Below are positions 1 through 64,000 of a stretch of 64,000 bases of DNA, piece after piece (within the stretch, counting starts at the first letter, position 1; every line of letters starts with the position of its first letter). The notes beneath the pieces are model-generated. The model was not told the DNA's origin. It made no database searches and saw only the letters and a list, made by a program, of their open reading frames with translations. This stretch comes from an uncultured bacterium. Its GTDB lineage: Bacteria; Acidobacteriota; HRBIN11; JAKEFK01. Both the position numbers and the translations under genes were made by a program. Location: contig CAWINI010000003.1 in the NCBI GenBank assembly GCA_963837395.1, positions 430,889 to 494,888 of the forward strand. The letters run 5' to 3'.

Positions 1-55
1 CAAGAATTTTTCATCGCATGTAACATTACATGAAGAAATTCGCGTTTTCGAAAGA

Positions 56-1132
56 ATGTTGGCGCTCAATATTTCACCGGTTTTTGATTCCGAAGGAATC
101 CAGACCGGAACCTTCATTGTGATGCGTGATGTTACCGATCAAAAAGCACAAGAAGAACGGAGGAATGAATTTCTTTCGGTGATTTCACACGAACTCCGAA
201 CACCACTTGCAAGTATCCGCGGCTCACTCGATCTTGTTTTCAAAGAAGTACTCGGCCCCCTTGCTGAAAAACAAAGACGCTATCTTGAACTCGCTCGCGC
301 AAGTTGTGAAAAGTTGAATAATGTAATCGGTGACTTGCTTGATCTTTCCAAATTTGAAAAAGGCAGGATGGAAATCAAACTCGGTCCTGTGATGCTGAAT
401 CGCGTCGTTGACGAAGTTGTAGAACGCTTTCAGCCATACGCAATGGAAAAAGGAGCAAGCATTAAGTTTTCGCATCCCGAATCGGAAGCTCAGGTTTATG
501 GCGATGGGAATCGATTGATTCAAGTGCTGAACAACTTGATGAGCAATGCAGTGAAATACACACCGCCTGGGGGAAAAATTGAAGTTGAATTATTTGTTCC
601 CGCAATCATGCCGCCTCAAGTCGGTGTAAGTGTAAAAGATAGTGGACCCGGAATTCGTCCTGAAGATTTAGATCAAATCTTTGATAAATATGGAAAGCCA
701 TATCCATCTGCAGGACCTGGCGGTACTGGACTTGGCTTAGCAATCAGCCGAAGCATCATTGAAGCGCACCGCGGAAAAATTTGGGCGGAAAGCATCCCAG
801 GCAAAGGCGCAAAATTTATTTTCATTTTGCCGGTTGAAAAAAGAAGCGGTCCGCATGCTGAAGTTTATGCTGAGCTGACGAATCTATCGCACAGGGAAGA
901 ATTAGATGCGCTAGTTGTCAGCGCAGATGATGCAGCGGCGTATGCGCTAAAAGGAATTTTGATGGAACGCAGGTTCCGCGTAATGTTAGCTCGCAGCACA
1001 GAAGAAGCACAGGCTGCACTTCGTGAACGGACCCGCATTTGCTGGTTGCTGATCTGGATGCAGATTCCAAAATCATTGATGGCTGGATTGATTTTCTGGA
1101 ACATGATGCAGAAACCGAAAGAATTCCAGTAA
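56..1132 (+). CDS. Sensor histidine kinase, 5'-partial (PAS-like region, HisKA 'SHELRTPL', HATPase_c 'GLGLAISRSI') running into a receiver domain. The frame breaks near 1035-1045 and continues in the next ORF.
   Basis: H-box and G-box motifs are read directly from the translation. Receiver-like 'ALVVSADDAAAY' is followed after a +1 shift by 'LLVADLDADS...IPVILFS' in ORF 1039..2244. Confidence 0.8.
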   Translation: MLALNISPVFDSEGIQTGTFIVMRDVTDQKAQEERRNEFLSVISHELRTPLASIRGSLDLVFKEVLGPLAEKQRRYLELARASCEKLNNVIGDLLDLSKFEKGRMEIKLGPVMLNRVVDEVVERFQPYAMEKGASIKFSHPESEAQVYGDGNRLIQVLNNLMSNAVKYTPPGGKIEVELFVPAIMPPQVGVSVKDSGPGIRPEDLDQIFDKYGKPYPSAGPGGTGLGLAISRSIIEAHRGKIWAESIPGKGAKFIFILPVEKRSGPHAEVYAELTNLSHREELDALVVSADDAAAYALKGILMERRFRVMLARSTEEAQAALRERTRICWLLIWMQIPKSLMAGLIFWNMMQKPKEFQ

Positions 1133-2244
1133 TCTTGTTCTCACAAAATCCATCGCGAATTCGTCCGCGCGCAAATGTTTTAACGGGCACGAAACCGATT
1201 GATGCCCACCAATTCCTGCAACTATTACCTGAAGCATTAATGAAGATGTACGGCGGCGAACAAAGAAAGAGTGTGCTTGTTGTGGATGATGACGCGGACT
1301 TGAGAATGATTTGCCGCGAGGCTCTTGAATTCGAACGTTATCGTGTTTTGGAAGCAGGAAGCAGCCGTGAAGCATTTGAACATCTCCGACGCTTTACTCC
1401 CGATTTAATTCTTCTGGATTTGATGCTTCCCGATCGAAATGGTTTTGAAATCGCGCAAACTTTGAAGTCCGATATTTTACTATCGCGAATCCCGATCGTA
1501 TTCCTTACAGCGCGAAGTCAGACGGAAGATAAAGTAAAAGCGTTACGCGCCGGAGGCGCTGATTATCTTGTTAAGCCGTTTGACACAACAGAACTTGGTG
1601 CGCGCATCGAAAGTATTCTGCGCAGAGCAGAAGAAGAATTGCATGCAAGTCCAACTACCAAATTACCTGGAAGTGCTGCAATTGAAAAAGAAATCAATCG
1701 GCTGATATCGTTGCAAAAGAAATTTGCGCTTTGTTATCTGGATATTGATCATTTGAAATCCTACAACGATACCTACGGTTATGCGAAAGCAGATGGAGTT
1801 GTGCGGCAAACTGGCGATATCATACGCGATACGATTCTGCGAAACGGCAATCCTGGAGATTTTGCCGGACACGTAGCAGGTGATGACTTCATTTTCATTA
1901 CTTCACCCGAAAAAGTAGATGAACTTTGCGGTCAGATCATTGCACATTTTGATGCAATCATTCCGTTTTATTACAAACGTGAAGATCGCGAACGTGGTTA
2001 TCTGGAAGCAGAAGACAGATATGGGGAATGGCGGAGATTTCCATTAATGTCCGTTTCCATCGCGTGTTTAACAAATGAAGATCGCGCATTAACCGATCAT
2101 ATCCAGATTGCAACTTTAGCTGCGGAATATAAACGGGTTGCAAAAGCGATTCGCGGGTCATCGTATATTAGAAATGGCGTAACTCAATTAGGATCGGTAG
2201 CGACTGAAAGTGAAGCACCAACAGACTTTGAGGAAAATATATGA
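1039..2244 (+). CDS. Response-regulator receiver(s) fused to a degenerate GGDEF-like domain. It is likely the C-terminal continuation of the hybrid kinase.
   Basis: REC motifs 'VLVVDDDADL', 'DLILLDLMLPDRNG', 'KPFD'. GGDEF-like block 'YLDIDHLKSYNDTYGY...GHVAGDDFIFI' carries AGDDF instead of GGDEF. Confidence 0.75.
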   Translation: MLVADLDADSKIIDGWIDFLEHDAETERIPVILFSQNPSRIRPRANVLTGTKPIDAHQFLQLLPEALMKMYGGEQRKSVLVVDDDADLRMICREALEFERYRVLEAGSSREAFEHLRRFTPDLILLDLMLPDRNGFEIAQTLKSDILLSRIPIVFLTARSQTEDKVKALRAGGADYLVKPFDTTELGARIESILRRAEEELHASPTTKLPGSAAIEKEINRLISLQKKFALCYLDIDHLKSYNDTYGYAKADGVVRQTGDIIRDTILRNGNPGDFAGHVAGDDFIFITSPEKVDELCGQIIAHFDAIIPFYYKREDRERGYLEAEDRYGEWRRFPLMSVSIACLTNEDRALTDHIQIATLAAEYKRVAKAIRGSSYIRNGVTQLGSVATESEAPTDFEENI

Positions 2245-3209
2245 AAGCAATCCGCGTTGAAAAAGTAGGCGGACCTGAAGTATTGCAATTACGAGATGTG
2301 CCGGTGCTTGAACCAGGCAAAGTACAAGCGCGAATTAAGCTCGAAGCAATCGGCGTAAATTTTATTGATGTCTATCATCGAACCGGTTTATATCCACTTC
2401 CATTGCCTTTTATTCCAGGCGGTGAAGGCGCAGGAATTGTTGATGCTATCGGACCGGATGTAACTGAAGTGAAAGTAGGAGATCGTGTTGCATATGCGAT
2501 GGGCACTGCGAGTTATGCAGAATACGTGGTTATGCCTGCATGGAAATTAGTGAAATTACCGGAATGGATGTCAACGCAAGATGCCGCTGCTGTGATGTTG
2601 CAAGGCTTGACTGCTCATTATTTGTTACGCAGCACATATGAAGTAAAAAAAGGGGATCCGATTATGGTTCATGCCGCGGCAGGTGGTGTAGGTTTGTTGA
2701 TGGTTCAAGCGGCAAAACAACTTGGAGCATTTGTAATCGGAACAGTTTCCACTGAAGAAAAAGCGCAAACCGTGCGAGAAGCAGGCGCAGATGAGGTGAT
2801 CTTATATACGAAACAGGATTTCTTAGAAGAAACGAAAAAGATTATGCGTGGCTCTGGAGTTGCTGCAGTTTATGATTCGGTGGGCCAATCAACATTTGAA
2901 CGCAGTCTTGATTGTTTACGACCTAGAGGCATTTTAGTTTTATTCGGACAATCCAGCGGTCCGGTTCTATCGTTTAATCCGTCCGCACTTGCACAAAAAG
3001 GATCGTTATATTTAACACGGCCGAGTCTCGCACATTACATGCTCACGCGAGAAGAATTGATGCAACGAACATCGGAATTATTTGATTGGATTCAATCAGG
3101 CGCAGTAAAACTTCGCATCGATTCCACTTTTCCTTTAGCGAAAGTTGCTGATGCACATCATAAACTCGAAAGCCGGGCCTCCAGCGGTAAGATTCTCCTA
3201 ACTCCCTGA
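2241..3209 (+). CDS. qor: NADPH:quinone oxidoreductase, a zinc-type medium-chain dehydrogenase/reductase.
   Basis: 'MKAIRVEKVGGPEVLQL...GVNFIDVYHRTGLY' and Rossmann motif 'AAAGGVG'. Its ATG overlaps the upstream stop as ATGA. Confidence 0.85.
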   Translation: MKAIRVEKVGGPEVLQLRDVPVLEPGKVQARIKLEAIGVNFIDVYHRTGLYPLPLPFIPGGEGAGIVDAIGPDVTEVKVGDRVAYAMGTASYAEYVVMPAWKLVKLPEWMSTQDAAAVMLQGLTAHYLLRSTYEVKKGDPIMVHAAAGGVGLLMVQAAKQLGAFVIGTVSTEEKAQTVREAGADEVILYTKQDFLEETKKIMRGSGVAAVYDSVGQSTFERSLDCLRPRGILVLFGQSSGPVLSFNPSALAQKGSLYLTRPSLAHYMLTREELMQRTSELFDWIQSGAVKLRIDSTFPLAKVADAHHKLESRASSGKILLTP

Positions 3210-4757
3210 CCGCAAAGGCACAGAGTCTTGAATTTTTGATTGTGGCAGCAGAACGGTTACGGTCGTACCACTCCCTTGTTTACTCTGTACTTCGATGCGG
3301 CCGCCATGTTCTTCAATATTTTTTCTGGCAATCGGGAGTCCTAAACCACTGCCTCCTGATTTTGTAGAAAAATAAGGTTCAAATAATCGCGGAAGAATTT
3401 CCGGCGGCACTCCCTGTCCGCTATCATGAATTCGAGTCCTCACGAACCCATTTGGATCGCGATCAGCTTCCACAATAATTTTGCCCTGACCATTAATGGC
3501 CTGTAATCCATTCTCAATAATATTCATCAACGCACCGCGTAATTTTTCGGGATCTCCTTTTACCGGCGGCAGATCCGGCTCAAACCTGGTTTCAATTTCA
3601 ATCCCTTCAGGCAAATGACTTCCATAGCTATTCACAAGATCTTGAAGAAATTTATCCATACGAATTTCTTCACGATCTAAGATTGATGGTCTACCATATT
3701 GCGAAAAATCAGATACCAGGCGCCGCAGCGCTTTTACCTGTCTTTGAATTGCATCACTACAACTCAAAAGAACTTTTTCAAAATCCGGGGATCGGTCATA
3801 CCACACCCGCATTAAATGTTCGACCGCAAGCTGAATCGGAGTTAGCGGATTTTTAACCTCATGCGCGACCCGCCGCGCCATTTCAGCCCATGCGGAAAGG
3901 CGATTGGAACGGATGATATCGGAAATATCCTCAACCAGCACTACTGCTCCTGTCCATTGTTCGTTATCAAATAGAGGTACATACACCAGCCGGAAGTTCT
4001 GCTCGCGGTTGGTCAAAAAAATTGAGACCTCTTTTATTTGAAAATGTTCAGGGCTTTTAATGAAATCATCCAGAGTACGTTGAATATCGGACAATGGGGC
4101 GTTTATCCCGATTAGATCACTTAGTGGGCCGCGATAATCAGAATCGGCGCCAAACATTTTTATGGCCGATGGATTCATTGTTGTTACATTCATAGTACGA
4201 TCAACAGATATTACACCCGTAGTAATATTGTTGAGAATGTTTTCGATATATGCCCGGCGTTGATCCAGAGTCTGTCGTTGTTCCGCCAGTGAAGCCGCCA
4301 TGGCATTAAATGCTCGAACTACTTGCAAGAATTCGTCGCGATACACCGCAGTAATCCGGTGTTGCAAATTGCCCCTGGCAAATTCTGCTGCACCTTCGAT
4401 CAACACATGCACCGGCCGCGTGAAACGGCTGGCCAGGAACCAACCGAGTAACGCTGAAAGCAAGACCAATCCTGCCCCCGCAAGAACCATGTATTCCTTT
4501 AGCGCATTGATTTCACGTTCCACGCTCCGTTCTTCAATTTGAAATGGAATAGAGATGATCATTTCTTGTTTTACTTTGCCGCGATAAATCCGGCCGCTTA
4601 AATTCAGATATTGAAGATCGCCGATTTGGATCTGTCCTACACTATGTTTTTGTCCGCGCAATGTAAGATCAACATCCGCTTTTCCATCAATCAATTCGCC
4701 CAGGAATCCTGCGTCATATAATTCTTCCCTGCTGGTTGCGATTAAGTCTCTTCGCAA
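3198..4757 (-). CDS. Sensor histidine kinase with TM, HAMP, PAS, HisKA and HATPase_c domains. The true N-terminus may lie upstream and may be joined to ORF 4814..7558.
   Basis: H-box 'AHEVKNPLTPI' and G-boxes 'DSGQGVPPE' and 'GGSGLGLPIARK'. The TTG start in the track is arbitrary and the frame is open upstream to about 4880. Confidence 0.8.
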   Translation of the reverse strand: MRRDLIATSREELYDAGFLGELIDGKADVDLTLRGQKHSVGQIQIGDLQYLNLSGRIYRGKVKQEMIISIPFQIEERSVEREINALKEYMVLAGAGLVLLSALLGWFLASRFTRPVHVLIEGAAEFARGNLQHRITAVYRDEFLQVVRAFNAMAASLAEQRQTLDQRRAYIENILNNITTGVISVDRTMNVTTMNPSAIKMFGADSDYRGPLSDLIGINAPLSDIQRTLDDFIKSPEHFQIKEVSIFLTNREQNFRLVYVPLFDNEQWTGAVVLVEDISDIIRSNRLSAWAEMARRVAHEVKNPLTPIQLAVEHLMRVWYDRSPDFEKVLLSCSDAIQRQVKALRRLVSDFSQYGRPSILDREEIRMDKFLQDLVNSYGSHLPEGIEIETRFEPDLPPVKGDPEKLRGALMNIIENGLQAINGQGKIIVEADRDPNGFVRTRIHDSGQGVPPEILPRLFEPYFSTKSGGSGLGLPIARKNIEEHGGRIEVQSKQGSGTTVTVLLPQSKIQDSVPLRSGS

Positions 4758-4813
4758 AAAGAAACTGACATCCTGGTGTACAACCTGACCCAGGAGTTCA
4801 GCAACTGAATTGT

Positions 4814-7558
4814 CTACTGGCGAATCGACCTGCGAAGGGGCTCCCGTCCGTAGAGATATTGAGTAATGGTTTCTGACACAACCGAAAATGAATTCAGCGC
4901 GCGATCGGTAACTTCGGCAGCACGTTTTACATAAATGTAATTCCGGATTAGTGCAGTGAGTGAAAGTAATGGAACGAGTGAGAATAATACAAATGCAATC
5001 AACATTTTCTGGAAGAAACTAAATCGAATCGGAGTTTCTTCCTGGAAGTGAAGTAACAAATACGGTTTAAAGAAGAAGACGAAAGTTAATGTAAACGCAA
5101 GGAGCCAGAAAAAGTTCAGCAGTACAAGACCTATGATTAGAACGAGATGCGAAAGTGCTTTTCGCACAGGCACTGCAAGAGCGGCAAACCCATCCTGAAG
5201 ATGAAAATAATAAACATTAAATCCCTGACCGCTGCAGGTTTGTCGAACCCAGACACTTCCGGTTTGTTCAAGTGCATCTCTAGCACGATCCACTCTTGGC
5301 GAAACATCAGGATCTGATTGATATATGGGATGCCAGAACGAATCATACACATTTAGATCGGGAACGATTGATCCAGGCCGCTCCGGCCGCTGACGAAATA
5401 ATTCCTGAAAAGGACTTTCGGAAGGAACAAAAGTCAAATTTTCATGGTTGGCCATTGCTTCAACCACAAGATAAAAAGAATTATTTACAATACGGACACT
5501 AATCAAAATCGGTTTCTTAATTGTTCCAAATAAGACATTAGCCGATTTCGTATTCCAGTCATTTCCCGCACCACGACCGGTTACATTGATGTTCAATGAA
5601 GGCAAAGCAAGCGAGAAACGGCTTAAAAGTTGTCCATTTAAACTGTACAAGCTGACTGCAGATCGCAAACCCTGCCGCGCCATTTCCGTACGGATCCAAA
5701 GCCGATATGCAAGATCAGGAATGCGGGTATCAAGGGACACCGTACCAACTGCGCGATCGAGATCCTGTAATGAAATGTTCACTGCCTCCTGAACGTGTTT
5801 TCGGATTTCGTAAACTTGTGGCGCTGCAACGCTCTCAATGTATTTCTGTTGAAAATCTTTTGTGTAATGAAATCGGGTGAAATAAAAGACAACGCTGATT
5901 GCGGAACACAAAACTACCGTAATGATAAATCGCGTTAAGAGATTTACGTGTTCAAACCAATTCCAAAGTCCTGGTGTGTAATAAACGAAAAGTGAAATCC
6001 CAAGAAACAATGCTGCTGCTGGAATCAGCGGCATTGAAAAGGAAGGCTGGAAGATAAAGAAAAATGCAGCGAAAGCCGCAATCTGAGTTCCCGCAACTGT
6101 AAGTGCTTTCCATTTTGTTAATGGAAGTTTTCTTATGAAAAACGAAAACAGCAATGAAATTACGACAGTAAATGAAATGTCCAGCCATACTAAACCGAAT
6201 GCAGTAGAAGCTTGTGCAACTTCACCTTCTTCAAAGAAGAATGGCTGAAATCCCATAACGCTTCCGGTGACAAATTCTTTTTGAAGCTTGAAATACGCGA
6301 GAAACAAATATCCAACAAGGAAAGATGAAAGAAATAATGCCGCAATTCGGAAAGCTTTGTTATTGCTTTTCAAATGAAGTTTCAATCTTCGAAACAGCAG
6401 AACTAATGAGAAAACTGCATTCAATGCAAAAAATGAAGTGAAGATTAGATGTCCTGGTGTGTGAAAAATATTTCCATAACCGGCCACATGAAAAACATTT
6501 GTGTTGAACAATGTGCGCGTGCCAAATGTCGAAAATGATCCGAGCGTCAGCACAGAAAGAATTGTGCAACCCAGGAATATCAACCAGTAAGGAACGAGGC
6601 CCGGGCATCCTGGTTGTCCGCAAAAACCAACAAAACTAAATGTCAGAATTATTGTTGTGTAGATGAAGAAGACAAGCGCTAAGCATTCGATCCACCAGTG
6701 CAAATATCGGAATTGAGAAAGCAACATCTTGCCGTAATGTTGTTTGTCATAAACGGCAGAGAGCGAAAATTCATCAGTAATTTTAAAACTCGAAATTTTT
6801 AAGTCAGGCGAGCCTACAGTTGATTCTGTACTGGTGTATAAAAGTCTTGGACGAACAGGTAATCCATCCGTTAAGCGGTTATAAGTGCGCAAATAATAAT
6901 TTTCGACACCGTAATCGGCAGCGATTGGCAACAAGACGGTTACATAATAGAGATCTTCCTTAACACTCATTTCGCGTTTTACTTTCAGGAATTGTTGGTG
7001 CAGATCGTTATAGATGGAAACTTCTTCGGCGCCATAGGCAGGAAAATCTTCGTGGGTGCGTGGTTGACCCCGCCATGTTAGGAGTCGTCCTTCACGATAT
7101 ACGCCCCACCAGTAATCAACATCTCCAAATTTTTGCTGTAGCCGGATTTGGATTTGACCGGGATTCATGCCCGCAGTGCCGCGTAGTTCGTCTTGTATTG
7201 AAGTGAGCCGATCACGAGCTTGCTGCAAAAAGCGAGTAGTGCGTTCCTGTACTACTTTTGTACTGCGATCAACTTCACGTTGAAAATTTGCTTCAGAATA
7301 ATTGTGGTAAGCAACGAGCTGAAAGAATTCAACCAACAGAAGAATGGTGATTGAGAACCAGAGCAGCGCAACACCATAACGAGGTCTACCTTCAATAACC
7401 TTGAGCAGTAGTGGAATTACTGCAATAAAAAGAAGGGCAGCTAAGAAAAGGGCAACAGCATGAGTATGAACCTGCGGTTCTATCCGCATCCAGAGGTAAA
7501 GGAGTAGAAACGGTACGACGATAAAGCAGCGCTTTATTTCCGGGGACAGCCATTTCAT
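4814..7558 (-). CDS. Large polytopic membrane protein (about 14 TM segments plus two soluble loops). It is probably the sensor module of the adjacent histidine kinase.
   Basis: Many hydrophobic segments in a 914-aa ORF. It sits directly upstream and co-oriented with HK ORF 3198..4757, whose open frame overlaps its 3' end. Confidence 0.55.
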   Translation of the reverse strand: MKWLSPEIKRCFIVVPFLLLYLWMRIEPQVHTHAVALFLAALLFIAVIPLLLKVIEGRPRYGVALLWFSITILLLVEFFQLVAYHNYSEANFQREVDRSTKVVQERTTRFLQQARDRLTSIQDELRGTAGMNPGQIQIRLQQKFGDVDYWWGVYREGRLLTWRGQPRTHEDFPAYGAEEVSIYNDLHQQFLKVKREMSVKEDLYYVTVLLPIAADYGVENYYLRTYNRLTDGLPVRPRLLYTSTESTVGSPDLKISSFKITDEFSLSAVYDKQHYGKMLLSQFRYLHWWIECLALVFFIYTTIILTFSFVGFCGQPGCPGLVPYWLIFLGCTILSVLTLGSFSTFGTRTLFNTNVFHVAGYGNIFHTPGHLIFTSFFALNAVFSLVLLFRRLKLHLKSNNKAFRIAALFLSSFLVGYLFLAYFKLQKEFVTGSVMGFQPFFFEEGEVAQASTAFGLVWLDISFTVVISLLFSFFIRKLPLTKWKALTVAGTQIAAFAAFFFIFQPSFSMPLIPAAALFLGISLFVYYTPGLWNWFEHVNLLTRFIITVVLCSAISVVFYFTRFHYTKDFQQKYIESVAAPQVYEIRKHVQEAVNISLQDLDRAVGTVSLDTRIPDLAYRLWIRTEMARQGLRSAVSLYSLNGQLLSRFSLALPSLNINVTGRGAGNDWNTKSANVLFGTIKKPILISVRIVNNSFYLVVEAMANHENLTFVPSESPFQELFRQRPERPGSIVPDLNVYDSFWHPIYQSDPDVSPRVDRARDALEQTGSVWVRQTCSGQGFNVYYFHLQDGFAALAVPVRKALSHLVLIIGLVLLNFFWLLAFTLTFVFFFKPYLLLHFQEETPIRFSFFQKMLIAFVLFSLVPLLSLTALIRNYIYVKRAAEVTDRALNSFSVVSETITQYLYGREPLRRSIRQ

Positions 7559-7569
7559 ATGTAGATTCT

Positions 7570-7745
7570 ACTTCGTGATAATAGACATTAATTGTGCTGG
7601 TTTTCAACCCGACGTCGTCGAGACCTATTAATCACGGAAATTCGGAAGGCACAGAATTCACGGAATGCTTATTTTAGTCACGAAAAGACTGAAATCACGG
7701 AATATGATTTTCTTAATTCAGTGCATTCAGTGCTTCCGTGATTAA
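7570..7745. promoter_or_regulatory. Array of TCACGGAA-type octamers (four direct copies flanked by two inverted copies) in a divergent intergenic region.
   Basis: Direct copies atcacggaa (7631), ttcacggaa (7657), gtcacgaaa (7678), atcacggaa (7694). Inverted copies ttcgtgat (7573) and ttccgtgat (7733). Confidence 0.5.
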
Positions 7746-7767
7746 AAGCCCGGTGTAACATAAGACT

Positions 7768-8964
7768 ATGGATTCTATGAACTTTTCAGAGCGCGCAAAA
7801 CGGATGGAACCTTCCGCTATCCGTGCAATGTCGAAACTTGCTGCTGCCGCTGGCCCTGAGTTGATCTCGCTTGCTGGAGGAATGCCCGATCCTGCTACAT
7901 TTCCTTTGGACCGGCTTGCTGAAGTAGCTGCATCTGAAATCCGCGATCATTATGGCAAAAGCCTTCAATACGGCCAGACTGCAGGATTTCGTCCGTTGCT
8001 GGATTGGATTTGTCGCTATATTGCGCGTTACAAGGTCCAATCTTCACCCGAAAATGTCATGTGTGCCACAGGATCGCAACAAGCATTGGACCTGATTACC
8101 GATGTGATGATCGATCCAGGCGATTTGATATTTGTGGAGTCGCCCACTTACATCGGCGCTTTGATCGTTTTCCGAAAAAGTGGCGGTGTAATGGTTGCGA
8201 TTCGTCAAGACAACGATGGAGTTGTTGTTGAAGATCTTGAAGAAAAACTTCGATCCGCTCCGCAAAATAAAAAGAAGCTGATTTACTTAATCAGCAATTT
8301 TCAAAATCCTTCCGGTGTCAGCATTACAGCTGAAAGACGGGCACGTGTTGCCGAAGTTGTGGAACGTTATGGGGCTTATTTGATTGAAGATGATCCTTAC
8401 GGTGAAATTTATTTTGATGAAATACCTCCCGATCCGATTGCAAGCATAATTCCAGATCGGACATTTTATCTGGGTACATTTTCGAAAATTGTGGCGCCAA
8501 CGTTTCGCACCGGATTCATTTCTGCACCGGAATCATTCACACGAAAATTTGAACTAGCGAAAGAAACATCGGACTTATGCAGCTCTTTGTTGGATCAAAG
8601 AATTTTGATGCGATTCTGTGCATCACCGGAATTTCCAGAACATCTACAGAAATTGCGATTGTTTTATTCAGAAAGAGGGCAAACCATTCAGAGTGCTCTG
8701 AGTGAAAATATGCCGCAGACTTTAACGTGGACTCATCCTACCGGCGGATTTTTTGTCTGGATGCGCCTGCCTGAAACTCTAGATTCAGAAAGTTTTCTGG
8801 AAGAAGCAGTCAGCAAGGAAAAAGTATCCTATTTAATAGGCAGACCATTCACCTGCGATCATTCGGCCCGGAATTATTTGCGGCTTGCGTTTTCAGCTGA
8901 ACCACCCGATCGCATTCGCGAAGCCGTCAGACGCCTCGCGACCGTAATCAAACGCAGAATATAA
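7768..8964 (+). CDS. PLP-dependent aminotransferase, class I/II (AAT/LysN-like).
   Basis: N-terminal 'ERAKRMEPSAIRAMSKL', 'LAGGMPDP', and Lys-containing 'TFSKIVAPTFRTGF'. Confidence 0.8.
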   Translation: MDSMNFSERAKRMEPSAIRAMSKLAAAAGPELISLAGGMPDPATFPLDRLAEVAASEIRDHYGKSLQYGQTAGFRPLLDWICRYIARYKVQSSPENVMCATGSQQALDLITDVMIDPGDLIFVESPTYIGALIVFRKSGGVMVAIRQDNDGVVVEDLEEKLRSAPQNKKKLIYLISNFQNPSGVSITAERRARVAEVVERYGAYLIEDDPYGEIYFDEIPPDPIASIIPDRTFYLGTFSKIVAPTFRTGFISAPESFTRKFELAKETSDLCSSLLDQRILMRFCASPEFPEHLQKLRLFYSERGQTIQSALSENMPQTLTWTHPTGGFFVWMRLPETLDSESFLEEAVSKEKVSYLIGRPFTCDHSARNYLRLAFSAEPPDRIREAVRRLATVIKRRI

Positions 8965-8973
8965 CCACGAAGG

Positions 8974-9198
8974 TTAAATTCCTACGAATAGCGGATCAAC
9001 GATTTCCCCTGCTTTAAACACACGTACATTGCCATCAACCATGAATTCATATTCGCGATCTTGATCTGTAATCGTCTTTCCTTTCGTTACTTCGCGAACA
9101 TATTTTCCGCGAATAGTTTCTCCGGTTGTTTTAAGACGGAAGCGATAAATACGCACCGGTTGAAATGGATCGAAACTCCAAACGTTCCCGGCGTACAT
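8974..9198 (-). CDS. Hypothetical small protein. It is in the same frame as ORF 9202..9429 and separated from it by a single TAA.
   Basis: ORF track. An in-frame stop at 9202-9204 lies one codon upstream of its ATG. Confidence 0.4.
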   Translation of the reverse strand: MYAGNVWSFDPFQPVRIYRFRLKTTGETIRGKYVREVTKGKTITDQDREYEFMVDGNVRVFKAGEIVDPLFVGI

Positions 9199-9201
9199 GG
9201 C

Positions 9202-9429
9202 TTACCTTCTCAACATCGGTTCTAGATTTTCTTCGGTTACAGTCATCAACGAATAGATGGATGGTTGAAGACATTCATCATGCACCGGAATTGTCATTCC
9301 TTTGGTGAGGTGCAAATACGCTCCCCAACGAGGTACGCAGTTTGGAACTTCTGCTTGATGTTTTTGAAACCGGTAGTTACCACTCACCGGTGCGATATCA
9401 CCTGATTTGAAAAGCTGCTTCTCTTTCAT
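9202..9429 (-). CDS. Hypothetical small protein, possibly the N-terminal half of an interrupted gene that continues in 8974..9198.
   Basis: Same frame as the downstream ORF. Confidence 0.4.
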   Translation of the reverse strand: MKEKQLFKSGDIAPVSGNYRFQKHQAEVPNCVPRWGAYLHLTKGMTIPVHDECLQPSIYSLMTVTEENLEPMLRR

Positions 9430-9508
9430 TTCTTTGTACCTACCTCCCCCTTCATAAGTTGGAGATACTTAAGATCAACATTCACATTTAGCTTTGACCT
9501 TCTGATCA

Positions 9509-11026
9509 CTACGAGCTCCGTGTTTGCGTCTGTGTCTGTGTTTGAGTCTGAGTCTGTGACTGTGATTCTAACATAGGCTCAGTTTCCGCTTCAGGCTCCT
9601 CTTCGGTTTGCGTTTGAATCTGCGTCTGCGTTTGCGTTTGTGTCTGCGTTTGCGTTTGTGTCTGAGTCTGCGTTTGCGATTGCGTGGCCTCAGTTTCCGG
9701 AGGTGGAGGCGGCTGTCGTGTCAGACAGACTAAGTGTCCATCGTTCAAACCAAGAAACAAACGATCATTCGCCGTCATTGGCGCAGAACGGATACGAACG
9801 CCGGCATTGAAGTCTCCAACTCGTAAGCCTGTGTGTGGATCAAATCCTAAAACTACAGTTCCAAATGGAGCAAGAAATATGAGTGCACGATCAAAATGCA
9901 TTCGATTGTAAACGCGAGACAATGTCGGACTCAACCATGTATGCCCACCATTTTTGATTTTGAAACTGTAAAGGAAATTATCGAATGAAGATGTAATAAC
10001 GTCTTCAACACGATTCAATCTTTCATTCTTATAAAACATCGGCACACCGCGAATCGCTGCACCAGTTTTATACTTCCAATACTGTATTCCTGTTTCAGGA
10101 TCTAATCGATAAAATGTTCCATCTTCGGTTCCAAAGAAAACACCTTCCGGACCAGCAATTGGTGAACCTTGAATTTCAGCACCTGCAACAAATTTCCATT
10201 TAACAAATCCCGCTTGAGTATCAACCGCGTAGAGCGTTTTATCATTGCAACCTACGAAAACTTTTTTGTTGTACACCCATGGTGAAGTCATACAAGGCGC
10301 ATCAATTTTAAAACGCCATCCGGGATCGCCTGTCTTTGCATTAATGCTGACGATAGATCCTTTCTGGCTAACAAAATACAAATTCTTTTCATCTGCCATC
10401 GGACGTGTCATGAAACTTTCACCATCAAATTGTTTTCGCCAATAAGCTTTTCCCGTGTCTGCTGAAATCGCGAAAATTTTTCCACCAGTCGTTCCAACAA
10501 ACAAAGCACGATTAATCAAAATAAACGCTTCTTCAATTCCATCACCTACATTCGCACGCCATACAGCCTGGCCATTTTCCTGACTCACCCGATGGATTCC
10601 GCCGGTTTTACTTGCGACATAAACAGTTGATTCATCCGTTTGTGGCTGAGCAACCAAAGGTGCAGGCGTTTTGTATTTCCAGCCCAACTGTAATGGAAAA
10701 CCAATGTAAAGATACTGCGATTGTGGCTGTGTTTGAGTTTGGGTCTGGGTTTGGGTTTGGGTCTGTGTTTGCGTTTGAGTTTGTGTTTGAGTTCGCGAAG
10801 TTTGAGTAGGTTTCGTTTGAGCCAGAACTTGCGCAAGGAGCTTAGCGCCAACAGATTCATCAACCGTAGGGTTTTGAAAAAACTCAGGCTCTGAATGATC
10901 CTTGTGCTGAATCAATTGGACAATTCGCTGAGACGCACGTACGGTGAGATTCAAATAAAGGCCGGATAATACTAGCGTCAGTACGATCAGTAACTTGTTG
11001 AGCTTCATAACTCGAATTCTTGCCAT
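9509..11026 (-). CDS. Exported PQQ-repeat beta-propeller protein flanked by (TQ)n low-complexity tracts. An alternative start at 11008 overlaps the upstream stop as ATGA.
   Basis: Repeated 'G.I.A.D..TG...W..' motifs such as 'GKIFAISADTGKAYWRKQF', 'LYAVDTQAGFVKWKF' and 'FYRLDPETGIQYWKY'. Signal-like N-terminus. TQTQTQ runs at both ends. Confidence 0.75.
   Translation of the reverse strand: MARIRVMKLNKLLIVLTLVLSGLYLNLTVRASQRIVQLIQHKDHSEPEFFQNPTVDESVGAKLLAQVLAQTKPTQTSRTQTQTQTQTQTQTQTQTQTQTQPQSQYLYIGFPLQLGWKYKTPAPLVAQPQTDESTVYVASKTGGIHRVSQENGQAVWRANVGDGIEEAFILINRALFVGTTGGKIFAISADTGKAYWRKQFDGESFMTRPMADEKNLYFVSQKGSIVSINAKTGDPGWRFKIDAPCMTSPWVYNKKVFVGCNDKTLYAVDTQAGFVKWKFVAGAEIQGSPIAGPEGVFFGTEDGTFYRLDPETGIQYWKYKTGAAIRGVPMFYKNERLNRVEDVITSSFDNFLYSFKIKNGGHTWLSPTLSRVYNRMHFDRALIFLAPFGTVVLGFDPHTGLRVGDFNAGVRIRSAPMTANDRLFLGLNDGHLVCLTRQPPPPPETEATQSQTQTQTQTQTQTQTQTQTQIQTQTEEEPEAETEPMLESQSQTQTQTQTQTQTRSS
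9510..9700 (-). repeat. Hexanucleotide-period coding repeat (ACN-CAR)n encoding the C-terminal (TQ)n/(QT)n tracts.
   Basis: Plus-strand text reads gtytgngtytgn... (for example gtttgcgtctgtgtctgtgtttgagtctgag). Confidence 0.8.
10725..10800 (-). repeat. Hexanucleotide-period coding repeat encoding the N-terminal (TQ)n tract.
   Basis: gtttgggtctgggtttgggtttgggtctgtgtttgcgtttgag. Confidence 0.8.
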
Positions 11027-11913
11027 TCCTTAGCAACGTGATAAGACGTTTTTGAAAAGCTTTTAGCTTCATCAGTATCCGGATCAAGCAACGGATTGGT
11101 ATGATTTAAATGCGTAAAAAAAATCTGAGACTTCAGTTGCGGAATTGAATTCAGGAATTCAATTGAATTCTGAATTGTAGGATGTGGTACAAGCCGGATA
11201 TTGCGTCCTGGCAATTCATCACCGGAGTAGAACGTCCCATCGAGCAAAGCGTACGTACTTTTTGATAACCAATCTGTGATTTGAGTGCGCACCGGATCCC
11301 AGGAATCAATATCGGGAATATACAACAGCGAATTGCGCGAACCTTGAATCAGAAAGCCATGAGTATCGGTAAATTCTTTGCGATGCGGAACGGCGAGTGG
11401 AGTGATGCTCAATGATCCAATTTGCACTGGCTTTCCGGATTCAAATGTGTGCAATTCAATATTTCCATTAGAGGCAAGTAAACTCCAGGGCGCATTCCGG
11501 GTTAAGTAGTCGGACATTTCAGCGCTACACCATACCGGAACTTTCTTTGTGGAAATTGACTCTTTACCCAGGTAAAGCAAGCCAGTGTAATGTCCCATAT
11601 GTGCGTGAGTCAACAAAATTCCGTCCAACAAATTCGGACGCACTGTCTGCGGAAACCTTCGCGTTAATTCCGCATATTGTTCACGAAGGTCAGGCGTAGC
11701 ATCGATCAAAACCAGCGAATTCTGATCCACCAGTGCCAGCGAACTAACAAAATGTTTTTGTGTTTTACAAATCTTCTGCGTGCATCCGATTTGCGGAATT
11801 CCTCCATCCTGCGCGATCCCGAGGACGATTGCCTTGGGCAAAGGTCCTGGAACAATTGCAAAGATCAACAGGGCCAGGAACCCTACTGCGCAATATGCCG
11901 TTTGTGTTTGCAT
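11005..11913 (-). CDS. PqqB-like metallo-beta-lactamase-fold hydrolase with a signal peptide.
   Basis: 'VLGIAQDGGIPQIGCTQKIC' resembles PqqB 'VLGSAAGGGFPQWNCNC..C'. 'LLTHAHMGHYTGLL' is an MBL His motif. Hydrophobic N-terminus. Confidence 0.65.
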   Translation of the reverse strand: MQTQTAYCAVGFLALLIFAIVPGPLPKAIVLGIAQDGGIPQIGCTQKICKTQKHFVSSLALVDQNSLVLIDATPDLREQYAELTRRFPQTVRPNLLDGILLTHAHMGHYTGLLYLGKESISTKKVPVWCSAEMSDYLTRNAPWSLLASNGNIELHTFESGKPVQIGSLSITPLAVPHRKEFTDTHGFLIQGSRNSLLYIPDIDSWDPVRTQITDWLSKSTYALLDGTFYSGDELPGRNIRLVPHPTIQNSIEFLNSIPQLKSQIFFTHLNHTNPLLDPDTDEAKSFSKTSYHVAKEWQEFEL

Positions 11914-11950
11914 TTATTTTCACTCATAATTCGATCGACAGAATAATAAG

Positions 11951-12727
11951 ATGATAAGAAGAATATTCCTAGCAGCGGGAGTATTGGCCTTACTTCTCAG
12001 TTTAGTTTGGTCGGCTATTTTAATATCGAACTCGATAAAAGAGAAACGCGTCTCCGACCGTTGGGCTAAGGAATTTGTATCGCTAGAATCATTTCCTGAT
12101 CGGTTTCCAACCACGAAAACAAATCAATCAGCATTAGAACTCGAAAAACTTTCGGCGCAGCTTGGGATTGAATTGGCTCCAAAATATGCCGCCAATCGGA
12201 TCCGTCCTTCAATTGCGCAACAAAAAGCATATAAAGCCCTAAGTAAAGAAATAAAGGCTCTTCTAAATAAAAGACTAAGTGATGGAATTTCAACCGATTT
12301 CAAAATTTCAGATGAATTACAAAAGTTTCTCGCAACAAACGAAAATAAATTGAATGAAATCGTTGAGTATGTTCTTCATCATGAAGTTCCTTTATGGGAT
12401 ATAGATCTTACGAAACATGTCAACGCTCCAATTCCCAATCTTCTGGGCCATATTGCTCTTCAATATCTTCTTAACCTCCGAGCTTCCCTTCTTTTTCAGC
12501 AATCTCGAATAACTGAGGCACAAGAGACTCTGGAAGCCTCTTGGAAAATTAACCAGCAATTACTTCAACGGCCGGAGATGATGAGCTATCTGGTTGGAGT
12601 TAACATACTAAGAGTTCAATCCGGCAATGTACGTCAAGTTCCAGTTGGATATACCACCTGGCATCCACGGCTAGTCGATTCCAAAATCCATGATCAACTC
12701 TGGACTGTAATGGAAGCTGACGTTTAG
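11951..12727 (+). CDS. Hypothetical membrane-anchored or secreted protein.
   Basis: N-terminal TM 'IFLAAGVLALLLSLVWSAILI'. No recognisable motif. Confidence 0.5.
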   Translation: MIRRIFLAAGVLALLLSLVWSAILISNSIKEKRVSDRWAKEFVSLESFPDRFPTTKTNQSALELEKLSAQLGIELAPKYAANRIRPSIAQQKAYKALSKEIKALLNKRLSDGISTDFKISDELQKFLATNENKLNEIVEYVLHHEVPLWDIDLTKHVNAPIPNLLGHIALQYLLNLRASLLFQQSRITEAQETLEASWKINQQLLQRPEMMSYLVGVNILRVQSGNVRQVPVGYTTWHPRLVDSKIHDQLWTVMEADV

Positions 12728-12750
12728 GCTTGTAAAAGGAGCGAGAGAAG

Positions 12751-13248
12751 GTGTTCTTTTCGATGCGGGGAGCGAAAAAGCCCACCGTCATGGACAAAAC
12801 TTTGAGTCCTTACTTTCGAAGTATGATTCTTAATTATGCCGAAGTAATGCTCCAATTCATTACCGATTTGAAGACGCGCGATCCTTGCTCTCCAAAAAAA
12901 GTAATAAAAGACTACGACGAAATCAAAAAGGTTTTCCCCAAATGGAACCGAATCGGCCCTGTTGCATTTTGGGATCCTGGAGGGTGGTGGAATCGCGAGG
13001 CGCGTCTTCGTGTAGATTTAGAACTTACGGACAAAATCTTACAAATAAAAGAAGAACTCAAGAAAACAAATTCATTAAAAAACAACGAAACTTTTAAGTC
13101 AGAGATTTGTCCTGGTCAAACTTGGAACTATGCCAATGAAAGCAATTCGTGCACGATTTCTTTTTCCAAAAAGGTTGACTGGTCGAAAGTAGACGAAATT
13201 CCCGAAGGCACCCTAATTCTTCCGCTTACATACAAATCGCCGCAATAG
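12751..13248 (+). CDS. Hypothetical protein.
   Basis: ORF track. Co-oriented 23 bp after the previous ORF. Confidence 0.45.
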   Translation: MFFSMRGAKKPTVMDKTLSPYFRSMILNYAEVMLQFITDLKTRDPCSPKKVIKDYDEIKKVFPKWNRIGPVAFWDPGGWWNREARLRVDLELTDKILQIKEELKKTNSLKNNETFKSEICPGQTWNYANESNSCTISFSKKVDWSKVDEIPEGTLILPLTYKSPQ

Positions 13249-13304
13249 ATTTTTTGTAATTGCGCGAAAGATGCCCGCGCTCATCCATATTTACGTTTTA
13301 CGTT

Positions 13305-13928
13305 TCACTTTTTTTCTTTTTCCCGGATCCGTTCTTGCCGGAAGTAAAAGCGGGTTTTTACTTCTTTTTGTTCGAAGTACAAAAAATCGAAATCAAGTTT
13401 GAAATCTAGAGCTTTTTGGGGAAGTGGAGGGAATAACAAAAATTTGCTTATCACATCGCCGTGTTTAATGATTTCCGGCGAATGGAAAATTGCTTTCTCC
13501 AGAATTTTGCGTTCATTCGCACTAAAGACTTCCAGTATGCTAAGCAAAGTTGAATATTCCAGCGGAAAAGAGGCTTCGGTTCCAATACGGATTGTGATCA
13601 TTCCCGGTGTGAAAGTGGCGTTCCCATTGGTTCGATTAAAAATCGTCACCAGAAAAATAGTGGGGTTCTCAAATTCTTGTTGCAAAAACGGATTGCCAAT
13701 CCAGCCAGCGCCGCGTTCTCCGAAATAATTCGCGGCCTCGTCTCCCCTGACGGCCTTCATAATAATGCCCGCATTTCCGCTGCGGAAGTGGATTTCCTCC
13801 TGATTCACCACTTCGTAACCTTCATGTTCCACCGGATGGATCCAGAACGAATCGGCCCAAGCACTATAGTACGACGATAATAGTATTATTAGTATAGTGA
13901 CAGCGCTCAGGCTGTAGCTTTTTGACAT
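13305..13928 (-). CDS. Hypothetical secreted protein.
   Basis: Signal-like 'LSAVTILIILLSSYYSAWA'. Confidence 0.5.
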   Translation of the reverse strand: MSKSYSLSAVTILIILLSSYYSAWADSFWIHPVEHEGYEVVNQEEIHFRSGNAGIIMKAVRGDEAANYFGERGAGWIGNPFLQQEFENPTIFLVTIFNRTNGNATFTPGMITIRIGTEASFPLEYSTLLSILEVFSANERKILEKAIFHSPEIIKHGDVISKFLLFPPLPQKALDFKLDFDFLYFEQKEVKTRFYFRQERIREKEKK

Positions 13929-15040
13929 ACAAAAATCATATCCAGCGAAAGTTGGGGAAGAACTCTACCGAGCCGGTTAAACATTTTCATTAGCGGAACA
14001 TATTTTTGTTGATTCCATTCCGCCTGTAAATAATCACGCCGCGGATTTCCACTCAGCCAGTTTAACAGTACCTCCACATAAATTCCTGTGCTAACCACAA
14101 CTTTAAATCCGGACTTGGGAAGCACTTCATCGCGAAGTTCTTTATAAGACAACTCGTGCAAATGATCGGGCGAATAAGGACGTTCCCTGCCTTCAATTCT
14201 GGACAACAATCGTTCGCGATTTGGAGTCGTTAAGATCAGCATCCCTCCTGGCTTTAATATCCGCTTCCATTCTTCCAGCGCAAGTGCGGGATCGTTTACA
14301 TGTTCAATGATTTCGCCAACGAATAATGCATCAAAATATTCACTTCGAAATGGAACATGCAAAACATCGGAAATAAACCAGTAATTCTGCGGCACTTCCG
14401 CTTTCCGTTCCTTAATCAGGCCCGGATCTAGATCACCGGCAAAAATCTTGAATGGCCAATTCGGTTGAATATCAGTAAACAAACAGCGTCCGCAGCCAAG
14501 ATCCAACGCATTGCCGCCAGTGGGAATATGACGCGTAAATAATTTCTTCAAAACATCCAGCTTGTAGTAATGCATTGTTGGAAGAAACGGCAGAGGTGTT
14601 CCGTAACCGCCGGCGGCGTGTAAGCGCGCATAAAATTGCTTGAGTACTTGAGGATCATCAATTTTCATGATCACGTGTTCAAGCTGTTCAATCTTCATCG
14701 CACCATCACGAAGCACCAATTGAAGGTCCTGGAGCGGATCAAACAGATACGATGGATTCACCCAATACTCGCCACTGGAAATTTTGTTTCCATCCACGAT
14801 CATTTTTACTGAATATTGATCGATGGTTCGGAAGTCTACATGAACTTGAATCAGCCGCTTGCCGGGTGGAAGCTGAAATGACCACCAACCTAAGTGTGTT
14901 TCTGGATGTTCCTGGCGCAGATAGGAATAAATATCAACCGTAAACACGTGCGGCTTCTGGCGGAAATCCAACTCCACCGGAACTGCACCTTGAAATTCAT
15001 TCAGGCGAAAACTTCGCGTGAGTGGCGTTAATGTTTTCAT
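13907..15040 (-). CDS. Class I SAM-dependent methyltransferase with an uncharacterised N-terminal domain.
   Basis: Motif I 'ALDLGCGRCLF' and post-I 'GGMLILTTPN'. Confidence 0.7.
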   Translation of the reverse strand: MKTLTPLTRSFRLNEFQGAVPVELDFRQKPHVFTVDIYSYLRQEHPETHLGWWSFQLPPGKRLIQVHVDFRTIDQYSVKMIVDGNKISSGEYWVNPSYLFDPLQDLQLVLRDGAMKIEQLEHVIMKIDDPQVLKQFYARLHAAGGYGTPLPFLPTMHYYKLDVLKKLFTRHIPTGGNALDLGCGRCLFTDIQPNWPFKIFAGDLDPGLIKERKAEVPQNYWFISDVLHVPFRSEYFDALFVGEIIEHVNDPALALEEWKRILKPGGMLILTTPNRERLLSRIEGRERPYSPDHLHELSYKELRDEVLPKSGFKVVVSTGIYVEVLLNWLSGNPRRDYLQAEWNQQKYVPLMKMFNRLGRVLPQLSLDMIFVCQKATA

Positions 15041-15073
15041 CAGTACAAAATCACGGAGGGATAACCAACTGCC

Positions 15074-15313
15074 TTAGCCGAGCAGCTCGTAAATTTTTTC
15101 CCGCGCCTCCGGGTTCGTATAATAACCATCTTCGGAACGTCGCGGACCTGGAACGACCTTCAAAAAATCACGTGCAAGCATTCCTTCAACAAATACTTCC
15201 ACATCTTTTGGTGAAAAATTCAAACCACGAGCGATTTCTTCCACCGTAGTTTTATGACGCTGGCTCCGGATAAATCGGAGAATTTCAATTTCTTTCTGAC
15301 TTAGTTCTTCCAT
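15074..15313 (-). CDS. Small winged-helix-like DNA-binding protein (hypothetical).
   Basis: 79 aa with 'TTVEEIARGLNFSPKDVEVFVEGMLARDFLKV', which is HTH-like. Confidence 0.4.
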   Translation of the reverse strand: MEELSQKEIEILRFIRSQRHKTTVEEIARGLNFSPKDVEVFVEGMLARDFLKVVPGPRRSEDGYYTNPEAREKIYELLG

Positions 15314-15385
15314 TGTGAGTCTAATTTTGAACAGGACATTCTAGCATAGGTCTCAGCGTCTCAGTGGTCAAAATCCAAATTTTTG

Positions 15386-15414
15386 TTGACAAATTGTCGA
15401 GATTTTGCTACATA
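15386..15414 (+). promoter_or_regulatory. Sigma70-like promoter candidate (TTGACA, 17 bp spacer, TACATA) upstream of the M23 peptidase gene.
   Basis: Perfect -35 at 15386-15391 and a -10-like hexamer at 15409-15414. ATG at 15427. Confidence 0.4.
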
Positions 15415-15426
15415 AAGGTTGGCACA

Positions 15427-16755
15427 ATGAGAGAGGACTCGAACCGCCGATTTCGTTTTTCATATTATCACCTGGTAGTTTTAGGACTATTCGCAATTTC
15501 TGTCGTCTTTTACCTTGCCCATCGCGATTTGTCCCAGGAACTCACCGTTGAACCGAAAGCCGCTCTCATGTCCATTACGCCGATCACCCCAACACTGAGT
15601 TTCAAACCGAAACCGCCTGAACCAACGACCAAAGAAGTTGTCATCGCAAAAAATCAAACCTTCAGTGAAGTAATGGAATCGCAAGGGTTTGATTCCGACA
15701 CCATTTTTCAGATCTATGAAGGCGCACGTGATGTTTATGATCTCGCTCGTCTTAGCGCAGGAAAAGCATTTCTGATTACCAGGGCAGCTGATGATAGTTT
15801 TGCAAAACTCGAATATGCAATCGATCCATTCCAAAAGTTGATCATCAGCAATATCGATAACGCCATTCATGCAGAGATTGAGCGCTACAGCGCTGATGTT
15901 ATGGTGCATGAACTCGGCGGGGAAATTCAAGGATCGCTTTACAACACAATCGACAAATTGGGCGAAGATGATGAACTGGTAATCCGGTTTGCTGAAATTT
16001 TTGAATGGGATGTCGATTTCTTTAAAGACTTACAGGCCGGCGACACTTTCAGCATTGTTTATGAAAAACAATTTGTGCGAGGCGAACCTTACGGTTATGG
16101 AAAATTATTAGCAGCAGAATTGGTAAATAAAGGAAAAGTTTATCAGGCAGTTGGTTATCAGCATGGAAAGGATTGGGAATATTTTTCGCCTGATGGAAAA
16201 GCGATGAAGAAAGCATTTCTTGCTTCGCCCTTAAAATTCACTCGCATAAGCTCAGGATTTACTACACGCAGATATCATCCAGTTTTGAAAACATATCGTG
16301 CACATTATGGAATCGATTATGCAGCGCCTTCAGGAACGCCGGTTCGTGCGATCGGAAAAGGTCAGGTGATTTTAGCTGGCTGGGCAGGCGGTGCCGGCAA
16401 GACAATCAAGATTAGACATGATCGCGCAATTACAACGGTCTATTGTCACTTGTCGAAATTCGCAAGTGGAGTACGCGCCGGTGCATCGGTTTCACAAGGG
16501 CAGGTCATCGGATATGTTGGTTCTACTGGCTTAGCAACCGGCCCGCATCTGGATTTCCGTTATTTGAGGAATGGACAGTATGTAAATTTCCTCAGCGTGA
16601 AAGCTCCGCAAGCCGAACCTTTGAGCAGCAGCGAAATTGCACAATTTAAGTCAGCTTCAGCCGCAATGTTTGACCAGCTTCAAAACGTGAAAATCGTTTC
16701 GGTTGATGATCAGAAAATTGCGTCCCTTCCAGGCTCTGCATACTTCACTCAATAA
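15427..16755 (+). CDS. M23 family metallopeptidase (LytM/NlpD-like) with an N-terminal TM and a large periplasmic region.
   Basis: 'HYGIDYAAPSGTPVRA', 'HLSKF' and 'STGLATGPHLDFR' (HxxxD and HxH motifs). The start was moved to the internal ATG at 15427 after the promoter. Confidence 0.8.
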   Translation: MREDSNRRFRFSYYHLVVLGLFAISVVFYLAHRDLSQELTVEPKAALMSITPITPTLSFKPKPPEPTTKEVVIAKNQTFSEVMESQGFDSDTIFQIYEGARDVYDLARLSAGKAFLITRAADDSFAKLEYAIDPFQKLIISNIDNAIHAEIERYSADVMVHELGGEIQGSLYNTIDKLGEDDELVIRFAEIFEWDVDFFKDLQAGDTFSIVYEKQFVRGEPYGYGKLLAAELVNKGKVYQAVGYQHGKDWEYFSPDGKAMKKAFLASPLKFTRISSGFTTRRYHPVLKTYRAHYGIDYAAPSGTPVRAIGKGQVILAGWAGGAGKTIKIRHDRAITTVYCHLSKFASGVRAGASVSQGQVIGYVGSTGLATGPHLDFRYLRNGQYVNFLSVKAPQAEPLSSSEIAQFKSASAAMFDQLQNVKIVSVDDQKIASLPGSAYFTQ

Positions 16756-17383
16756 TTAACCGCAAAGACCCAAAAGAACTCCAAAAGTAGTCTGGATTCA
16801 TTGATCGAAGTTCATCGGAACTGTTTCCACCGGTGGCGATAAGAGCTACAGGAATACCAGCATTCCTGGCAGTCTCAACATCGATAACCATATCGCCAAC
16901 ATACAAGGTTTCCTTTTTGTCAGCGGTCAATTCCTTCATCAATTCTTCCAGCATTGCAGGATGCGGTTTCGGCTGTTTTACAACATCTGGCCCATAACAC
17001 GCTTCGAAAAATGGATTCAATTCGAAGCTCTCAAGAATTGTTCGGCTGTAAATGGAAGGCTTATTACTGGCTATTGCCATCTTAATTCCCTTTTCATATA
17101 AAGCCTGGATTGTCTCAGCCACTTCTGGAAGCAAAAAAGTTCCACGCATGACAGTTTCATCGTAACTTTTGCGGAACAATGCAATCGCCTGCTCTTTTCT
17201 CTGATCTCCAACAGCTTGCTGCATCAAATTTTCCAAACCTCTACCCACCATCTTTTTGACTGTTGCCAAATCGACTTTTGCAAGTCCGTAATTTTCCAAA
17301 ACGTAATTCAGACTTTCTTCAATTGCCTGATAAGAATCGATGAGGGTTCCATCTAGATCGAAGATGATTGTCTTAAATTTCAT
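16745..17383 (-). CDS. HAD-superfamily hydrolase (phosphoglycolate phosphatase-like).
   Basis: 'MKFKTIIFDLDGTLIDS' (motif I), 'ASNK' and 'YVGDMVIDVETA'. The track ORF start at 17464 overlaps ffh, so the internal ATG is preferred. Confidence 0.75.
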   Translation of the reverse strand: MKFKTIIFDLDGTLIDSYQAIEESLNYVLENYGLAKVDLATVKKMVGRGLENLMQQAVGDQRKEQAIALFRKSYDETVMRGTFLLPEVAETIQALYEKGIKMAIASNKPSIYSRTILESFELNPFFEACYGPDVVKQPKPHPAMLEELMKELTADKKETLYVGDMVIDVETARNAGIPVALIATGGNSSDELRSMNPDYFWSSFGSLRLIIE

Positions 17384-17417
17384 TAGCTCAAACCACCAAG
17401 ACTCTTGGTGGTTTCTT

Positions 17418-18740
17418 TTAACGTGGGAATGGGAAGCGCATTTTTTTCGGATCCATGTTGGCAACTTGCTTAATCATTTTCTGCGCCTGCACAAATTGTT
17501 TCAGGAGTCGATTGACTTCTTCAACCGTAGTTCCGCTGCCTTTGGCAATCCGTTTTCTACGACTTCCATTAATGATGCTGTGATTGGCACGTTCGCCGGG
17601 TGTCATTGAATTGATGATTGCTTCAATGCGAACCAGAGCCTTATCATCCACATTCAGATTTTTCATCATGCTGGAATTCACTCCAGGCAACATGCTCATG
17701 ATTTGTGAAATCGGACCAAGCTTTTTGATTTGTAAAAGTTGATCACGAAAATCTTCCAGTGTGAATGCTTCTTTTCTTAACTTTCTCTCTAGTTTTTCCG
17801 CTTGCTTGCGATCGAAAGCTTCTTCTGCTTTTTCAATCAACGAAAGCACATCGCCCATTCCCAAAATTCTGGAAGCAAGACGATCCGGATAGAAAACTTC
17901 AAGCTCGCTAACCTTCTCGCCAGTGCCCACCATCTTGATCGGCTTTTGGGTGACCATTCTAATCGACAGCGCTGCACCACCTTTTGCATCACCATCCATT
18001 TTGGTCAGGATCATCCCTGTAAGATCGAGTGCTTTATTAAATGCATCTGCGCTTTTGACTGCATCCTGTCCAGTCATTGCATCCGCAATGAATAAAATTT
18101 CTTTCGGATTGATTGCTGCCTTCATCCGCTCCAATTCTTTCATCAGATCTTCATCCAGATGAAGACGTCCTGCGGTATCAACCAGCACAATGGAGTATCC
18201 GGTATTCTTCGCTTCATAAACAGCTTTCTTTGCAAGGTCGACCGGATCTTGATCAGGAGTCGATGGATAAAATGGAACCTGGATCTGTTTTGCTAAAACT
18301 GCAAGCTGATCCATAGCTGCAGGACGATACACATCGGTGGAAACTAAATATGGAGAGCGGCCATTTTTGCGCAGCCACAATGCCAGCTTTCCTGAAGTTG
18401 TAGTTTTACCGGAACCTTGTAAACCAACCAGCATGTAAACAGTGGGCGGCTCAGTGAAAGCCAGACTAGAATTGCTGTCACCTAAAATGTGGATCAATTC
18501 ATCGCGGACGATTTTGACTACTTGTTGTCCGGGAGTTAATGAATCCAGAACTTCCTGGTTCAAACACTTTGATTGGACCGAATCGATAAATCCTTTAACA
18601 ACCTTAAAATTTACGTCCGCTTCCAACAACGCGATCCGGATTTCGCGCATTCCTTCTTCGATGTGTTTCGCAGTAAGCCTGCCCTCACCCTTGAGGTTTT
18701 TCAGTGTTCGTTGAAGCCTTTCGCTTAGTTGGTCAAACAT
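17418..18740 (-). CDS. ffh: Signal recognition particle protein Ffh.
   Basis: 'MFDQLSERLQ', 'LVGLQGSGKTTT', 'DTAGR' and an M-domain. Confidence 0.92.
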   Translation of the reverse strand: MFDQLSERLQRTLKNLKGEGRLTAKHIEEGMREIRIALLEADVNFKVVKGFIDSVQSKCLNQEVLDSLTPGQQVVKIVRDELIHILGDSNSSLAFTEPPTVYMLVGLQGSGKTTTSGKLALWLRKNGRSPYLVSTDVYRPAAMDQLAVLAKQIQVPFYPSTPDQDPVDLAKKAVYEAKNTGYSIVLVDTAGRLHLDEDLMKELERMKAAINPKEILFIADAMTGQDAVKSADAFNKALDLTGMILTKMDGDAKGGAALSIRMVTQKPIKMVGTGEKVSELEVFYPDRLASRILGMGDVLSLIEKAEEAFDRKQAEKLERKLRKEAFTLEDFRDQLLQIKKLGPISQIMSMLPGVNSSMMKNLNVDDKALVRIEAIINSMTPGERANHSIINGSRRKRIAKGSGTTVEEVNRLLKQFVQAQKMIKQVANMDPKKMRFPFPR

Positions 18741-18761
18741 ATTTTGCGTCTCTGTGGTTGA

Positions 18762-19238
18762 TTATTTGAAGAATGCGGTCATTGCGAACAAACCATAAAA
18801 CTTTTCATTCGTTGCTCGCAATCTCGAAGTTAAAATGCGGCAAAATTCCCAGAGGAATTTAGAGGCAAGTCCTGAATTCCGTTTCAGTAAGTCATGAAGA
18901 TCGGGGATCGAAATTTCCATCAATACGCAATTAGAATTTGCAAATGCACATGCTGATCTTACCGATTCATCCACAAGCGCCATTTCACCAAAAAAGTGAC
19001 CGGGACGTAATAAGGCCAGTGCTTCCTCACCCATGCCAGGGATTATTTTTGAAATCCGTACTTCGCCCTCACGAATAATATAAAATCGCGATGCTGGATC
19101 CCCTTCTGCAAAAATCTGACTGCCGGCTGGATATTGCCGGGTTACACAAATGCTAAGAATTTCAACCAGCTCGTAGTCTTCAAGCGGTTGAAATAAATTT
19201 ATTTGCCGCAAAAAATCGTGGTTATTGGTTTCAGTCAC
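18762..19238 (-). CDS. Cyclic-nucleotide-binding domain protein with no HTH.
   Basis: 'FFGEMALVDESVRSA', a cNMP-binding signature. Confidence 0.7.
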   Translation of the reverse strand: MTETNNHDFLRQINLFQPLEDYELVEILSICVTRQYPAGSQIFAEGDPASRFYIIREGEVRISKIIPGMGEEALALLRPGHFFGEMALVDESVRSACAFANSNCVLMEISIPDLHDLLKRNSGLASKFLWEFCRILTSRLRATNEKFYGLFAMTAFFK

Positions 19239-19241
19239 GTC

Positions 19242-20480
19242 TTAAACTCCGGTAAGTAAATGTCCCATTTTTTCTTTTTTAGTCCGGAGATATTTCAAAT
19301 TATTTCCAGTAGGTTCTATTTCAATCGGGACACGCTCTACAAGTTCCAATCCGTAACCCTTAAGGCCGACATATTTCGAAGGATTGTTTGTCATTAATCT
19401 CATTTTTTGAACGCCGAGTTCGCGCAAAATTTGCGCTCCAATTCCATAATCGCGTTGATCAGCTTTGAATCCTAGCGTCTCATTCGCTTCAACCGTATCT
19501 TCACCATGATCCTGCAATTCGTACGCTTTCAACTTATTCACAAGTCCGATTCCGCGGCCTTCGAATTTATCACCATGCAAATATAAAACAAGACCTTTGC
19601 CTTCTTGCTGGATCATTTCCAATGCTTTTTCCAATTGCTGTCCGCAATCACATCGCCAGGAATGAAAAATATCGCCGGTTAAGCATTGTGAATGAACCCG
19701 AACCAGCACCGCATCGTTCGGTTGAATATCGCCGCAAACGATTGCGAGGTGCACGGCATCATCAAGAATACTTTCATATGCTTTAACAGAAAATTCACCA
19801 AAACGGGTAGGAAGTCTGGTATCGGCAACTTTGCGAACCAGACGTTCGTTCGCCATGCGATATTGAATCAGATCTGCGATTGTAATCATCCGGATGCGAT
19901 GCTTCTTACAGAATTTCGTCAGTTGCGGAACACGCGCCATTGTTCCGTCATCATTCATTACTTCACAAATCACACCGGCAGGATACAAGCCAGCAAGCTT
20001 CGCGAGATCAACTGCTGCTTCGGTTTGTCCGGCACGACGCAATACGCCGCCCTTTCTTGTACGGAGTGGAAAGACGTGTCCGGGACGAGCTAAATCATAA
20101 GGTTTTGTTGCAGGATCGATCGCTGTTCGGATTGTTTTTGCGCGATCTTGCGCAGAGATTCCAGTAGTTACATCGTGCTTTGCTTCAATCGAAACGCAAA
20201 ATGCTGTTTCGTATTTTGCAGTATTTTCCGTGACTTGCATCGGGATCTGCAAATCATCAAGCCGTTCGCCAGTCATCGCCAGGCAAATTAACCCGCGGCC
20301 ATATTTAGCCATGAAATTAATTGCATCAGGTGTGATTTTTTCAGCAGCAATTGTCAAATCACCTTCATTCTCACGATCCTCATCATCAACAACCACAATC
20401 ATGCGTCCTTGACGGATCTCATCAAGCGCTTCAGGTATCGTAATAAATGGCAAATGAACTGACTTCCTTTTTAGACTCAC
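19242..20480 (-). CDS. ribBA: Bifunctional 3,4-dihydroxy-2-butanone-4-phosphate synthase / GTP cyclohydrolase II.
   Basis: '[18 protein letters not shown]' (RibB) and '[10 protein letters not shown]...CDCG' (RibA). Confidence 0.92.
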
Positions 20481-20516
20481 GACTCAGCCCCCGTTCGAAA
20501 CTGCGGCCTATCTAAT

Positions 20517-20593
20517 TTACCGCAGAGAACGCTGAGATCGCAGAATTAAATTTTTACCAGAATTTCTGCGTTCTCTGCATACTCTGGCGGTAA
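20517..20593. repeat. Imperfect palindromic REP-like element, TTACCGCAGAGAACGC...GCGTTCTCTGC...GGCGGTAA.
   Basis: Inverted arms are read directly. A second copy lies at 24437..24505 and a partial copy near 27888. Confidence 0.6.
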
Positions 20594-20599
20594 GAACAA

Positions 20600-21205
20600 T
20601 TACCGGCTCCGCAATCTCCCCTTATCATAGGTGTTTTTCACGACGCTGACAACATACCGCCCAATCATGTCCGTCTCAACATTGACGAGATCTCCCTTCT
20701 TTAAATCACTGAGATTAGTATGCTCCAGCGTATATGGAATCAGTGAGATTTCGATCCGATTCTTTTGCATTGCTGCAACCGTCAGGCTCACACCATTGAG
20801 CGCAATCGAACCTTTGGGAACACAATATTGTGCAAGGTTATAAGGCAATTTCACACAAAGCCTTACATCTTTGTTGTGATTCTTCCATTTGAGAGCTTGC
20901 GCGACACCTTCAACATGTCCTTGAACATAATGACCGCTGATGAAGGTTTGCGCGGTGATCGGCAATTCCAAATTTACACGCATCCCATTTTCTCGCTTGA
21001 GCAAATTCGTTCGAGACCATGTTTCAGGCGAGATATCTAGTGCGACTTTTTTGCCGGTGCGACGCGCGACTGTTAAACAAATTCCATCGACTGCAAGACT
21101 ATCACCGAGTTTCAATTTGGATGCAAGCGAACCAACCTTTAGAACTAAATGAGCTTTATCAATGGAAATGATTTTTCCAGTAGTTTCAATAATTCCATTA
21201 AACAT
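20600..21205 (-). CDS. ribE: Riboflavin synthase alpha subunit.
   Basis: 'MFNGIIETTGKI' and two lumazine-binding repeats. Confidence 0.9.
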   Translation of the reverse strand: MFNGIIETTGKIISIDKAHLVLKVGSLASKLKLGDSLAVDGICLTVARRTGKKVALDISPETWSRTNLLKRENGMRVNLELPITAQTFISGHYVQGHVEGVAQALKWKNHNKDVRLCVKLPYNLAQYCVPKGSIALNGVSLTVAAMQKNRIEISLIPYTLEHTNLSDLKKGDLVNVETDMIGRYVVSVVKNTYDKGRLRSR

Positions 21206-21252
21206 ATTTTTCTTACCGCGAAGGCACTGAGTCTCCGTTACTCCGTGGTTAA

Positions 21253-22323
21253 TTATTTGCGTAGTCGGACGATTACATCGCCATCTAATTCTTGAGGTGG
21301 ATCAACCTGGTATCGTTGCGTTTCAGAAAGCGATTGTTCCGGTCCGCCTAAAATATTCAAAAAGTGTTTTCCGGTTAGAAGTCGTGGAGCGATCATAAGG
21401 ACATATTCATCAATGAATCCGGATGTGTGAAACAAGGTGAAAATTTTTTGTCCGCCTTCAACAAGAATCTTTGAAAGTCCGCGTTTAAACAACGCCGGTA
21501 ACAAAGTGGAGATACCCTGGAATCGAAGAATATCAACGTTTTTGCGTTCGCGCCAAAGTCTTTCACGCTCTTGCGAAGCAGTTTCCGCACAACAAATCAA
21601 AACTGGAGCATCGCTTTCCAGAAGTGAACAATCGTCAGGATTCAACTTTAGACGGGAATCCAAAACAATCCGGATTGGTTTTCGGATAATTCCTGGAGTT
21701 CTAACTGTAAGATGCGGGCGATCCAGAATTACTGTATCAGCGCCCACCACCACTGCATCACATTGAGCGCGGAGATGATGCACCCAGGTCAAACTCCATT
21801 CATTTGTAATCCATCTTGAATTTCGATCTGCGGGTGAAATAATCCCATTTGCCGTCGTGCCAACTTTGGCGATGACATAAGGACGTTGTTTCAGAATCGA
21901 ATGAAAGAAAGGCGCATAGAAATATTTAACTGACGGCAATTCAATCTGTTCAACCGTAATTCCAGCAGTGAGCAATTGTTCCTGCCCTTTTCCATTTACC
22001 ATTGGATTTTGATCAATTGCCGAAAATACAACTCGCTTAATACCTGCATCTTTAATTGCATTCACGCAAGGCGGCGTTTTTCCTTGATGTACGCAAGGCT
22101 CTAAACTGCAATACAAAGTCGCATCCTTAGCAGCGGAGGCAGCTTTGCGAAGTGCGAGTACTTCTGCGTGAGGTTCACCGGCGGCTGGATGAAATGCAGT
22201 ACTTAACATTTGTCCATCTTTAACAACAACGGCACCAACAGATGGATTCGGTGATGTTTTGCCTGCATTTTGAATGGCAAGATGATATGCGAGATTTAAA
22301 TAATAATGATCCATTTCCACCAC
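21253..22323 (-). CDS. ribD: Bifunctional riboflavin biosynthesis deaminase/reductase.
   Basis: CMP/dCMP deaminase 'HAEVLAL...PCVHQGKTPPC' plus a RibD C-terminal reductase domain. Confidence 0.9.
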   Translation of the reverse strand: MVEMDHYYLNLAYHLAIQNAGKTSPNPSVGAVVVKDGQMLSTAFHPAAGEPHAEVLALRKAASAAKDATLYCSLEPCVHQGKTPPCVNAIKDAGIKRVVFSAIDQNPMVNGKGQEQLLTAGITVEQIELPSVKYFYAPFFHSILKQRPYVIAKVGTTANGIISPADRNSRWITNEWSLTWVHHLRAQCDAVVVGADTVILDRPHLTVRTPGIIRKPIRIVLDSRLKLNPDDCSLLESDAPVLICCAETASQERERLWRERKNVDILRFQGISTLLPALFKRGLSKILVEGGQKIFTLFHTSGFIDEYVLMIAPRLLTGKHFLNILGGPEQSLSETQRYQVDPPQELDGDVIVRLRK

Positions 22324-22335
22324 AGAGTCACAAAA

Positions 22336-23271
22336 TTATTCCAGTAATGCGTTGATGAATTTTGCCGGGTCGAATGGGATGAGATCATCAAGATCTTCCC
22401 CAACCCCTAAGAATTTAATGGGCACACCTAATTCTTTTGCAATGCTGACAACAATTCCGCCTTTCGCGGTGCCATCAATCTTGGTCAGGATAATTCCTGT
22501 AATCGGTGTGATATTCATAAATTCGCGGGCTTGAACAATTCCGTTCTGTCCAACCGTAGCATCCAGAACTAACCAGCTTTCATGCGGAGCGCCCGGAACT
22601 TCGCGCTGTGCAATCTTTCGCATCTTTGCCAGTTCTTGCATCAAGTTTGATTTTGTATGAAGTCTACCGGCTGTATCAATCAAAACAAGATCTTTGTTCT
22701 GCGCTTTCGCTGCGCTTAATGCATCAAACACCACTGCTGCCGGATCTGATCCTTGACTCTGTTTCAGCAAATCCACTCCAATCCGGTCAGCCCAGACCTG
22801 GAGTTGTTCAACAGCAGCTGCTCGAAAAGTATCTGCTGCACAAATCAACAATTTTTTGTTTTGTTTCTTGTATTCATGTGCGAGCTTTGCAATCGTTGTT
22901 GTTTTCCCAACTCCATTCACACCAATGATTAAAAATACTGCAGGTTTCGGATATCTTTTCTCCCACCATGGATCCGTATTTTTAAAGATCAGCATTAACT
23001 CATCGTGAATTAATTTCTTTACTGCTGCAGCATCGGATAGCTGATGACTTCTTACTCTTTCATTCACCAGGTCCATTAAATGCATCGTTAACCCGACTCC
23101 GATATCGGATTGCAGTAAGGCTTCTTCAAGCTGCGAAAGAATCTCATCATCGACTTCGCGGCCGATCTTCATCATGTTGTCGATCTGGGTGCCGAGCCCC
23201 TCTTTGGTCTTCTTCAGACCATTTTTGAGCTTTTGTAAAAACGTTTTCTCTTCGGTTATAAATTCAAACAT
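22336..23271 (-). CDS. ftsY: Signal-recognition-particle receptor FtsY.
   Basis: 'GVNGVGKTTTIAKLA', 'DTAGR' and 'TKIDGTAKGG'. Confidence 0.92.
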   Translation of the reverse strand: MFEFITEEKTFLQKLKNGLKKTKEGLGTQIDNMMKIGREVDDEILSQLEEALLQSDIGVGLTMHLMDLVNERVRSHQLSDAAAVKKLIHDELMLIFKNTDPWWEKRYPKPAVFLIIGVNGVGKTTTIAKLAHEYKKQNKKLLICAADTFRAAAVEQLQVWADRIGVDLLKQSQGSDPAAVVFDALSAAKAQNKDLVLIDTAGRLHTKSNLMQELAKMRKIAQREVPGAPHESWLVLDATVGQNGIVQAREFMNITPITGIILTKIDGTAKGGIVVSIAKELGVPIKFLGVGEDLDDLIPFDPAKFINALLE

Positions 23272-23613
23272 TTATAATTCCTCTTCGATCAAAGCGTAGA
23301 TTTCCTGGAATGCAAATTGAACGCGCACATAATTTAGATCCCTGGAAAGCAGTGCGCAAATAAAATAACCATCCTTTAAATAGTGCGTCAAAATAGAAAG
23401 CCGATCGTAACATGTGACCATCGTTCGAGTGGGTGGTAGCCCAAGATTATGCAGAGTGGACATAATAATTCCTTGATATGCGCCCAATATTTTTAACTGA
23501 TCACTATTGTTCGTACTGCAAGTCAGGATTGCTTCGCCTTCATGATCCAGGAATGCAACTGCCTCGACGCCTTCCACAGTCATCATTCGATTTAATAATT
23601 CCTGGAAAGACAT
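23272..23613 (-). CDS. Roadblock/LC7 (MglB-like) domain protein.
   Basis: 113 aa with 'GVEAVAFLDHEGEAIL'. Confidence 0.6.
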   Translation of the reverse strand: MSFQELLNRMMTVEGVEAVAFLDHEGEAILTCSTNNSDQLKILGAYQGIIMSTLHNLGLPPTRTMVTCYDRLSILTHYLKDGYFICALLSRDLNYVRVQFAFQEIYALIEEEL

Positions 23614-23616
23614 TAT

Positions 23617-24390
23617 CTAATTGGGGGATTTCGAACAATTCAAACCTTTTATTGCCGCAATTGATTTTTGGGCGAAGTCACTGAGCGGGTCCACATCAAT
23701 TACTTTCTTGTAATATTCTCTCGCTTCACAAGGCAGATTTTGTTGTTGCAAAACCGTAGCCAGATGATAGCAAGCCTCAACACTGTCCGGAGCCAATTTC
23801 AAAATTTCTTTGAATTGAACTGCCGCTTCATCGAAGCGATTTAATTTTTCAAGAGAAAATGCATACACTAGACGCGGAGCTGTTTCTTTTGGCGAAAATT
23901 CCAAAACCTTTTTCGCCAGCGCGCGGGACTCTTCATATTGTTGTTCCGTGTATGCCAACTTCGACAGGTTGTAATACGGTCCCACTTTTGGATATTGAGG
24001 ATCTTCCAGAGCTTTCAAAAAGTGAACGCGAGCTTCTTTATTATTTTTTAACTCCATATATGCAATGCCCAGATTGTTATGAACATCGGAATATGTTGGA
24101 GCGATAGTGATTGCTTGCGTAAATGCGGGTACCGCATCTTGAAACTTTCCATCACAAAGATAAGCAATACCCAATGAATTCCAACCTTGCGCATCTTTTG
24201 GATATTTTTCCAGGAATTTATGATAAGCAGTAACTGCCTCTGCACATCGTTTGTGAATTAGAAATTGATCAGCTTGTTTTAACTCAGCGACAGGATTATC
24301 CGGTGTTTTGGGCGCCTTCATCTCTTTTTTGCTGCTGCAAGAAACGAACGACAGTGTAAGAATCAAAATTAAATAGCAAGCACACTTCAT
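23617..24390 (-). CDS. TPR-repeat lipoprotein.
   Basis: Lipobox 'LSFVSC'. Several TPRs ('AYHKFLEKYPKDAQGWNSLGIAY...'). The track start at 24459 translates a REP element, so the internal ATG is preferred. Confidence 0.7.
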   Translation of the reverse strand: MKCACYLILILTLSFVSCSSKKEMKAPKTPDNPVAELKQADQFLIHKRCAEAVTAYHKFLEKYPKDAQGWNSLGIAYLCDGKFQDAVPAFTQAITIAPTYSDVHNNLGIAYMELKNNKEARVHFLKALEDPQYPKVGPYYNLSKLAYTEQQYEESRALAKKVLEFSPKETAPRLVYAFSLEKLNRFDEAAVQFKEILKLAPDSVEACYHLATVLQQQNLPCEAREYYKKVIDVDPLSDFAQKSIAAIKGLNCSKSPN

Positions 24391-24436
24391 GGGAGCAAAG
24401 TATACCAGATGCCGGATGCCGGATTCCAGATCCTTT

Positions 24437-24505
24437 TTACCGCAGAGATCGCAGAGCACGCTGAATATTTATTATTTCTGCGAACTCTGCGTGCTCTGCG
24501 GTAAA
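24437..24505. repeat. REP-like palindrome TTACCGCAGAGATCGCAGAGCACGC...GCGTGCTCTGCGGTAA.
   Basis: Near-perfect inverted arms. Same family as 20517..20593. Confidence 0.65.
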
Positions 24506-24509
24506 AATT

Positions 24510-25898
24510 CTAGGCGACGGGTTGTCGGGGGCGGGGCCGTGAAGGTTTATGCAAGGTAACTTTGCCTTCTTCGCAAGCTCTTCCGAATGCATCAACAATT
24601 TTCGGATCGTATTTTACATTTGCCATGGTACGGATCCGATTTAATGCAAACTCCAATGTAAAAGCTTTTTGATACGGCCGATCAGTGGTCATTGCATCAA
24701 ATGTATCTGCAACTGTAATCACACGGCCAAACAGTGGGATATCTTCGCCTTTCAATCCCTGCGGATAACCACTGCCATCATAATTTTCATGGTGAGCACG
24801 CATTCCCGGAATAATGTCACGTAATTGTTCGATCTGCGCAAGAATTGCTGCACCTTTATCTGGATGCGTTTTCATAATTTCAAATTCATCAGGCGTAAGA
24901 TTGGTTGGCTTGCGAAGAATTCGATCATCAATTCCGATTTTGCCTACATCGTGCAGCAAAGCTGCGATTTCCAAACGCTCTAACTCTGCGGCACTGAATC
25001 CTAAAGAACGCCCAATTACCATGGTGTAGTCTTTTACACGCTCAGAATGTCCGCGTGTATACGGATCTTTTGCATCGATTGCTGCTGCAAGCATCCGGAT
25101 CGAACTCATAAACAATTCTTTGTTTTCACGCGCAGCAGCTTGAAGACCAAGAATGTTTTGTTTCACCTCATCTGTCATGTAATTGAAAGTGTCAGCAAGC
25201 TGTTGAATTTCGTTGCTTGCTTTCATCTCAATTTTTTTATCGAAGGTCTGATTGCGGCCAACATCCAGTGCGTGTTGTGCCAATTTTTGAATCGGCTGCG
25301 TAATCCACCGCGCAAATAAGAAGCCAACCACCGCAGCTAGAAGTGCAAATAGAATACTGAGTCCCACTGAAGAGCGGATCATTTGCCCTACGGATGCAAA
25401 TGCAACATCGCGTTCAATTTGAACGATGACTCCCCAGCCAACATCTTTCACTGCAGAATTGGATCCGAGAACTTCAAGCGTTTTATTTCCTTGCTTTTCT
25501 TCATATAACCGTACTGTAGAAACACGACCTTGTGTGCGAATGAAATCACTTACAATTGCAGTCTTAGAAAGATCGCGTCTTTGCTGCATATCTTGTTTTT
25601 TCGGACTTAAAATTAATTTCCCGTCATGATCTACAACATAAACATTGATTGCCCCAACACTTTCGTCATTCAAAATTTGAAACAATGGATCTGCACTAAC
25701 AATCACACTCAAAACGCCAATTATGTTGTCTGATGCATCCTTCAATGGTTCCGCAATTAGAATTACTGCAGTGTTATCTTCAGCGATGTAATAAGGATCG
25801 CTAATGAACGATTTACCCTGGATCGCAATATTGAATGCTTTTTCTTCTTCATCCATTACGCTTCTATCATCAAACTCAGGACGCTTTGCTCTAGGCAC
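24510..25898 (-). CDS. HAMP / HD-GYP phosphodiesterase, the C-terminal part of a Cache-type sensor. It is separated from 25891..26250 by a frameshift.
   Basis: 'LLHDVGKIGI', 'HHENYDGSGYP' and a HAMP domain after the TM. The frame is open upstream to about 25930. Confidence 0.8.
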   Translation of the reverse strand: MPRAKRPEFDDRSVMDEEEKAFNIAIQGKSFISDPYYIAEDNTAVILIAEPLKDASDNIIGVLSVIVSADPLFQILNDESVGAINVYVVDHDGKLILSPKKQDMQQRRDLSKTAIVSDFIRTQGRVSTVRLYEEKQGNKTLEVLGSNSAVKDVGWGVIVQIERDVAFASVGQMIRSSVGLSILFALLAAVVGFLFARWITQPIQKLAQHALDVGRNQTFDKKIEMKASNEIQQLADTFNYMTDEVKQNILGLQAAARENKELFMSSIRMLAAAIDAKDPYTRGHSERVKDYTMVIGRSLGFSAAELERLEIAALLHDVGKIGIDDRILRKPTNLTPDEFEIMKTHPDKGAAILAQIEQLRDIIPGMRAHHENYDGSGYPQGLKGEDIPLFGRVITVADTFDAMTTDRPYQKAFTLEFALNRIRTMANVKYDPKIVDAFGRACEEGKVTLHKPSRPRPRQPVA

Positions 25899-26250
25899 CT
25901 CTGCCTGATGGGGCGTAAACCGCTGCCTTGATCATGTTGAGATCTTTAAGAAATGTTGGCATTTCAGCTCGGACTGAAGGGGCATCAAGATTTCTAACAA
26001 ATTCTGATGCCTTTGGAGTTAATTCACGAATCTGATACCGGTAATTATCGATGTAAGATGAGATTCTTCCGGACACACTTGTAGAAATCGAAAAGAAACT
26101 TTCTTGAAGATTTGTTTGCAGCCCTTCCCGGTTATTTCGGATTAAGATGAACGAACTAACCGCTAACGGGATAACCCCAATCGCCAGGAATAGCAATGTC
26201 AATGTGACAAGTATGCTGTTCTTAATCTTCCGTTCAGTAAAGATTGCCAA
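25891..26250 (-). CDS. N-terminal TM and the start of a periplasmic Cache-like domain. It is probably the 5' part of the HD-GYP gene.
   Basis: TM 'ILVTLTLLFLAIGVIPLAV'. It overlaps the next ORF by 8 nt in another frame. Confidence 0.55.
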   Translation of the reverse strand: MAIFTERKIKNSILVTLTLLFLAIGVIPLAVSSFILIRNNREGLQTNLQESFFSISTSVSGRISSYIDNYRYQIRELTPKASEFVRNLDAPSVRAEMPTFLKDLNMIKAAVYAPSGRGA

Positions 26251-26276
26251 GAGATCTCACCACAAAGTCACAGATT

Positions 26277-27875
26277 TTACTTCTTTTTTTCGGAGATGAC
26301 CTCGTAAACTTTGGTCATCTGTTCCAAACCTTTGAGACTGAATTCGCCTAGTTCCTTAATTTCGAAATGATCCTTAACAAGTTCATACGTATTGGCTCCA
26401 ATGACGATCTGTCCGGGCTTTGCAACCCCCGTTTCAATTCTTTGGGCAATATTCACAGTGTTTCCAAGAACAGTGTATTCAATACGTTTTGGTGAGCCGA
26501 TATCACCAGCTACAACAGGACCGCTGTTGATGCCAATTCGAACGTTGATTTTTTGTTGGCCAAACTTTTCATCATTGAACTCGTTCAGTTTCTCACGCAT
26601 TTCCAGAGCTGTCTTCACCGCGCGTACGGCGTGATCTTCCATTGCTAACGGTGCACCGAACACAGCCATGATTGCATCGCCAATAAACTTGTCCAGTGTC
26701 CCTTCATATTTAAAAATGATTTCGGTCATTTCGCCAAAATATTCATTCAGCAAAAGTGCAACCCGATGCGGCTCCATCTTTTCTGACATTCCGGTGAAAC
26801 CGACAATATCTGAAAAGATCACGGTCGTATCTACTTCCTGAGCATCGAGTGATTGATCGCTTTCGGTGGCATTTAAGATTCGATTAATTACTGACGGAGA
26901 GTGATAGCGTTCCAATTGTCCACGCCGTTTAATTTCTTCCTTAATCTTTTCGTTCAATCTTGCTTGCTCAATTCCGATTGCCGCGTAATTCGCCAGAGCT
27001 GTGAGTAAATCAAGATCCGCCGGCGTGAATGTTCCGGTGCGTGTTGTGGAATCAACAAACACAACACCGATTACATCATCTTTGTTCCATAATGGTGCAC
27101 ACATCGCGGAACGGATGTTATGAAAAATAATGCTGGCCCCTCCATCGAAACGCGGATCAAAAAGTGCATCAGAAGTCAAAATTGAGACTTTGTCTGTGAA
27201 GACTTTATTCGTAATCGTTTTGCTGATTGTGATTTTTCCCACGTCAGCTTGCGGATCGTGATACTTCACAACTTTTGGAATCAAATCGCGAGAGTGCTCA
27301 TCATAAAGCATCAAAAAACCGCGTTCCGCATTTAAGTGTTCAAAGATTAAGTTCATCACAAGATTTAAAACTTCATCAAGAGGTTGCACTGTAAGCAGTG
27401 ATTTTGCAACTTGAATCAGAATTGCCAGAATCTGATTACTTTTTTGAATATCACTAAGTACAGGTTGTTCTTCTGGTTTGCTTTCCGGAATTAGATCCGG
27501 AATAAATTTTTGAAGTTCGCTGATCGGTTTTATAAAGGTACCTGGACTTAGAAAATTATCTCCAGTATCCTGCAATTGAACTTTATCATCCGTGGTTTTT
27601 GTAAAGCGGAGCAAAAATTTACCGAGATTGATTTCATCACCATCACGCAAATCGCCACGCGTTACAAGAATGTTATTCACGCGGGTCCCGTTACGGGAAT
27701 TTAAATCGACAATGTAGGATTCTTTATCGTTGAGTGAAATGCGGCAATGATGGCGGGAAACACCGAAGTCATTAATGATGATGTCATTATCGGATGCACG
27801 TCCGATTGAGACATCACTCTTTTCAACCGGAAAGGAAGTTGTTTTATCCCCCTCCTTATAGACCAGCTTATACAT
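26277..27875 (-). CDS. FHA-GAF-class III adenylate/guanylate cyclase.
   Basis: FHA 'VSIGRASDNDIIINDFGVSRHHCRI...SRNGTRVNN'. Cyclase 'TVIFSDIVGFT' and 'KFIGDAIMAVFGAP'. Confidence 0.85.
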   Translation of the reverse strand: MYKLVYKEGDKTTSFPVEKSDVSIGRASDNDIIINDFGVSRHHCRISLNDKESYIVDLNSRNGTRVNNILVTRGDLRDGDEINLGKFLLRFTKTTDDKVQLQDTGDNFLSPGTFIKPISELQKFIPDLIPESKPEEQPVLSDIQKSNQILAILIQVAKSLLTVQPLDEVLNLVMNLIFEHLNAERGFLMLYDEHSRDLIPKVVKYHDPQADVGKITISKTITNKVFTDKVSILTSDALFDPRFDGGASIIFHNIRSAMCAPLWNKDDVIGVVFVDSTTRTGTFTPADLDLLTALANYAAIGIEQARLNEKIKEEIKRRGQLERYHSPSVINRILNATESDQSLDAQEVDTTVIFSDIVGFTGMSEKMEPHRVALLLNEYFGEMTEIIFKYEGTLDKFIGDAIMAVFGAPLAMEDHAVRAVKTALEMREKLNEFNDEKFGQQKINVRIGINSGPVVAGDIGSPKRIEYTVLGNTVNIAQRIETGVAKPGQIVIGANTYELVKDHFEIKELGEFSLKGLEQMTKVYEVISEKKK

Positions 27876-27944
27876 CTCTACGGACTCCGCGAGTTTTGCG
27901 GTAAAAATTCTTACGGCTAAGAACCGTCTTTAGCACATTAGGCT

Positions 27945-28703
27945 TTAGCTTTCCTTCTCCGTATCAAATGCAGAAGATATTTTCTGCGCTTCAGGTTGTT
28001 GCTGCTGTTGTTGTTGAGATGCGGCCGGTTCTTTTGTTAACCCCATCTTCCGTTTTAAATCATCCAGCGCCTGATCAACTTTTACCTTTCCCGTTAGCTG
28101 ATCCAATTGTTTATCCAGCTCATCACCCTCGCTTACCGCAATTTTATCGTATGCCGCCAGCTTATCGGATTGCTCTTGTATCTGTGATGCAGCATTGTCG
28201 AAGGTGCTCATTGCACCATCAATATTGTATTTATCGGTAATCTCAAGCATTTTGCGTTGAGCTTCATTCATTGCAGCAATCGATTTCAGCTCACCTAGCT
28301 TCCGGATTTTTTCCTGAACTTTTTCTTCTTCAACTTTTAATTTGGCGCGCGAAGCATCCGCTCGAACTTTTGCACTCTTATACATTTGATCTGCACGATC
28401 CAGTTCACCTTGTGCTTCAATTTGTAGTTGGAGAGCACGGCGTGCGAGCTTTTCATTGCCCTGGGTCAAAGCTTCTTCAGCTTGTGTTTGTAATGTTTTT
28501 ACGCGCTCCCTCTTCACTTTAAATTCCCTTTCCTGGCGCGCTTCAAACCCCAATGTCATTGCTGTCGCCTCACGGAGGGACTTCAGGCTTTCCAGCATTT
28601 CCCGAACCGTCTGTTCCAACATGGGAACAGTCATTTGTGATTCGGTCTTCCCCATTAACCAGTTGAACATCGCGGAAAACATCCGACGTACGCGCTGAAA
28701 CAT
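27945..28703 (-). CDS. PspA/IM30 (Vipp1) family protein with a C-terminal poly-Q tract.
   Basis: 'MFQRVRRMFSAMFNWLMGKTE...' and a long coiled coil. SD aaggagg lies 6 nt upstream. Confidence 0.8.
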   Translation of the reverse strand: MFQRVRRMFSAMFNWLMGKTESQMTVPMLEQTVREMLESLKSLREATAMTLGFEARQEREFKVKRERVKTLQTQAEEALTQGNEKLARRALQLQIEAQGELDRADQMYKSAKVRADASRAKLKVEEEKVQEKIRKLGELKSIAAMNEAQRKMLEITDKYNIDGAMSTFDNAASQIQEQSDKLAAYDKIAVSEGDELDKQLDQLTGKVKVDQALDDLKRKMGLTKEPAASQQQQQQQPEAQKISSAFDTEKES

Positions 28704-28785
28704 ACTGTCCTCCTTAGCTTTACAGGCGAGTCAACAAACGACTAGTCTGAAATTATAGCATAGTAAATATTATAGAAATTCTGGC

Positions 28786-28845
28786 TGTAGTGGCGACCGG
28801 AAAGTCGCCTGCTATCAAACTAGGCGACCTTCCGGTCGCCACTAC
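28786..28845. repeat. Nested 24-bp-arm palindrome, TGTAGTGGCGACCGGAAAGTCGCC...GGCGACCTTCCGGTCGCCACTACA.
   Basis: One mismatch between the arms, and each arm is itself palindromic. A second copy lies at 46219..46283. Confidence 0.8.
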
Positions 28846-28886
28846 AAATGCATTTTAGAAAAGACGCAAAAATTTCCCGTAAGTTC

Positions 28887-28915
28887 TTGACTAAGAAATA
28901 TTCCTAGTTGATAAT
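28887..28915 (+). promoter_or_regulatory. Sigma70-like promoter candidate (TTGACT, 17 bp spacer, GATAAT) for the Rieske/cytochrome b operon.
   Basis: Motifs are read about 65 nt upstream of the ATG at 28980. Confidence 0.35.
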
Positions 28916-28979
28916 CTTGCTTGTGTTTTTTTGATTTTTTTTCTGCACTTCATAAACCGTCACTGCAAAAGAGAGGAGC

Positions 28980-29474
28980 ATGGCAGAGGCGATCTCCCGT
29001 AGAAAGTTCTTTTCCTGGTTAGGTTTAGCGTGGGGCGCATTTGCCGCCTCTATGGGCGTGGCATTGACTGCCACCATGCGCTTCCTATTTCCTAACGTCT
29101 TATTTGAACCTCCATCGTCATTTATTGCCGGATTTCCTGAAGACTATGCAGTCAACAAAGTTGATGAACGTTGGAAGGAAAAACGTGCATGCTGGATTGT
29201 TCGTACGAATGAAATCATTTATGTACTCAGTACCGTTTGTACACATTTAGGATGTACTCCGAATTGGCTGGAAGCGGAAAACAAATTTAAGTGTCCTTGT
29301 CATGGCAGCGGTTTTTACATGACTGGAATCAATTTTGAAGGTTCAGCTCCGCGGCCATTAGAACGTTTTAGAATCTCAATCGCTGATGATGGCCAATTAG
29401 TTGTAGATAAAAGCAAAAAATTTCAACAGGAAAAGGGTGAATGGAGCGATCCCGAATCGTTCGTTCGAGTTTAG
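28980..29474 (+). CDS. Rieske [2Fe-2S] subunit of a cytochrome bc-type complex.
   Basis: Tat-like 'SRRKFFSWLG'. Cluster boxes 'CTHLGC' and 'CPCHGS'. Confidence 0.88.
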   Translation: MAEAISRRKFFSWLGLAWGAFAASMGVALTATMRFLFPNVLFEPPSSFIAGFPEDYAVNKVDERWKEKRACWIVRTNEIIYVLSTVCTHLGCTPNWLEAENKFKCPCHGSGFYMTGINFEGSAPRPLERFRISIADDGQLVVDKSKKFQQEKGEWSDPESFVRV

Positions 29475-29503
29475 AAATTTAACCACAGAACTAGGGAAGG
29501 AAA

Positions 29504-30292
29504 ATGGCACCACCAAAACGCGGCATTTGGTCTCAAATAACGCGCTCACAAGTTTGGAAATCAATTTTCCGGCATTCTGTGCCGAAAGATACACGCGGGC
29601 GCGCACTCGCAGTTCTCAACAATGTATTTTTGCATTTGCATCCTGTGCGTATTCGAAAATCCGGAATCGCGCTCGGTTATACATGGTGCATGGGTGGGCT
29701 AACTTTTTTTCTTTTCCTGGTTGAAGTGTTCACCGGTCTGCTGTTGATGTTCTATTATCGTCCAACTCTGGAATATGCATATATGGATATCGTGGAGTTG
29801 GGTGAGCAGGTTCCATTGGGTGTAATGCGCGAATTACATCGGTGGGGCGCACACGCAATGGTAATCACGGTTTGGCTCCACATGTTGCGCGTATTTTTAA
29901 CTGGAAGTTATAAACCACCACGTGAGTTTAACTGGATCGTTGGAGTACTTCTTTTGGTGCTTACATTGTTGCTGAGCTTTACAGGATATTTGTTGCCCTG
30001 GGATCAATTAGCAATTTGGGCTATCACTGTTGGATCCAACATGGCGCGTGCAACTCCGTTCTTAGGGCATGAAGGTCCAGGTGCAAGCCTTTTGAAAATT
30101 GGCGATCTTGCAATGGTTCATGCCGGAGATGATGCGCGATTTGCGCTTTTAGGCGGACGCTTTGTTGGCGCTGGAGCGTTATTGAGATTTTACGTTTTGC
30201 ATTGCGTGGCAATTCCAGTTGTTGCAAGCATCCTGATGGCAGTTCACTTCTGGCGCGTTCGTAAAGATGGCGGAATTTCCGGACCGATGTAG
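29504..30292 (+). CDS. Cytochrome b, N-terminal (b6-like) half of a split cytochrome b.
   Basis: Four TM helices with conserved His pairs ('HRWGAHAMV', 'HMLRVF'). Confidence 0.8.
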
Positions 30293-30300
30293 GAGACGTT

Positions 30301-31044
30301 ATGGAGTTCTTCAAATCTATAGTTAATGTCCTTACAAATCCTCCGATTCTAATCTCGACTGCAATGATCCTGTTTCTCATTGTGGTAAACCTGCGCGGAT
30401 TCTGGAAACCACTTCCTGCAAAAATCCTTTTCGCACTCGCCGCCGCCTTCATGCTCATCAGCATTCAAGATCCAAACTTTAGAAAAATTGTTGTCGCACC
30501 TGATAACGTTCCAATTGTAGGAATGCTTTTCCTGGTTGGATTTTTTGTGTGGTACGCACTGTATAAAGCGAAATCAAATGATGAACGCTTAGAACAAAAT
30601 TTGCCGGTACGTGAAGCGGAAGATAATGAAAAAGTTTTGGTGTGGCCGAATCTTGTTTACACTGAAATGATCTGTCTCGTGATTTGTACCGCGATTCTGA
30701 CAATCTGGGCAATCGGTTTGAAAGCTCCATTAGAGGCGCCGGCCAATCCTGCTGATTCACCCAATCCATCCAAAGCACCATGGTATTTTCTCGGCCTTCA
30801 AGAAATGCTTGTTTATTACGATCCATGGCTGGCGGGAGTTGTGTTTCCAAGTCTGATCATTTTTGGATTGATGGCAATTCCATTCATTGATGTAAATCCA
30901 AAAGGCAGCGGCTACTACACATTCAAAGAAAGGAAATGGGAAATTTCGATTTTCCTTTTCGGTTTTGTGATCCTGTGGGTCATGTTAATCACGCTTGGAA
31001 CATTTTTGCGCGGCCCAAACTGGAACTTCTTTGGGCCCCTATGA
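30301..31044 (+). CDS. Cytochrome b C-terminal half, subunit IV-like.
   Basis: TM protein directly after cytochrome b6. 'PEWY'-region-like 'PWYFLGLQEML'. Confidence 0.7.
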   Translation: MEFFKSIVNVLTNPPILISTAMILFLIVVNLRGFWKPLPAKILFALAAAFMLISIQDPNFRKIVVAPDNVPIVGMLFLVGFFVWYALYKAKSNDERLEQNLPVREAEDNEKVLVWPNLVYTEMICLVICTAILTIWAIGLKAPLEAPANPADSPNPSKAPWYFLGLQEMLVYYDPWLAGVVFPSLIIFGLMAIPFIDVNPKGSGYYTFKERKWEISIFLFGFVILWVMLITLGTFLRGPNWNFFGPL

Positions 31045-31377
31045 ATTTTGGGATGTACACAAAGTTCTCGTTTTAAACAACGTTAATTTATCGGAATATT
31101 TTTGGGTAATTGCCTTAGGCAAAGGGTTGCCATCACAATGGTGGCTCCGTGAAAGCCTCGGATTTTTGTTAGTCGGCTTTTACATTCTGGTGCTTCCAGT
31201 TTTGCTGGCAAAAACAATCTTCAAACGGTTTTACGTAAAGATGGGACCGGCAAGATTTTACATCGGTGTTTTTTTATTTTTAGCGATGTTTGCATTACCG
31301 CTAAAAATGTATTTACGCTGGCTATTTAACTTGAAGTACATAATCGCTATACCGGAGGCCTTCTTTAATATATAGAA

Positions 31378-31465
31378 AATCGTAATCTTACTCTTACTCG
31401 TACTCGTAATCGGAAAAAACGAATCGAGTAAGAGTAAGAGTAAGAGTACGATTACGAGTACGATT
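31378..31465 (+). repeat. Hexamer-repeat hairpin element, copy A. AATCGTA-(CTYNTA)n, loop, (TAAGAG/TACGAG)n-TACGATT, ending 2 nt before the ATG at 31468.
   Basis: Left arm aatcgtaatcttactcttactcgtactcgtaatcg, loop gaaaaaac, right arm gaatcgagtaagagtaagagtaagagtacgattacgagtacgatt. Confidence 0.8.
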
Positions 31466-31467
31466 TT

Positions 31468-34365
31468 ATGGCAAAGAAAGACTCAGATCACGCATACGAC
31501 ATCAATAAGTTGAACATGTTTTTTGCGATTTCCAGCATCATCATGTTCGCATTTTTTGCATGGATGTTATGGCAGGATTTCAATCGTGATTGGAAACGTG
31601 TTCAAGCTCAATTCCGGCGTTTAGAAAAAGCTCGTACTGCATCACTCATACAAAAAGAAGAAGCTACGCTCCAAAGCAATCCGGAATACACAAAAGTTCA
31701 GCAAGAATTAGAAGCAGCAAAAGCGGAACAAAAACAGCAACAAGCTGAATTCGAAAAAGCACAGAAAGATCAAAAAGACATTCAGGGAGTGTGGTACAAG
31801 GCGGATCAGGCATTTCGATTTAAGAAGGCAGAATATGAAGCCAAGCGCTACGATTATGAAGAAGCAGAGGCTGAGCATCCGAAAAGTGCCGCAAAAAAGA
31901 AGGAAGAGCTTGATAAAAGTTTTAATGCTATGCAAGATCTCCAGCACAAACTAGATGAAGTGAATGGCAAGAAATCGGCAATCGATGCGAATGTAGAAAA
32001 ATACACGAAACGGATCGATGATCTGGACAAAGAAAAGACAAAGATTCAGACGAAGTTAGATCGGATGGAACGCAAGGAGGCTAATTTTTCGGCTTCCCCT
32101 GCAAATATTTTCCGCAATCTTCCATTAGTTGATTTCATCGGACCTTCCATCAAAATTCAGCAGGTTGTTGTTGACAATATATATGAAGATATCAACTTCA
32201 CCCGAATTCAACGTGTCGATCGCTGTATGACCTGCCATGCATCAATTGATCAGGATGGATATAACGAAGGCGACAAAATTCCGGACTACGGCGAGATCAA
32301 ACAGCCATTCGTTTCACATCCGAAGTTAGATATTTTCGTTGGTACTACATCAAAGCATCCGATGGATCGATTCGGATGCACTTCATGTCATCTTGGAAGA
32401 GGACGTTCTACAGATTTTGTTGGTGCTGTTCATGTTCCGGACAATGAGGAAGAAAAGAAGCGTTGGGAAAAAGATCATGATTGGCACAAGATGCATCATT
32501 GGGAATATCCGATGTATCCAAAGAGCATGGTGGAAGCTTCGTGCATTAAATGCCATCAAGGTGTTGCTCAAATTCCTGGCGGCGAAAAAATCAACGTGGC
32601 TCGATATCTGTTCATTGAAAACGGTTGTCATGGCTGCCATCTGACAAAAGGATTTGAAAATCTTCCGAAAGTTGGCCCGGATTTGCATCATATTAGCAGC
32701 AAGGTAACGAAAGAATGGGCTTTCAAATGGATCAAAAATCCAAAAGCTTTTCGTCCGACTACACGTATGCCCCGTTATTTCGGAAACTCTAACAACAGCG
32801 ATCCTGAAGATGTTGCACGTAATGAAGTTGAAATCCGATCGATGGTTGAGTATCTATTCGCAAAAGCTGAACCGATCGATTATGAACCTGTAACACTTTC
32901 CGGCGATCCAGCAAACGGCAAAACGCTCGTTCACGACCTGGGATGCGTAGGATGCCATCTGGCAGAAGGAGATACGCCATCTGGCATAAATACCCGCCGC
33001 CGTTTCGGGCCGCCATTGGTGAAGCTGGGATCGAAGACAAATGCTACCTGGCTGTTTAACTGGTTAAAAGAACCCCGCAATTATGCACCACAGACCCGGA
33101 TGCCCAACATGAAGCTAAGCGATCAAGAAGCAATGGACATCGCTGCTTATTTGCTATCAATTCGAGATACGGCATGGGAAGGGCAAAAAGTTCCGACTCT
33201 TCAAGAAAAATATTTGAAAGATGAAATCGTATTCCATTTAAAACGGCAGTACGGTATTGCAGCAGAAGAACAATACAACAAAATGTCTGAGCAAGAACGC
33301 TGGATGTTCTTAGGTGAAAAATCGATCTCACGTTACGGCTGTTCCGGTTGTCATTTGATACCCGGATTTGAAACAGCAAAAGGGATCGGTACATCGCTTT
33401 CGGAAGAAGGAAGCAAGAAAGTTACAAAGTTTGATTTTGGATTTGTTGATATTGAACATGAAGTACCGGATTACATCACACAAAAATTGCATGATCCGCG
33501 TTCATTTGATCATGAACGTGTGAAACGGTGGGATGAAAAGTTGATCATGCCCAATTTTGATTTCAGTAATGAAGAAACTGCATCACTGACAATGTTGATC
33601 ATGGGATTGACCAATGAGCGCGTTCCGGCAGAGTCGCAGGCAGTGCTGAATGATAGTCAGCAAGTTGCAGAACGTGGGCGTTGGTTAGTATTGCAGAAAA
33701 ATTGTGTCGCATGTCACAACATTGATGGATGGGGCGGTGAAATTCGTGAAGTCATCAAAGAAGAAGGAATGGCCCCGCCGTTGCTGATTGAAGAAGGTGA
33801 TAAAGCGCAATCAGATTGGTTGTTCCAATTTTTGAAAGCGCCGGGGCATATTCGTCCGTGGTTAAAAGTACGAATGCCGAATTTCCGGTTATCGGATGAA
33901 GAAGCGAATACGCTGGTGCAATTCTTTATGGCGGCAACAAAGAGTGGTCCGTTTAATAGTCCACCTGATATTACAAATCATCTTGCAGAAGGCGAGCACA
34001 TCTTCAAAACATTCCAGTGTTCAGTGTGTCACGTTATTCAAGGAGTTGTTCCTCCAAACAGAGCTGCGGCAGATCTTGCACCGGATCTCAGCATGGCGCG
34101 AACCAGATTGCGTGCGAGCTGGATTTTGAAATGGTTGGAAGATCCGCAAAAATTACAGCCCGGCACTCGTATGCCTGACTTCTTCCCTGAGGCAGCGATG
34201 CCAGGTGTTTTGAATGGCGATCCGAATTTGCAAAAGGAAGCGATCCGCAACTATATTTACAGCCTCGGCCAGGGAAATCTTGCATCGATTTTGAGTCCGG
34301 CAGAAGCTGCGTGGTATGAACCTAAAAAAGCGCACGCGACTGCAGAGAATGTTGGAACAAAATAG
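31468..34365 (+). CDS. Membrane-anchored multihaem c-type cytochrome with eight CxxCH motifs.
   Basis: CMTCH, CTSCH, CIKCH, CHGCH, CVGCH, CSGCH, CVACH, CSVCH. N-terminal TM and K/E-rich coiled coil. Four repeats of 'W.F.W.K.P...TRMP'. Confidence 0.85.
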   Translation: MAKKDSDHAYDINKLNMFFAISSIIMFAFFAWMLWQDFNRDWKRVQAQFRRLEKARTASLIQKEEATLQSNPEYTKVQQELEAAKAEQKQQQAEFEKAQKDQKDIQGVWYKADQAFRFKKAEYEAKRYDYEEAEAEHPKSAAKKKEELDKSFNAMQDLQHKLDEVNGKKSAIDANVEKYTKRIDDLDKEKTKIQTKLDRMERKEANFSASPANIFRNLPLVDFIGPSIKIQQVVVDNIYEDINFTRIQRVDRCMTCHASIDQDGYNEGDKIPDYGEIKQPFVSHPKLDIFVGTTSKHPMDRFGCTSCHLGRGRSTDFVGAVHVPDNEEEKKRWEKDHDWHKMHHWEYPMYPKSMVEASCIKCHQGVAQIPGGEKINVARYLFIENGCHGCHLTKGFENLPKVGPDLHHISSKVTKEWAFKWIKNPKAFRPTTRMPRYFGNSNNSDPEDVARNEVEIRSMVEYLFAKAEPIDYEPVTLSGDPANGKTLVHDLGCVGCHLAEGDTPSGINTRRRFGPPLVKLGSKTNATWLFNWLKEPRNYAPQTRMPNMKLSDQEAMDIAAYLLSIRDTAWEGQKVPTLQEKYLKDEIVFHLKRQYGIAAEEQYNKMSEQERWMFLGEKSISRYGCSGCHLIPGFETAKGIGTSLSEEGSKKVTKFDFGFVDIEHEVPDYITQKLHDPRSFDHERVKRWDEKLIMPNFDFSNEETASLTMLIMGLTNERVPAESQAVLNDSQQVAERGRWLVLQKNCVACHNIDGWGGEIREVIKEEGMAPPLLIEEGDKAQSDWLFQFLKAPGHIRPWLKVRMPNFRLSDEEANTLVQFFMAATKSGPFNSPPDITNHLAEGEHIFKTFQCSVCHVIQGVVPPNRAAADLAPDLSMARTRLRASWILKWLEDPQKLQPGTRMPDFFPEAAMPGVLNGDPNLQKEAIRNYIYSLGQGNLASILSPAEAAWYEPKKAHATAENVGTK

Positions 34366-34404
34366 GTCTTAGCGTCTCCGCGGTAAAGATCGGACCTCCC
34401 CTGC

Positions 34405-34524
34405 ATGCTAAGCTCAAACATACTAATCTTGATTGTATGCATCGTTCTGATCATCGGTGCATGGTTTTTGTTTCAATGGGGAATTCATAGAGCGGAAAAA
34501 AATGATAAGGAACATCAAGAATGA
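34405..34524 (+). CDS. Small hydrophobic protein of 39 aa. It is not in the ORF track and overlaps the next start as ATGA.
   Basis: 'MLSSNILILIVCIVLIIGAWFLFQWGIHRAEKNDKEHQE' has one TM. Its stop shares the ATGA at 34521-34524. Confidence 0.45.
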   Translation: MLSSNILILIVCIVLIIGAWFLFQWGIHRAEKNDKEHQE

Positions 34525-35402
34525 AAGAAGATGAAGTTCAGCCGCAACAACTAGAAGATCCGGAAGAACAGCAGAAAGAAAAAGGAATTTTGGTTCTATT
34601 CCGTTTTGTTGTTGTGCCGCTGATTCTGGTTGGGTTCATTGTTTTCCTTATTCTTCTTTTCGGAAATATGGCGCTGAAAGAAAAATCGGTACGCGATTAT
34701 CTTTACGATATCAGGACCGGCAGTCAATCTGAACGCTGGCAAGCTGCATATCATCTTTCCAATTTACTGGCCAGTCCAACGAAGGATTATCGATCGGATG
34801 CAAAGAAAGAACTTCCGGAAATGATGCTGATTTTTCGAAATGAAAAAGGAAAAGATCCGCAAATCCGCCGTTATCTGGCATTAGCAATGGGTGGGCTTCA
34901 AGATTCTCGCGCGGTGCCGGCATTGCAGGAAGCAATTCAAGATGAAGATTCGCAAACTGCATTTTATTCGATCTGGGCAATCGGAAATATTGGTGACAAA
35001 GAGTCAACTCCAATGATCATTGAAACTCTGGAAAGTAGCGATAGTGGAATCCGGATCATCAGTGCTTACGTTCTTGGAGCGCTTGGCGATTCGCGTTCGA
35101 TTCCGCCTTTGCAAGCACATCTTGAAGATTCAGAGCCGGAAGTTCGCTGGAATTCGGCAATTGCACTCAGCCGATTAAACAACGATGCTGGCGCAGGTGT
35201 TCTAATGGACCTGATGAAGCGCGAATATCTTGCTACTTTTAGCAAGCTTTCAGAAGAACGAAAAGAAGAGTTAATGGTCAATGCAATCAAGGCTTCCGCA
35301 AAGTTAAAAAAACCGGAATTGTTAGAGCAAATCAAAAAATTAAGTACCTCTGATCCGAATCCACGCGTGCGTGATGCCGCAATCAAAATCACAAAGAGTT
35401 AA
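34521..35402 (+). CDS. HEAT / PBS-lyase-repeat protein with an N-terminal TM.
   Basis: Repeated 'VR..AA.ALG.LGD' units ('IRRYLALAMGGLQDSRAVPAL', 'VRWNSAIALSRL'). Confidence 0.7.
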   Translation: MKEDEVQPQQLEDPEEQQKEKGILVLFRFVVVPLILVGFIVFLILLFGNMALKEKSVRDYLYDIRTGSQSERWQAAYHLSNLLASPTKDYRSDAKKELPEMMLIFRNEKGKDPQIRRYLALAMGGLQDSRAVPALQEAIQDEDSQTAFYSIWAIGNIGDKESTPMIIETLESSDSGIRIISAYVLGALGDSRSIPPLQAHLEDSEPEVRWNSAIALSRLNNDAGAGVLMDLMKREYLATFSKLSEERKEELMVNAIKASAKLKKPELLEQIKKLSTSDPNPRVRDAAIKITKS

Positions 35403-35417
35403 GATAAAATAACGTTC

Positions 35418-35924
35418 ATGGATGCTGAACAGTGGCGCAGAGAGACTTTGCGAAAAATGAAAAGCTCACGCGCTGCTACGCTCCGTTTATTTGATCGCAT
35501 CAACGCGCGCATGATGATCAAACCTGAACTTCAAGGAAGGTGGTCCATTAAAGATGTGTTTGCGCACATGGTAGCCTGGGAAAATGAAGCTTCGAAACGG
35601 TTGGAGCTGATTTTAAATGGAAAGTCAGATCGAATTTATTACTACGAAGACTCCAGTGTGATGCACAGATTCAATGCGCGTGTTGTATCAAAATATAAAC
35701 GACTTTCAATGAATCAATTGTTAAAAGAGGCTGCGGAAATTCGCACGGGGCTCATGGCTCGATTGAAAAAAATTCCAGTGGTTGAAATCGATAATTCATC
35801 CCACCTTCATCCCGTTTCAGAATGGTTGCCGGAATTCACATATATCCACGAGCAAGATCATCGCAAACGGATTCAGAAATGGATTTCCGCTCGTAACAGG
35901 GACAGGCAAAAAGGCCGTTCTTGA
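35418..35924 (+). CDS. DinB/ClbS-like four-helix-bundle protein.
   Basis: 'WSIKDVFAHMVAWENE' and 'HEQDHRKRI'. Confidence 0.5.
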   Translation: MDAEQWRRETLRKMKSSRAATLRLFDRINARMMIKPELQGRWSIKDVFAHMVAWENEASKRLELILNGKSDRIYYYEDSSVMHRFNARVVSKYKRLSMNQLLKEAAEIRTGLMARLKKIPVVEIDNSSHLHPVSEWLPEFTYIHEQDHRKRIQKWISARNRDRQKGRS

Positions 35925-36232
35925 TGACTCCATTCGACCCATCATCAAGGTCATTCCGCTTTATCATCCTTCCAATCTGCGTTGCGTACTTTCTGATTTG
36001 TGTACTGTTCGGCGGTTGGCCTTTCAATCTGATTTTTCTGGATTCGCTCTTCAATAGCCGTATCGCACTCATTTTGGTGACGATTTGCATTCTGCACTCT
36101 CGAAACATTTTCCAAAAAATCACACGCCAAACTGTTCTGGAAACGTTAGGTTTTTTTGTAATCATCGGAATCGCAGCTTACCTGCGGTTTAAAGGAATTC
36201 GTAATCTTGAGCTTTTAGCGACCTACGGTTGA
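35921..36232 (+). CDS. Small membrane protein (hypothetical).
   Basis: 103 aa, about 3 TM. Confidence 0.4.
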   Translation: MMTPFDPSSRSFRFIILPICVAYFLICVLFGGWPFNLIFLDSLFNSRIALILVTICILHSRNIFQKITRQTVLETLGFFVIIGIAAYLRFKGIRNLELLATYG

Positions 36233-36245
36233 TGAACCAATTCTG

Positions 36246-37646
36246 GTGGATCCTGTACTTCGGATGTTGCGAACCGGATCCTATGATTTCATGAATTATG
36301 AATACGGTGGTGTGTATTTTTATGTACTCGCCATCGCTTTCATCCTGATGATTTTTCGCAGCATCTCCCACTTCTGGCATCGCGATATAAGTGAGATTCC
36401 GGAAGTCGCATATTACACTGCCGGACGAATGATAACTGCATTTTTGAGTCTTGCTATAGTTGCATGCACCTACGGAATCGCACGGAAATATTTCGGAAAG
36501 ATTCCGGCAATTGCCGCAAGTTTTATTCTGACGTTTTCTGCCCTTTCGTTTACTGTTGCACATGAGGTACGACTGGATTTCGCTCTTGCTTTATGGATTC
36601 TGCTGGCACACTGGTTCTTTTTGCGAATGCTGGATGAGCCTTCAACGTTGAATTACGCAGTTGCAGGAATCTTTTGTGGACTCGCCATGGGCACGAAATA
36701 CACAGTTGTCACGATCTTCATCCCATTTCTGATTACGCATGCGCTTTCAAAAAAAGGAAAATGGTTTGATTGGAATTTGCTGCTCGGTCTTTTTTGCGGC
36801 TTAGCAATTTACATACTGACCAACCTCTATGCTTTAATCCATCTCAACACCTTTCTGATCCGATTGTCTATTGCTGTCTATCACAATCTCAATCCACTGC
36901 ACTGGAGTCATACTTCCAATCGCGCTTTTGAATACACCATTATTTTGATCAGGGAGGGAATCGGACTGGCAGCTCTAATCACAGCATTGATCACTCTCCC
37001 CCGCATTTTTTCGAGGCCCGGCTTTGCGGAGGTTGCGCGGACGCCTCGAGGCCCGGCATTGCGGTGGCAGGGTGCGAAAGCCGGGCCTCAGATCGTTTAT
37101 TACTTCTTTCGGACCTTCCCTCTTCTGCATTTACTATTTCTCGGTTCCTATCCATCCGGCTTTGCACGTTACATAATTCCAATCCTGCCTTTATTAGCCA
37201 TTCTTGCCGGCGAAGGAGTACGAATTATTGTGGAATGGATCAAGATCAAAGCAAAAATGGAGCCGCGCACAAATAAGTTCGTGGCAACCGCAGTACTTGC
37301 TTTATTAGTTGTATACCCTGCGTGGAGCGCTTATCGATATTATGCTGAACTCGCAAAAGCACTCTCACCGAAAGAAGTTATTACATGGATTCAAAAGAAT
37401 ATTCCGGAAGGTTCAACAATTCTGATTGATCCTACAGGACCCGTCGTTCCTTCGAATCACTATAAGGTCACTTCGCTGAACTATGCTCAATTCAAGGAAA
37501 CAAGAAGCGTTAAAGGTTTTGACTACGTTTGTGTAACAGAAGATTTGTTTAAGCGCGTCCCTCGCTCCTATGAAGTACTGCACGAATTCCCATCGCGCAC
37601 GAAAGCACTGGATCGTGCGGTGCGAATCTACAAGGCTGTCGAGTGA
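36246..37646 (+). CDS. Polytopic membrane protein, GT39/ArnT-like, carrying a GC-rich in-frame insertion near 37012-37091.
   Basis: At least 10 TM segments. The family assignment is weak. Insert 'SRPGFAEVARTPRGPALRWQGAKAGPQ' is encoded by a palindromic GC-rich element. Confidence 0.45.
   Translation: MDPVLRMLRTGSYDFMNYEYGGVYFYVLAIAFILMIFRSISHFWHRDISEIPEVAYYTAGRMITAFLSLAIVACTYGIARKYFGKIPAIAASFILTFSALSFTVAHEVRLDFALALWILLAHWFFLRMLDEPSTLNYAVAGIFCGLAMGTKYTVVTIFIPFLITHALSKKGKWFDWNLLLGLFCGLAIYILTNLYALIHLNTFLIRLSIAVYHNLNPLHWSHTSNRAFEYTIILIREGIGLAALITALITLPRIFSRPGFAEVARTPRGPALRWQGAKAGPQIVYYFFRTFPLLHLLFLGSYPSGFARYIIPILPLLAILAGEGVRIIVEWIKIKAKMEPRTNKFVATAVLALLVVYPAWSAYRYYAELAKALSPKEVITWIQKNIPEGSTILIDPTGPVVPSNHYKVTSLNYAQFKETRSVKGFDYVCVTEDLFKRVPRSYEVLHEFPSRTKALDRAVRIYKAVE
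37012..37091. repeat. GC-rich palindromic element inside a CDS (cgaggcccggc, cgaggcccggc, gccgggcctc).
   Basis: The local GC is far above the surrounding CDS. There is a direct repeat plus an inverted copy, with a similar motif after folB at 56692..56735. Confidence 0.7.
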
Positions 37647-37648
37647 TT

Positions 37649-37673
37649 TGTAGCGCCGGCGGCTCGCCGGCGC
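37649..37673. repeat. 25-bp palindromic repeat TGTAGCGCCGGCGGCTCGCCGGCGC. It is the inverted partner of 37805..37829.
   Basis: Exact reverse complement of the 37805..37829 copy, with 131 bp between them. Confidence 0.85.
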
Positions 37674-37804
37674 GGGTTTGCTTTGCATCTAATTTGTCCT
37701 CTGTGGGTGAAAACGAGCAAATATACTAAAGAATTTCTTCACAATTTAGGCTGTTCATGCTCGCTCCCGCTCGCATAAAACTTTTCAGTGTATTTACTAA
37801 GCCA

Positions 37805-37829
37805 GCGCCGGCGAGCCGCCGGCGCTACA
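37805..37829. repeat. 25-bp repeat GCGCCGGCGAGCCGCCGGCGCTACA.
   Basis: Perfect inverted partner of 37649..37673. A third, similar copy lies at 61853..61876. Confidence 0.85.
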
Positions 37830-37858
37830 AAGCTTCACCACTCTCAAAATTGGGTATA

Positions 37859-38566
37859 ATGTATGGTTTTATGAGGACAACACGGCGGGAGCCGAAGACA
37901 AAGCGAGCAGCGGCAGCATTTTACGACCTTGATGGTACGCTGGTAAAAACGAACCTGGTACATGTCCTGTTTTTTCAAGCCCGTAATCAGCAAGGAATTT
38001 TGCGTAGCATCACCAAAACTGCCACAGTGATGTCAGCGGTTCCGGCTTTTCTGCTGACAGATGCTTACAGCCGTACCGCATTCCAGGAATTATTTTTCAA
38101 GATGTACAAAGGTGAATCGGAGGATCGTATCCGATTTTTGTCTGAAGAATTATTTGAAGATGTAATTCAACCTTCGATTTTTCCGGGTGCATACGATCTC
38201 ATTGAAAAATCACGCAGTCTCGGACTTCGCCAGGTCCTTGTTACTGGCGCGCTTGATACCACAGTTGCACCGCTTGCACGTCATTTGAAAATTGATGATT
38301 GGATCACGAACCGATTGGAATTTGTTGACGGATTTGCTACAGGCCGATTGTTGCCGCCAGTAATGGCGAATGCATCGAAAGCATCCTGGATCCGTTCGTA
38401 TGCCGAAAAAGAAGGATTGAGTTTGAGCGCAAGTTATTGTTATACAGATAGCATCAGTGATCTTCCGATGCTATCGGTGGTTGGACATCCCACAGCGGTT
38501 CATCCTGATTTTCGTTTGAAAAGCACTGCAATCTCCAGCCATTGGCCAATTTTAGATTTGAGGTAA
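37859..38566 (+). CDS. HAD-IB family hydrolase (phosphoserine-phosphatase-like).
   Basis: 'AAAFYDLDGTLVKTN', 'LVTGALD' and 'YTDSISDLPML'. The start was moved past the N-terminal extension that translates the repeat. TATAAT overlaps the ATG at 37859 and the next ATG is at 37871. Confidence 0.7.
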   Translation: MYGFMRTTRREPKTKRAAAAFYDLDGTLVKTNLVHVLFFQARNQQGILRSITKTATVMSAVPAFLLTDAYSRTAFQELFFKMYKGESEDRIRFLSEELFEDVIQPSIFPGAYDLIEKSRSLGLRQVLVTGALDTTVAPLARHLKIDDWITNRLEFVDGFATGRLLPPVMANASKASWIRSYAEKEGLSLSASYCYTDSISDLPMLSVVGHPTAVHPDFRLKSTAISSHWPILDLR

Positions 38567-38572
38567 ACGAAG

Positions 38573-39721
38573 ATGAGCCTTATACTTCGCCGCCGTCTTG
38601 AAGAAAACATTACTTATATTGACAGCGATTCTGAACCGCGAATTCTGCATAATGGTGAAGACTTTTTGTTGGAAGATTTGCCTGTTGGTACGCGCGTAAT
38701 TTACCCGAAATCCCCGATTGCTGGGTTGCCGAATCCTGAAGCTGCAATCCGTTATGCGTTAAATCGTCCTCTGGGATGTGATCCGCTTCATGCTCAACTC
38801 TTTCCAGGAATGAAAGTCACAATTGCGGTTGATGACATTAGTCTTCCTTTGCCTCCCATGAAAACTCCGGAAGTTCGCCAACAAATTCTGGAAATTGTTC
38901 TGGATATGTTAACCGGCCATGGCGTTGATGATATTCACATCATTGTCGCCAATTCTTTGCATAGAAAAATGACAGAACCGGAAATGAAGCGGATGGTTGG
39001 ATCAAAAATCCATAAAGCATATTACCCCGATCGTTATTACTGTCATGATGCTGAAGATCCTGAAGGGATGATCAATCTTGGCGAAACAAAACATCATGAA
39101 GTGGTAAATATGAATCGCCGCGCGGCCGACAGTGATCTTGTTATCTACATCAACATCAATTTAGTTCCGATGGATGGCGGCCATAAATCGGTAACTGTCG
39201 GATTATGCGATTACGAAAGTCTGCGCCCTCATCATGAACCGCAAACTATTATCGATTCTGATAGTTACATGGATCCGGCGCGTTCTGAGCTCAGCCGCAA
39301 ATGCGAACGGATGGGCAAAATTGTTGATCAACACATGAATGTGTTTCACATTGAAACGGCATTGAACAACGATATGTTTCTTGGCCCGATGGGTTTCTTG
39401 AACAAGAATGAAGATAACTTCACGGACGCTGATTGGGCGATGTTTAATCTTACAAAAGCAACGCTGGAAAAACTTCCGCGCAATGCAAAACGGAAAATGT
39501 TTTTCCAAATTCCATCCAATTACAAAATGATCGGTTGTTATGCCGGAAAGACTGAGTTGGTGCACGAAAAAATTTTGCAGCATTGTTTTGAGCAATACGC
39601 TGTTCCGGTAAAGAATCAGGCCGATATTTTGATCACCGGAATTCCATACATTTCTCCGTACAATGTGAATTCTATTTTGAATCCTGTTTTGGTTCAGGTG
39701 ATGGGCCGGTTATTTCTTTAA
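38573..39721 (+). CDS. LarA-like (DUF2088) nickel-dependent racemase/epimerase family protein, N-terminal part.
   Basis: Weak resemblance only. Conserved His/Lys-rich core '[14 protein letters not shown]' and '[10 protein letters not shown]'. It is continued out of frame by 39723..40166. Confidence 0.4.
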
Positions 39722-39722
39722 C

Positions 39723-40166
39723 ATGTACAGGAATAAACCTGTGGTGAAAAAAGGTGGAGTCCTGATTTTGACTCATCCCTGTTATGACGAATTTGATCCC
39801 AATTTCCATCCGAGTTATATCGAATTTTTTCACCGCTTATTACCGGAAACGAAAGATAGTTTTGAATTGCGCGAAAAATATGAACAGGAATTTGCGCATG
39901 ATCCGAATTACATCCAGATGTATCGCCGCGGCAATGCATATCATGGCGCTCATCCTTTTTTCATGTGGTATTGGGCTGAAAATGGCAGGAAACATCTCAG
40001 CAAAATTATCGCTGTTGCCGGAAATTCATATGTTCCGGAAATGCTTGGATGGGAGCGTGCCTCAACATTAACGGAAGCGATTTACATGGCAAGAAGTCAT
40101 ATGGGACGCACCGCAGAAATTACCATGCTTCATCATCCACCGATTTTTATTTCGGATATGGAGTAA
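39723..40166 (+). CDS. Probable C-terminal continuation of the LarA-like gene after a frameshift.
   Basis: It starts 2 nt after the previous stop in a different frame. Confidence 0.35.
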
Positions 40167-40218
40167 AATATATTGCATCATTGATTCGCTATAATTCAAT
40201 GGTGGGGGGACGAACATT

Positions 40219-41949
40219 ATGGCGCGGTTAGTGCTGAATCCGGGCCAAACAAATGAGCAGGTCTTTGATTTAAAAAAAGGACCAACCACTATCGGTCGGG
40301 CTAAAGAAAACGACATTGTCATTCTGGACGCAAGTCTGTCTCGCATGCACGCCCGTGTCGATGTAAATGGTGATCGGATCGTTTTAAGCGATCTGCAAAG
40401 CAGTAATGGCACTTTCGTAAATGGCGATCGGATCACGCACTGCGTCTTGAAACACGGCGATACAGTAATGTGCGGCGATGTTGCACTTCAGTTCCGTGAA
40501 GATCTCCACATCCTTCATGAAATTTCTTCAGGTGTTCGCAAAGGATTTGCAGAATTACTTGTAGTTGATAAACCGCGCGATAAGGTAAGTACCTCTGCGT
40601 TAAAAATCAAACAAAAAGATGCTCAGCAGAGATCAAAAGACAAACTTCAAATCCTGCTGGAAGTCAGCGAATTACTTTCCAATCCTGAAGAGATCGATGT
40701 TTTGCTTCAAAAAATTGTGGAATTTTTGTTCGTGATCATGGATGTAGATCGCGCTGCAATTCTGATGGTGAACGAAGAAACTGGAATTCTTGAGCCGCGC
40801 ATTACGAGATCCGGTGTTGAAGTGCATGAAGGTGAAACCATATACAGCCGCAGTATTGTAAATTATGTTTTGCAAAAAAATGTTTCAGTTATTTCATCCG
40901 ATGCACGCGAAGATCCGAGATTCGGAGACACAGGATCGATCATGCGCCAGTCAATTCGATCTTCCATCTGTGTACCTTTAAAAACCCGTGACAAAGTGAT
41001 CGGCGTTTTGTATGTGGATAATGTATCAGTACCGATGAGATTTATCGCAGAGGATCTGGAATTCTTAAGCGTATTTGGAAATCAAGCTGCGGTAGCAATT
41101 GAAAATTCTAAGCTGTACAACAAGATCGAAGAAGATGCCAGAGGCCGTGAGCAGGAATTAATGTCACTTGTGGAAGATCGTACGCGCAATCTGCAGGTCG
41201 AAAAAGAGAAAGCAGAAAAAGCGATGTCTGTAGCTGAAGAAGCAAATAAATTTAAAAGCCAATTCCTGGCCAACATGAGTCACGAATTGCGGACGCCATT
41301 AAATGCAATCATCGGTTACAGCGAAATGTTGCAAGAGGAAGCGGAAGAACTTGGCGTATCCGATTTAAATGGTGATTTGCAAAAAATTCAAGCTGCAGGA
41401 AAACATCTTCTGGCGCTGATCAATGACATTCTCGATCTATCAAAAATCGAAGCCGGCAAAATGGAATTGTTTCTGGAAAATTTCGGACTAACCGGATTAC
41501 TGGATGAAGTGGTCACAACAGTTCGGCCGCTGATGAAGAAAAACAACAACACATTGATATTTGAATCGAATCAAAACCTTGGTTCGATGCATGCGGATGT
41601 GACTCGTGTTCGCCAGGTATTGTTTAATTTGTTAAGCAATGCATCCAAGTTCACTAAAGATGGAAAAGTTTCGCTAGCAGTTGATAAGGGCACTGAAAAT
41701 GGTTCGGGATGGATTACTTTTCGCGTTTCTGATACCGGCATCGGAATGACATCGGAACAAGTGGGACGATTGTTCCAGGCATTTTCACAAGCGGATGCTT
41801 CTACCTCGCGCAAATATGGCGGTACAGGTTTAGGACTGGTAATCAGCCTGCGATTCTGCCAGATGATGGGCGGAACAATTACGGTAGAAAGTGAACCAAA
41901 TGCCGGCACCACGTTTACTGTAAAGCTTCCTGCACTGGTCTCTGTTTAA
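40219..41949 (+). CDS. FHA-GAF-histidine kinase.
   Basis: FHA 'TTIGRAKENDIVILDASLSRMHARV...SSNGTFVNG'. H-box 'SHELRTPLNAI'. G-box 'GGTGLGLVIS'. Confidence 0.88.
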   Translation: MARLVLNPGQTNEQVFDLKKGPTTIGRAKENDIVILDASLSRMHARVDVNGDRIVLSDLQSSNGTFVNGDRITHCVLKHGDTVMCGDVALQFREDLHILHEISSGVRKGFAELLVVDKPRDKVSTSALKIKQKDAQQRSKDKLQILLEVSELLSNPEEIDVLLQKIVEFLFVIMDVDRAAILMVNEETGILEPRITRSGVEVHEGETIYSRSIVNYVLQKNVSVISSDAREDPRFGDTGSIMRQSIRSSICVPLKTRDKVIGVLYVDNVSVPMRFIAEDLEFLSVFGNQAAVAIENSKLYNKIEEDARGREQELMSLVEDRTRNLQVEKEKAEKAMSVAEEANKFKSQFLANMSHELRTPLNAIIGYSEMLQEEAEELGVSDLNGDLQKIQAAGKHLLALINDILDLSKIEAGKMELFLENFGLTGLLDEVVTTVRPLMKKNNNTLIFESNQNLGSMHADVTRVRQVLFNLLSNASKFTKDGKVSLAVDKGTENGSGWITFRVSDTGIGMTSEQVGRLFQAFSQADASTSRKYGGTGLGLVISLRFCQMMGGTITVESEPNAGTTFTVKLPALVSV

Positions 41950-41996
41950 CTTAGTGCCTTTGTGGTTAACTTGACAAAAACCGACCGGTCGGTTGA

Positions 41997-42416
41997 CTAC
42001 AGTTTAGAACTGCGAGTTTGACGCCATGAAGAAATGCCGCGCAGTAGCGAACCTGCGAACACCAAATAAACTCCCATTGCTGTGATCGGCCGATCGATCA
42101 CTGTTCGCGGACTTTCCATGCAGAAGCCAATAAAAATCAGCACAGGAGCGGTCAGGAGAAAAACAGAACCGATGATCGAAACAACCGTTTCTTTACGATC
42201 GCTCGCTGTGCCGAATGCAAAATTCAACAAACCAGACATCAGCAAATAAATATGAGCGCTTCGAAATAAAACACGGATTGAATCACCCAGATCTGACATC
42301 GGCGGCTGATGAAAGCGCATGAACATTCCGGTGCCAAGAAAAACAATGATGATGATCAATCCATAATACCGATGGATCAAAATCCATTTTGATGACACCG
42401 GTAGCGAAGTTTCCAT
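41997..42416 (-). CDS. Membrane protein (hypothetical, about 4 TM).
   Basis: Hydrophobic segments only. Confidence 0.45.
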   Translation of the reverse strand: METSLPVSSKWILIHRYYGLIIIIVFLGTGMFMRFHQPPMSDLGDSIRVLFRSAHIYLLMSGLLNFAFGTASDRKETVVSIIGSVFLLTAPVLIFIGFCMESPRTVIDRPITAMGVYLVFAGSLLRGISSWRQTRSSKL

Positions 42417-42421
42417 ACAAA

Positions 42422-42478
42422 AATTTTTGTCCGCCGCGGCGGACGATCCCCAATGCGGACTAAAGTCCGCGTTCCTTC
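42422..42478 (-). terminator. Two GC-rich hairpins, the second followed by A/T-rich sequence (terminator-like), downstream of 42480..42935.
   Basis: gcggactttagtccgc and gtccgccgcggcggac followed by aaaaattttt on the minus strand. Confidence 0.4.
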
Positions 42479-42479
42479 G

Positions 42480-42935
42480 TTAGTCTGTTCCGCCTTTCCA
42501 GCTTTCTTTTTCAACTCTCCAGGTCTTGTCTTCAAGAACCATGTGAACTTCGCCAGTTTGTTTCGATGCGGCGCCTTCAGCCTTCCCTTCTACGTTTAAT
42601 GTCGCTTCTTTAGACGTCATAGTGCCGCCAATGATTTTGATGTCTTTCGGTTCAAGCGCTTGCATCATTGGAAGCATCTCTTTCATCTGCGGATCATCCA
42701 ATTTTTTCGCGCGATCCGCTGTGACCATTTTCTTGAGAGCCGGTATGTCACCAGCTGAAAACGCTTTGGTATATGCCAGATAAGCTTTTCCGGGCTCGCC
42801 GCCATCAGCTGGTAATGCTGTAGGCTTTTCTGCATCAGCAGCAAACAGTGGAGGTGAAATTAGCAGTACGAACACGAACAGAATCGTAAATCTCTTGAGC
42901 ATCGAGTCCTCCTTGATTGCACCAAATCCTATCAC
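42480..42935 (-). CDS. Secreted hypothetical protein.
   Basis: Signal peptide 'FTILFVFVLLISPPLFAADA'. Confidence 0.5.
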   Translation of the reverse strand: MIGFGAIKEDSMLKRFTILFVFVLLISPPLFAADAEKPTALPADGGEPGKAYLAYTKAFSAGDIPALKKMVTADRAKKLDDPQMKEMLPMMQALEPKDIKIIGGTMTSKEATLNVEGKAEGAASKQTGEVHMVLEDKTWRVEKESWKGGTD

Positions 42936-42981
42936 AGGATCTTTGCAACTTTAATAATGCGAATTCGTCTGTTTAAATAAT

Positions 42982-43060
42982 AATCGTACTCAAACTCGTA
43001 CTCTTAATCTTACTCGGAGGATTACGAGTACGAGTACGATTACGAGTACGAGTACGAGTA
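42982..43060 (+). repeat. Hexamer-repeat hairpin element, copy B, ending 7 nt before the ATG at 43068.
   Basis: aatcgtactcaaactcgtactcttaatcttactcg, loop gagg, attacgagtacgagtacgattacgagtacgagtacgagta. Confidence 0.8.
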
Positions 43061-43067
43061 AAAAGAG

Positions 43068-43892
43068 ATGCTAACCACCAGGATCGACATTCTGCCGGAA
43101 CTACAAAATCTTGAAATCGCTGAAACGACTTACAATGATCACGAGTTTCCACGTCATTTGCATGAAACTTATGTAATCGAAGTTGTAATTCAGGGGACCG
43201 TTGAGTTTGAATGTGGAGGCAAACAACATCTTGCTCCAGCCGGCAGCCTCATCCTTTTTCACCCCGGAGATGTCCACACCGGCAGGTCATTATGTAACCA
43301 CACGGTTACATATTCCAGTTTTTGTCCTACGGCTGATTGGATGCAATGGTTTTTAAAAACCACGGATTCTCCCGATCGGACAATAATCTTTCCATCACCT
43401 ACGATGAATGATCCCAAAGTTGCCCGGCTTTTAAAAGCTGCACATGATGCTTTGCAAAATCAAGCCGAAATGTTGCATTCCGAATCCCTGATGATTCTGG
43501 CATTTTCGTATTTGCTACAAAATGAGGCCCCGAAACTGTCGAAACAAAATGAACCACGGGCTATTCAAAAAGCAAAAGAGTACATGACTGCAAAATTTTC
43601 TGATCAAATTCATTTAACCGATCTCGCACAAACTTCGGGTCTCAGTCCATATTATTTTTTGCGATCATTTCAAAAAGCGACCGGGTTAACGCCGCATGAA
43701 TATTTGTGCAACTTGCGAGTCGAAAGAGCGCGAAAGTTATTAGCAAGCGGGGCTTCAATCTCAGATGCGGCTGTGCAGACTGGATTTTTCGATCAAAGCC
43801 ATCTGCATCGCCATTTCCGCCGCCTGCTGGGAATCACCCCTGGCCAGTACAGAGCAATTTTGTACAAGAAGCGCTCAATCCTTCCAGTTTAA
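43068..43892 (+). CDS. AraC-family transcriptional regulator with a cupin-like N-terminal domain.
   Basis: C-terminal 'LSPYYFLRSFQKATGLTPHEYL...QTGFFDQSHLHRHFRRLLGITPGQY'. Confidence 0.85.
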   Translation: MLTTRIDILPELQNLEIAETTYNDHEFPRHLHETYVIEVVIQGTVEFECGGKQHLAPAGSLILFHPGDVHTGRSLCNHTVTYSSFCPTADWMQWFLKTTDSPDRTIIFPSPTMNDPKVARLLKAAHDALQNQAEMLHSESLMILAFSYLLQNEAPKLSKQNEPRAIQKAKEYMTAKFSDQIHLTDLAQTSGLSPYYFLRSFQKATGLTPHEYLCNLRVERARKLLASGASISDAAVQTGFFDQSHLHRHFRRLLGITPGQYRAILYKKRSILPV

Positions 43893-43915
43893 GATCACAC
43901 TACAGAGGAGTGTTT

Positions 43916-45016
43916 ATGAGAATTTCCAAAGCTTTGGTATTGCTATTGATCTTATTCCCTTATTTATTCTTCGCTCAGACTCAAACAAAAAATGCGGCCG
44001 AATATGTTTGCCCACCTTGTGGATGTTCAAACGATGATAAAGTTTTTAATGCTCCTGGAAGTTGCCCAGTTTGCGGAATGCAACTTGTTCCCAAACAACA
44101 AAACCAGGAACAACAACAGTCTATGAAAGCAGCAATCCTTATTTTCGATGGTGTACAGATTATCGATTTCACCGGACCTTATGAAGTTCTGGGTCAAGCC
44201 GGAATTGATGCTTTCACGGTTGGAGAAAAAGCAAATCCAATTCGAACAACCATGGGAATGACAGTCACGCCTACGTATACATTTGAAAACGCTCCACCTG
44301 CTCAACTTCTGATCGTTCCCGGCGGCGATGTACAAACCCAAAATAAAAACATCATTCAATGGATTCAGCAAAGAGCGAAATCTGCTGATTATGTTCTTTC
44401 CGTTTGTAATGGAGCTTTTTATCTTGCAGAAGCAGGATTGCTGGATGGCCGCGATGCTACAACGTTTTACAATTTGATTGATGACCTACAAAAAACTTAC
44501 CCGAAGGTACATGTTGTAACAAACAAACGTTATGTGGATAACGGCAAAATCATCACATCTGCTGGATTGTCATCAGGCATCGATGGAACCCTGTATTTAA
44601 TCTCAAAGATTCATGGAAAAGGAATCGCGCAACAAGTTGCTCTGAACATGGAATACAACTGGCAGCCAGGATCTACTTATGCGCGTGCGGATTTCGCGGA
44701 CAAATATTTGCGCCGGATGACGAATCGCAGGCTTCAACTTGAAATTCCAAATCAAGTGGACGCGAAGGTGGTGAATACCCATGGCAGTGACGATCAGTGG
44801 GAAGCAGAATGGGAACTTCAGGCGAATTCCAGTATGCCTGAAATCAAAAACTATTTGGAAGACAAGCTTCAAGGACTTGGCAAATGGTCACGTGACGGTT
44901 CGGGTTGGAAATTTACTGGAGATAATGGAGAAAAATGGGCCGGGAATCTGAATGTCACTCCGATTGATGGCAAACAGAATTTTTATTTGATCAACCTAAA
45001 AATTCACAAGATTTAG
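43916..45016 (+). CDS. Exported DJ-1/PfpI-family protein with an N-terminal Cys-rich metal-binding motif and an extra C-terminal domain.
   Basis: Signal peptide 'ALVLLLILFPYLFFAQT'. 'CPPCGCSNDD...CPVCGM'. DJ-1 core 'LSVCNGAFYLAEAGLLDG'. SD gaggag precedes the internal ATG. Confidence 0.7.
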   Translation: MRISKALVLLLILFPYLFFAQTQTKNAAEYVCPPCGCSNDDKVFNAPGSCPVCGMQLVPKQQNQEQQQSMKAAILIFDGVQIIDFTGPYEVLGQAGIDAFTVGEKANPIRTTMGMTVTPTYTFENAPPAQLLIVPGGDVQTQNKNIIQWIQQRAKSADYVLSVCNGAFYLAEAGLLDGRDATTFYNLIDDLQKTYPKVHVVTNKRYVDNGKIITSAGLSSGIDGTLYLISKIHGKGIAQQVALNMEYNWQPGSTYARADFADKYLRRMTNRRLQLEIPNQVDAKVVNTHGSDDQWEAEWELQANSSMPEIKNYLEDKLQGLGKWSRDGSGWKFTGDNGEKWAGNLNVTPIDGKQNFYLINLKIHKI

Positions 45017-45076
45017 CTCAGTTTAAAACCGCGTTTGGTCGGAATATTATAGAGAACATACCAACAGGAGTTCTCT

Positions 45077-46216
45077 ATGGCCTACACACAAACCAAGTTT
45101 CGCCCTTTCTTGATCGGCATGGCGGTCGGTGTGGCCGTCATGTTTATTTTGTGGCGTCCATCATTGGATCGCGTCAGTAGCAATCCTCAAAACTTAAAAG
45201 ATGATGGTCCCAGTCCAACGGCGATTTTATTAGCTCAGTCTCCGGATTTATTGCCTGATGAAAAAAATACGGTTGCTGTTTTCCAGGAAAATGCACCATC
45301 TGTAGTTTTCATCACCAACAGAGGATTACAACAAGATATCTTTACGTTAAATGAGACTGAGATTCCGCAAGGTGCCGGAAGCGGATTCATCTGGGATAAA
45401 CAAGGACATGTCGTTACAAATTATCATGTCATTCAAAATGCACATTCATTAAGCGTTAAACTCAACGATCAAAAAACGTTTGAAGCTGAGATTGTTGGTT
45501 CGGAACCGAATAAAGATATTGCAGTAGTCCGGATCAAAGCTCCTGATAATGAGTTGAAAGCAGTACAGCCTGGAGCTTCTGACAAATTGCTCACCGGACA
45601 AAAAGTAATTGCAATTGGAAATCCATTTGGTTTGGATCAAACATTAACAGTTGGTGTTGTTAGTGCAGTAGGCCGTGAAATTCAATCAGTGACGAATCGC
45701 ACGATCCGCGATGTGATTCAAACTGATGCTGCAATCAATCCAGGAAACAGTGGTGAACCGTTGTTGGATGCGCATGGACGTTTGATTGGAATGAATACGG
45801 CGATTGTCAGCCCCAGTGGTGCTTATGCCGGAATCGGATTTGCTGTGCCTGTAAACACGATAAAGAGTATCGTGCCCGAATTAATCCAACATGGCAAAAT
45901 TGTTCGTCCTGGACTTGGAATTAACATATTGCCGGATCAAATCGCGGAAAATGCAGGTATTGAAGGAGTGGTTGTTGCAACTGTTGTGAAAGGTGGAGCT
46001 GCCGATCAAGCCGGACTGAAAGGGATTAAACGCACGTTTTTTGGAGAAACGGAAGTTGGCGATGTTATTACTGCTGTTGATGGGAAAAAAGTGAAAACAG
46101 CAGATGAGTTAGCAACGGAACTAGAGAGTCACAAGATTGGTGATGAAGTAACGATCACGTATCAGCGGGATGGCAAAGAACAAAAAGCGAAGATCCGTTT
46201 GCAAGAAATTGGGTAG
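45077..46216 (+). CDS. HtrA/DegP-family serine protease with a PDZ domain.
   Basis: 'GSGFIWDKQGHVVTNYHVI', 'GNSGEPLLD' and a PDZ domain. Confidence 0.88.
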   Translation: MAYTQTKFRPFLIGMAVGVAVMFILWRPSLDRVSSNPQNLKDDGPSPTAILLAQSPDLLPDEKNTVAVFQENAPSVVFITNRGLQQDIFTLNETEIPQGAGSGFIWDKQGHVVTNYHVIQNAHSLSVKLNDQKTFEAEIVGSEPNKDIAVVRIKAPDNELKAVQPGASDKLLTGQKVIAIGNPFGLDQTLTVGVVSAVGREIQSVTNRTIRDVIQTDAAINPGNSGEPLLDAHGRLIGMNTAIVSPSGAYAGIGFAVPVNTIKSIVPELIQHGKIVRPGLGINILPDQIAENAGIEGVVVATVVKGGAADQAGLKGIKRTFFGETEVGDVITAVDGKKVKTADELATELESHKIGDEVTITYQRDGKEQKAKIRLQEIG

Positions 46217-46218
46217 TA

Positions 46219-46283
46219 TGTAGTGGCGAGCGGAAGCTCGCCTATTCAATTTTGTCGAGGGCGACCTTCCGGTCGCCCCTACT
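46219..46283. repeat. Second copy of the nested palindrome TAGTGGCGAGCGGAAGCTCGCC...GGCGACCTTCCGGTCGCCCCTACTA.
   Basis: Same family as 28786..28845. Confidence 0.75.
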
Positions 46284-46291
46284 AGCGCACA

Positions 46292-46300
46292 TGTTATAAT
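46292..46300 (+). promoter_or_regulatory. Extended -10 (TGTTATAAT) ending 7 nt before the ATG at 46308, a candidate leaderless promoter for the ElbD-like gene.
   Basis: TGnTATAAT is read directly. No SD lies between it and the ATG. Confidence 0.4.
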
Positions 46301-46307
46301 TTCTCCC

Positions 46308-49300
46308 ATGCGAATTTCCCCCTCCTGGATCTTTCGAGGCCGAAACATTTTCTTCGTCGGCGGAACAGGTTTCCTGGGCAAAGTTACTCTCAGCACGCTG
46401 CTCGAGAGATTTCCAGACATTGGCAAAATTTATTTGATGGTTCGGGCTGGCTCAGGAGACGATAGTGAGGAACGATTTTGGAATAATGTTTTTACGTCCC
46501 CGGCTTTCGATCCCATTCGCGAACGTTATGGCGATCAAGTTAAATCATACCTGAGCGAAAAGCTGATTATTGTTGGCGGCGACATCACACACGATAACCT
46601 CGGCTACACCGAAGAACAAGCTCAGAAAATTGCCAGTGACATTGATCTTGTTCTGAATTCATCCGGTAACGTTAGTTTTAATCCTCCGCTGGAAACAGCG
46701 ATGAAAACGAATGTTACCGGCACCAAGAATTTGCTGGCATTTGTAAAACGGATGAAACGTCCGGCGTTTGTTCATACCAGCACATGTTTTGTTGCTGGAA
46801 ATCGAAAAGGTCAAATCTGGGAAGACGATCCAGTGATTGGATATTTTCCGCGCCGCGATGAATTAACAGAGGTAACGTTTTCAGTTGAACAAGAGCTGAA
46901 AGATTCTGAACGTTTAACTCGAAACATTGTTGAAGAAGCGGAGGATGCAACTTTAAACGCTGAATTCAGATCGACCGCGCGCAAACGTTTGATTGAAGAA
47001 GGTCGTGATCCTGATGAAGGCAATACATTAAATTTAGCCGCAGCACGCGAACGAAAAGATTGGATTCGCAATAAAATGAGCGATCTTGGATTGCAACGCG
47101 CGCAATGGTGGGGCTGGCCCAATATTTATACCTACACCAAGAGCATGGCAGAACAATTAATTGCTGCTGAAACTGGAATCGCTCGCGCTATCGTTCGGCC
47201 TGCAATTGTAGAAAGCTCAGTCTCGTATCCATTTCCGGGTTGGAATGAAGGCTTCAATACTACTGCCCCTCTGATTTTGTTTGCATTAAATGGACAAAGC
47301 ATTTATCCACTTAATCAAAATGTGATTCTCGACATTATTCCAGTTGATTACGTTGCATCTGCAATGCTCAGTGTCGCAGCACAAACGATTGTTGAACAAC
47401 CAAGACTTGTTTATCAGCTTTGTTCTGGCGATAGCAATCCGATCAAACTCAGAAGAATCGTTACGCTGCTTGGTCTTTATAAGCGCTCCTATTTTCAAGA
47501 TAAAAAAACCGGTAACCGTTTCTTGAACGCAATTGCTGCACGGATGGAAGCCAGTGCAGTTGAAGATGCACCATTCAGAAAGATTGTTCCGCGATTACGC
47601 GATGCAGTGGAAGAAATTTCAAAATCGTTAGCCAAAACGAAATCATATGGCGTGTTAAGTGGAATAAAAGGGCAACTCAAAAAAGGCGCCGATCATGCTG
47701 AAGCATTTTTGCATGAAGGACTTGAAGCATACGAACAATTTCGTCCATTCACAGTCTTGAACGATTATCATTTCCGCGCTGATAATGTCCGAGCGTTGTT
47801 CGAACGTATGCCTGATGAAGATCGGCAGATTTTAACCTGGGCTCCTGAAACACTCGATTGGTATCATTACTGGCTGAAAATTCACTTTCCTGGTTTGAAC
47901 CGTTGGGTATTTCCAAAAATGGAAGAAATTGGAAAGCCCAAACCAAAGCGTGTTTATACCTACCGCACACTTGTTGAATTGTTTGATTCCGTAACAAAGC
48001 TACATGCGGATCGGATCGGAATGCGGATCGAACGCGATGGAAAGCTTGAAGAATACACTTACGCCGATTTGCGCGAATTAATTCTGCACTGTGCCGCATT
48101 TCTGCGGGGTCATAGCATTGGCGCTGATGATCATGTTGCATTAATTGCTGAAAATTCTCCGGAGTGGGGAATCAGCTATTTCGGTATTATCCGCGCAGGC
48201 GCAACGTCCATTCCAATGGACAAAGATTTAACAACAGATGAAATTGTAAATCTGATCCGCGCGGGAAATGCAAAAGCAATTATTGTTAGCAATAAAATCC
48301 GCCGCAAACATTCAAAGTTAGAAAAGAAGCTGCAAGATCTAAATCTGAAAGTTCATCTATGGACATTTGATGATGTTTTTGCGCTGGGTGATGAGCAAAC
48401 TGAAAAAGAGCAGATTGCACAACTTCCAAAAGCCAGACCAGGAGCGATCGCATCTTTAATATTCACATCAGGCACAACCGGTCATCCGAAGGGCGTCATG
48501 CTGACGCAAAAAAATCTGACCAGCATGATGTCCCAATTGTTGAAGGTTTATGATGTTACAAAGGAAGACGGATTTTTAAGTATCCTTCCTTTGCATCATA
48601 CATTCGAATTTTCTACAGGGTTTTTGCTTCCATTCAGCCGCGGATCGCAAATTACCTACTTGCAAGAATTGACCGGTGATTCAATTTCCGATGCGTTTAA
48701 AACCAGCCATGTCACGATGATGGTTGGCGTTCCAGCACTTTGGGATTTATTGCGCAGACGGATCTTAAACAAATTCGGTGATAAATCGAAAAAACTTGAA
48801 GGCTTCGTGAAGTCTCTGATCAGTGTGAATCGCTGGATTCGTGAAAAAACTTCTCTGAATGTCGGACCATTCTTATTCTTCCCTGTTCATCATGGATTAG
48901 GCGGCCGCATCCGATATCTCATCAGTGGTGGTTCATCATTATCAGAAAAGACGTACGACACTTTTTATGGTTTGGGATTCTCGCTGAATGAAGGTTACGG
49001 ACTAACCGAAAGCTCACCGGTGCTGACTGTCACCCGGCCCGGAGCAAAACCAAAAATCGGAAGTGTTGGTGAAGCCTTGCCTGGCGTGGAAATTAGAATT
49101 TTGAATGCGAATGAAAAAGGTGTAGGCGAAGTGATTGCGCGCGGTCCAAATATCATGTCTGGCTATTATGAAAATAAGGAAGCAACCGAAACAACCATCA
49201 TCGATGGATGGCTTCATACCGGTGATCTTGGATACGTAGATGAAGACGGCAATTTGTTTTTGGTAGGCCGATCAAAAGATCTGATCTTAGGTCCAAGTGG

Positions 49301-50687
49301 AAAAAATATTTATCCTGATGAATTAGAAGATCTGTACCGCGATTCACCTTACGTTAAGGAAATGAGCATTGTTGGTTTGCCTGATCAAAATGGAGAGCGG
49401 ATCGCGTGTCTTGTTGTTCCTGATCATGAACATGATGAATCGCTTTCCCATGATCAGGTTCGCAGGAAAATTGAAGAACACTTCCGAAAGATTGCAGCCG
49501 GACTCCCGGTTTGGAAACGCGTAACAACTCTGGAATTTCAGGATGATGATTTGCCCAAAACCGGAACACGAAAAGTAAAACGGCGTGAAGTGATTTCGAT
49601 ACTGCAAGAACTTCATCGAAAAATTCCTGCCGCACCATTGGAACTTCCGGCATCTTCAGAATTTCAGGCACTCACCGAAATCATTAGTTCTGTTTGCGGT
49701 AAACCAATTTCCGAAATTCACCGAGATACAACATTCGATGAACTGGGATTTGATAGCTTGATGTACACCGAACTCGGTGCAGCTATTGAACATTCAGGCC
49801 GAACACTGCCATCGTTCGAAGCATTAAGTTCGATCACAACGGTCAGACATCTCGCTGATTTCTTGCACGTCTCTTCCAGAACTCATACGGTGGAAAAATC
49901 TACGACACCTGATGAAATTGAAGCGGAAAAGGAAGCTTCATTGCCTTCGTCATTAGGAGACCTTGGCGGAGCTGCCCTGGATTACATGAACGATGTCTTT
50001 TATGACTCCTACATGAAAGCTGAAATCATCGGAAATCAAAATGTACCGGTCCATACCAATTTTATTGTTGCGCCAAATCATAGCTCTCATCTTGATACAG
50101 GATTGGTAAAGAAAGCGCTGGGCGATGCAGGCCAAAATCTCGCGGCGCTTGCTGCAAAAGATTATTTCTTCAACAACAAACTGAAACGAACCTTCTTCGA
50201 AAATTTTACGAATCTGGTTCCGATGGAACGCGAAGGTTCAATTCATGAATCTTTAAAACTCGCAGTTCAAACTTTGCAGAAAGGATTTAATCTTTTGATC
50301 TTCCCTGAAGGCACACGATCGAAGACCGGACAAATATCGGAATTCAAATCCAGTTTGGGTTACCTGGCACTTCGAGCTAAGCGAGGAATTCTACCAATTC
50401 ATCTGAGTGGAACTTTTGATGCGATGCCGAAAGGTACAAAGTTTCCGAAAAAGAAAAAGGTAAAAGCGGTGATTGGTCCATTCCTTTCGTATGAATCGCT
50501 GGAGAAATTGGTTGAAGGCTTACCTCGCAATGATGCGAACCGGTTAATAACTTTGCTGGTCGAACAAATGGTGCGCAAGTTGAAAAATGGTCAAATTCAA
50601 ATGCCTGATTTGAAAGCGGTGCGGCAACAATGGGATCACGAAAACCAGCCCAAGCTTCATGAAAACGCATCCGCATTAGGCGATTAG
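46308..50687 (+). CDS. Four-domain lipid-biosynthesis megaenzyme: fatty-acyl reductase (NAD_binding_4), long-chain acyl-AMP/CoA ligase, acyl carrier protein, and 1-acylglycerol-3-phosphate acyltransferase (ElbD-like).
   Basis: 'FFVGGTGFLGK...YTYTK' (reductase). 'TSGTTGHPKGVMLT' and 'GYGLTES' (AMP-binding). 'LGFDSLMYTE' (PP-binding Ser). 'NHSSHLDTG' and 'FPEGTRS' (AGPAT HX4D). Confidence 0.85.
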   Translation: MRISPSWIFRGRNIFFVGGTGFLGKVTLSTLLERFPDIGKIYLMVRAGSGDDSEERFWNNVFTSPAFDPIRERYGDQVKSYLSEKLIIVGGDITHDNLGYTEEQAQKIASDIDLVLNSSGNVSFNPPLETAMKTNVTGTKNLLAFVKRMKRPAFVHTSTCFVAGNRKGQIWEDDPVIGYFPRRDELTEVTFSVEQELKDSERLTRNIVEEAEDATLNAEFRSTARKRLIEEGRDPDEGNTLNLAAARERKDWIRNKMSDLGLQRAQWWGWPNIYTYTKSMAEQLIAAETGIARAIVRPAIVESSVSYPFPGWNEGFNTTAPLILFALNGQSIYPLNQNVILDIIPVDYVASAMLSVAAQTIVEQPRLVYQLCSGDSNPIKLRRIVTLLGLYKRSYFQDKKTGNRFLNAIAARMEASAVEDAPFRKIVPRLRDAVEEISKSLAKTKSYGVLSGIKGQLKKGADHAEAFLHEGLEAYEQFRPFTVLNDYHFRADNVRALFERMPDEDRQILTWAPETLDWYHYWLKIHFPGLNRWVFPKMEEIGKPKPKRVYTYRTLVELFDSVTKLHADRIGMRIERDGKLEEYTYADLRELILHCAAFLRGHSIGADDHVALIAENSPEWGISYFGIIRAGATSIPMDKDLTTDEIVNLIRAGNAKAIIVSNKIRRKHSKLEKKLQDLNLKVHLWTFDDVFALGDEQTEKEQIAQLPKARPGAIASLIFTSGTTGHPKGVMLTQKNLTSMMSQLLKVYDVTKEDGFLSILPLHHTFEFSTGFLLPFSRGSQITYLQELTGDSISDAFKTSHVTMMVGVPALWDLLRRRILNKFGDKSKKLEGFVKSLISVNRWIREKTSLNVGPFLFFPVHHGLGGRIRYLISGGSSLSEKTYDTFYGLGFSLNEGYGLTESSPVLTVTRPGAKPKIGSVGEALPGVEIRILNANEKGVGEVIARGPNIMSGYYENKEATETTIIDGWLHTGDLGYVDEDGNLFLVGRSKDLILGPSGKNIYPDELEDLYRDSPYVKEMSIVGLPDQNGERIACLVVPDHEHDESLSHDQVRRKIEEHFRKIAAGLPVWKRVTTLEFQDDDLPKTGTRKVKRREVISILQELHRKIPAAPLELPASSEFQALTEIISSVCGKPISEIHRDTTFDELGFDSLMYTELGAAIEHSGRTLPSFEALSSITTVRHLADFLHVSSRTHTVEKSTTPDEIEAEKEASLPSSLGDLGGAALDYMNDVFYDSYMKAEIIGNQNVPVHTNFIVAPNHSSHLDTGLVKKALGDAGQNLAALAAKDYFFNNKLKRTFFENFTNLVPMEREGSIHESLKLAVQTLQKGFNLLIFPEGTRSKTGQISEFKSSLGYLALRAKRGILPIHLSGTFDAMPKGTKFPKKKKVKAVIGPFLSYESLEKLVEGLPRNDANRLITLLVEQMVRKLKNGQIQMPDLKAVRQQWDHENQPKLHENASALGD

Positions 50688-51701
50688 ATGCAACCGCAGA
50701 AACGCAAAGTTTTGGTGACCGGCGGGACCGGTTTTCTGGGCAAACATTTACTCGATTATCTAAAGCTCAAAAAAGAAAAGAATGTCAGGGTGCTGACAAC
50801 ATCTGCGCCTTCGTGGTTAGAAGATAGTGGATTTGAAATCATAGAAGGTTCGATCACCTCGCCGGATATCGTAAAAGTTGCAGTCGAAAACGTTCAGCAA
50901 ATTTATCACCTCGCGGGCAAAGTTTCGCGCACGAAAGAAGATCCGCGCGACATGCATGCAAGCCATGTTGATGGAACGCGTTTACTTTGTGAAGCGGCGA
51001 AAGCAGCAGGAGTTCAGCGCATGGTATTAGCTTCCAGCAGCGGAACAATTGCAGTCACTGAAGATGGCTTTGAAATTCCCGATGAATCATGGCCCACACC
51101 GGTAGAAATCATCACAAAATTTCCATATTACTCCAGCAAGTGGTATCAAGAACGAACAGCAATTAAATCCTGTGGTGATGCGTTTGAGCTGATCATTTTG
51201 AATCCCAGCTTACTTCTCGGACCTGGAGATGAACGCTTGAGTTCGACTCAGGATGTTTTGAAATTCATCGCTGGTGATATTCCAGCGATTCCATCCGGTG
51301 GAATTAATTTTGTTGATGTCCGTGACGCCGCTGCAGCATTTCACACTGCGATGCAGCGCGGCAAACCAGGTGAGCGCTATTTATTGGGCGGACCGAATTG
51401 GACTCTGGATAAATTTTTCGGACACCTTGAGCGGATCACAAAAGTAAAAGCACCACGAATTAAAGTTCATAAAAAGCTGCACTCGGTCACATCGAAATTA
51501 ATTGAAGGTGTATTTGAAGGAATCGGAAAAGAGCCGCCAGTAGAGCCAGTCAGTATGGAGATGTCGCGTTACTTCTGGTATGTCGATTCTTCTAAAGCAA
51601 AACGGGAGCTTGGTTTTGTATCACGCGATCCGGGCGAAACGCTATTTGATACGGTGGAATATCTTCGCAAAAATTTCTTAGGCGCAGGCATCTTCAAGTA
51701 A
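50688..51701 (+). CDS. NAD-dependent epimerase/dehydratase (extended SDR).
   Basis: 'VLVTGGTGFLGKHL'. Its start abuts the stop of the ElbD-like gene (TAGATG). Confidence 0.8.
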   Translation: MQPQKRKVLVTGGTGFLGKHLLDYLKLKKEKNVRVLTTSAPSWLEDSGFEIIEGSITSPDIVKVAVENVQQIYHLAGKVSRTKEDPRDMHASHVDGTRLLCEAAKAAGVQRMVLASSSGTIAVTEDGFEIPDESWPTPVEIITKFPYYSSKWYQERTAIKSCGDAFELIILNPSLLLGPGDERLSSTQDVLKFIAGDIPAIPSGGINFVDVRDAAAAFHTAMQRGKPGERYLLGGPNWTLDKFFGHLERITKVKAPRIKVHKKLHSVTSKLIEGVFEGIGKEPPVEPVSMEMSRYFWYVDSSKAKRELGFVSRDPGETLFDTVEYLRKNFLGAGIFK

Positions 51702-51726
51702 AATTTACCGCAAAGGCGCAAAACAC

Positions 51727-52653
51727 TTAACTTCGTATTTGCAAAGCTTCTGGCAATAATTCGATCGTTGCTGGCAACCGGCCGGGCGCTTCACCATCAA
51801 CTTCAATCAACACAGGATCACTTCCATTCACCGGCGTCGCTTCAATGCGAGTGCCAAGAGTGAAACCAACTTTATCAATTTTCAAATGCGTTCCGGAATA
51901 AAGACGATACGACTTCGTTAGTTTTTCTACCATACTCAAATCGCCAATCATCACCACATCAAAATATCCGTCATTCAGTTTTGCATCAGGGGCAATCTTC
52001 ATTCCCCCGCCCCAATATTTCCCATTCGCAACGCAAACGGATGCAACCTTCATGCGCCGCTTTTCCTGCTGATCAATTTGCAGATACACATCGGAATTTG
52101 AATCAGCCAGTGTACTTCTTAAAGTAGCCGCAGCAAAAGTTAAACGTCCACCTAACAATTTCTTGGAAGATTCATTCGCCCGGATTGCAACACCGCCGCT
52201 CATCCCAAATGAAGCTGTATTCACAAAATAACGTATAGCTTCTTTGCCTTCGTTATCTAAAAAACGGATACGGCCTGCATCGACCCGCCGTAATGTTCCT
52301 TCACGCAATTGGCGAGCTGCTTTGCTTAAATCTTTAGGAAGATTCAGGCTGCGGCAAAAATCTCCGCCTGTTCCATGCGGCAAAATTCCAAGTTCCACCG
52401 ATTTTCCTGAGCACAATATTCCTGTTGATACTTCAGAAATTGTGCCATCCCCTCCCATTGCTACAATTAGTTTTCTTCCTTGGTTCGCTTCTTTTTCAGC
52501 AATGCGGATAGCATCACCTGAATCGCGGGTAAATTCAAAATCAAATGGGCCAAGATTGTTGTGAATTTGCAACGTGATCGATGCCCATTTTTTTTCGGTG
52601 AGACCACGCCCCGATTTCGGATTCACAATAATAAAAGGAAGATTGTCATTCAT
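51727..52653 (-). CDS. Diacylglycerol-kinase-family lipid kinase (YegS/BmrU-like).
   Basis: DAGK_cat 'IVAMGGDGTISEV'. Confidence 0.75.
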   Translation of the reverse strand: MNDNLPFIIVNPKSGRGLTEKKWASITLQIHNNLGPFDFEFTRDSGDAIRIAEKEANQGRKLIVAMGGDGTISEVSTGILCSGKSVELGILPHGTGGDFCRSLNLPKDLSKAARQLREGTLRRVDAGRIRFLDNEGKEAIRYFVNTASFGMSGGVAIRANESSKKLLGGRLTFAAATLRSTLADSNSDVYLQIDQQEKRRMKVASVCVANGKYWGGGMKIAPDAKLNDGYFDVVMIGDLSMVEKLTKSYRLYSGTHLKIDKVGFTLGTRIEATPVNGSDPVLIEVDGEAPGRLPATIELLPEALQIRS

Positions 52654-53398
52654 GAGATTTAACGACCAGTTTATCTAAAATCGAAACATATCGTGGATCA
52701 GATCTGATCGAATCGAACTCCGGAGAATATGGAAGATAAAGAAGGACATTTTTCTCTTGATATGCCTTTTCAAGTTCCTCAAAAAATCGATCCATTTGAT
52801 TGAGTCCCAAATATGCACGCGCAAAATTCAATGGTGCAACATATTCGGTGCGGCTTCGATCCTTCATTTGAGCAAGAAGTTCTTCCGCTTCATGTGTAGA
52901 TCCAAATTTCGCATAAGCCATTGCTAAATATGCAATGAAAAACGTGCCGCCTTGTGAAATATCAACAGCGCGTTTAAAAAAATTGATCGACTGCTCCGGC
53001 ATCTCTTTATTCATAAACGCCATGCCGGAAAACCAGATAGCTAACAAAAATTGCGGTTCAATTTCCAGTGCTTTGTTGAGTTCTTGAAGCGCTCTATCGT
53101 AGCGTCGATCACCGTAGTAATGCATTCCAGCAAAAGACGAATAGAGTGGATTCAATGGATCCAATTCTTGTGCCTTTTGGATCGCTTTCGCAGCCTCTTC
53201 ATGCCGGCCACCCCATGTCAAAAATCCGCTGTACCAGCAATATCCAAATGCAAATTGAGGATTCAATTCCAACGCTCTTTTCATTGCCTTCTCACCGCGA
53301 ATCCAATCAGCATCAAAATACAAAAGAGCAGCTCCCAATGATAAATGACCTTCAGGCAAAAGCGGATCGATCTGCAGCGCTTTTTCGGCAGCTTCCAT
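52646..53398 (-). CDS. TPR-repeat C-terminal region of the Ser/Thr kinase gene, after a frameshift.
   Basis: TPR units. The frame extends upstream as 'DPNYALAHAGIADAFSTLGF...' to about 53500. Confidence 0.6.
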   Translation of the reverse strand: MEAAEKALQIDPLLPEGHLSLGAALLYFDADWIRGEKAMKRALELNPQFAFGYCWYSGFLTWGGRHEEAAKAIQKAQELDPLNPLYSSFAGMHYYGDRRYDRALQELNKALEIEPQFLLAIWFSGMAFMNKEMPEQSINFFKRAVDISQGGTFFIAYLAMAYAKFGSTHEAEELLAQMKDRSRTEYVAPLNFARAYLGLNQMDRFFEELEKAYQEKNVLLYLPYSPEFDSIRSDPRYVSILDKLVVKSHE

Positions 53399-54981
53399 CG
53401 CTTTAGGATAAGCTTCCAGCGGTGGAATAAAGGTATAAAAACCCAGGGTTGAAAAAGCGTCCGCAATGCCAGCGTGAGCCAGCGCATAATTTGGTCCTTA
53501 TCGATTGCTTGTTGAAAATATTCAATCGATTTATTGAGTCCGGCATGTGTTCTGAATTTCCAAAAATGTCTGCCTTTCAAATAGAGGTTATATGCTTCGA
53601 TGTTATCTGTATAACGCCGCACTAATTTTGGGAAAAGTTGATCGAGCCGGTCATATGATTCACTGAGATCTTTTTCTAAGCCTTGATCGGCCGCACCCAC
53701 AAGTTTTAAATGCAAAGTTTGTACGATCGTGCGCGCCATTTCGTCCTGGATGAAAAAAATATCTTCCATGTCACGATCATATTTTTCAGACCACAGATGA
53801 TAACCATCCGCCGTATTAATCAATTCCGCGGTAATGCGAAGTCTATTTCCTGATTTACGGACACTTCCATCCAAGATTGTTTCTACGTTGAGCTGTCTTC
53901 CTATTTCGCGAATATCTGCTTGATGCTTCTTGTATTGAAACGCAGAAGTTCTGGATGCAACACGCAAATCTTGAATCTTCGTTAATGCCGTGATCAGCTC
54001 TTCAGCAAGTCCATCGCAAAAATACTCATGATCTTTTTGCGGACTCATATCTATGAACGGAAGTACTGCAATTGAATGAGCAAGGACATCTGATTTTGTT
54101 CTTATTTGCTCTTTGCTGCTTTGCAAAAATAGATTTGCCTCAATCATTCGTAACGCAAACGTCAAATCGCGCGCAGATTGAAAACGGTTAGATGGATTCT
54201 TTTCCAGGCAGTGCGCGAGTACATGAAGCAACTCGGCAGGAACCTTATTCTTCAGTTCATTGTAATCGGCTTCATCTCTTAAAATGGCGCTCATTAGATC
54301 AGCCGAAGATCCGCCGGTAAACGGCCTTTTGCCGGCTAACATTTCATATAAGAGAGCACCAAACGAAAAGATATCGGAACGCGCATCGACTTCCTGCGTA
54401 CGTACCTGTTCCGGCGACATATATGCAACCGTTCCCAGCAGTATTCCAGGGTCAGTATTTGGAGTGGTAGGAAGCTGAGAAGCGGTTTGATTCGGTTCGA
54501 CTTTGCGTAACTTAGCTAATCCGAAATCCAGAATTTTGATAATCCCATCGCGAGTTACAAAAATGTTTTCCGGTTTTAAATCACGATGAATGATTCCTCG
54601 TTCATGCGCAGCTGCCAGTCCTGAAGAAATCTGTACAGCATAATGTACTGCTGACCGTGCTGATAGTTGTTCATGCATCATCAATGAACGAAGAGTTTCG
54701 CCTACGAGCAATTCAACAATGATATAAGCGATTTGATCCTGAACTCCGAAATCATAAATCGCCAGAATATTCGGATGGCTTAATGCTCCTTGCGCCCGTG
54801 CTTCTTGTTCGAAGCGCCGCATCCGTTCTTCATCTTCAGCAAAATCAGATGGCAGAATTTTTACAGCGACGTCACGCAGCAAACGTGTATCAGTCGCACG
54901 AAAGACTTCACCCATCCCGCCGGCTCCGAGCTGCGCCAGGATTTCGTACGGACCAAGACGGTCACCAATCTGAATCTTCAT
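53281..54981 (-). CDS. Ser/Thr protein kinase (Hanks-type) with a regulatory domain. The last roughly 70 aa in the track are out-of-frame read-through.
   Basis: 'LGAGGMGEVFRA', 'VAVKIL', 'HRDLKPENI', 'DFGLA' and 'SPEQ'. Confidence 0.8.
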   Translation of the reverse strand: MKIQIGDRLGPYEILAQLGAGGMGEVFRATDTRLLRDVAVKILPSDFAEDEERMRRFEQEARAQGALSHPNILAIYDFGVQDQIAYIIVELLVGETLRSLMMHEQLSARSAVHYAVQISSGLAAAHERGIIHRDLKPENIFVTRDGIIKILDFGLAKLRKVEPNQTASQLPTTPNTDPGILLGTVAYMSPEQVRTQEVDARSDIFSFGALLYEMLAGKRPFTGGSSADLMSAILRDEADYNELKNKVPAELLHVLAHCLEKNPSNRFQSARDLTFALRMIEANLFLQSSKEQIRTKSDVLAHSIAVLPFIDMSPQKDHEYFCDGLAEELITALTKIQDLRVASRTSAFQYKKHQADIREIGRQLNVETILDGSVRKSGNRLRITAELINTADGYHLWSEKYDRDMEDIFFIQDEMARTIVQTLHLKLVGAADQGLEKDLSESYDRLDQLFPKLVRRYTDNIEAYNLYLKGRHFWKFRTHAGLNKSIEYFQQAIDKDQIMRWLTLALRTLFQPWVFIPLFHRWKLILKRWKLPKKRCRSIRFCLKVIYHWELLFCILMLIGFAVRRQ

Positions 54982-55553
54982 TGCATCGGCTCTAAATCAT
55001 AATAATGATCATTAAAAAAGTAATTGATCCGCTTGATTGCAAATTTTCCATGAATCCGTTTCCAAAAGCCGGGAGCATCGGAAGCCGAAACCTTGACGAA
55101 TTCGCCATGGGTATACATGCCATCACCAAAAATCACTTCATAGCTGTCCAGGAATTTCCAGCCTGCAGATTTTCGATTCGGGCCAATACCCACTTGCTTA
55201 TCGCCGACTTTGAACTCAACAGTTTTACCGGCATCCCATTCCTTATATAAAGAAAACGGCTCATCCTCTACGTATTCGTTCAAAGTCTCACAAAAGCATT
55301 TTGGATTTTTGGTTCCTTCCACTTCTTCAAAAGCGACGTTTGCTTGTTGATTTTTCTTTGGCAAAGCCGCAAGAGATGGAAGAATCACAACACCGAAATC
55401 GCCTTCCTTACTGGAAAAAAACCATTCGCCTGACGCTGCAAGATTCTTGCGGTAAACGGTTGTTCCTGATGCTTCGGCATATTGAATCTGAAAAGTCTCT
55501 TTTGAAGAAAAAGGGCGGTAAGCTATTTCCCTGGTTCGATTTCTCGCCAGCAC
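54978..55553 (-). CDS. Hypothetical protein, probably continuous with 55408..55866 (a secreted N-terminus) through a frameshift.
   Basis: Overlapping ORFs in different frames. Signal peptide on the upstream piece. Confidence 0.4.
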   Translation of the reverse strand: MLARNRTREIAYRPFSSKETFQIQYAEASGTTVYRKNLAASGEWFFSSKEGDFGVVILPSLAALPKKNQQANVAFEEVEGTKNPKCFCETLNEYVEDEPFSLYKEWDAGKTVEFKVGDKQVGIGPNRKSAGWKFLDSYEVIFGDGMYTHGEFVKVSASDAPGFWKRIHGKFAIKRINYFFNDHYYDLEPMQ

Positions 55554-55866
55554 GCAAATAACCTTCTGATACTGAAATAGATGTCTGGGTCTGTTTTAAA
55601 GGATCGTAAAGGTATTCATCAATATCTTTATCAAAATGGATGGCCCCATAAAGGGGTTGAATCAAAGAAATTGAATCTTCGCAAGGTTGATCAGGATCGA
55701 TTTCAAGCAGAACGATCGGCGCATCGGTTGAATTTACAATTTCAAATTTGAAATTTGAAAGGTGTCCGATGGTGGCAGATTCGACAGGCTTTATACTCAT
55801 TTGCAAATCTTCGGCTTCTGCGAATGCCGCAAGAATTACCACAAAAACACTAAGTAATCGGATCAT
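55408..55866 (-). CDS. Secreted hypothetical N-terminal fragment.
   Basis: 'LLSVFVVILAAFAEA' signal. Confidence 0.4.
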   Translation of the reverse strand: MIRLLSVFVVILAAFAEAEDLQMSIKPVESATIGHLSNFKFEIVNSTDAPIVLLEIDPDQPCEDSISLIQPLYGAIHFDKDIDEYLYDPLKQTQTSISVSEGYLRAGEKSNQGNSLPPFFFKRDFSDSICRSIRNNRLPQESCSVRRMVFFQ

Positions 55867-55918
55867 TGGAATTCATTGTACGCTGGAATCAATCCCGTCA
55901 TAAACCTATACTGAAATT

Positions 55919-56203
55919 GTGAAAATGTTGCGGATCGGTTTCGGAAATGCAGTAGTAGCCTCAAGGGTACGGAAGATTTTATCTCTGAAAACGCCAGCAG
56001 GACGCCGCTGGCAACAAGAAGCTGATGAAATCGGAAAATTGATCGATGCAACCGCGGGCAGACACACCCGTACGGTTTTAATTACCGATAGCGGTCATAT
56101 CATCTTGTCATCCCTGACATCGGAAATGTTAAAGGAACGCTGGAAAGTGTTGACAGAGGAAGCTGAAGAATCTTTTATTGACAAAGACGAGGGCGTCCAA
56201 TAA
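55919..56203 (+). CDS. RemA/DUF370-family protein.
   Basis: 'GFGNAV...LIDATAGRHTRTVLITDSGHIILS' matches the RemA core (GFGN, IDAT.GRRTR, DS.H). Confidence 0.7.
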   Translation: MKMLRIGFGNAVVASRVRKILSLKTPAGRRWQQEADEIGKLIDATAGRHTRTVLITDSGHIILSSLTSEMLKERWKVLTEEAEESFIDKDEGVQ

Positions 56204-56239
56204 CATTTCCAATCGTTGTGCCCGTCGATAAATCCAGAG

Positions 56240-56262
56240 TTGGGCTAACCAAGTGCATTTCC
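56240..56262 (+). other. Perfect 9-bp-stem hairpin tcccctcctt-ggat-aaggagggga.
   Basis: Read directly. It contains the SD-like AAGGAGG. Confidence 0.5.
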
Positions 56263-56307
56263 CCTCCTTGGATAAGGAGGGGATTAAGGGGTGGTTGAAT
56301 CTAAAAA

Positions 56308-56685
56308 ATGCATCAAGACAGAATCATCATAAAAGGACTTCACTGTTCGGTGCGGGTTGGTGTTCGCAAAGAGGAACAGGAAGTGCGCAGGAATTGTGAA
56401 ATTGATACTACTTTGTATTTTGATTTGTCCAATGCGGCTGAAAGCGATCACCTGGAAAAAACCATTAACTACAGCAAGGTAATCGACATTATTCTGGATC
56501 ATTCCAGAACGGTACAGTTTAAACTTTTGGAATCATTTGCATATTTCTTGTTTCAGGAAATCTTTAAAAACACCGCTGCAGAGCGTGTGCATTTGCGTGT
56601 GAAAAAGATGAATCCCCCAATTGAAGGACGCTTTCAATACGTTGGGGTGGAGTTGAGCCGGACCCGAAAGGACTTTGGTTTGTGA
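56308..56685 (+). CDS. folB: Dihydroneopterin aldolase.
   Basis: 'IIIKGLHCSVRVGVRKEEQ...' shows typical DHNA length and motifs. Confidence 0.8.
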   Translation: MHQDRIIIKGLHCSVRVGVRKEEQEVRRNCEIDTTLYFDLSNAAESDHLEKTINYSKVIDIILDHSRTVQFKLLESFAYFLFQEIFKNTAAERVHLRVKKMNPPIEGRFQYVGVELSRTRKDFGL

Positions 56686-56691
56686 ATTGTT

Positions 56692-56735
56692 CTGAGGCCG
56701 GCAGTCGCGCCCTGCCTCCGCAGCCGGCCTCGAAG
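56692..56735. repeat. GC-rich hairpin ctgaggccggc...gccggcctcgaag followed by GGTTATAAT and the ATG at 56747.
   Basis: Inverted repeat read directly. Confidence 0.6.
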
Positions 56736-56746
56736 GTTATAATACT

Positions 56747-58774
56747 ATGCATATAGTACTACCAGCGCGCTTAAAAGAAGGCCAAAAATTAAAGGATCTG
56801 GCCGATGATCAGCCGAATGCAATTTCGGCTTCGAAAAACATAATCCGCGGCAAAGCGCTCATTTTTTGGGACCAAAAACATCCCGGCAAGAAACTAGATG
56901 CGATCGATACCGATCAAATCACTCCTTCAAAATTTTGTGTTTCCGAGAGTTTAGAATCGCTGGATGAGAAATGGAAAGAAGGAGCCTTCCGCTATTTGAT
57001 GCGGGATTTTCGAGAGCGTGTGCATCGCGGCGAGACATTTGTCATCGCCGGTGATCGTTTTGGAATTGGTTCTTCGCGCGAAATGAGTCCTGCCGGTCTT
57101 AAAGCAATTGCAGAAGAAGTTGGCTTACAGATGGTGATTGTTTGCGGAAACAACATGGGTGATATTTTTCGCCGGAATGCATTTAATCTCGGCCTTCAAG
57201 TGGTTCAATCACCTGAAGCTGTTCAAGATGCGCAGGATGGTGATGAGTTTACGTTCGATGTTCTATCGCGCAAATTAACCAATGTAACTCAAGAAAAGGG
57301 ATACGAGCCCCAACCCTTAACACCGAAAGAGGATGAGATTCGAAGAACCGGTGGAATTTTCGCATTAGGCCGCAGAGAATTTCGCGAGTCAGTTGCACGT
57401 AAACCGGAAATTGTTTGGCCCGATCCGGAAACTGCAAAAAAGATGACAACCACAGAACAAATCGTTTGGGCTCATCGTGTGGATAAAGATGCTGTGGTAA
57501 AACCCGGCGCTACTTTGCGGGTGTTTGCAGATTTGCTACCAGCATCTGATGGCACTGCCCCGTTTTCGATTCACACTTTTAATCAAATCACTGGCGGCAA
57601 TACGATCTATCCAAGACAAGCCGCGGTCGCAAATGATCATTTTGTGTTTACCGGAAAAGCAGAAGACGAAGCGCAGACTTCCATCTCACGTGAATTCGCG
57701 AAGATACATAAAATTGAAAAACCATATTATGCAGATCCCGGTGATGGTATCTTTCATTTTTATTTTCCAGAACAAGGACTGGTATATCCCGGACAATTTA
57801 TTCCGGGTGCCGATTCACACAGCCGAGCTTATGGTGCATATGGCGCAGTCGGATTCGGTGTTGGATCAACAACTCTTGGATTTGGATGGTCGACAGGTTA
57901 CGTTTACTTTACTCTTGCGCGCGCACGCCGGGTAATTTTTGCCGGCAAACTTCAGCCATGGGTAAGCGGTAAAGATATCGTTTTGAAATTATTGGAACGA
58001 TGGGGAACCGCACAATCACAAGGGATGTCGGTTGAATTCGTGGATCAAAACAAACAATTGCCTGTTGCGTACCGAAATACAATCGCAAACATGATGGCTG
58101 AAGGTGAAGCACAAAACGGAATTTTTGCGCCAGATGAATTGACGTATGAATGGTATCGCCAAAAAGGGATTACAGAACTTCCCTATCCATCACTGCAACC
58201 CGGTTCTGAAGCATTTTATGAAATCGCTGAAACATTAAATTTAAGTGATGTTGTTCCGATGATTGCGAAACCATTCAGCCCCGGAAATGCATATCCTGCG
58301 GAAGAGGTGGCGAAAGAACATATTCCTTTTGATAAGGCTTACATCGGTTCATGTACGAATGGAAGTTATGATGATTTACTGCAGGCAGCATTGGTGATCC
58401 GTGCGGCACGAAAAGCAGGAATACACAAGACAGCGCGCGATCTGGTGATTTTTCCAGGATCAGGTGGTGTGAAGAAAGCGATCGAAATTTCGGATCCACG
58501 TTTAGGAAATGAATCGATCGCCGATGTGTTTCGATCCGTGGGTGGAGAGATTCGAAATTCGTGGTGTGGTCCGTGTTTTGGGCAAGGTCCGGATGCATTG
58601 AAAATCGGACAACGTGCAATCACATCCTTTAATCGCAACTGGCAAAATCGTATGGGGGTTGGTGGCGAAGGTTATCTTGCAAGTCCGGCTGTGGTTGCAT
58701 CTTCAGCAATGGTTGGATATATGGCTCCTCCAACCGAACTGAATATTAAATGGACCGCGGAACAAAATATATAA
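56747..58774 (+). CDS. Aconitase-superfamily Fe-S hydro-lyase with permuted domain order: a LeuD-like swivel domain N-terminal to a LeuC-like catalytic core.
   Basis: 'FVIAGDRFGIGSSRE' (swivel). 'SCTNGSYDDL' and 'WCGPCFGQG' (cluster ligands). Confidence 0.7.
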   Translation: MHIVLPARLKEGQKLKDLADDQPNAISASKNIIRGKALIFWDQKHPGKKLDAIDTDQITPSKFCVSESLESLDEKWKEGAFRYLMRDFRERVHRGETFVIAGDRFGIGSSREMSPAGLKAIAEEVGLQMVIVCGNNMGDIFRRNAFNLGLQVVQSPEAVQDAQDGDEFTFDVLSRKLTNVTQEKGYEPQPLTPKEDEIRRTGGIFALGRREFRESVARKPEIVWPDPETAKKMTTTEQIVWAHRVDKDAVVKPGATLRVFADLLPASDGTAPFSIHTFNQITGGNTIYPRQAAVANDHFVFTGKAEDEAQTSISREFAKIHKIEKPYYADPGDGIFHFYFPEQGLVYPGQFIPGADSHSRAYGAYGAVGFGVGSTTLGFGWSTGYVYFTLARARRVIFAGKLQPWVSGKDIVLKLLERWGTAQSQGMSVEFVDQNKQLPVAYRNTIANMMAEGEAQNGIFAPDELTYEWYRQKGITELPYPSLQPGSEAFYEIAETLNLSDVVPMIAKPFSPGNAYPAEEVAKEHIPFDKAYIGSCTNGSYDDLLQAALVIRAARKAGIHKTARDLVIFPGSGGVKKAIEISDPRLGNESIADVFRSVGGEIRNSWCGPCFGQGPDALKIGQRAITSFNRNWQNRMGVGGEGYLASPAVVASSAMVGYMAPPTELNIKWTAEQNI

Positions 58775-58857
58775 ATGGGAGGGCGGGCTCTGTGCCCGCC
58801 GTCGGATTGGCGGGCAGGGACGCCCGCCCTCCAGACGCGTTTTATTTTGGAGGCTTT

Positions 58858-59976
58858 ATGACAATTGAAGCAATAAACCCGGCAACCGAAGAAATCATCC
58901 GAACTTATGAGCAAACGACCTGGGAACAAATCGAATCAATTCTTGATGAAATGCAAAAGACGTTTTTAAGCTGGAAAGAAACGAACTTTGCGGAGCGCAC
59001 CCAAAAAATGAAAGTAGCTGCGCGCATTCTCAGGGATCATAAAGACGAATACGCACGATTGATGGCAGATGAAATGGGAAAACCGCTTGCGCAAGGTAAA
59101 GCTGAAGCCGAAAAGTGCGCATGGTGTTGCGATTATTATGCAGACAATGCTAAGAAATTCCTGGCACCTGAAGTTGTAGAAACGGATGCATCGAAAAGTT
59201 TTGTCAGCTATCAACCGTTAGGAATTGTACTTGCAGTAATGCCCTGGAATTTTCCTTTCTGGCAAGTTTTTAGATTTGCAGCGCCAGCATTAATGGCCGG
59301 GAATGCAGGTTTATTGAAACATGCCTCCAATGTTCCAGGTTGCGCACTGGCGATTGAAAAGATCTTTCATGATGCGGGGTTTCCAAAGAATTTATTTCGA
59401 AGTGTTCTTATAAGCAATGATGTTGTCGCCCGCATTATTGAACATCCTGATGTTAAAGCGGCAACTTTAACTGGCAGTACTCCAGCAGGAAAAGCGGTTG
59501 CATCAAAAGCGGGCGAAGTTCTTAAAAAAACTGTACTCGAACTTGGCGGAAGCGATCCATACGTAATCCTGAAAGATGCTGATTTGGATTCCGCTGTTGA
59601 TACCTGTGTTACATCACGATTAATTAATGGCGGACAAAGCTGCATCGCTGCTAAGCGATTTATTGTTGTAAAAGAAGTCAGGAAGAATTTCGAAGATAAA
59701 TTTGTAGCAAAAATGAAATCGAAAAAAATGGGCAATCCGCTGGAAGAAGGAGTGGATGTGGGGCCGCAAGCAAGAATCGATTTGAGGAATGCATTGCATC
59801 GCCAGGTTGTGATCAGCATTGAAAAAGGGGCCCGTTTACTTTTGGGAGGGACGATTCCAGATCACAAAGGCGCGTATTACGAGCCCACAGTTCTAACGGA
59901 TGTGAAAAAAGGGATGCCTGCATATGATGACGAATTGTTTGGGCACTGTTGCCGCAATCATTCCGGTGGAAAATGA
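58858..59976 (+). CDS. NAD(P)-dependent aldehyde dehydrogenase (succinate-semialdehyde-DH-like), N-terminal about 360 aa. It is frameshifted near 59930.
   Basis: 'VMPWNFPFWQ', 'LELGGSDP' and 'GQSCIAAKR' (catalytic Cys). SD ggagg precedes the internal ATG. Confidence 0.8.
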   Translation: MTIEAINPATEEIIRTYEQTTWEQIESILDEMQKTFLSWKETNFAERTQKMKVAARILRDHKDEYARLMADEMGKPLAQGKAEAEKCAWCCDYYADNAKKFLAPEVVETDASKSFVSYQPLGIVLAVMPWNFPFWQVFRFAAPALMAGNAGLLKHASNVPGCALAIEKIFHDAGFPKNLFRSVLISNDVVARIIEHPDVKAATLTGSTPAGKAVASKAGEVLKKTVLELGGSDPYVILKDADLDSAVDTCVTSRLINGGQSCIAAKRFIVVKEVRKNFEDKFVAKMKSKKMGNPLEEGVDVGPQARIDLRNALHRQVVISIEKGARLLLGGTIPDHKGAYYEPTVLTDVKKGMPAYDDELFGHCCRNHSGGK

Positions 59977-60226
59977 AGAAGAAGCAATTCAGGTTGCAAA
60001 CGATTCTGTGTTTGGACTTGGTGCTGCTGTGTTTACACAAGATCTAAAACGCGGGGAAAAAATTGCGGAAGAAAGATTGGAGGCCGGATCTTGTTTTGTA
60101 AATACGTTTGTGAAATCAGATCCGCGTCTTCCGTTTGGCGGGATCAAAGAATCAGGATATGGACGCGAGCTTTCGTATTTTGGAATCAGGGAGTTTGTAA
60201 ACATCAAAACGGTTTACATCAAATAA
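59924..60226 (+). CDS. Aldehyde dehydrogenase C-terminal segment after the frameshift.
   Basis: 'AAIIPVENEEEAIQVANDSVFGLGAAVFT...PFGGIKESGYGRE'. Confidence 0.75.
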   Translation: MMTNCLGTVAAIIPVENEEEAIQVANDSVFGLGAAVFTQDLKRGEKIAEERLEAGSCFVNTFVKSDPRLPFGGIKESGYGRELSYFGIREFVNIKTVYIK

Positions 60227-60230
60227 AATC

Positions 60231-60307
60231 AACCACGAAGCACACGAAGAAGCACGAAGTAAAAAATACTTCAAAAACCTTTGTGGCACTTCGTGATCTT
60301 CGTGGTT
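60231..60307 (+). repeat. CACGAAG heptamer array (three copies) with a downstream inverted copy (CTTCGTG, CTTCGTGG). It lies upstream of the M20 gene.
   Basis: aaccacgaagcacacgaagaagcacgaagt...ggcacttcgtgatcttcgtggtt. Confidence 0.75.
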
Positions 60308-60325
60308 AAAAAAGGGAGGGGATCT

Positions 60326-61759
60326 ATGAAAATCACACTCATCAGCTTACTAATCGTTTGGTCATTGTTCATTACTTTCACTTTCGCGGATGACGCTCTA
60401 AAAAAATCCGCAGTGGCAAACATCGAAAAACGCGCCACAGAAATGACTGCATTGAGCGATCAAATCTGGGAATATGCAGAGCTTGCATTGCGCGAGACCA
60501 AATCATCGAAAGCATTGGCGGACTATGCGGAACAGCAAGGATTTAAAGTAACGCGCGGCGTTGCAGAAATGCCCACCGCATTTATCGCTGAATTTGGCGA
60601 AGGGCGACCGTTGATTGCAATCCTTGGTGAATATGATGCGCTGCCAGGCATTTCGCAAAAAGCCTCATCACATAAAGAAGCATTGCAAGCTGGAGCTCCC
60701 GGTCATGGTTGCGGACACAATTTGTTTGGAGTTGCCAGTCTTGGTGCCGCCATTGCGATCAAAGATTTAATTCAAGCCGGCAAACTGAAAGGAACAATCC
60801 GCTTTTACGGCACACCCGCGGAAGAATCAGTTGGCGGTAAAGCGTACATGGTGCGTGAGGGTTTGTTTAAGGATGTTGATGTTGCATTAGCATGGCATCC
60901 GGATGATGAAACAGAAGCGGATACAGACAGCACTCAAGCGATGGTTGATTTCATTGTGGAGTTTAAAGGGAAAGCAGCGCATGCTGCAGCCGATCCATGG
61001 AATGGAAGAAGCGCATTAGATGGATTGGAGCTTTTTACGCATGCATTAAATATGATGCGAGAACATGTACGTCCTACAGTACGAATGCATTACGTGATCC
61101 AATCCGGCGGAGATGTTCCGAACGTCGTCCCGGAATATGCAAAGTTATGGTGTTGGGTTCGTGATTCCAAAAAAGTCAGAGTCGACGAATTGCTTGAACG
61201 TGTAAAAAAGATGGCAGAAGGTTCAGCAATGTCAGCAGGTGTGGAAGCAAAGCTCACAGTTCAAGGCGGATCACCGGAAGTTCTGGTGAACATGACCGGC
61301 GAAAAAATACTTGATGCAAATTTGCGATGGCTCGGACCTGTGAAATTCACGCCAGAGGAACAAGCCTTTGCAAAAGCAATTCAAAAAGAAACTGGCGTAA
61401 AAGAAGTTGGCTTAACTGAAAAAATCAATGATTTGAACTTAAACCCTGGTGAACCGGAAGGTGGATCTACGGATGTTGCCGACGTGAGCTGGGTCGTTCC
61501 AACATTACATGTTTCAGTGGTTACTGCTGCAAAAGATGCACCATGGCACGCATGGCCAGTGGTTGCAACCGGTGGAATGTCGATTGGACACAAAGGAATG
61601 ACGTATGCGTCAAAAGCTCTTGCTGCCACCATGATCGATCTATACAAAGATCCGAAAAAGGTTGAGGCCGTGAAAAAAGATTTCGCGGATAAAAAAGGCG
61701 ACGTTATATATAAAGGATATATTCCCGACGGCCCGCCCAAGGTTTTGAATAATAAGTAA
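60326..61759 (+). CDS. Exported M20-family amidohydrolase/peptidase.
   Basis: Signal 'LISLLIVWSLFITFTFA'. 'GHGCGHN' and 'HAAADPWNG' (M20 metal ligands). SD gggagggg. The track start at 60281 translates the repeat. Confidence 0.8.
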   Translation: MKITLISLLIVWSLFITFTFADDALKKSAVANIEKRATEMTALSDQIWEYAELALRETKSSKALADYAEQQGFKVTRGVAEMPTAFIAEFGEGRPLIAILGEYDALPGISQKASSHKEALQAGAPGHGCGHNLFGVASLGAAIAIKDLIQAGKLKGTIRFYGTPAEESVGGKAYMVREGLFKDVDVALAWHPDDETEADTDSTQAMVDFIVEFKGKAAHAAADPWNGRSALDGLELFTHALNMMREHVRPTVRMHYVIQSGGDVPNVVPEYAKLWCWVRDSKKVRVDELLERVKKMAEGSAMSAGVEAKLTVQGGSPEVLVNMTGEKILDANLRWLGPVKFTPEEQAFAKAIQKETGVKEVGLTEKINDLNLNPGEPEGGSTDVADVSWVVPTLHVSVVTAAKDAPWHAWPVVATGGMSIGHKGMTYASKALAATMIDLYKDPKKVEAVKKDFADKKGDVIYKGYIPDGPPKVLNNK

Positions 61760-61765
61760 TTTTTT

Positions 61766-61841
61766 AACCACGAAGTACACGAAGGGCACGAAAAAAAGAA
61801 TCATAGAAAAACTTCTTGCTTCTTGGTGAACTTCGTGGTGT
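61766..61841 (+). repeat. Second CACGAAG array with inverted partner, downstream of the M20 gene in the same orientation.
   Basis: aaccacgaagtacacgaagggcacgaa...gaacttcgtggtg. Confidence 0.7.
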
Positions 61842-61852
61842 GTTCTTGGAAT

Positions 61853-61876
61853 GCCGGCGAGGCCGCCGGCGTTACA
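61853..61876. repeat. Third copy of the GCCGGCGAG(G)CCGCCGGCG(T)TACA palindrome, abutting the stop of the Rieske oxygenase gene.
   Basis: gccggcgaggccgccggcgttaca. Confidence 0.75.
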
Positions 61877-62978
61877 AACTGCTGCTCAAGAATTCGTGCA
61901 GCAACACGTGAAAATGGTGAACGCCATTTTCACGCTTCACTGAAAAGCGTCCACGAACATAGGTTTTTGATTTCAAACCACGCTGCACAGCTTCACAAAT
62001 TTCGATATCTTCTTTTTGAATCTGATCGCTGAACGCTATCGATTCATTCAACGACTCCCATCCTGAAGCCGATCCTGGATCATTGAAGTACCATTCGAAA
62101 ATTGTTAGTGTTTGTTGATGATCGAGCGGTAGTATGTGATTGAATTGCAAATTATCCGGATATATGTTGATCATCCAGTTTGGAAACAGCCAATAATACA
62201 GAGCTTTTGATTCTTCACTTGATCTCACATACCGCCGATCGCGCCCGTGCAAATCTCCGGGCTTCAAGTCTCGAATTGGAGCATGGGCAGAACTGTAATA
62301 GCGGAATGTGTCTACCCGATATTTTTCATAATCCACTTCACGAAACAATTCCGGATGGGCGATTGGAATATGATATCCCTCCAAATAATTATCAATGTAA
62401 ACTTTCCAATTGCAGTTCACAATGTAATCACGCCGTTCAACCAGCCGCATTTTATTTAAATCGACACCCATTTCTTGAACTTCATCGTTGATCTTTCCCA
62501 TGTAGTCTCGAAGCGGCATTGGATGCGATTTCAAATTTACATAAACAAACGGTCCCCAGGATTCTACTGTTGCAGATGGAAGACAAATTTCATCTTTGTT
62601 CCAGTTTTTTACACCTTCAAAATCAGGTTGTGTTAAAAGGCGGCCATCAAGACTGTAAGTCCAGCCATGATATCGGCACTGCAAACTCTTTCGATTTCCT
62701 TTTCCAACAGCAACAGGCCCGGCACGATGGCGGCAAACATTTGACATCGCATGCAGCTTTTCATCGGTCCCATTTGTTACAACCAATGGTTCCCCCGCAA
62801 TTTCGCAAGCATGAAAATCACCCGGACGTTGCAGCAATTCGGTTCTGCTTACTGGCTGCCATGTTTGGGAAAAGATTTTTTGTTTTTCAAATTCTAAGAA
62901 AGCAGGATCGGTGTACCAGCGTGCGGGAATAGTTGAGGCGAGGGATAAGTCCGGTTCGGGATCGTAATCTTTGAACAT
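61872..62978 (-). CDS. Rieske [2Fe-2S] non-haem-iron oxygenase alpha subunit (GbcA / choline-monooxygenase-like).
   Basis: 'CRHRAGPV...LQCRYHGWTY' and catalytic-domain His/Asp motifs. Confidence 0.8.
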   Translation of the reverse strand: MFKDYDPEPDLSLASTIPARWYTDPAFLEFEKQKIFSQTWQPVSRTELLQRPGDFHACEIAGEPLVVTNGTDEKLHAMSNVCRHRAGPVAVGKGNRKSLQCRYHGWTYSLDGRLLTQPDFEGVKNWNKDEICLPSATVESWGPFVYVNLKSHPMPLRDYMGKINDEVQEMGVDLNKMRLVERRDYIVNCNWKVYIDNYLEGYHIPIAHPELFREVDYEKYRVDTFRYYSSAHAPIRDLKPGDLHGRDRRYVRSSEESKALYYWLFPNWMINIYPDNLQFNHILPLDHQQTLTIFEWYFNDPGSASGWESLNESIAFSDQIQKEDIEICEAVQRGLKSKTYVRGRFSVKRENGVHHFHVLLHEFLSSSL

Positions 62979-63062
62979 AATCGTACTCTTACTCTTACTC
63001 TTACTCTTACTCGTACTCTCAATCTAGCTTTCGATTACGATTAAGAGTAAGAGTACGAGTAT
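62979..63062 (-). repeat. Hexamer-repeat hairpin element, copy C. It fills the intergenic gap and, in minus sense, ends ...GAGTACGATT-ATG.
   Basis: aatcgtactcttactcttactcttactcttactcgtactctcaatc, loop tagctttc, gattacgattaagagtaagagtacgagtatg. Confidence 0.8.
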
Positions 63063-63064
63063 GA

Positions 63065-63934
63065 TTATTCCAGTTGCTTTAAGAATTCGGAGGCAACTTG
63101 TTTAACATCGCGGTGATCAACATCGATTTCCGCATTCAGCCGCCTCATTTCATCGGCTGAGATTTTACCACCCAGCTGATTCAACACATCACGCAATTCC
63201 GGATACTGCGCAAGCGTTGCACTTCGAATTACCGGTGCTGCTTCATAAGGCGGAAAATAATGCTGGTCATCTTCCAACACAAACAAATCAAGTTTTGCTA
63301 TAACACCATTTGTCACATCGCCCGCAGCAAAATCTATTTGTTTATTGGCAAGTGCCTTATAACTTAATGTCAAATCCATCACACGCGGCGGTTCCTTGAA
63401 TTTAAGCCCATACAATGCTGCCATTCCAGGATAACCATCTTTGCGTTCCATAAATTCATAACCAAATCCAGCGATCCACTGTGGCGCATATCGTGCCGCT
63501 TCAGAAATCGTTTTGATACCCAGCTTTCGTGCATCTTCACCACGTATCAAAATCGCAAAAGTATTGTTAAAGCCAAGCGGCTTCAACCATTCCAAATTGA
63601 ACTGCTTCACATAACTATCATGGACAATTTTGAATACAGTTGATGCATCATTTTGTGGTTCCATTTTCAGGATCGCAGTCAAAGCAGTGCCGGTGTATTC
63701 AACGTAGGTATCCATCCCACCGGCTGTTAAAGCTTGATGGCAAATAAAGCTTCCACCTAAATTTAGCTTTCTTTGAACTTTTAACGTGGTCTTGTTTTCA
63801 ATTTGCTGCGCGATGATTTCACCCAGCAGTACCTGCTCACTAAAATTTTTTGAGCCAACAACAATTTCATTATTTTTGCTGTTACATCCCGCAAAAGCAG
63901 TGATAATCAGAATCAGGATGAATATTTTTTTCAT
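63065..63934 (-). CDS. ABC-transporter substrate-binding lipoprotein, glycine betaine/choline type (OpuAC-like).
   Basis: Lipobox 'ITAFAGC'. The OpuAC-fold assignment rests on overall resemblance. Confidence 0.75.
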   Translation of the reverse strand: MKKIFILILIITAFAGCNSKNNEIVVGSKNFSEQVLLGEIIAQQIENKTTLKVQRKLNLGGSFICHQALTAGGMDTYVEYTGTALTAILKMEPQNDASTVFKIVHDSYVKQFNLEWLKPLGFNNTFAILIRGEDARKLGIKTISEAARYAPQWIAGFGYEFMERKDGYPGMAALYGLKFKEPPRVMDLTLSYKALANKQIDFAAGDVTNGVIAKLDLFVLEDDQHYFPPYEAAPVIRSATLAQYPELRDVLNQLGGKISADEMRRLNAEIDVDHRDVKQVASEFLKQLE

Positions 63935-64000
63935 TTTGATATGTGCGTTAATTTCTTTTGAATCAATCCCAGTACACCATCTGCAAACAGTGCAAGAATT
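63931..64000 (-). CDS. 3' end of an ABC-transporter permease gene (partial at the window edge). Its stop overlaps the next ATG as ATGA.
   Basis: Minus-frame translation '...ILALFADGVLGLIQKKLTHISK*'. Confidence 0.45.
   Translation of the reverse strand, partial: ILALFADGVLGLIQKKLTHISK

Follow-up and report, generated by a model that had tools for sequence, protein, structure and literature searches.

Hexamer-built hairpins before three start codons are probably REP/MITE-like spacer repeats rather than a dedicated switch

Three unrelated genes in one 64-kb stretch of DNA (the window, meaning the whole stretch that was analysed) begin directly behind long hairpins of the same construction. The question is whether these hairpins form a dedicated control element for the start codons beside them, or whether they are repetitive DNA that occupies the spacers. 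A preliminary description of the sequence had argued against a passive repeat.

All three loci announced in that description could be located. They share one architecture, an L arm (TA[A/C]TC[G/T])n, a loop and an R arm ([A/C]GA[G/T]TA)n, and the elements are 62-90 nt long (Table 1). The L arm of Element 1 consists of the units AAATCG, TAATCT, TACTCT, TACTCG, TACTCG and TAATCG, and its R arm consists of CGAGTA, three AGAGTA units, CGATTA, CGAGTA and CGATTT. Element 2 has six L units and seven R units. Four of the six unit positions are invariant; the other two are free to vary and frequently do not match between the arms. The window copies can be aligned only at the level of the 6-nt unit, with no wider consensus. 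The terminal sequences of the window elements are AATAATCG...CGATTATT. Two details of the earlier outline had to be corrected: the sequence between the arms measures 2-14 nt rather than 4-8 nt, and Element 2 ends in ...CGAGTAA, not in the TACGATT that had been given for every copy. The arms also look shifted in register by whole units.

Table 1. Positions of the three hexamer hairpins in the 64-kb window; arm positions of Element 3 are those of the plus strand.
Element	Positions	Strand	L arm	Loop region	R arm
Element 1	31376-31467	+	31377-31412	31413-31424	31425-31466
Element 2	42981-43061	+	42981-43016		43019-43060
Element 3	62978-63067	-	62978-63025		63032-63067

Scanning the window with the four-unit pattern GAKTANGAKTANGAKTANGAKTA, we obtained 16 matches, every one within the three loci, while 100 dinucleotide shuffles gave 0 matches. 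Further runs of two or more hexamer units were not found elsewhere in the 64 kb, and the copy density, for the window only, is 3 per 64 kb. Two arrays at 9520-9685 and 10727-10793 were rejected as family members, being coding low-complexity sequence of a beta-propeller protein gene. An assembly artefact was also rejected, because a 1.9-kb short-read contig of the same strain, taken from an independent dataset, matches the window at 100% identity. It starts within this element's (Element 2) R arm and covers 30 nt of that arm, which agrees with a real inverted repeat.

Element 1 occupies the whole spacer between the stop codon of a cytochrome b C-terminal gene (TAG, 31373-31375) and the ATG (31468) of an octahaem cytochrome c gene, which encodes eight CXXCH motifs. 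In Element 3, the stop codon of an OpuAC-type binding-protein gene (63065-63067) falls within the outermost unit, and the ATG of the Rieske oxygenase gene (minus strand, 62976-62978) overlaps the last unit by 1 nt. The far end of both elements thus abuts or overlaps the upstream stop codon, so that the whole intercistronic spacer is filled; these two of the three copies lie inside operons. Element 2 stands 6 nt 5′ of the ATG (43068) of an AraC-family regulator gene and 45 nt from a divergent ORF (42480-42935). The earlier gene identities (octahaem cytochrome c, AraC regulator and Rieske/ring-hydroxylating oxygenase) were confirmed, as was the lack of a canonical Shine-Dalgarno sequence at all three starts. 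The R arm indeed ends 0-7 nt 5′ of the ATG at each of the three loci.

Such positions could point to a selected translational or operon-coupling hairpin, whose stem would mask the start that lacks a Shine-Dalgarno sequence, set the ratio of downstream to upstream protein, or couple the genes by bringing stop and start together. Elements 1 and 3, which span exactly from stop codon to start codon, agree with this idea, and so do the predicted folds of the regions upstream of the starts. Strong stems were obtained for Element 1 (-40.8 kcal/mol, z -7.9), Element 2 (-34.5 kcal/mol, z -4.7) and Element 3 (-39.1 kcal/mol, z -6.6), with 26-37 bp in place of the 35-45 bp estimated before. Against the idea, the start is handled differently each time. 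The minimum-free-energy fold of Element 1 leaves about 14 nt directly 5′ of the AUG unpaired, that of Element 2 leaves 7 nt free before the start, and in Element 3 the AUG itself is paired. The earlier proposal that the stem occludes the Shine-Dalgarno region therefore keeps its strong stems and its missing canonical Shine-Dalgarno sequence, but the unpaired end of Element 1 means that cover of the pre-start region is not general to all three. Covariation between the arms at the two variable unit positions gave no signal beyond unit composition (summed score 104 against 96 for a null of shuffled units, a comparison of low power), and the three genes are functionally unrelated.

Other known signals did not account for the stems. 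Searching Rfam with the whole window at the gathering threshold and with each element at E ≤ 1, we found no specific family; the sub-threshold matches were generic miRNA-precursor-like hairpins only, on both strands. A tRNA/tmRNA scan found none. An intrinsic terminator is a short G+C-rich stem followed by a U tract, and this reading was rejected, since no terminator-like site occurs at the three loci and the stems are long and A/T-rich. A promoter reading was rejected as well, promoter-like matches being absent at Elements 1 and 3.

The preliminary description had drawn its main argument against a passive REP from the fixed orientation of the element relative to the gene. This argument fails. 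The arrangement 5′-(TAMTCN)n..(NGAKTA)n-3′ is its own reverse complement and reads identically on both strands, and so the GAGTA arm is automatically proximal to any flanking gene, on either side and on either strand. Among the 120 metagenome matches listed from an arm-order-specific scan, all match both strands at identical coordinates.

We compared the three sites with those of relatives (L121-L129, L370 and L371, about 137 kb of DNA together, the close ones at 82-89% DNA identity), and this DNA holds one element copy. The cytochrome c spacer has no repeat in the relatives: it is 16 nt long in L121 (96% protein and 89% DNA identity), 30 nt in L122 and 23 nt in L123. The OpuAC-Rieske spacer is a plain 30 nt in L124 (93% protein identity). 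In L125 this spacer carries GCGGAC-type palindromes and measures 129 nt; in L370 and L371 the palindromes are of the GAGGCCGGG type and the spacer is about 108 nt long, so that two GC-rich families unrelated to the hexamer element occupy the same Rieske spacer. At loci 1 and 3 there is no clean empty site, the ancestral spacer having been replaced outright and not interrupted. The AraC site is a clean empty site in L129, with exactly the 81 nt of Element 2 missing, a collapsed remnant of one L and one R unit in L127, and a full copy of other unit order and number (L 6, R about 10) in L128, at about 88% DNA identity. The comparison with the empty site leaves a 2-nt AA overlap (possibly TAA), which in A/T-rich sequence is ambiguous as a target-site duplication.

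Presence and absence thus vary among related genomes, as they do for REPs, with the element absent at loci 1 and 3 and empty, remnant or full at locus 2. Its absence upstream of orthologues at 93-96% protein identity is not the pattern of a conserved cis-regulatory RNA, and it weighs against a translational hairpin: closer relatives have short, hairpin-free spacers before these genes, and the element-free start regions are unstructured (-4 to -7 kcal/mol, z about 0). The full copy at the AraC site of L128 is in favour of such a hairpin.

We also asked where hairpins of this kind stand in other genomes. They are abundant in metagenomes, with at least 120 matches in the arm-order-specific scan, and occur in at least 25 metagenome-assembled genomes of Verrucomicrobiota, Planctomycetota, Lentisphaerota, Bacteroidota/Ignavibacteriota and Desulfobacterota; none was found in 2.9 million viral contigs. 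The arm order is biased about 6:1 across phyla. In some genomes the hairpin is the core of multi-copy, MITE-like repeats of 170-200 bp with outer terminal inverted repeats (alignment A1), and in L112 of a 203-nt repeat. Single-arm arrays were less informative: 36 of 58 fall within long open frames, probably as coding sequence, 22 are intergenic, and the pattern is frequent in viral and giant-virus contigs too, so that it is not specific.

Performing a context census of about 155 hairpins from other genomes, not from the source genome, we scored each side as facing a start or a stop. Stops were faced 116 times and starts 92 times, at median distances of 42-51 nt; 48 hairpins lay between tandem genes, 13 between convergent and 9 between divergent ones. 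A start-codon bias is thus not seen, which comes near to the outcome that the preliminary description had named as speaking against its proposal, although the hairpins counted belong to other genomes. This census replaced a cruder count of starts downstream of the GAKTA array (53 vs 30); since no gene start can lie on the inward side of a hairpin arm, that count was biased and was rejected. The window copies do stand out in one respect, as all three lie within 10 nt of a start compared with 9 of 67 elsewhere (13%). This closeness favours a translational hairpin, but it arises largely because the elements landed in very short spacers. With the wider family free of start-codon bias, we consider a selected translational or coupling hairpin unlikely.

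A domesticated mRNA-processing or stability element, in which the stem would serve as an RNase III site or a 3′-end protector and uncouple the stability of neighbouring cistrons in the manner of intercistronic REPs, appears rather more doubtful. The predicted stems are long enough for RNase III, two of the three copies are intercistronic in operons, and a repeat-built 5′-UTR hairpin cut by RNase III provides a precedent (PMC12721329). The site, however, is not conserved in the relatives, and hexamer hairpins elsewhere also lie between convergent and between divergent genes. We find it quite improbable that the elements are tandem binding sites at which a protein recognises the TAMTC/GAKTA hexamer in DNA or RNA. 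Parallels to such an array would be Fur on GATAAT hexamers and the factor proposed for TAACTGA repeats. The invariant unit positions beside two free and mismatched ones, the core common to distant phyla with its biased arm order, and the precedent of start-proximal repeats without a ribosome-binding site (PMC4679880) would suit such an array. Yet Elements 1 and 3 are intra-operonic and lack promoter-like matches, the family elsewhere stands at gene ends, convergent pairs included, as often as at gene starts, close relatives do without the element, and no candidate protein is linked to it.

A phase-variable tract, in which gain or loss of units would switch or tune the adjacent gene within a population, is very improbable: unit number and order do differ at the AraC site among the window, L128 and L127, and the arms look shifted by whole units, so that the simple-sequence character proposed earlier has some support, but the differences separate species-level relatives rather than strains, the sole same-strain contig is identical over the 30 nt where it overlaps the Element 2 R arm, the targets are core respiratory and catabolic genes and not surface or restriction genes, and unit changes in an intercistronic hairpin leave reading frame and promoter spacing unaltered.

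The reading that we favour, and hold to be probable, is that the three hairpins are a REP/MITE-like palindromic simple-sequence repeat with stems of tandem 6-nt units, and not a dedicated start-codon switch. Its anatomy, its strand symmetry, its polymorphism in presence and size, and its occurrence in all intergenic contexts elsewhere are shown by the present data. Such an element would act at the DNA level, being gained, lost, collapsed and resized within intergenic spacers, probably through hairpin-dependent insertion and deletion together with replication slippage of the hexamer units, and it would persist where a looped-out hairpin is tolerated. Lying inside operons, Elements 1 and 3 should be transcribed and fold into a stem of the predicted length. 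This stem would place the upstream stop and the downstream start at the base of one helix, which may reduce independent ribosome loading at the downstream gene and make its expression lean more on ribosomes coming through from the upstream gene, which would open the stem. The long double-stranded RNA segment might also be cut by RNase III or, like REPs, protect the end of the upstream mRNA. We infer that any such effects on translation, coupling and mRNA processing are by-products and not the reason why the three genes carry the element.

Several points count against the repeat reading. The three window copies can be aligned only at the unit and lack the GTAG/CGTC tag, no transposase accompanies them in the window, a target-site duplication is ambiguous, the spacers at loci 1 and 3 were replaced and not interrupted, and each copy ends 0-7 nt from a start codon. 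The common core unit and the arm-order bias across phyla hint at a specific factor or at selection, and the passive model leaves both unexplained; one core and one arm order in distant phyla do not follow from known REP or MITE behaviour. It is conceivable, and we propose it tentatively, that TA[A/C]TCN inverted-array hairpins are one widespread, undescribed intergenic superfamily of PVC phyla, Bacteroidota/Ignavibacteriota, Desulfobacterota and this Acidobacteriota-like lineage. Their core and arm order would then reflect a shared trans-acting machine that makes and resizes the arrays and, here, places them preferentially between a stop and the next start; a hairpin-specific HUH/tyrosine transposase or a hexamer-reading nucleic-acid-binding protein are candidates, for example. 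No transposase domain was found among the about 53 ORFs of the window. If the repeat reading is right, the recurrent core would offer a concrete starting point for identifying the enzyme or the binding protein responsible for the hexamer hairpins. The element had been called unrecognised, and this holds, as neither a specific Rfam family nor, in a literature search by sequence strings and keywords, a published description was found.

If the repeat reading is true, there is no dedicated control element common to the three start codons, and annotating the hairpins as a new riboregulator would be unwarranted. Operon spacers would then, in some bacteria, be filled with long hairpins of tandem short units, and the spacer-filling set of this same 64 kb would comprise the hexamer element and two nonamer-based families. 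This would matter for the prediction of operon expression and start sites, and also for genome assembly, as seen from the independent short-read contig that starts within an element.

Among known systems, Fur-box arrays resemble the element in their adjacent 6-bp units, direct and inverted. Fur polymerises on arrays of GATAAT hexamers with units in both orientations, and Fur boxes are operators of about 19 bp in the promoters of a regulon. The unit variants GATTAT/ATAATC are similar to GATAAT/ATTATC. In contrast to Fur boxes, the hexamer elements are 60-90 nt long and often lie within operons or at gene ends, and TACTCG/CGAGTA, the variant of the window, departs widely from the Fur consensus.

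The (ATCTTTC)n repeat hairpin in the 5′-UTR of H. influenzae hmw1A is processed by RNase III; it controls expression post-transcriptionally and is also tied to changes in repeat number (PMC12721329). In both systems a tandem short repeat forms an arm of a long hairpin. The hmw1A case, however, concerns one locus and a heptamer paired to a G-rich non-repeat arm, with phase variation demonstrated, whereas both arms of the hexamer element are repeats and several unrelated loci carry it.

The TAACTGA heptamers are direct repeats upstream of starts in Beggiatoaceae, Cyanobacteria and Bacteroidetes (MacGregor 2015, PMC4679880). Both systems have short tandem intergenic units that reach to within a few nt of the start and sometimes overlap the upstream stop, usually without a ribosome-binding site, and both have a patchy distribution across phyla (PMC4679880). 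The TAACTGA repeats show a true orientation bias to the downstream gene and no predicted structure, and a binding factor has been proposed (PMC4679880). Unlike these oriented, unstructured direct repeats, the hexamer arrays are inverted, form a long hairpin, are strand-symmetric and belong to a wider family without start bias, although the distance to the start in the window (0-7 nt) is similar.

With MITEs the element shares short, non-coding, wholly or terminally inverted-repeat DNA and polymorphism in presence, and the multi-copy metagenome repeats that have the hexamer hairpin as their core add outer terminal inverted repeats; an autonomous partner was not identified for them. The window copies differ from MITEs, as they have no outer terminal repeats, leave an ambiguous AA/TAA duplication, vary in length by whole units and, being alignable only at the unit, are not near-identical copies of an autonomous element. 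No related insertion sequence is known for the hexamer element.

RAYTs are IS200/IS605-type tyrosine transposases, usually single-copy, whose gene may lie anywhere in the genome. Classical REPs, many of them linked to RAYTs, measure 20-40 nt, follow a family consensus and carry a terminal GTAG or CGTC tag on one side (PMC3733652). The hexamer elements differ in their length, in their tandem units with two free positions and a consensus limited to the unit, and in having neither such a tag nor a transposase within the window. They resemble the REP, BIME and REPIN sequences of E. coli and Pseudomonas in being imperfect extragenic palindromes between genes, often inside operons, with a presence that varies among related genomes; all three window copies are intergenic, with z ≤ -4.7. 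REPs fold in the mRNA, as the hexamer elements would, and can affect the mRNA stability and translation of neighbouring genes, and other REP-like palindromes occupy the Rieske spacer in the relatives.

Three elements in the window share one architecture: TA[A/C]TC[G/T] units are arrayed on the 5′ side (L arm) and complementary [A/C]GA[G/T]TA units on the 3′ side (R arm), with a short stretch of non-repeat sequence separating them. Reading all three, we confirm this shared design and the flanking genes named in the preliminary description (octahaem cytochrome c, AraC regulator and Rieske oxygenase). A four-unit pattern matched 16 times in the window, every time inside these elements, and never in 100 shuffles of the window; elsewhere in the 64 kb there is no run of two or more of these units. 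RNA folding gave strong structures for elements 1, 2 and 3 (-40.8, -34.5 and -39.1 kcal/mol; z-scores -7.9, -4.7 and -6.6). The predicted stems are 26-37 bp and the inter-arm stretches 2-14 nt, instead of the 35-45 bp and 4-8 nt first proposed.

Hexamer elements and other features of the window
Feature	Window position	Location or composition
Hexamer element 1	31376-31467	Inside Rieske/cytochrome b operon; wholly fills spacer from stop codon of cytochrome b C-terminal gene to ATG of octahaem cytochrome c gene
Hexamer element 2	42981-43061	Divergent spacer, 6 nt upstream of AraC-family gene
Hexamer element 3	62978-63067	Fills spacer from stop codon of OpuAC-type binding-protein gene to ATG of Rieske oxygenase gene, overlapping both codons
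Second family, 9-nt unit	20513-20592	TTACCG(CAGAGNNCG)n ... (CGNNCTCTG)nCGGTAA; -33 kcal/mol
Second family, 9-nt unit	24437-24505	As above; -43 kcal/mol
Third family, repeat-stem hairpin	60233-60295	Unit CACGAAGNN and complement
Third family, repeat-stem hairpin	61767-61840	As above; between convergent genes
GC-rich hairpin GCCGGCGAGGCCGCCGGC	about 61851-61868	Adjoins third-family copy
GC-rich REP-like palindromes GTCCGCCGCGGCGGAC, GCGGACTAAAGTCCGC	42425-42470	Between ORFs 41997-42416 and 42480-42935
Inverted repeat GATCCT-ATCAC-AGGATC (window form AATCCT)	42926-42942	Upstream of AraC gene and element 2; followed by TTTGCAACTTTAATA
Period-6 arrays (GTTTGC, GTCTGN, GTTTGG)	9520-9685, 10727-10793	Inside minus-strand ORF 9509-11026, BamB/PQQ beta-propeller protein gene
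Aldehyde dehydrogenase gene, apparent frameshift split	58750-59976, 59924-60226	Overlapping ORFs match Pfam positions 8-371 and 368-461
Cytochrome b C-terminal gene, apparent frameshift split	30301-31044, 30995-31375	One 357-aa gene in relative L123

The closest named homologues are proteins of Acidobacteriota MAGs, and we compared orthologous sites on relatives' contigs with 82-89% DNA identity. At the cytochrome c junction, the spacers of L121 (96% protein identity), L122 and L123 are 16, 30 and 23 nt long and free of repeats. The OpuAC-Rieske spacer is a plain 30 nt in L124 (93% protein identity), 129 nt packed with GCGGAC-N5-GTCCGC type palindromes in L125, and ~108 nt packed with GAGGCCGGG...CCCGGCCTC palindromes in L370 and L371. 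Thus, counting the window hexamers, this one spacer has been colonised in related lineages by three different palindrome families. Upstream of AraC, L128 (16 kb of synteny at 87-89% identity) carries a full element in the same position, folding at -43.8 kcal/mol, with a different unit order, unit number and loop. In L127 the hairpin is mostly deleted, leaving a single unit of each arm, and in L129 it is wholly absent: this clean empty site misses exactly element 2, with ambiguous target duplication. Differences between the arms come in whole units, and pairing is best when the arms are shifted in register, which suggests that units are gained and lost through slippage. The best-supported reading is a REP/MITE-like palindromic simple-sequence element turning over at the DNA level.

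Fixed orientation toward the gene had been held against a passive REP. This argument fails, as the element is strand-symmetric. The architecture 5′-(TAMTCN)n...(NGAKTA)n-3′ is unchanged by reverse complementation, so a GAGTA arm lies proximal to any gene on either side and is uninformative as a functional sign; all 120 metagenome stretches listed matched both strands at identical coordinates. The real asymmetry is in arm order. Using a single-arm pattern neutral to order, we found 62 arrays in which TAMTC precedes GAKTA (5′ to 3′) and 11 in the reverse order, with equal pairing capacity expected of both. Rare reverse-order hairpins occur in L003, L021, L029 and L113, from other genomes or samples; three of the four have outer inverted flanks (for example GGCAAAAAGCC...GGCTTTTTGCC in an Acidobacteriota MAG), suggesting a distinct repeat family.

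Scanning one genome per species, we obtained listed matches mostly from Verrucomicrobiota (including Akkermansia), Planctomycetota, Lentisphaerota/Kiritimatiellia, Bacteroidota/Ignavibacteriota and Desulfobacterota. The arm-order- and flavour-specific pattern occurred in at least 120 metagenome stretches and in none of 2.9 million viral contigs. Several families were seen, both "naked" hairpins like those of the window and hairpins inside longer dispersed repeats. The latter include a MITE-like family of 170-200 bp, bounded by the outer terminal repeats GTTTTGAAGTTGCGC...GCGCAACTTCAAAAC and in many copies in one sample, as well as a 203-nt repeat from a Desulfobacteraceae MAG (L112), whose two inverted copies (601-803 and 5951-6153) flank a helicase/MrfA-like gene cluster. 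L112 also has an intergenic period-6 array (GATTGT/GATTGA)n behind three genes (143-186, 3715-3758 and 5133-5176). In a census of ~155 hexamer hairpins with crude ORF calls, 116 sides lay towards the end of a gene and 92 towards the start of one, at median distances of 42-51 nt, with 48 tandem, 13 convergent and 9 divergent contexts. Start codons are thus not favoured, and the wider family is generically intergenic, like REPs. A start lay within 10 nt for only 9 of the 67 elements outside the window with both flanks scored, against 3/3 in the window; two window sites are spacers of only 16-30 nt in relatives, so this proximity is largely forced.

The canonical Shine-Dalgarno is indeed absent, as proposed; the unstructured, element-free start regions of relatives also lack one, so its absence belongs to the genes and not to the element. 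The effect on expression is an inference. Neither promoter-like nor terminator-like sites were found at loci 1 and 3, where the elements are probably co-transcribed with the operon. There the stem would set the upstream stop and downstream start codons at one helix base, which would make initiation less independent and tie it more closely to translation of the upstream gene. With 26-37 bp, the duplex could plausibly also be cut by RNase III, for which the H. influenzae hmw repeat hairpin is a precedent (PMC12721329). The predicted stems do not treat the start region alike: 14 nt are free in element 1 and 7 nt in element 2, while in element 3 the AUG is paired. This argues against a single designed mechanism. 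The inverted repeat near element 2, perfect and conserved upstream of the AraC gene in all four relatives (listed: window, L127, L128 and L129), is a likely operator/promoter region; if transcription starts there, element 2 lies in the 5′ leader.

The window holds further hairpins with tandem-repeat stems of other units, and no transposase. One 9-nt-unit hairpin occupies the ribE-ribBA spacer and the other follows the stop of an HD-domain gene (24510-25898); two variable bases per unit create internal loops. Fragments of this motif (TTACCGCAGAGACGCAAAG, GCGGTAA) lie near other window gene ends and starts, and in the L124 and L122 spacers. Third-family copies sit on both sides of an M20 peptidase gene (60281-61759), and the neighbouring GC-rich hairpin looks like a terminator stem. 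The palindromes at 42425-42470 are of the type that packs the L125 spacer. The period-6 arrays of the window were rejected as hairpin kin, being coding low-complexity linkers. The two split genes may be pseudogenes, although indel errors of long-read assembly are more likely. A short-read contig (L001, run ERR11718635) is 100% identical to window 43031-44935, placing the same strain in an independent dataset; it starts within the R arm of element 2, which suggests that the hairpin interrupts assembly from short reads.

Consistent with the view that the element was not a recognised one, we found no published description of hexamer-built hairpins in the literature searched, itself incomplete. 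The element behaves like a REP or MITE. It departs from classical REPs (PMC3733652) in length, consensus and the GTAG/CGTC tag. With the start-proximal TAACTGA repeats of Beggiatoaceae and cyanobacteria (PMC4679880) it shares position and the lack of a ribosome-binding site; unlike them, it is inverted, structured and strand-symmetric.

Follow-up and report, generated by a model that had tools for sequence, protein, structure and literature searches.

An intergenic-type palindromic repeat probably long carried as a loop extension in a GT-C glycosyltransferase gene

Background

A GC-rich palindromic block lies in frame within an AT-leaning membrane-protein gene in a 64-kb stretch of bacterial DNA (hereafter the window, meaning the whole stretch that was analysed), and it raises the question of how a sequence that looks like an intergenic repeat came to be part of a coding sequence, and how long it has been there. 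A preliminary description of the locus proposed that an element had recently inserted and been tolerated as a loop extension, and named an intein- or BIME-like event or an assembly mis-join as alternatives. We conclude, with a probability of about 0.7, that the block is a REP/MITE-like palindromic repeat that is tolerated as a loop extension and has long been inherited in a GT-C glycosyltransferase gene. This kind of event is already known, and the present case adds to it.

Results

The GC-rich block is one and a half repeat units

At 84 nt (37009-37092), the block exceeds in length every other GC-rich island that was found in the window, which is 43.7% GC overall; its own GC content is up to 78%. 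Over 37000-37099 the GC fraction is 0.66, compared with approximately 0.40-0.46 in the flanks, which bears out the report of a GC-rich block of some 80 nt inside the AT-leaning CDS 36246..37646. The direct and inverted motifs lie where they had been described: CGAGGCCCGGC occurs twice, at 37012-37022 and 37047-37057, and the inverted motif GCCGGGCCTC is found at 37080-37089. Allowing at most one mismatch, GAGGCCCGGC has 6 matches against 1.75 expected, a count reached in 0 of 100 shuffles. The block consists of one truncated and one complete unit in tandem:

37012-37046, + strand: unit 1, truncated repeat copy (nhmmer, E = 2.5e-5, and alignments)
37047-37092, + strand: unit 2, complete hairpin repeat (covariance model R1, fold and stem covariation)

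In unit 1 the 5' arm is retained together with the beginning of the loop, GAGGCCCGGCTTTGCGGAGGT agreeing with the consensus of the family, and the tail that follows is degenerate; the spacing between the units is 35 nt, so the two are read in different frames. Unit 2 comprises a 5' arm (37048-37060), the loop GCGGTGGCAGGGTGCG (37061-37076) and a 3' arm (37077-37089). It is matched by the covariance model R1 at 37044-37094 with 72.7 bits (E = 2e-14), and its fold has an energy of -29.4 kcal/mol (z = -3.96). Folding of the whole 116-nt region is no better than that of shuffled sequences (z = -0.66), and it is the single unit alone that stands out. We rejected a CRISPR-like array because the units are adjacent without spacers. 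We rejected an intrinsic (Rho-independent) terminator as well: a terminator scan calls neither 37047-37092 nor 56689-56735, the second copy introduced below, and there is no T-run after the hairpin on either strand.

The repeat belongs to a dispersed, otherwise intergenic family

The repeat unit is approximately 45 nt long (consensus GAGGCCCGGCTTT, then GCGGWGGNAGGGYGCG, then AAAGCCGGGCCTC) and forms a hairpin with a 13-bp stem and a conserved 16-nt loop. Within the 64-kb window the family is present at two loci only, the second of which is:

56689-56735, - strand: folB copy, second family member (R1, 53.3 bits, E = 6e-10)

This copy fills the 61-nt spacer between folB, whose product is identified as FolB by Pfam (E = 7e-28) and which lies upstream of the hairpin, and an aconitase-family gene. 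The 18-nt loop core TGCGGWGGCAGGGYGCGA matches it at 18 of 18 positions on the opposite strand, where 0.08 matches are expected by chance, and both arms are likewise common to unit 2 and the folB copy; together with the R1 match, this confirms the relationship to a hairpin after folB that had been proposed.

Scanning metagenomes with the loop and stem, we found three further intergenic members (L013, L015 and L017), and an R1 search of 165 kb returned 12 members, with additional ones in L018, L019 and L021. The repeat is thus seen at seven distinct loci, six of them intergenic. Its loop sequence is conserved across unrelated loci, its intergenic copies lie both with and against the direction of transcription, and inverted doublets are found in L013, L010 and L019. 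The designation of the block as an intergenic-type repeat is therefore sound in that it is a copy of a family which, in related metagenome contigs, is otherwise intergenic. Five hits, which we regard as due to chance, came from a scan of the genome contig collection with GAGGCCN{0,1}GGCN{0,2}TGCGGWGGCAGGG; all are from GC-rich actinomycetes, and the species of the window seems to be missing from the collection. A scan of viral contigs with the loop pattern gave none. Rfam has no match in the window at the gathering threshold; in L013, L015 and L017 there are just three matches, all weak, below threshold and away from the repeat element.

Comparison between genomes reveals clean filled and empty sites that run in both directions. 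Between folB and the aconitase gene, the window has a copy of the repeat where L021 has a bare spacer of 8 nt; upstream of remA the situation is reversed, L021 having a copy that the window lacks. A third spacer, between genes for cytochrome c and a HEAT protein, holds a repeat doublet in L010 and L019 only. It is these filled and empty sites that suggest mobility as the repeat's way of spreading. The site pairs display no clear duplication, and terminal TA or GTT bases cannot be told apart from the palindrome itself. We found no transposase, target-site duplication, parent element or insertion sequence for the repeat, and a crude scan of all ORFs of the 64-kb window for the HUH...Y motif of RAYT proteins, a weak test, found nothing.

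The host gene encodes a GT-C membrane glycosyltransferase

35921..37646, + strand: host gene, GT-C fold (PMT_2/GT39-type) membrane glycosyltransferase (Pfam, synteny, tblastn and Foldseek)

In the window the host gene is split into ORF 35921-36232 and ORF 36246-37646. The latter is without the first approximately 100 codons, which sit in the former in another frame; by tblastn, residues 1-99 of an orthologue align to frame 2 of the window and residues 100-567 to frame 3. The orthologues are 538-571 aa long and conserved in synteny. PMT_2 matches the protein with E = 5.5e-14 (53.1 bits against a cut-off of 26.1), PMT and PMT_2 being its only Pfam domains, and D103 and E104, which correspond to the Dx/DE motif of the first outer loop, are invariant. 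A search of the PDB by sequence gave no match; Foldseek with a model of an orthologue retrieved ALG12 (E = 1e-8, probability 1.0), ArnT (5ezm, E = 4e-8) and STT3. The host gene thus combines the PMT_2 profile, the Dx/DE motif and the multi-helix fold of GT-C glycosyltransferases.

The AlphaFold2 model of orthologue P0002 (mean pLDDT 82.7) has a single segment with pLDDT below 50, residues 365-381, which is the insert and which sits between helices 348-362 and 378-404. A loop extension between two helices, as originally suggested, agrees with this model, in which the loop is disordered. It would lie on the cytoplasmic side, and the insert is presumably neutral for the protein.

The insert is old and has had different fates

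Variable inserts occur at the same position in orthologues P0002-P0009 and P0014-P0016, short forms are present in P0010, P0012 and P0017, and P0019-P0024 have none. By DNA alignment, the same element is found in L001, L002, L010, L011, L012, L018 and L019, with remnants in L003 and L020, and in the assemblies L002, L010, L011, L012, L018 and L019 it is in frame. Since orthologues from independent assemblies carry the element in frame at the same codon position down to approximately 59% amino-acid identity, the insertion is not recent, and that part of the preliminary description is refuted. Orthologues more distant than this do not contain the insert.

The element is partly duplicated in the window, L001, L002 and L011, eroded in L019 and L020, and deleted in L003, where a remnant is left. 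Its divergence is discordant with that of the gene: between the window and L010 the element, at 88% identity, is more alike than the gene, at 65.5%, whereas between the window and L001, L011 and L012 the element is 55-76% identical and the gene 88-90%. As judged from these alignments, neither pattern would obviously be predicted for a purely neutral passenger.

The reading frame through unit 2 is probably displaced by sequencing errors

ORF 36246-37646 reads ...SRPGFAEVARTPRGPALRWQGAKAGPQ... through the block, so that in-frame translation had been correctly noted for this ORF, but the frame from approximately 37047 to 37110 is not the ancestral one, and the conserved SDRLLLLW motif falls in another frame in the window. 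The in-frame peptide through the block hinges on two compensating 1-nt indels near the repeat, one of them the extra C at 37110. In the host gene as a whole, two extra bases break or restore the frame:

36219, + strand: extra C breaking the host-gene frame (window TTAGCGACC, orthologues TTAG-GACC)
37110, + strand: extra C returning the reading to the downstream frame (window CTTTCGGACC; CTTTGGACC or TTATGGACC in six aligned orthologous loci)

Both lie on orthologue GGACC sites. Comparing 16 genes with those of the short-read relative L003, and considering indels not divisible by three, we observed frame-breaking indels at 31033, 36219, 37110 and 39706, two of them in the host gene. All four fall on orthologue GGNCC sites, which make up roughly 1.5% of aligned positions, in genes whose flanking protein identity is 79-98%. 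We also considered a GGNCC error common to the lineage and rejected it, because the frameshifts of L001 lie outside such sites, which makes the pattern specific to the assembly of the window. The extra Cs at 36219 and 37110 are each probably a sequencing error, the latter because it shares its signature with the remaining frame-breaking indels of the window, which lie on GGNCC sites. Base-calling errors at GGNCC motifs are most likely the source of the two compensating indels, although both indels of the host gene could be real compensating mutations. In reality the peptide is likely to resemble ...SRPGFAEVA..ASRPGIAVAGCESRASDRLLLLWTFP....

Discussion

Comparison with known palindromic repeats

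The repeat is analogous to the Rickettsia palindromic elements (RPEs), dispersed palindromes that are found both between genes and in frame within unrelated genes, to which they add a peptide segment without disrupting them (PMC10969869). Here too, a dispersed palindrome has been inserted in frame and the gene left intact. RPEs, which we compare by their description, are however approximately 100-150 bp long, fall into ten families and place a conserved peptide in many genes per genome, whereas the present repeat is approximately 45 nt long, has been seen at a single site within a CDS, and belongs to a free-living, probably acidobacterial lineage.

The repeat can also be compared with the REP, REPIN and BIME elements mobilised by RAYT proteins, which are short, GC-rich, multi-copy palindromes, mostly intergenic, often arranged as inverted doublets and subject to turnover between relatives (PMC3686654, PMC3337134). 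A GC-rich hairpin and turnover between relatives are shared; judging by the seven loci seen, six of them intergenic, and by the doublets in L013, L010 and L019, the repeat may also resemble them in copy number and arrangement. The hallmark of REPs and REPINs is a conserved GT(A/G)G tetranucleotide directly 5' of the palindrome (PMC3686654). This head is absent from the copies of the window lineage, which begin with TTCG or CTCG, the four bases before AGGCC being CTCG in unit 2 and TTCG in the folB copy, L002, L011 and the intergenic copies of L010 and L019. Elsewhere these bases are TTCA, TCTG, ATAG or TTAG, and GTAG occurs in copy 1 of L013 only. The repeat differs further in its long (16 nt) and conserved loop, in that no RAYT gene was seen in the 64 kb, and in its presence within a CDS, REPs being described as almost exclusively extragenic. 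The comparison to a BIME is a fair analogy, as the family does form clusters and doublets of palindromic units, rather than an assignment to the REP family. Intragenic MITE-type repeats, such as intragenic ERIC and QMITE1 of Coxiella, resemble the present repeat in being small and non-autonomous and in forming stable stem-loops; most of their copies lie between genes and a few lie in frame within them (PMC10969869). A typical MITE, however, exceeds about 100 bp and is AT-rich, with IS-derived terminal inverted repeats and target-site duplications, none of which could be shown here.

Alternative explanations

The alternative that deserves most attention, although we consider it unlikely, is that the in-gene hairpin is maintained, either as a nucleic-acid structure that is used (a protein-bound RNA or DNA hairpin, or a signal for mRNA stability or pausing) or through overwriting by gene conversion or re-insertion at the same site. 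With similar reserve we note that the loop of the host gene might have served for long as a docking site for a REP-like hairpin, selfish or functional, whose structure would itself be maintained across deep divergence, be it through recognition by a host or element-encoded protein or through recurrent gene conversion or site-specific re-insertion from the dispersed family. Across all 12 members, 94.7% of stem cells are paired and the covariation score is 0.382, against 0.162 for the control. When the analysis is confined to the in-gene copies, the share of paired cells is 87.5%, with two-sided changes at 5 pairs (11 cells), and the score of 0.316 exceeds both the 0.159 of shuffled sequences, none of 500 shuffles attaining it, and the sliding control, which yields no more than 0.124. 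Compensatory changes thus keep the stem even among vertically inherited in-gene copies. The conservation of the loop across unrelated loci also speaks for maintenance, as do the in-gene copies of the window and L010, which are far more alike than their genes and are both near the consensus of the intergenic members. Yet the in-gene covariation comes from just 8 sequences that are mutually related, and its two-sided changes cluster at loop-proximal pairs. L003, L019 and L020 have lost or eroded the element in a gene that is otherwise intact, the element diverges fast between close relatives, and the intergenic copies take either orientation relative to transcription. Nor is there an RNA-strand signature, G-T and A-C pairs on the sense strand being equally frequent (3 vs 3). 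We suggest that correction of quasi-palindromes by template switching could keep the arms complementary without selection.

We doubt that the gene in the window is genuinely a pseudogene or has undergone a double frameshift that is real and compensated, in which case its product, if any, would read ...ARTPRGPALRWQGAKAGPQIVYYFFR.... The deposited assembly does contain the indels, with P0001 on record as a 466-aa product from a 1.18-Mb contig, and of the two indels near the repeat, the second makes good the first within approximately 70 nt, as selected compensation would. Against this, the same type of break occurs in the cytochrome b C-terminal and LarA-type genes, which are 88-98% identical to orthologues on both sides of it, the coincidence of four breaks out of four with GGNCC sites points to systematic error, and the out-of-frame stretch destroys a nearly invariant L..LW motif. 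Far less probable is an origin of the GC-rich segment in place, as a low-complexity loop whose counterparts between genes would be coincidental or have come from the gene. The insert is indeed repetitive and variable in length among orthologues, but the 13-bp stem and 16-nt loop are common to all seven loci, the intergenic copies have precise filled and empty sites and are not gene fragments with flanking GT39 sequence, and distant orthologues lack any insert. Hardly any weight can be given to two of the alternatives first put forward, a mis-join and an intein, or to another self-splicing insert, although the GC content does jump sharply inside an AT-leaning gene. The flanks are collinear with nine orthologous loci, from independent projects (JGI, NCBI, ENA and Logan), which rejects the mis-join. 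An intein would comprise a Hint-type splicing domain, longer than about 130 aa and with conserved residues at its junctions; the insert has approximately 27 aa, is disordered in the model and gives no domain hit, PMT and PMT_2 being the only Pfam domains of the protein, and the intein is rejected as well.

Proposed history and implications

The history that we favour, in which a repeat has been tolerated as a loop extension, would begin with a palindromic repeat, small and non-autonomous, dispersed among the lineage's intergenic spacers. Long ago, one copy would have landed in the part of the GT-C gene that codes for a loop between two transmembrane helices. Because the GC-rich unit has no stop codon in that frame and falls in a disordered loop, it could have been tolerated as an Arg/Pro/Gly/Ala-rich extension and then inherited vertically. 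Its later fates would have differed by lineage, with partial duplication, erosion, or deletion that left a remnant, and in the window the two compensating 1-nt indels would have put the frame through unit 2 out of its ancestral register. For annotation, the gene calls for the 466-aa product, a 382-aa LarA fragment and a split cytochrome b C-terminal gene should not be taken as pseudogenes unless the reads are checked.

The case lies outside the obligate intracellular bacteria, in which in-frame palindromic repeats are best known, and its host is a conserved enzyme gene whose orthologue series records the duplication, erosion and deletion of the insert. It offers a small, tractable system in which to ask whether selection or a repair mechanism maintains hairpin complementarity in a repeat that is also translated, and it indicates that GC-rich protein 'loops' in this lineage can derive from repeats.

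Anatomy of the GC-rich block

Re-reading of the window confirms the preliminary description of the sequence at 37012-37091: copies of CGAGGCCCGGC start at 37012 and 37047, and GCCGGGCCTC, its complement, starts at 37080. With at most one mismatch, GAGGCCCGGC is matched six times in the window against 1.75 expected, a count reached by none of 100 shuffles. The GC content of the window is 43.7%, and positions 37009-37092 form the longest GC-rich island found in it, with up to 78% GC in 40-nt windows. ORF 36246-37646 translates across the block as ...SRPGFAEVARTPRGPALRWQGAKAGPQ..., and the block consists of two tandem repeat units:

37012-37046, unit 1: 5' arm and start of the loop kept, degenerate beyond
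37047-37092, unit 2: complete hairpin, with 5' arm GAGGCCCGGCATT, loop GCGGTGGCAGGGTGCG and 3' arm AAAGCCGGGCCTC

The folding signal resides in a single unit: as RNA, unit 2 has a folding energy of -29.4 kcal/mol (z = -3.96 relative to dinucleotide-shuffled sequences), and the stability of the whole 116-nt region is not unusual for its composition (z = -0.66). Judged by the usual criteria the element is no terminator, and it matches no Rfam family.

A dispersed repeat family

The in-gene block is a member of a dispersed repeat family. The proposed link to the hairpin after folB proved correct, as positions 56689-56735 hold the same element on the opposite strand, with both arms matching and a loop core, TGCGGWGGCAGGGYGCGA, identical to that of the in-gene copy at 18 of 18 positions (0.08 matches expected by chance). 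This copy has the FolB gene upstream and an aconitase-family gene downstream. We also observed that its arms, GAGGCCGGC and GCCGGCCTC (56694-56732), are each one base shorter than the consensus GAGGCCCGGC and GCCGGGCCTC, which reflects either a genuine variant, symmetric in the two arms, or the loss of two bases at GGNCC-type sites of the window assembly.

When JGI metagenome contigs were searched for a pattern of loop and stem, five matches were obtained. Two, in GC-rich contigs, are chance matches; the other three, in contigs of 43-50% GC (L013, L015 and L017), are true family members and all intergenic, that of L015 lying between a PMT_2 and a DinB gene and that of L017 between a GT2 and a PadR gene. 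The family consensus runs GAGGCCCGGCTTT, GCGGWGGNAGGGYGCG, AAAGCCGGGCCTC. The covariance model of the family, R1, detects 12 members across 165 kb (window plus related loci), and additional members in contigs L018, L019 and L021; on the window, with filters off, it detects only the in-gene block and the folB copy. Three related contigs carry inverted doublets:

L013: 765-815 (+) and 828-885 (-)
L010: 8342-8393 (+) and 8405-8456 (-)
L019: 8363-8413 (+) and 8426-8477 (-)

Comparison between genomes reveals filled and empty sites. The folB-aconitase spacer is 61 nt long in the window, where the element occupies it, and 8 nt in L021, with the flanks aligning cleanly; conversely, L021 carries a member upstream of remA (9209-9259, 56.1 bits) at what is a clean empty site in the window. 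The spacer from cytochrome c to the HEAT gene holds a doublet only in L010 and L019, and unrelated palindromes or none in other relatives. Because no clear target-site duplication was seen at the sites compared, we infer mobility of the element rather than consider it demonstrated.

Separately, the ~110 nt that directly precede the HEAT-repeat gene (window about 34400-34515) are strongly conserved at the same place in L001, L002, L003, L010 and L012, which suggests a small coding sequence. The spacer immediately before them is a hot spot where the palindromic repeat families differ from genome to genome.

Like REP/REPIN sequences, the element is a GC-rich palindrome of comparable size class that favours intergenic sites and forms doublets; however, copies of the window lineage lack the GT(A/G)G head that defines REP/REPIN (PMC3686654), and the loop is long. 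A weak motif scan of the window ORFs found no RAYT gene. In residing in frame within a gene, the element is like the Rickettsia palindromic elements, intragenic ERIC and QMITE1 copies, dispersed palindromes that are sometimes fused in frame to genes (PMC10969869).

Other repeats in the window

The window contains several further repeats:

28787-28845 and 46220-46282: GTAGTGGCGACCGGAARGTCGCC as an inverted doublet at each place, a palindrome preceded by a GTAG head in a REPIN-like arrangement; textbook REP, and a family distinct from the in-gene hairpin
37650-37673 (+) and 37805-37828 (-): inverted pair of GTAGCGCCGGCGGCTCGCCGGCGC, GTAG head plus palindrome, in the spacer between the GT39 and HAD genes
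31364-31475, 42979-43069 and 62965-63070: AT-rich palindromes of 6-nt units (TACTCT / GAGTAA, TACTCG / CGAGTA), forming long inverted repeats at three intergenic places
9501-9697 and 10704-10822: arrays of 6- or 12-nt period (TGCGTT / TGTGTC / TGGGTT ...), about 1.1 kb apart, which may encode repetitive peptides
58773-58843: 71-nt, 80% GC nested palindrome (GGAGGGCGGGC...GCCCGCC...GGCGGGC...GCCCGCCCTCC) directly after the aconitase-family gene, a weak match to R1 (9.5 bits)
20516-20549, 24434-24507 and 27874-27911: another family (TTTACCGCAGAG...CTCTGCGGTAAA), with both local inverted repeats and inverted repeats separated by about 3.9 kb

The right arm of the GTAGCGCCGGCGGCTCGCCGGCGC pair lies inside the upstream extension of ORF 37757-38566, whose orthologue match to the HAD protein starts at 37871. 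In the same spacer L001, L003 and L020 have a gene of 170-186 aa instead of the pair, and L011 and L012 have neither.

Position and age of the insertion

The host gene encodes a GT-C glycosyltransferase of the PMT_2/GT39 type, and its neighbourhood (HEAT, DinB, GT39, HAD, LarA) is kept in relatives. As a hint to the taxon, some proteins that cluster at 90% identity with the LarA-type and aconitase-family proteins of the window bear the NCBI label Acidobacteriota bacterium, and others the label 'bacterium' alone. The AlphaFold2 model of the orthologue P0002, searched with Foldseek, matched ALG12, ArnT and STT3. Orthologues are 538-571 aa long and, in their alignment, the insert lies between ...LPRIF and SDRLLLLWTFP.... 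In the P0002 model (mean pLDDT 82.7) it corresponds to residues 365-381, the sole segment below 50, flanked by helices 348-362 and 378-404. If the C-terminal soluble domain is taken to be periplasmic, as in other GT-C enzymes, a helix count from there backwards would place the loop on the cytoplasmic side, and the Arg-rich composition of the insert agrees with this position.

The element occupies the same gene position, in frame, in L001, L002, L010, L011, L012, L018 and L019, which are independent assemblies (ENA, Logan, JGI and NCBI). Orthologues with as little as about 59% amino-acid identity (P0015, P0016) still have the insert, which takes a short form in P0010, P0012 and P0017 and is absent from P0019-P0024 (42-55% identity). 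L003 retains a remnant of both element ends and L020 a degenerate 3' half; L010 and L012 have one unit, and the window, L001, L002 and L011 one and a half to two. The insertion is thus old, inherited vertically and then subject to slippage, decay and loss. The preliminary description was right that an intergenic-type repeat resides in a coding loop, but the insertion is not recent, as was proposed there.

Reading frame of the window copy

The gene as read in the window lacks its first ~100 codons, which lie in another frame in ORF 35921-36232. A comparison of 16 syntenic genes of the window with those of L003, a short-read relative, brought out four internal indels whose length is not a multiple of three, and no others:

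31033: cytochrome b C-terminal gene
36219: glycosyltransferase (GT39) gene
37110: glycosyltransferase (GT39) gene
39706: LarA-type gene

All four coincide with GGNCC sites in the orthologues, which is very unlikely by chance given that such sites (about 30) cover, by our own estimate, ~1.5% of aligned positions. On either side of the breaks the genes are 79-98% identical to their orthologues. The four indels look like systematic base-calling errors of a long-read assembly and not like gene decay; judging from what is generally known of nanopore errors, the motif is possibly methylated. We also observed that in L001, an ENA contig of 3.0 Mb from a close relative, genes are split by 1-nt indels at 1325 and 6677, neither at a GGNCC site; L001 probably also stems from long reads and carries generic errors.

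The specific in-frame peptide of the preliminary description is probably artefactual. SDRLLLLW, a conserved motif, lies in a frame that differs from both flanks; one C too many at 37110 (the window has CTTTCGGACC, the six aligned orthologous loci CTTTGGACC or TTATGGACC) restores the downstream frame; and the 35-nt spacing of the two units shifts the frame between them. Unit 2 looks correct, since its length and arms equal those of the JGI-contig copies, and the missing base probably belongs to the unit 1 tail, near GGACG (37039-37043). Correcting both indels would yield roughly SRPGFAEVA..ASRPGIAVAGCESRASDRLLLLWTFP, which parallels GPGVAEGGCERRASDRLLILWTFP of L010.

Maintenance of the stem

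Across all 12 members, whose alignment was fitted to the model, 94.7% of cells are paired and 6 of 13 pairs have changed on both sides. The covariation score is 0.382, compared with 0.162 for shuffled alignments (none of 500 reached it) and a maximum of 0.075 for slid partners. In a MAFFT alignment of the eight in-gene copies, made without structure, 87.5% of cells retain pairing and five pairs (11 cells) have changed on both sides; here the score is 0.316, compared with 0.159 for shuffles (again reached by none of 500) and a maximum of 0.124 for slid partners. Identity in the element does not follow identity in the gene. Between the window and L010 the element is identical at 37 of 42 positions (88%) and the gene at 65.5%; between the window and L001, L011 and L012 the values are 55-76% and 88-90%, respectively, the low L011 element value being partly due to which of its units was aligned with window unit 2.

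These patterns of pairing and identity could arise from selection on the hairpin, from conversion by other copies or from template-switch correction of quasi-palindromes. Mismatches carry no transcript strand signature, G-T and A-C being equal in number (3 and 3). The residence of the repeat in a coding loop is a further example of a known phenomenon. The upkeep of its stem within coding sequence is unexpected, and is the sole feature that we single out as deserving follow-up.

Follow-up and report, generated by a model that had tools for sequence, protein, structure and literature searches.

Intact homologues of the ether-lipid genes elbD and elbE in an uncultured acidobacterium

Described elb genes and related enzymes

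Bacterial alkyl ether lipids are evolutionary relatives of eukaryotic plasmalogen synthesis and underlie the branched GDGT palaeoclimate proxies, for which both the producers and the enzymes that form the ether bonds are debated. AGPAT domains transfer acyl groups. In Myxococcus xanthus, ElbD (MXAN_1528; ABF88003.1 / Q1DC43) is encoded in an elbB-elbE operon (Lorenzen et al. 2014, as summarised in PMC9131029 and PMC13012113), in which elbB encodes a HAD protein, elbC a product of "unknown function", and elbE, immediately downstream of elbD, an NAD-dependent epimerase/dehydratase (PMC9131029; PMC13012113). ElbD consists of an N-terminal FAR1-like domain followed by ACS, ACP and AGPAT domains, and deletion of its gene strongly lowers alkyl and vinyl ether lipids; in vitro, acyltransferase activity and fatty alcohols both went undetected, and an aldehyde correlate alone was observed (PMC9131029). 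According to the literature, fatty acid activation and loading on the enzyme's own ACP have been shown in vitro. Across the myxobacteria, elbD-elbE is either clustered with elbB-elbC or unlinked from it (PMC9131029).

Several genomes of Acidobacteria subdivision 4 have homologues of the entire elb operon, and alkyl ether lipids are made there (Sinninghe Damste et al. 2018, as cited in PMC10087280, PMC11868695 and bioRxiv 10.64898/2026.06.23.733905); cultured subdivision 4 acidobacteria with the operon contain ether lipids. Pontiella isolates also carry ElbD homologues, and ether lipids were not detected in them (PMC11868695). DAG kinase genes adjoining elbD have been noted in sponge symbionts. 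A related architecture is that of FARAT, the FAR-GNPAT fusions of M. xanthus (MXAN_1675), Tetrahymena and other protists (PMC13012113).

The elbD homologue and its companion genes

A 64-kb stretch of DNA (hereafter, the window) from an uncultured Acidobacteriota lineage with a genome of 44% G+C was analysed, and an intact copy of the published ether-lipid genes elbD and elbE was found in it. The elbD homologue (46308..50687, + strand) encodes one polypeptide of 1459 aa, in which Pfam profile searches recovered, in this order, the fatty-acyl reductase, acyl-AMP ligase, ACP and AGPAT acyltransferase domains proposed in a first-pass annotation. The FAR1-type fatty-acyl reductase module (46359..47912, +) combines NAD_binding_4 (aa 18-353, E 1.4e-55) with a weak match to Sterile/FAR_C (aa 474-535). 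It is followed by the acyl-AMP/acyl-CoA ligase (adenylation) domain (48042..49574, +), matching AMP-binding (aa 579-954, E 1.9e-74) and AMP-binding_C (aa 1005-1089), by the acyl carrier domain (49665..49865, +; PP-binding, aa 1120-1186, E 7.8e-11), and by the PlsC/AGPAT-type acyltransferase domain (50022..50405, +; Acyltransferase, aa 1239-1366, E 1.2e-21).

The catalytic motifs are likewise intact. G18xxG21xxG24 and Y274xxxK278 in the reductase, TSGTTGHPKG (aa 720-729) and the A10 lysine K1089 in the adenylation domain, GFDS1150L (G1147-L1151) with the phosphopantetheine serine S1150 in the ACP, and H1258xxxxD1263 (within NHSSHLD) and FPEGTR (aa 1332-1337) in the acyltransferase are all invariant across 14 homologues, and they include every motif that had been named earlier. 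The best PDB relative of the reductase module is the rice fatty acyl reductase DPW, an alcohol-forming plant enzyme (7eoz; sequence E 7e-53; Foldseek E 4e-19, TM 0.53-0.63), followed by thioester reductase domains of NRPS, PKS and carboxylic acid reductases (CAR). The adenylation domain is related to oxalyl-CoA ligases, FadD13 and 4-coumarate--CoA ligases, and the acyltransferase domain aligns, both motifs included, with Thermotoga maritima PlsC (5kym, E 2.8e-14). An identity as the Aas acyl-[ACP]--phospholipid O-acyltransferase was rejected, since the NCBIfam matches reached 202 bits against a cutoff of 1221 (NF006386) and 175 against 1349 (NF005291) and covered mainly the ligase part.

Compared with the published description, the protein has the FAR1-like, acyl-CoA synthetase-like, ACP and AGPAT/GNPAT-like domains of M. 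xanthus ElbD in identical order, because the FAR1-like domain is N-terminal in both (PMC9131029). The first-pass annotation was thus right to read the four-domain set as the hallmark of Myxococcus ElbD, a reading that the gene neighbourhood also matches, and mistaken in regarding the N-terminal reductase as a difference. FARAT shares the N-terminal FAR1-type reductase fused to a C-terminal glycerolipid acyltransferase and acts specifically in the initial reactions of ether-lipid synthesis, but it lacks internal adenylation and ACP domains, uses acyl-CoA, and partners AGPS, which is absent from the window locus.

The ATG of the next gene (50688..51701, +) immediately follows the TAG stop codon of elbD (50685-50687), in agreement with the abutting extended-SDR epimerase proposed earlier. 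Its 337-aa product is a 3-beta-HSD-like, NAD-dependent epimerase/dehydratase (Pfam Epimerase/3Beta_HSD; Epimerase E 1.3e-29) and is the counterpart of ElbE. The hopanoid-associated sugar epimerase HpnA (TIGR03466) was considered and rejected for this protein, which scored 224.2 bits against a cutoff of 367.65; by these profile scores, the SDR is related to HpnA yet distinct from it. Convergent with elbE, across a spacer of 25 nt, lies a gene for a 308-aa lipid kinase of the YegS/Rv2252/BmrU family (51727..52653, - strand), which exceeds the curated cutoff of TIGR00147 (162.7 versus 118.65 bits) and matches DAGK_cat (E 2.3e-28) and YegS_C (E 5.7e-30), as expected of the convergent DAG-kinase-family gene that had been claimed. 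The start of the kinase gene overlaps the end of an upstream Ser/Thr kinase-TPR gene by 8 nt.

Two further genes, absent from the first-pass annotation, lie about 6 kb upstream of elbDE (37.8-40.2 kb), with unrelated genes between. The first (37871..38566, +) encodes an elbB-like HAD-family phosphohydrolase (PF12710, E 9.5e-33) that is 78% identical to the HAD protein of the related locus L085, whose gene is the second one upstream of that for the ElbD homologue; in the window, the open reading frame begins mechanically at 37757, and alignment to the L085 protein supports a start near 37871. The second (38573..40166, +) is an elbC-like gene of the LarA superfamily (Lar_N/DUF2088; Lar_N E 1.4e-36), present as two open reading frames, 38573..39721 and 39723..40166, that align in two frames with the intact 531-aa L085 gene at 83-89% identity. 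The frameshift lies at about 39704-39709 in this assembly, where ATGGGCCGG in the window corresponds to ATGGGGCCCGG in the related locus L084, a difference of two contracted homopolymers; a sequencing error is the probable cause. Judged by these similarities, counterparts of elbB and elbC appear to be present, set apart from elbDE, that of elbC being an elbC-like member of the LarA family. The locus resembles the M. xanthus system in having a HAD-family gene and a further gene as counterparts of elbB and elbC, and differs from it in the host phylum and the G+C content of the genome, in the distance between elbBC and elbDE, and in the linked YegS-type kinase. No elbA homologue was identified for the window locus.

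A chimeric mis-assembly, which would have undone the annotation, is excluded for the elbD reading frame because an independent short-read assembly (contig L001, Logan ERR11718635) is 99.97% identical to the window over 11.35 kb around elbD and encodes an identical ElbD protein.

Gene order is conserved well beyond this host. Among 84 related loci, with denominators that differ by gene, an ElbE-like gene follows the ElbD homologue on its strand, at most 800 nt downstream, in 65/66 loci, a LarA-like gene lies upstream of the ElbD homologue in 65/70 and a HAD gene upstream in 58/61, and in most relatives HAD, LarA-like, ElbD and ElbE genes form one contiguous cluster. In 32 of 44 loci, among them those of Polyangia and Ca. 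Marinacidobacterales MAGs, a lipid kinase homologue is encoded on the opposite strand no more than 10 kb downstream of elbD. The regular occurrence of the LarA-like gene and the YegS-type kinase alongside ElbD-ElbE, seen in a comparison of more than 80 loci, is a modest new point. The subdivision 4 loci (Blastocatellia/Pyrinomonadaceae), from the same phylum, have the same HAD, LarA-like, ElbD and ElbE set, a full-length colinear ElbD with 51-56% identity to that of the window, and often a nearby lipid kinase on the opposite strand. The window differs in its split operon and in belonging to a separate, deeply branching and uncultured clade, with ElbD identities of 67-94% inside the clade and at most 57% outside, and Ffh identities of 79-100% and 65%, respectively.

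At least 596 species genomes encode full-length ElbD relatives, and the family is kept full-length in Acidobacteriota and Polyangia. The window ElbD is 51% identical to a Polyangia MAG protein of the same four-domain architecture (1470 aligned residues, 1% gaps), and for ElbE the identity to the Polyangia counterpart is 53%; among the top 120 relatives of that four-domain Polyangia protein, NAD_binding_4 and AMP-binding are found in 120/120, the acyltransferase in 118 and PP-binding in 103. The myxobacterial matches in our searches were uncultured Polyangia/Myxococcales proteins only, and the putative orthology to M. xanthus ElbD is argued from architecture, operon structure and this intermediate Polyangia homologue. 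With relatives in so many species genomes and the subdivision 4 reports, the elb pathway is to be expected in Acidobacteriota, and the earlier view of an unusual lipid pathway for this organism has to be dropped. The locus is a known, published gene set, correctly identified, and not a new pathway. An intact elb gene set is hereby added for a deep, uncultured acidobacterial lineage of low G+C; the known picture of the pathway is unchanged, and the loci of cultured subdivision 4 isolates serve at least as well for testing the biochemistry.

The region upstream of elbD

Between the htrA stop codon and the putative elbD promoter lies a REP-like doublet of two GC-rich hairpins in inverted orientation (46218..46285, unstranded; hairpins at 46225-46242 and 46260-46277). 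A T-rich run comes directly after the first hairpin, which was also called by a terminator-like scan. A second copy of the same element, of about 65 nt, is found at 28781-28846, and hairpin matches number 4 in the 64-kb window against 0.09 expected. A palindrome repeated in inverted pairs, here as two doublets within 64 kb of genome, has the character of REP/BIME elements; among the fetched loci, the element was present only in L001, the near-identical contig.

Beyond the doublet, an extended -10 box, TGTTATAAT (46292..46300, +), contains the hexamer TATAAT (46295-46300), whose end lies 7 nt upstream of the first base of the elbD ATG at 46308, and no Shine-Dalgarno (SD) motif is present upstream of this ATG. 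Both the placement of the -10 box and the lack of an SD motif are those of a leaderless gene. The window shares a perfect TATAAT at 6-7 nt from the ATG with the related loci L082, L083 and L084, lineages that are 70-89% identical in protein and whose remaining upstream sequence is unrelated; the extended TGn form of the box is seen in the window and in L083. Such an extended box can function without a -35 element. In contrast, Pyrinomonadaceae loci in which elbC abuts elbD have a GGAG-type SD instead of TATAAT at this junction.

These observations bear on the promoter proposed in the first-pass annotation, which was to be REP-adjacent and to place the transcription start at the ATG. The REP-like element and the TATAAT geometry in four lineages were found; the leaderless start is supported by the comparison, short of proof. 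From the -10 placement, the elbD-elbE mRNA is predicted to be leaderless or near-leaderless, and elbDE probably has its own promoter. It is possible, if on the doubtful side, that elbD is instead transcribed by read-through from htrA or from a distant promoter and translated by SD-independent initiation, with TATAAT being fortuitous or an AT-rich, unstructured aid to initiation. About two thirds of the window genes are without a recognisable SD, so that SD-independent initiation appears common, and a consensus promoter scan made no call at the elbD site, where it was silent because a -35 element is absent. Against read-through stand the terminator-like first hairpin and the second one, which part htrA from elbD, the extended box, workable without a -35 element, and the retention of a perfect TATAAT 6-7 nt from the ATG in four lineages with unrelated flanks. 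The elb operon can be split and, after the split, elbDE appears to gain its own leaderless promoter, both modest new points from the comparison.

The candidate pathway and its alternatives

We consider it likely that the locus, with elbD/elbE orthologues as the core of the elb ether-lipid system, encodes a candidate 1-O-alkyl glycerol lipid pathway, and the domain order, motifs and neighbourhood match the core of the earlier reading, in which an ElbD-like protein is accompanied by a coupled SDR and, close by, a lipid kinase. The adenylation domain would activate a long-chain fatty acid, probably iso-branched, and load it on the enzyme's own ACP, from which the N-terminal reductase would release the acyl chain as fatty aldehyde or alcohol at the expense of NAD(P)H. 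The C-terminal PlsC/GNPAT-like domain may esterify an acyl chain onto a glycerol-phosphate or DHAP acceptor, and the translationally coupled ElbE may provide an additional reductive step, with a keto or hemiacetal intermediate as one conceivable substrate. The elbB-like phosphatase and the elbC-like protein would belong to the same system, and the convergent kinase could plausibly re-phosphorylate alkyl- or acyl-glycerol for entry into phospholipid synthesis.

The first-pass annotation had gone further and let ElbD alone transfer the reduced chain. The four domains are insufficient for this, because AGPAT moves acyl groups, and none of the four is known to catalyse ether formation. No AGPS, Ger/PlsA, Tes/Mss or CarF desaturase gene is present in the window, and alkyl ethers rather than plasmalogens would be expected because CarF and AGPS are lacking there.

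Alternatively, an NRPS-like cluster working in the manner of CAR might yield free fatty aldehydes or alcohols, or another neutral or signalling lipid (wax-ester-like or acyl-glycerol), and no membrane ether lipids. The reductase module indeed resembles the alcohol-forming plant enzyme and the NRPS/PKS/CAR domains in fold, and CAR (A-PCP-R) and NRPS terminal reductases likewise adenylate an acid, tether it to phosphopantetheine and reduce the thioester with NADPH; the window reductase, however, is N-terminal, of the FAR1/'male sterility' type with a FAR_C extension, and attached to a PlsC-type acyltransferase. The in vitro results with M. xanthus ElbD (PMC9131029) and the Pontiella isolates (PMC11868695) also fit such products, and elb-like clusters are viewed in a sponge-symbiont study as a varied group of biosynthetic gene clusters, perhaps with different products. 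We nevertheless regard this alternative as unlikely, given the strong reduction in ether lipids on elbD deletion in M. xanthus (PMC9131029), the ether lipids of cultured subdivision 4 strains, the fully conserved PlsC motifs, and the tight link to a HAD phosphatase and a lipid kinase, which suggests glycerolipid chemistry.

That the A-ACP-acyltransferase part acts like Escherichia coli Aas (2-acyl-GPE acyltransferase / acyl-ACP synthetase) in lysophospholipid re-acylation or recycling of exogenous fatty acids, with the reductase accessory or inactive, is highly improbable: Aas also joins an AMP-binding ligase and a PlsC-family acyltransferase in one polypeptide and its NCBIfam models match in part, but these matches score far under their cutoffs, the domain order is opposite, Aas has neither a built-in ACP nor a reductase, the GxxGxxG and YxxxK motifs are invariant in all homologues examined, arguing for a selected catalytic role, and an Aas-type cycle would have no use for ElbE, the HAD protein or the LarA-like protein.

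For the 1-O-alkyl glycerol lipid pathway, a speculative extension, which we hold to be distinctly improbable, is that the conserved five-gene set (HAD phosphatase, LarA-like ElbC, ElbD, ElbE and YegS-type kinase) forms a complete AGPS-independent route to 1-O-alkylglycerol, with the ether-forming or redox-enabling step performed by ElbC and the kinase feeding alkylglycerol into phospholipids. If true, this would give a chemistry to a step still lacking one in Myxococcus itself, and it would also be relevant to the formation of ether bonds in the brGDGT-type lipids of acidobacteria. Among PDB entries, the LarA-like nickel-pincer enzyme 9q2u (E 2e-31) is the best match to the intact ElbC-like protein of L085, and ElbC keeps GGHK205 followed by H221, with the Lys/His spacing of the nickel-pincer anchoring pair, Lys184 and His200 in LarA.

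An intact four-domain ElbD homologue

The elbD homologue (46308..50687, + strand) encodes a protein of 1459 amino acids and is followed, with zero spacer after its TAG, by the ATG of a gene for a 337-aa extended SDR, the elbE homologue (50688..51701, + strand). On the opposite strand, a gene for a 308-aa protein (51727..52653, - strand) has its 3' end 25 nt from that of the SDR gene, and its product exceeds the curated cutoff of TIGR00147 (YegS/Rv2252/BmrU lipid kinase family). Pfam profiles located in the large protein an NAD_binding_4 domain (aa 18-353; E 1.4e-55), a sub-threshold match to Sterile/FAR_C (aa 474-535), AMP-binding (aa 579-954; E 1.9e-74) and AMP-binding_C (aa 1005-1089) domains, a PP-binding domain (aa 1120-1186) and an Acyltransferase domain (aa 1239-1366; E 1.2e-21). 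The translated sequence carries the reductase motifs G18xxG21xxG24 and Y274xxxK278, the adenylation motif TSGTTGHPKG (720-729) with K1089, the ACP motif GFDS1150L, and the acyltransferase motifs H1258xxxxD1263 and FPEGTR (1332-1337), all of them conserved without exception in 14 aligned homologues of 53-85% identity. The four-domain set with its named motifs, the translational abutment of elbD and the SDR gene, and the convergent DAG-kinase-family lipid kinase, all proposed by a first-pass annotation, were thus recovered. Candidate identities as HpnA for the SDR and as Aas for the large protein were rejected, with scores below the curated cutoffs.

In the published ElbD of Myxococcus xanthus, a FAR1-like domain at the N-terminus precedes acyl-CoA-synthetase, ACP and AGPAT-like domains, in this order (PMC9131029; same scheme in PMC13012113). 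Compared by this description, its domain order is that of the window protein, so that the N-terminal reductase, which the first-pass annotation had regarded as a difference from ElbD, is in fact a shared feature. The SDR abutting elbD is the counterpart of M. xanthus ElbE.

A chimeric mis-assembly within the ORF, an explanation that the first-pass annotation had itself raised, was rejected: the gene is intact, the 1459-aa protein is encoded identically in an independent short-read contig from a separate data set (L001, Logan ERR11718635; 99.97% identity to window 44941-56289), and hundreds of genomes encode colinear homologues. Thousands of homologues, 1450-1500 aa long, are colinear with the protein over its full length and carry the same Pfam set. 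Since the independent contig encodes the identical protein and such homologues recur across genomes, the four-domain fusion is real.

Relative to L001, the window contains two homopolymer indels, at 53493 and 55644, and at 53493, where a G is missing, a 778-aa Ser/Thr kinase-TPR gene falls into two ORFs, 52646..53398 and 53281..54981. A further break affects the elbC-like gene, with ATGGGCCGG in the window against ATGGGGCCCGG in relatives, GGGGCCC being shortened to GGGCC at 39704-39709; it looks like a consensus error and not a true pseudogene. All of these indels are probably long-read consensus errors. The lipid kinase gene and the Ser/Thr kinase-TPR gene share 8 nt, at the start of the former and the end of the latter, and the latter also overlaps a 191-aa ORF without Pfam match (all within 51727-55553, - strand). 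Because of these overlaps, the lipid kinase appears to be co-transcribed with the eukaryote-like protein kinase in the window strain, an arrangement not shared by the 85%-identical relative L082.

A split elb operon in an acidobacterial lineage

In M. xanthus, elbB, situated further upstream, encodes a HAD-like phosphohydrolase (PMC9131029). The HAD and Lar_N genes located directly 5' of the ElbD homologue in a related locus (L085, 69% identical) served as queries for the missing elb genes. They matched an elbB-like HAD gene (~37871-38566, + strand) and an elbC-like Lar_N gene (38573-40166, + strand; LarA superfamily, formerly DUF2088), which lie about 6 kb upstream of elbD on the same strand.

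Gene order was counted in 84 related loci, the denominators being the loci with enough flanking sequence. An ElbE-like gene lies directly downstream of ElbD in 65/66 loci, a LarA-like gene directly upstream in 65/70, and a HAD gene upstream in 58/61. A YegS-type kinase is encoded on the opposite strand within 10 kb downstream of ElbD in 32 of 44 loci, and immediately after ElbE in 18 of 54. The arrangement of elbD, elbE and the convergent kinase seen in the window is also present in a Polyangia-labelled MAG of 64-70% G+C (L080), whose ElbD shares 51% identity with the window protein (1470 residues, 1% gaps), and whose ElbE is 53% identical. DAG kinase genes beside elbD have been noted in sponge symbionts in the literature.

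Judged by domain architecture, gene order and the intermediate Polyangia homologue, the locus is the known elb system, correctly recognised, and what is new is the lineage and the split operon. The remaining points of interest, namely the LarA-like and lipid-kinase genes as regular companions and the candidate leaderless promoter, offer leads and not discoveries.

An FHA-GAF-HisKA-HATPase sensor kinase gene follows the elbC-like gene in the window (40219-41949) and in L083 (5613-7345), a relative from the same sequencing project whose Lar_N gene contains a break comparable to that of the window. The same sensor kinase occurs at the edge of L082 (1-1690), where the fetched stretch ends before any elbC. 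The insert between the sensor kinase and elbD is variable (AraC, DJ-1/HMBD, HtrA and others), and the position of the sensor kinase beside the elbC-like gene may reflect a regulatory link or mere synteny. Just 5' of the HAD gene, relatives encode a CDP-alcohol phosphatidyltransferase, a GtrA-like protein and a family-2 glycosyltransferase (L085 5057-6930; L084 4601-5638), and the window encodes a PMT_2-type glycosyltransferase in this position (36246-37646). Such genes may supply head groups for the same lipids.

At least 596 species-representative genomes carry a full-length, colinear elbD homologue; the best 80 of these loci were examined, with no Myxococcus locus among these 80. When a Polyangia homologue was used as the query of a second protein search, the matches listed were all uncultured Polyangia/Myxococcales proteins. 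The labelled members of the cluster containing the exact 1459-aa protein are 'Acidobacteriota bacterium', and the closest relatives (67-94% identical) are, where labelled, labelled only Acidobacteria. The next tier, at 51-57% identity, consists mostly of Pyrinomonadaceae, Blastocatellia and Ca. Marinacidobacterales MAGs, and also holds some Polyangia-labelled MAGs. The window-encoded Ffh follows the same pattern, with a clade at 79-100% identity and then a fall to 65%; its matches carry only 'Acidobacteriota bacterium' labels and no named class. Because identity drops outside the clade for both ElbD and Ffh, the host is placed in a deep, uncultured acidobacterial lineage. The window has a G+C content of about 44%, and its remaining genes are those of an ordinary chromosome (ffh, ftsY, a riboflavin operon, a bc-type complex and sensor kinases).

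Homologues of the elb operon in Acidobacteria subdivision 4 were described in a 2018 study, as cited in PMC10087280, and isolates of this subdivision make alkyl ether bonds according to the literature. ElbD and agps homologues reported there have not been conclusively linked to acidobacterial ether lipids (PMC11868695). Moreover, Pontiella isolates possess ElbD homologues and ether lipids were not detected in them (PMC11868695), so that a homologue is no proof of the lipid.

Predicted activities of the ElbD modules and the LarA-like partner

In a search of PDB sequences, the N-terminal module was closest to the rice fatty acyl reductase DPW (E 7e-53), followed by thioester reductase domains of NRPS, PKS and carboxylic acid reductases. 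A predicted structure of this module, of moderate quality (pLDDT 65.7, pTM 0.66) and used only for confirming the FAR/thioester-reductase fold against the PDB, matched DPW with a Foldseek E of 4e-19 and a TM of 0.53-0.63. The adenylation domain is similar to long-chain and other acyl-CoA ligases, and the alignment of the C-terminal domain with Thermotoga maritima PlsC spans both catalytic motifs. These relatives fit a putative reduce-and-acylate enzyme.

In the best-supported model, a fatty acid would be activated and loaded onto the enzyme's own ACP, one acyl chain would be reduced to the aldehyde or alcohol in an NAD(P)H-dependent manner, an acyl chain would be esterified to a glycerol-phosphate-type acceptor, and ElbE would perform an additional reduction. 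The first-pass annotation had the fusion transferring the reduced chain to glycerol phosphate, a step that an AGPAT domain cannot carry out. Genes for AGPS, PlsA/Ger or radical-SAM Tes/Mss were not found in a scan of the rest of the 64-kb window. In vitro work on M. xanthus ElbD confirmed its ligase and ACP activities, and i15:0 aldehyde was observed in the wild type and not in elbD mutants; neither acyltransferase activity nor fatty alcohols were detected (PMC9131029).

Among the conserved members of the elb set, the LarA-like partner is the least explained. The solved proteins closest to it are LarA-like nickel-pincer enzymes (E 2e-31), and it retains a GGHK motif with HH 15-16 residues further on. 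This spacing corresponds to that of Lys184 and His200, which anchor the cofactor in lactate racemase. A repaired ElbC fragment of 77 residues gave no match in the PDB, an uninformative result.

A candidate elbD promoter and repeated elements

The elbD start codon is unambiguous, because the frame is closed by a stop codon a short way upstream, the homologues align with the N-terminus from their first residues on, and the nucleotide-binding glycines begin at residue 18. Upstream, TGTTATAAT is located at 46292-46300, with the -10 hexamer ending 7 nt ahead of the first base of the start codon, and no SD-like motif was found upstream of this ATG. A generic sigma-70 scan did not call this promoter because it has no -35 element; the case for it rests on geometry and conservation. 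A perfect TATAAT 6-7 nt before the elbD ATG is also present in three relatives (L082, L083 and L084) whose upstream sequence is otherwise unrelated; these loci, like the window, have lost the adjacency of elbC and elbD. In those Pyrinomonadaceae loci in which the two genes abut, a GGAG-type SD is found at the junction instead, overlapping the stop codon of elbC. A read-through transcript translated by SD-independent initiation is possible, because many window genes lack an SD, an SD-like motif preceding only about a third of the window ORFs. The conserved TATAAT spacing gives good comparative support, although not proof, to an independent, leaderless elbDE transcript in the window clade, as the first-pass annotation had proposed for elbD.

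Five genes without an SD (starts 7558-, 7768+, 13928-, 35418+ and, for elbD itself, 46308+) have a TAnnnT box that ends 6-7 nt 5' of the start codon. At the likely elbB start (37871, + strand), a TATAAT (37855-37860) ends 10 nt before, outside the 6-7 nt range. Initiation in this lineage may often be leaderless or SD-independent.

The palindromes that the first-pass annotation placed next to the elbD promoter proved to be a genuine repeated element, a REP/BIME-like doublet of about 65 nt with inverted hairpins (TGTAGTGGCGACCGGAA ... TTCCGGTCGCCACTACA) that occurs twice in the 64 kb, at 46218-46285 and 28781-28846, and was not found in the fetched loci of other species. The first hairpin of the copy 5' of elbD looks like the htrA terminator. 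Additionally, tandem hexamer arrays of about 6 copies of GAGTAC/GAGTAA (31425-31463, 43023-43060 and 62984-63019) lie directly 5' of the ATG of three unrelated genes, encoding a 965-aa multi-haem cytochrome c, an AraC regulator and a Rieske ring-hydroxylating oxygenase (minus strand).
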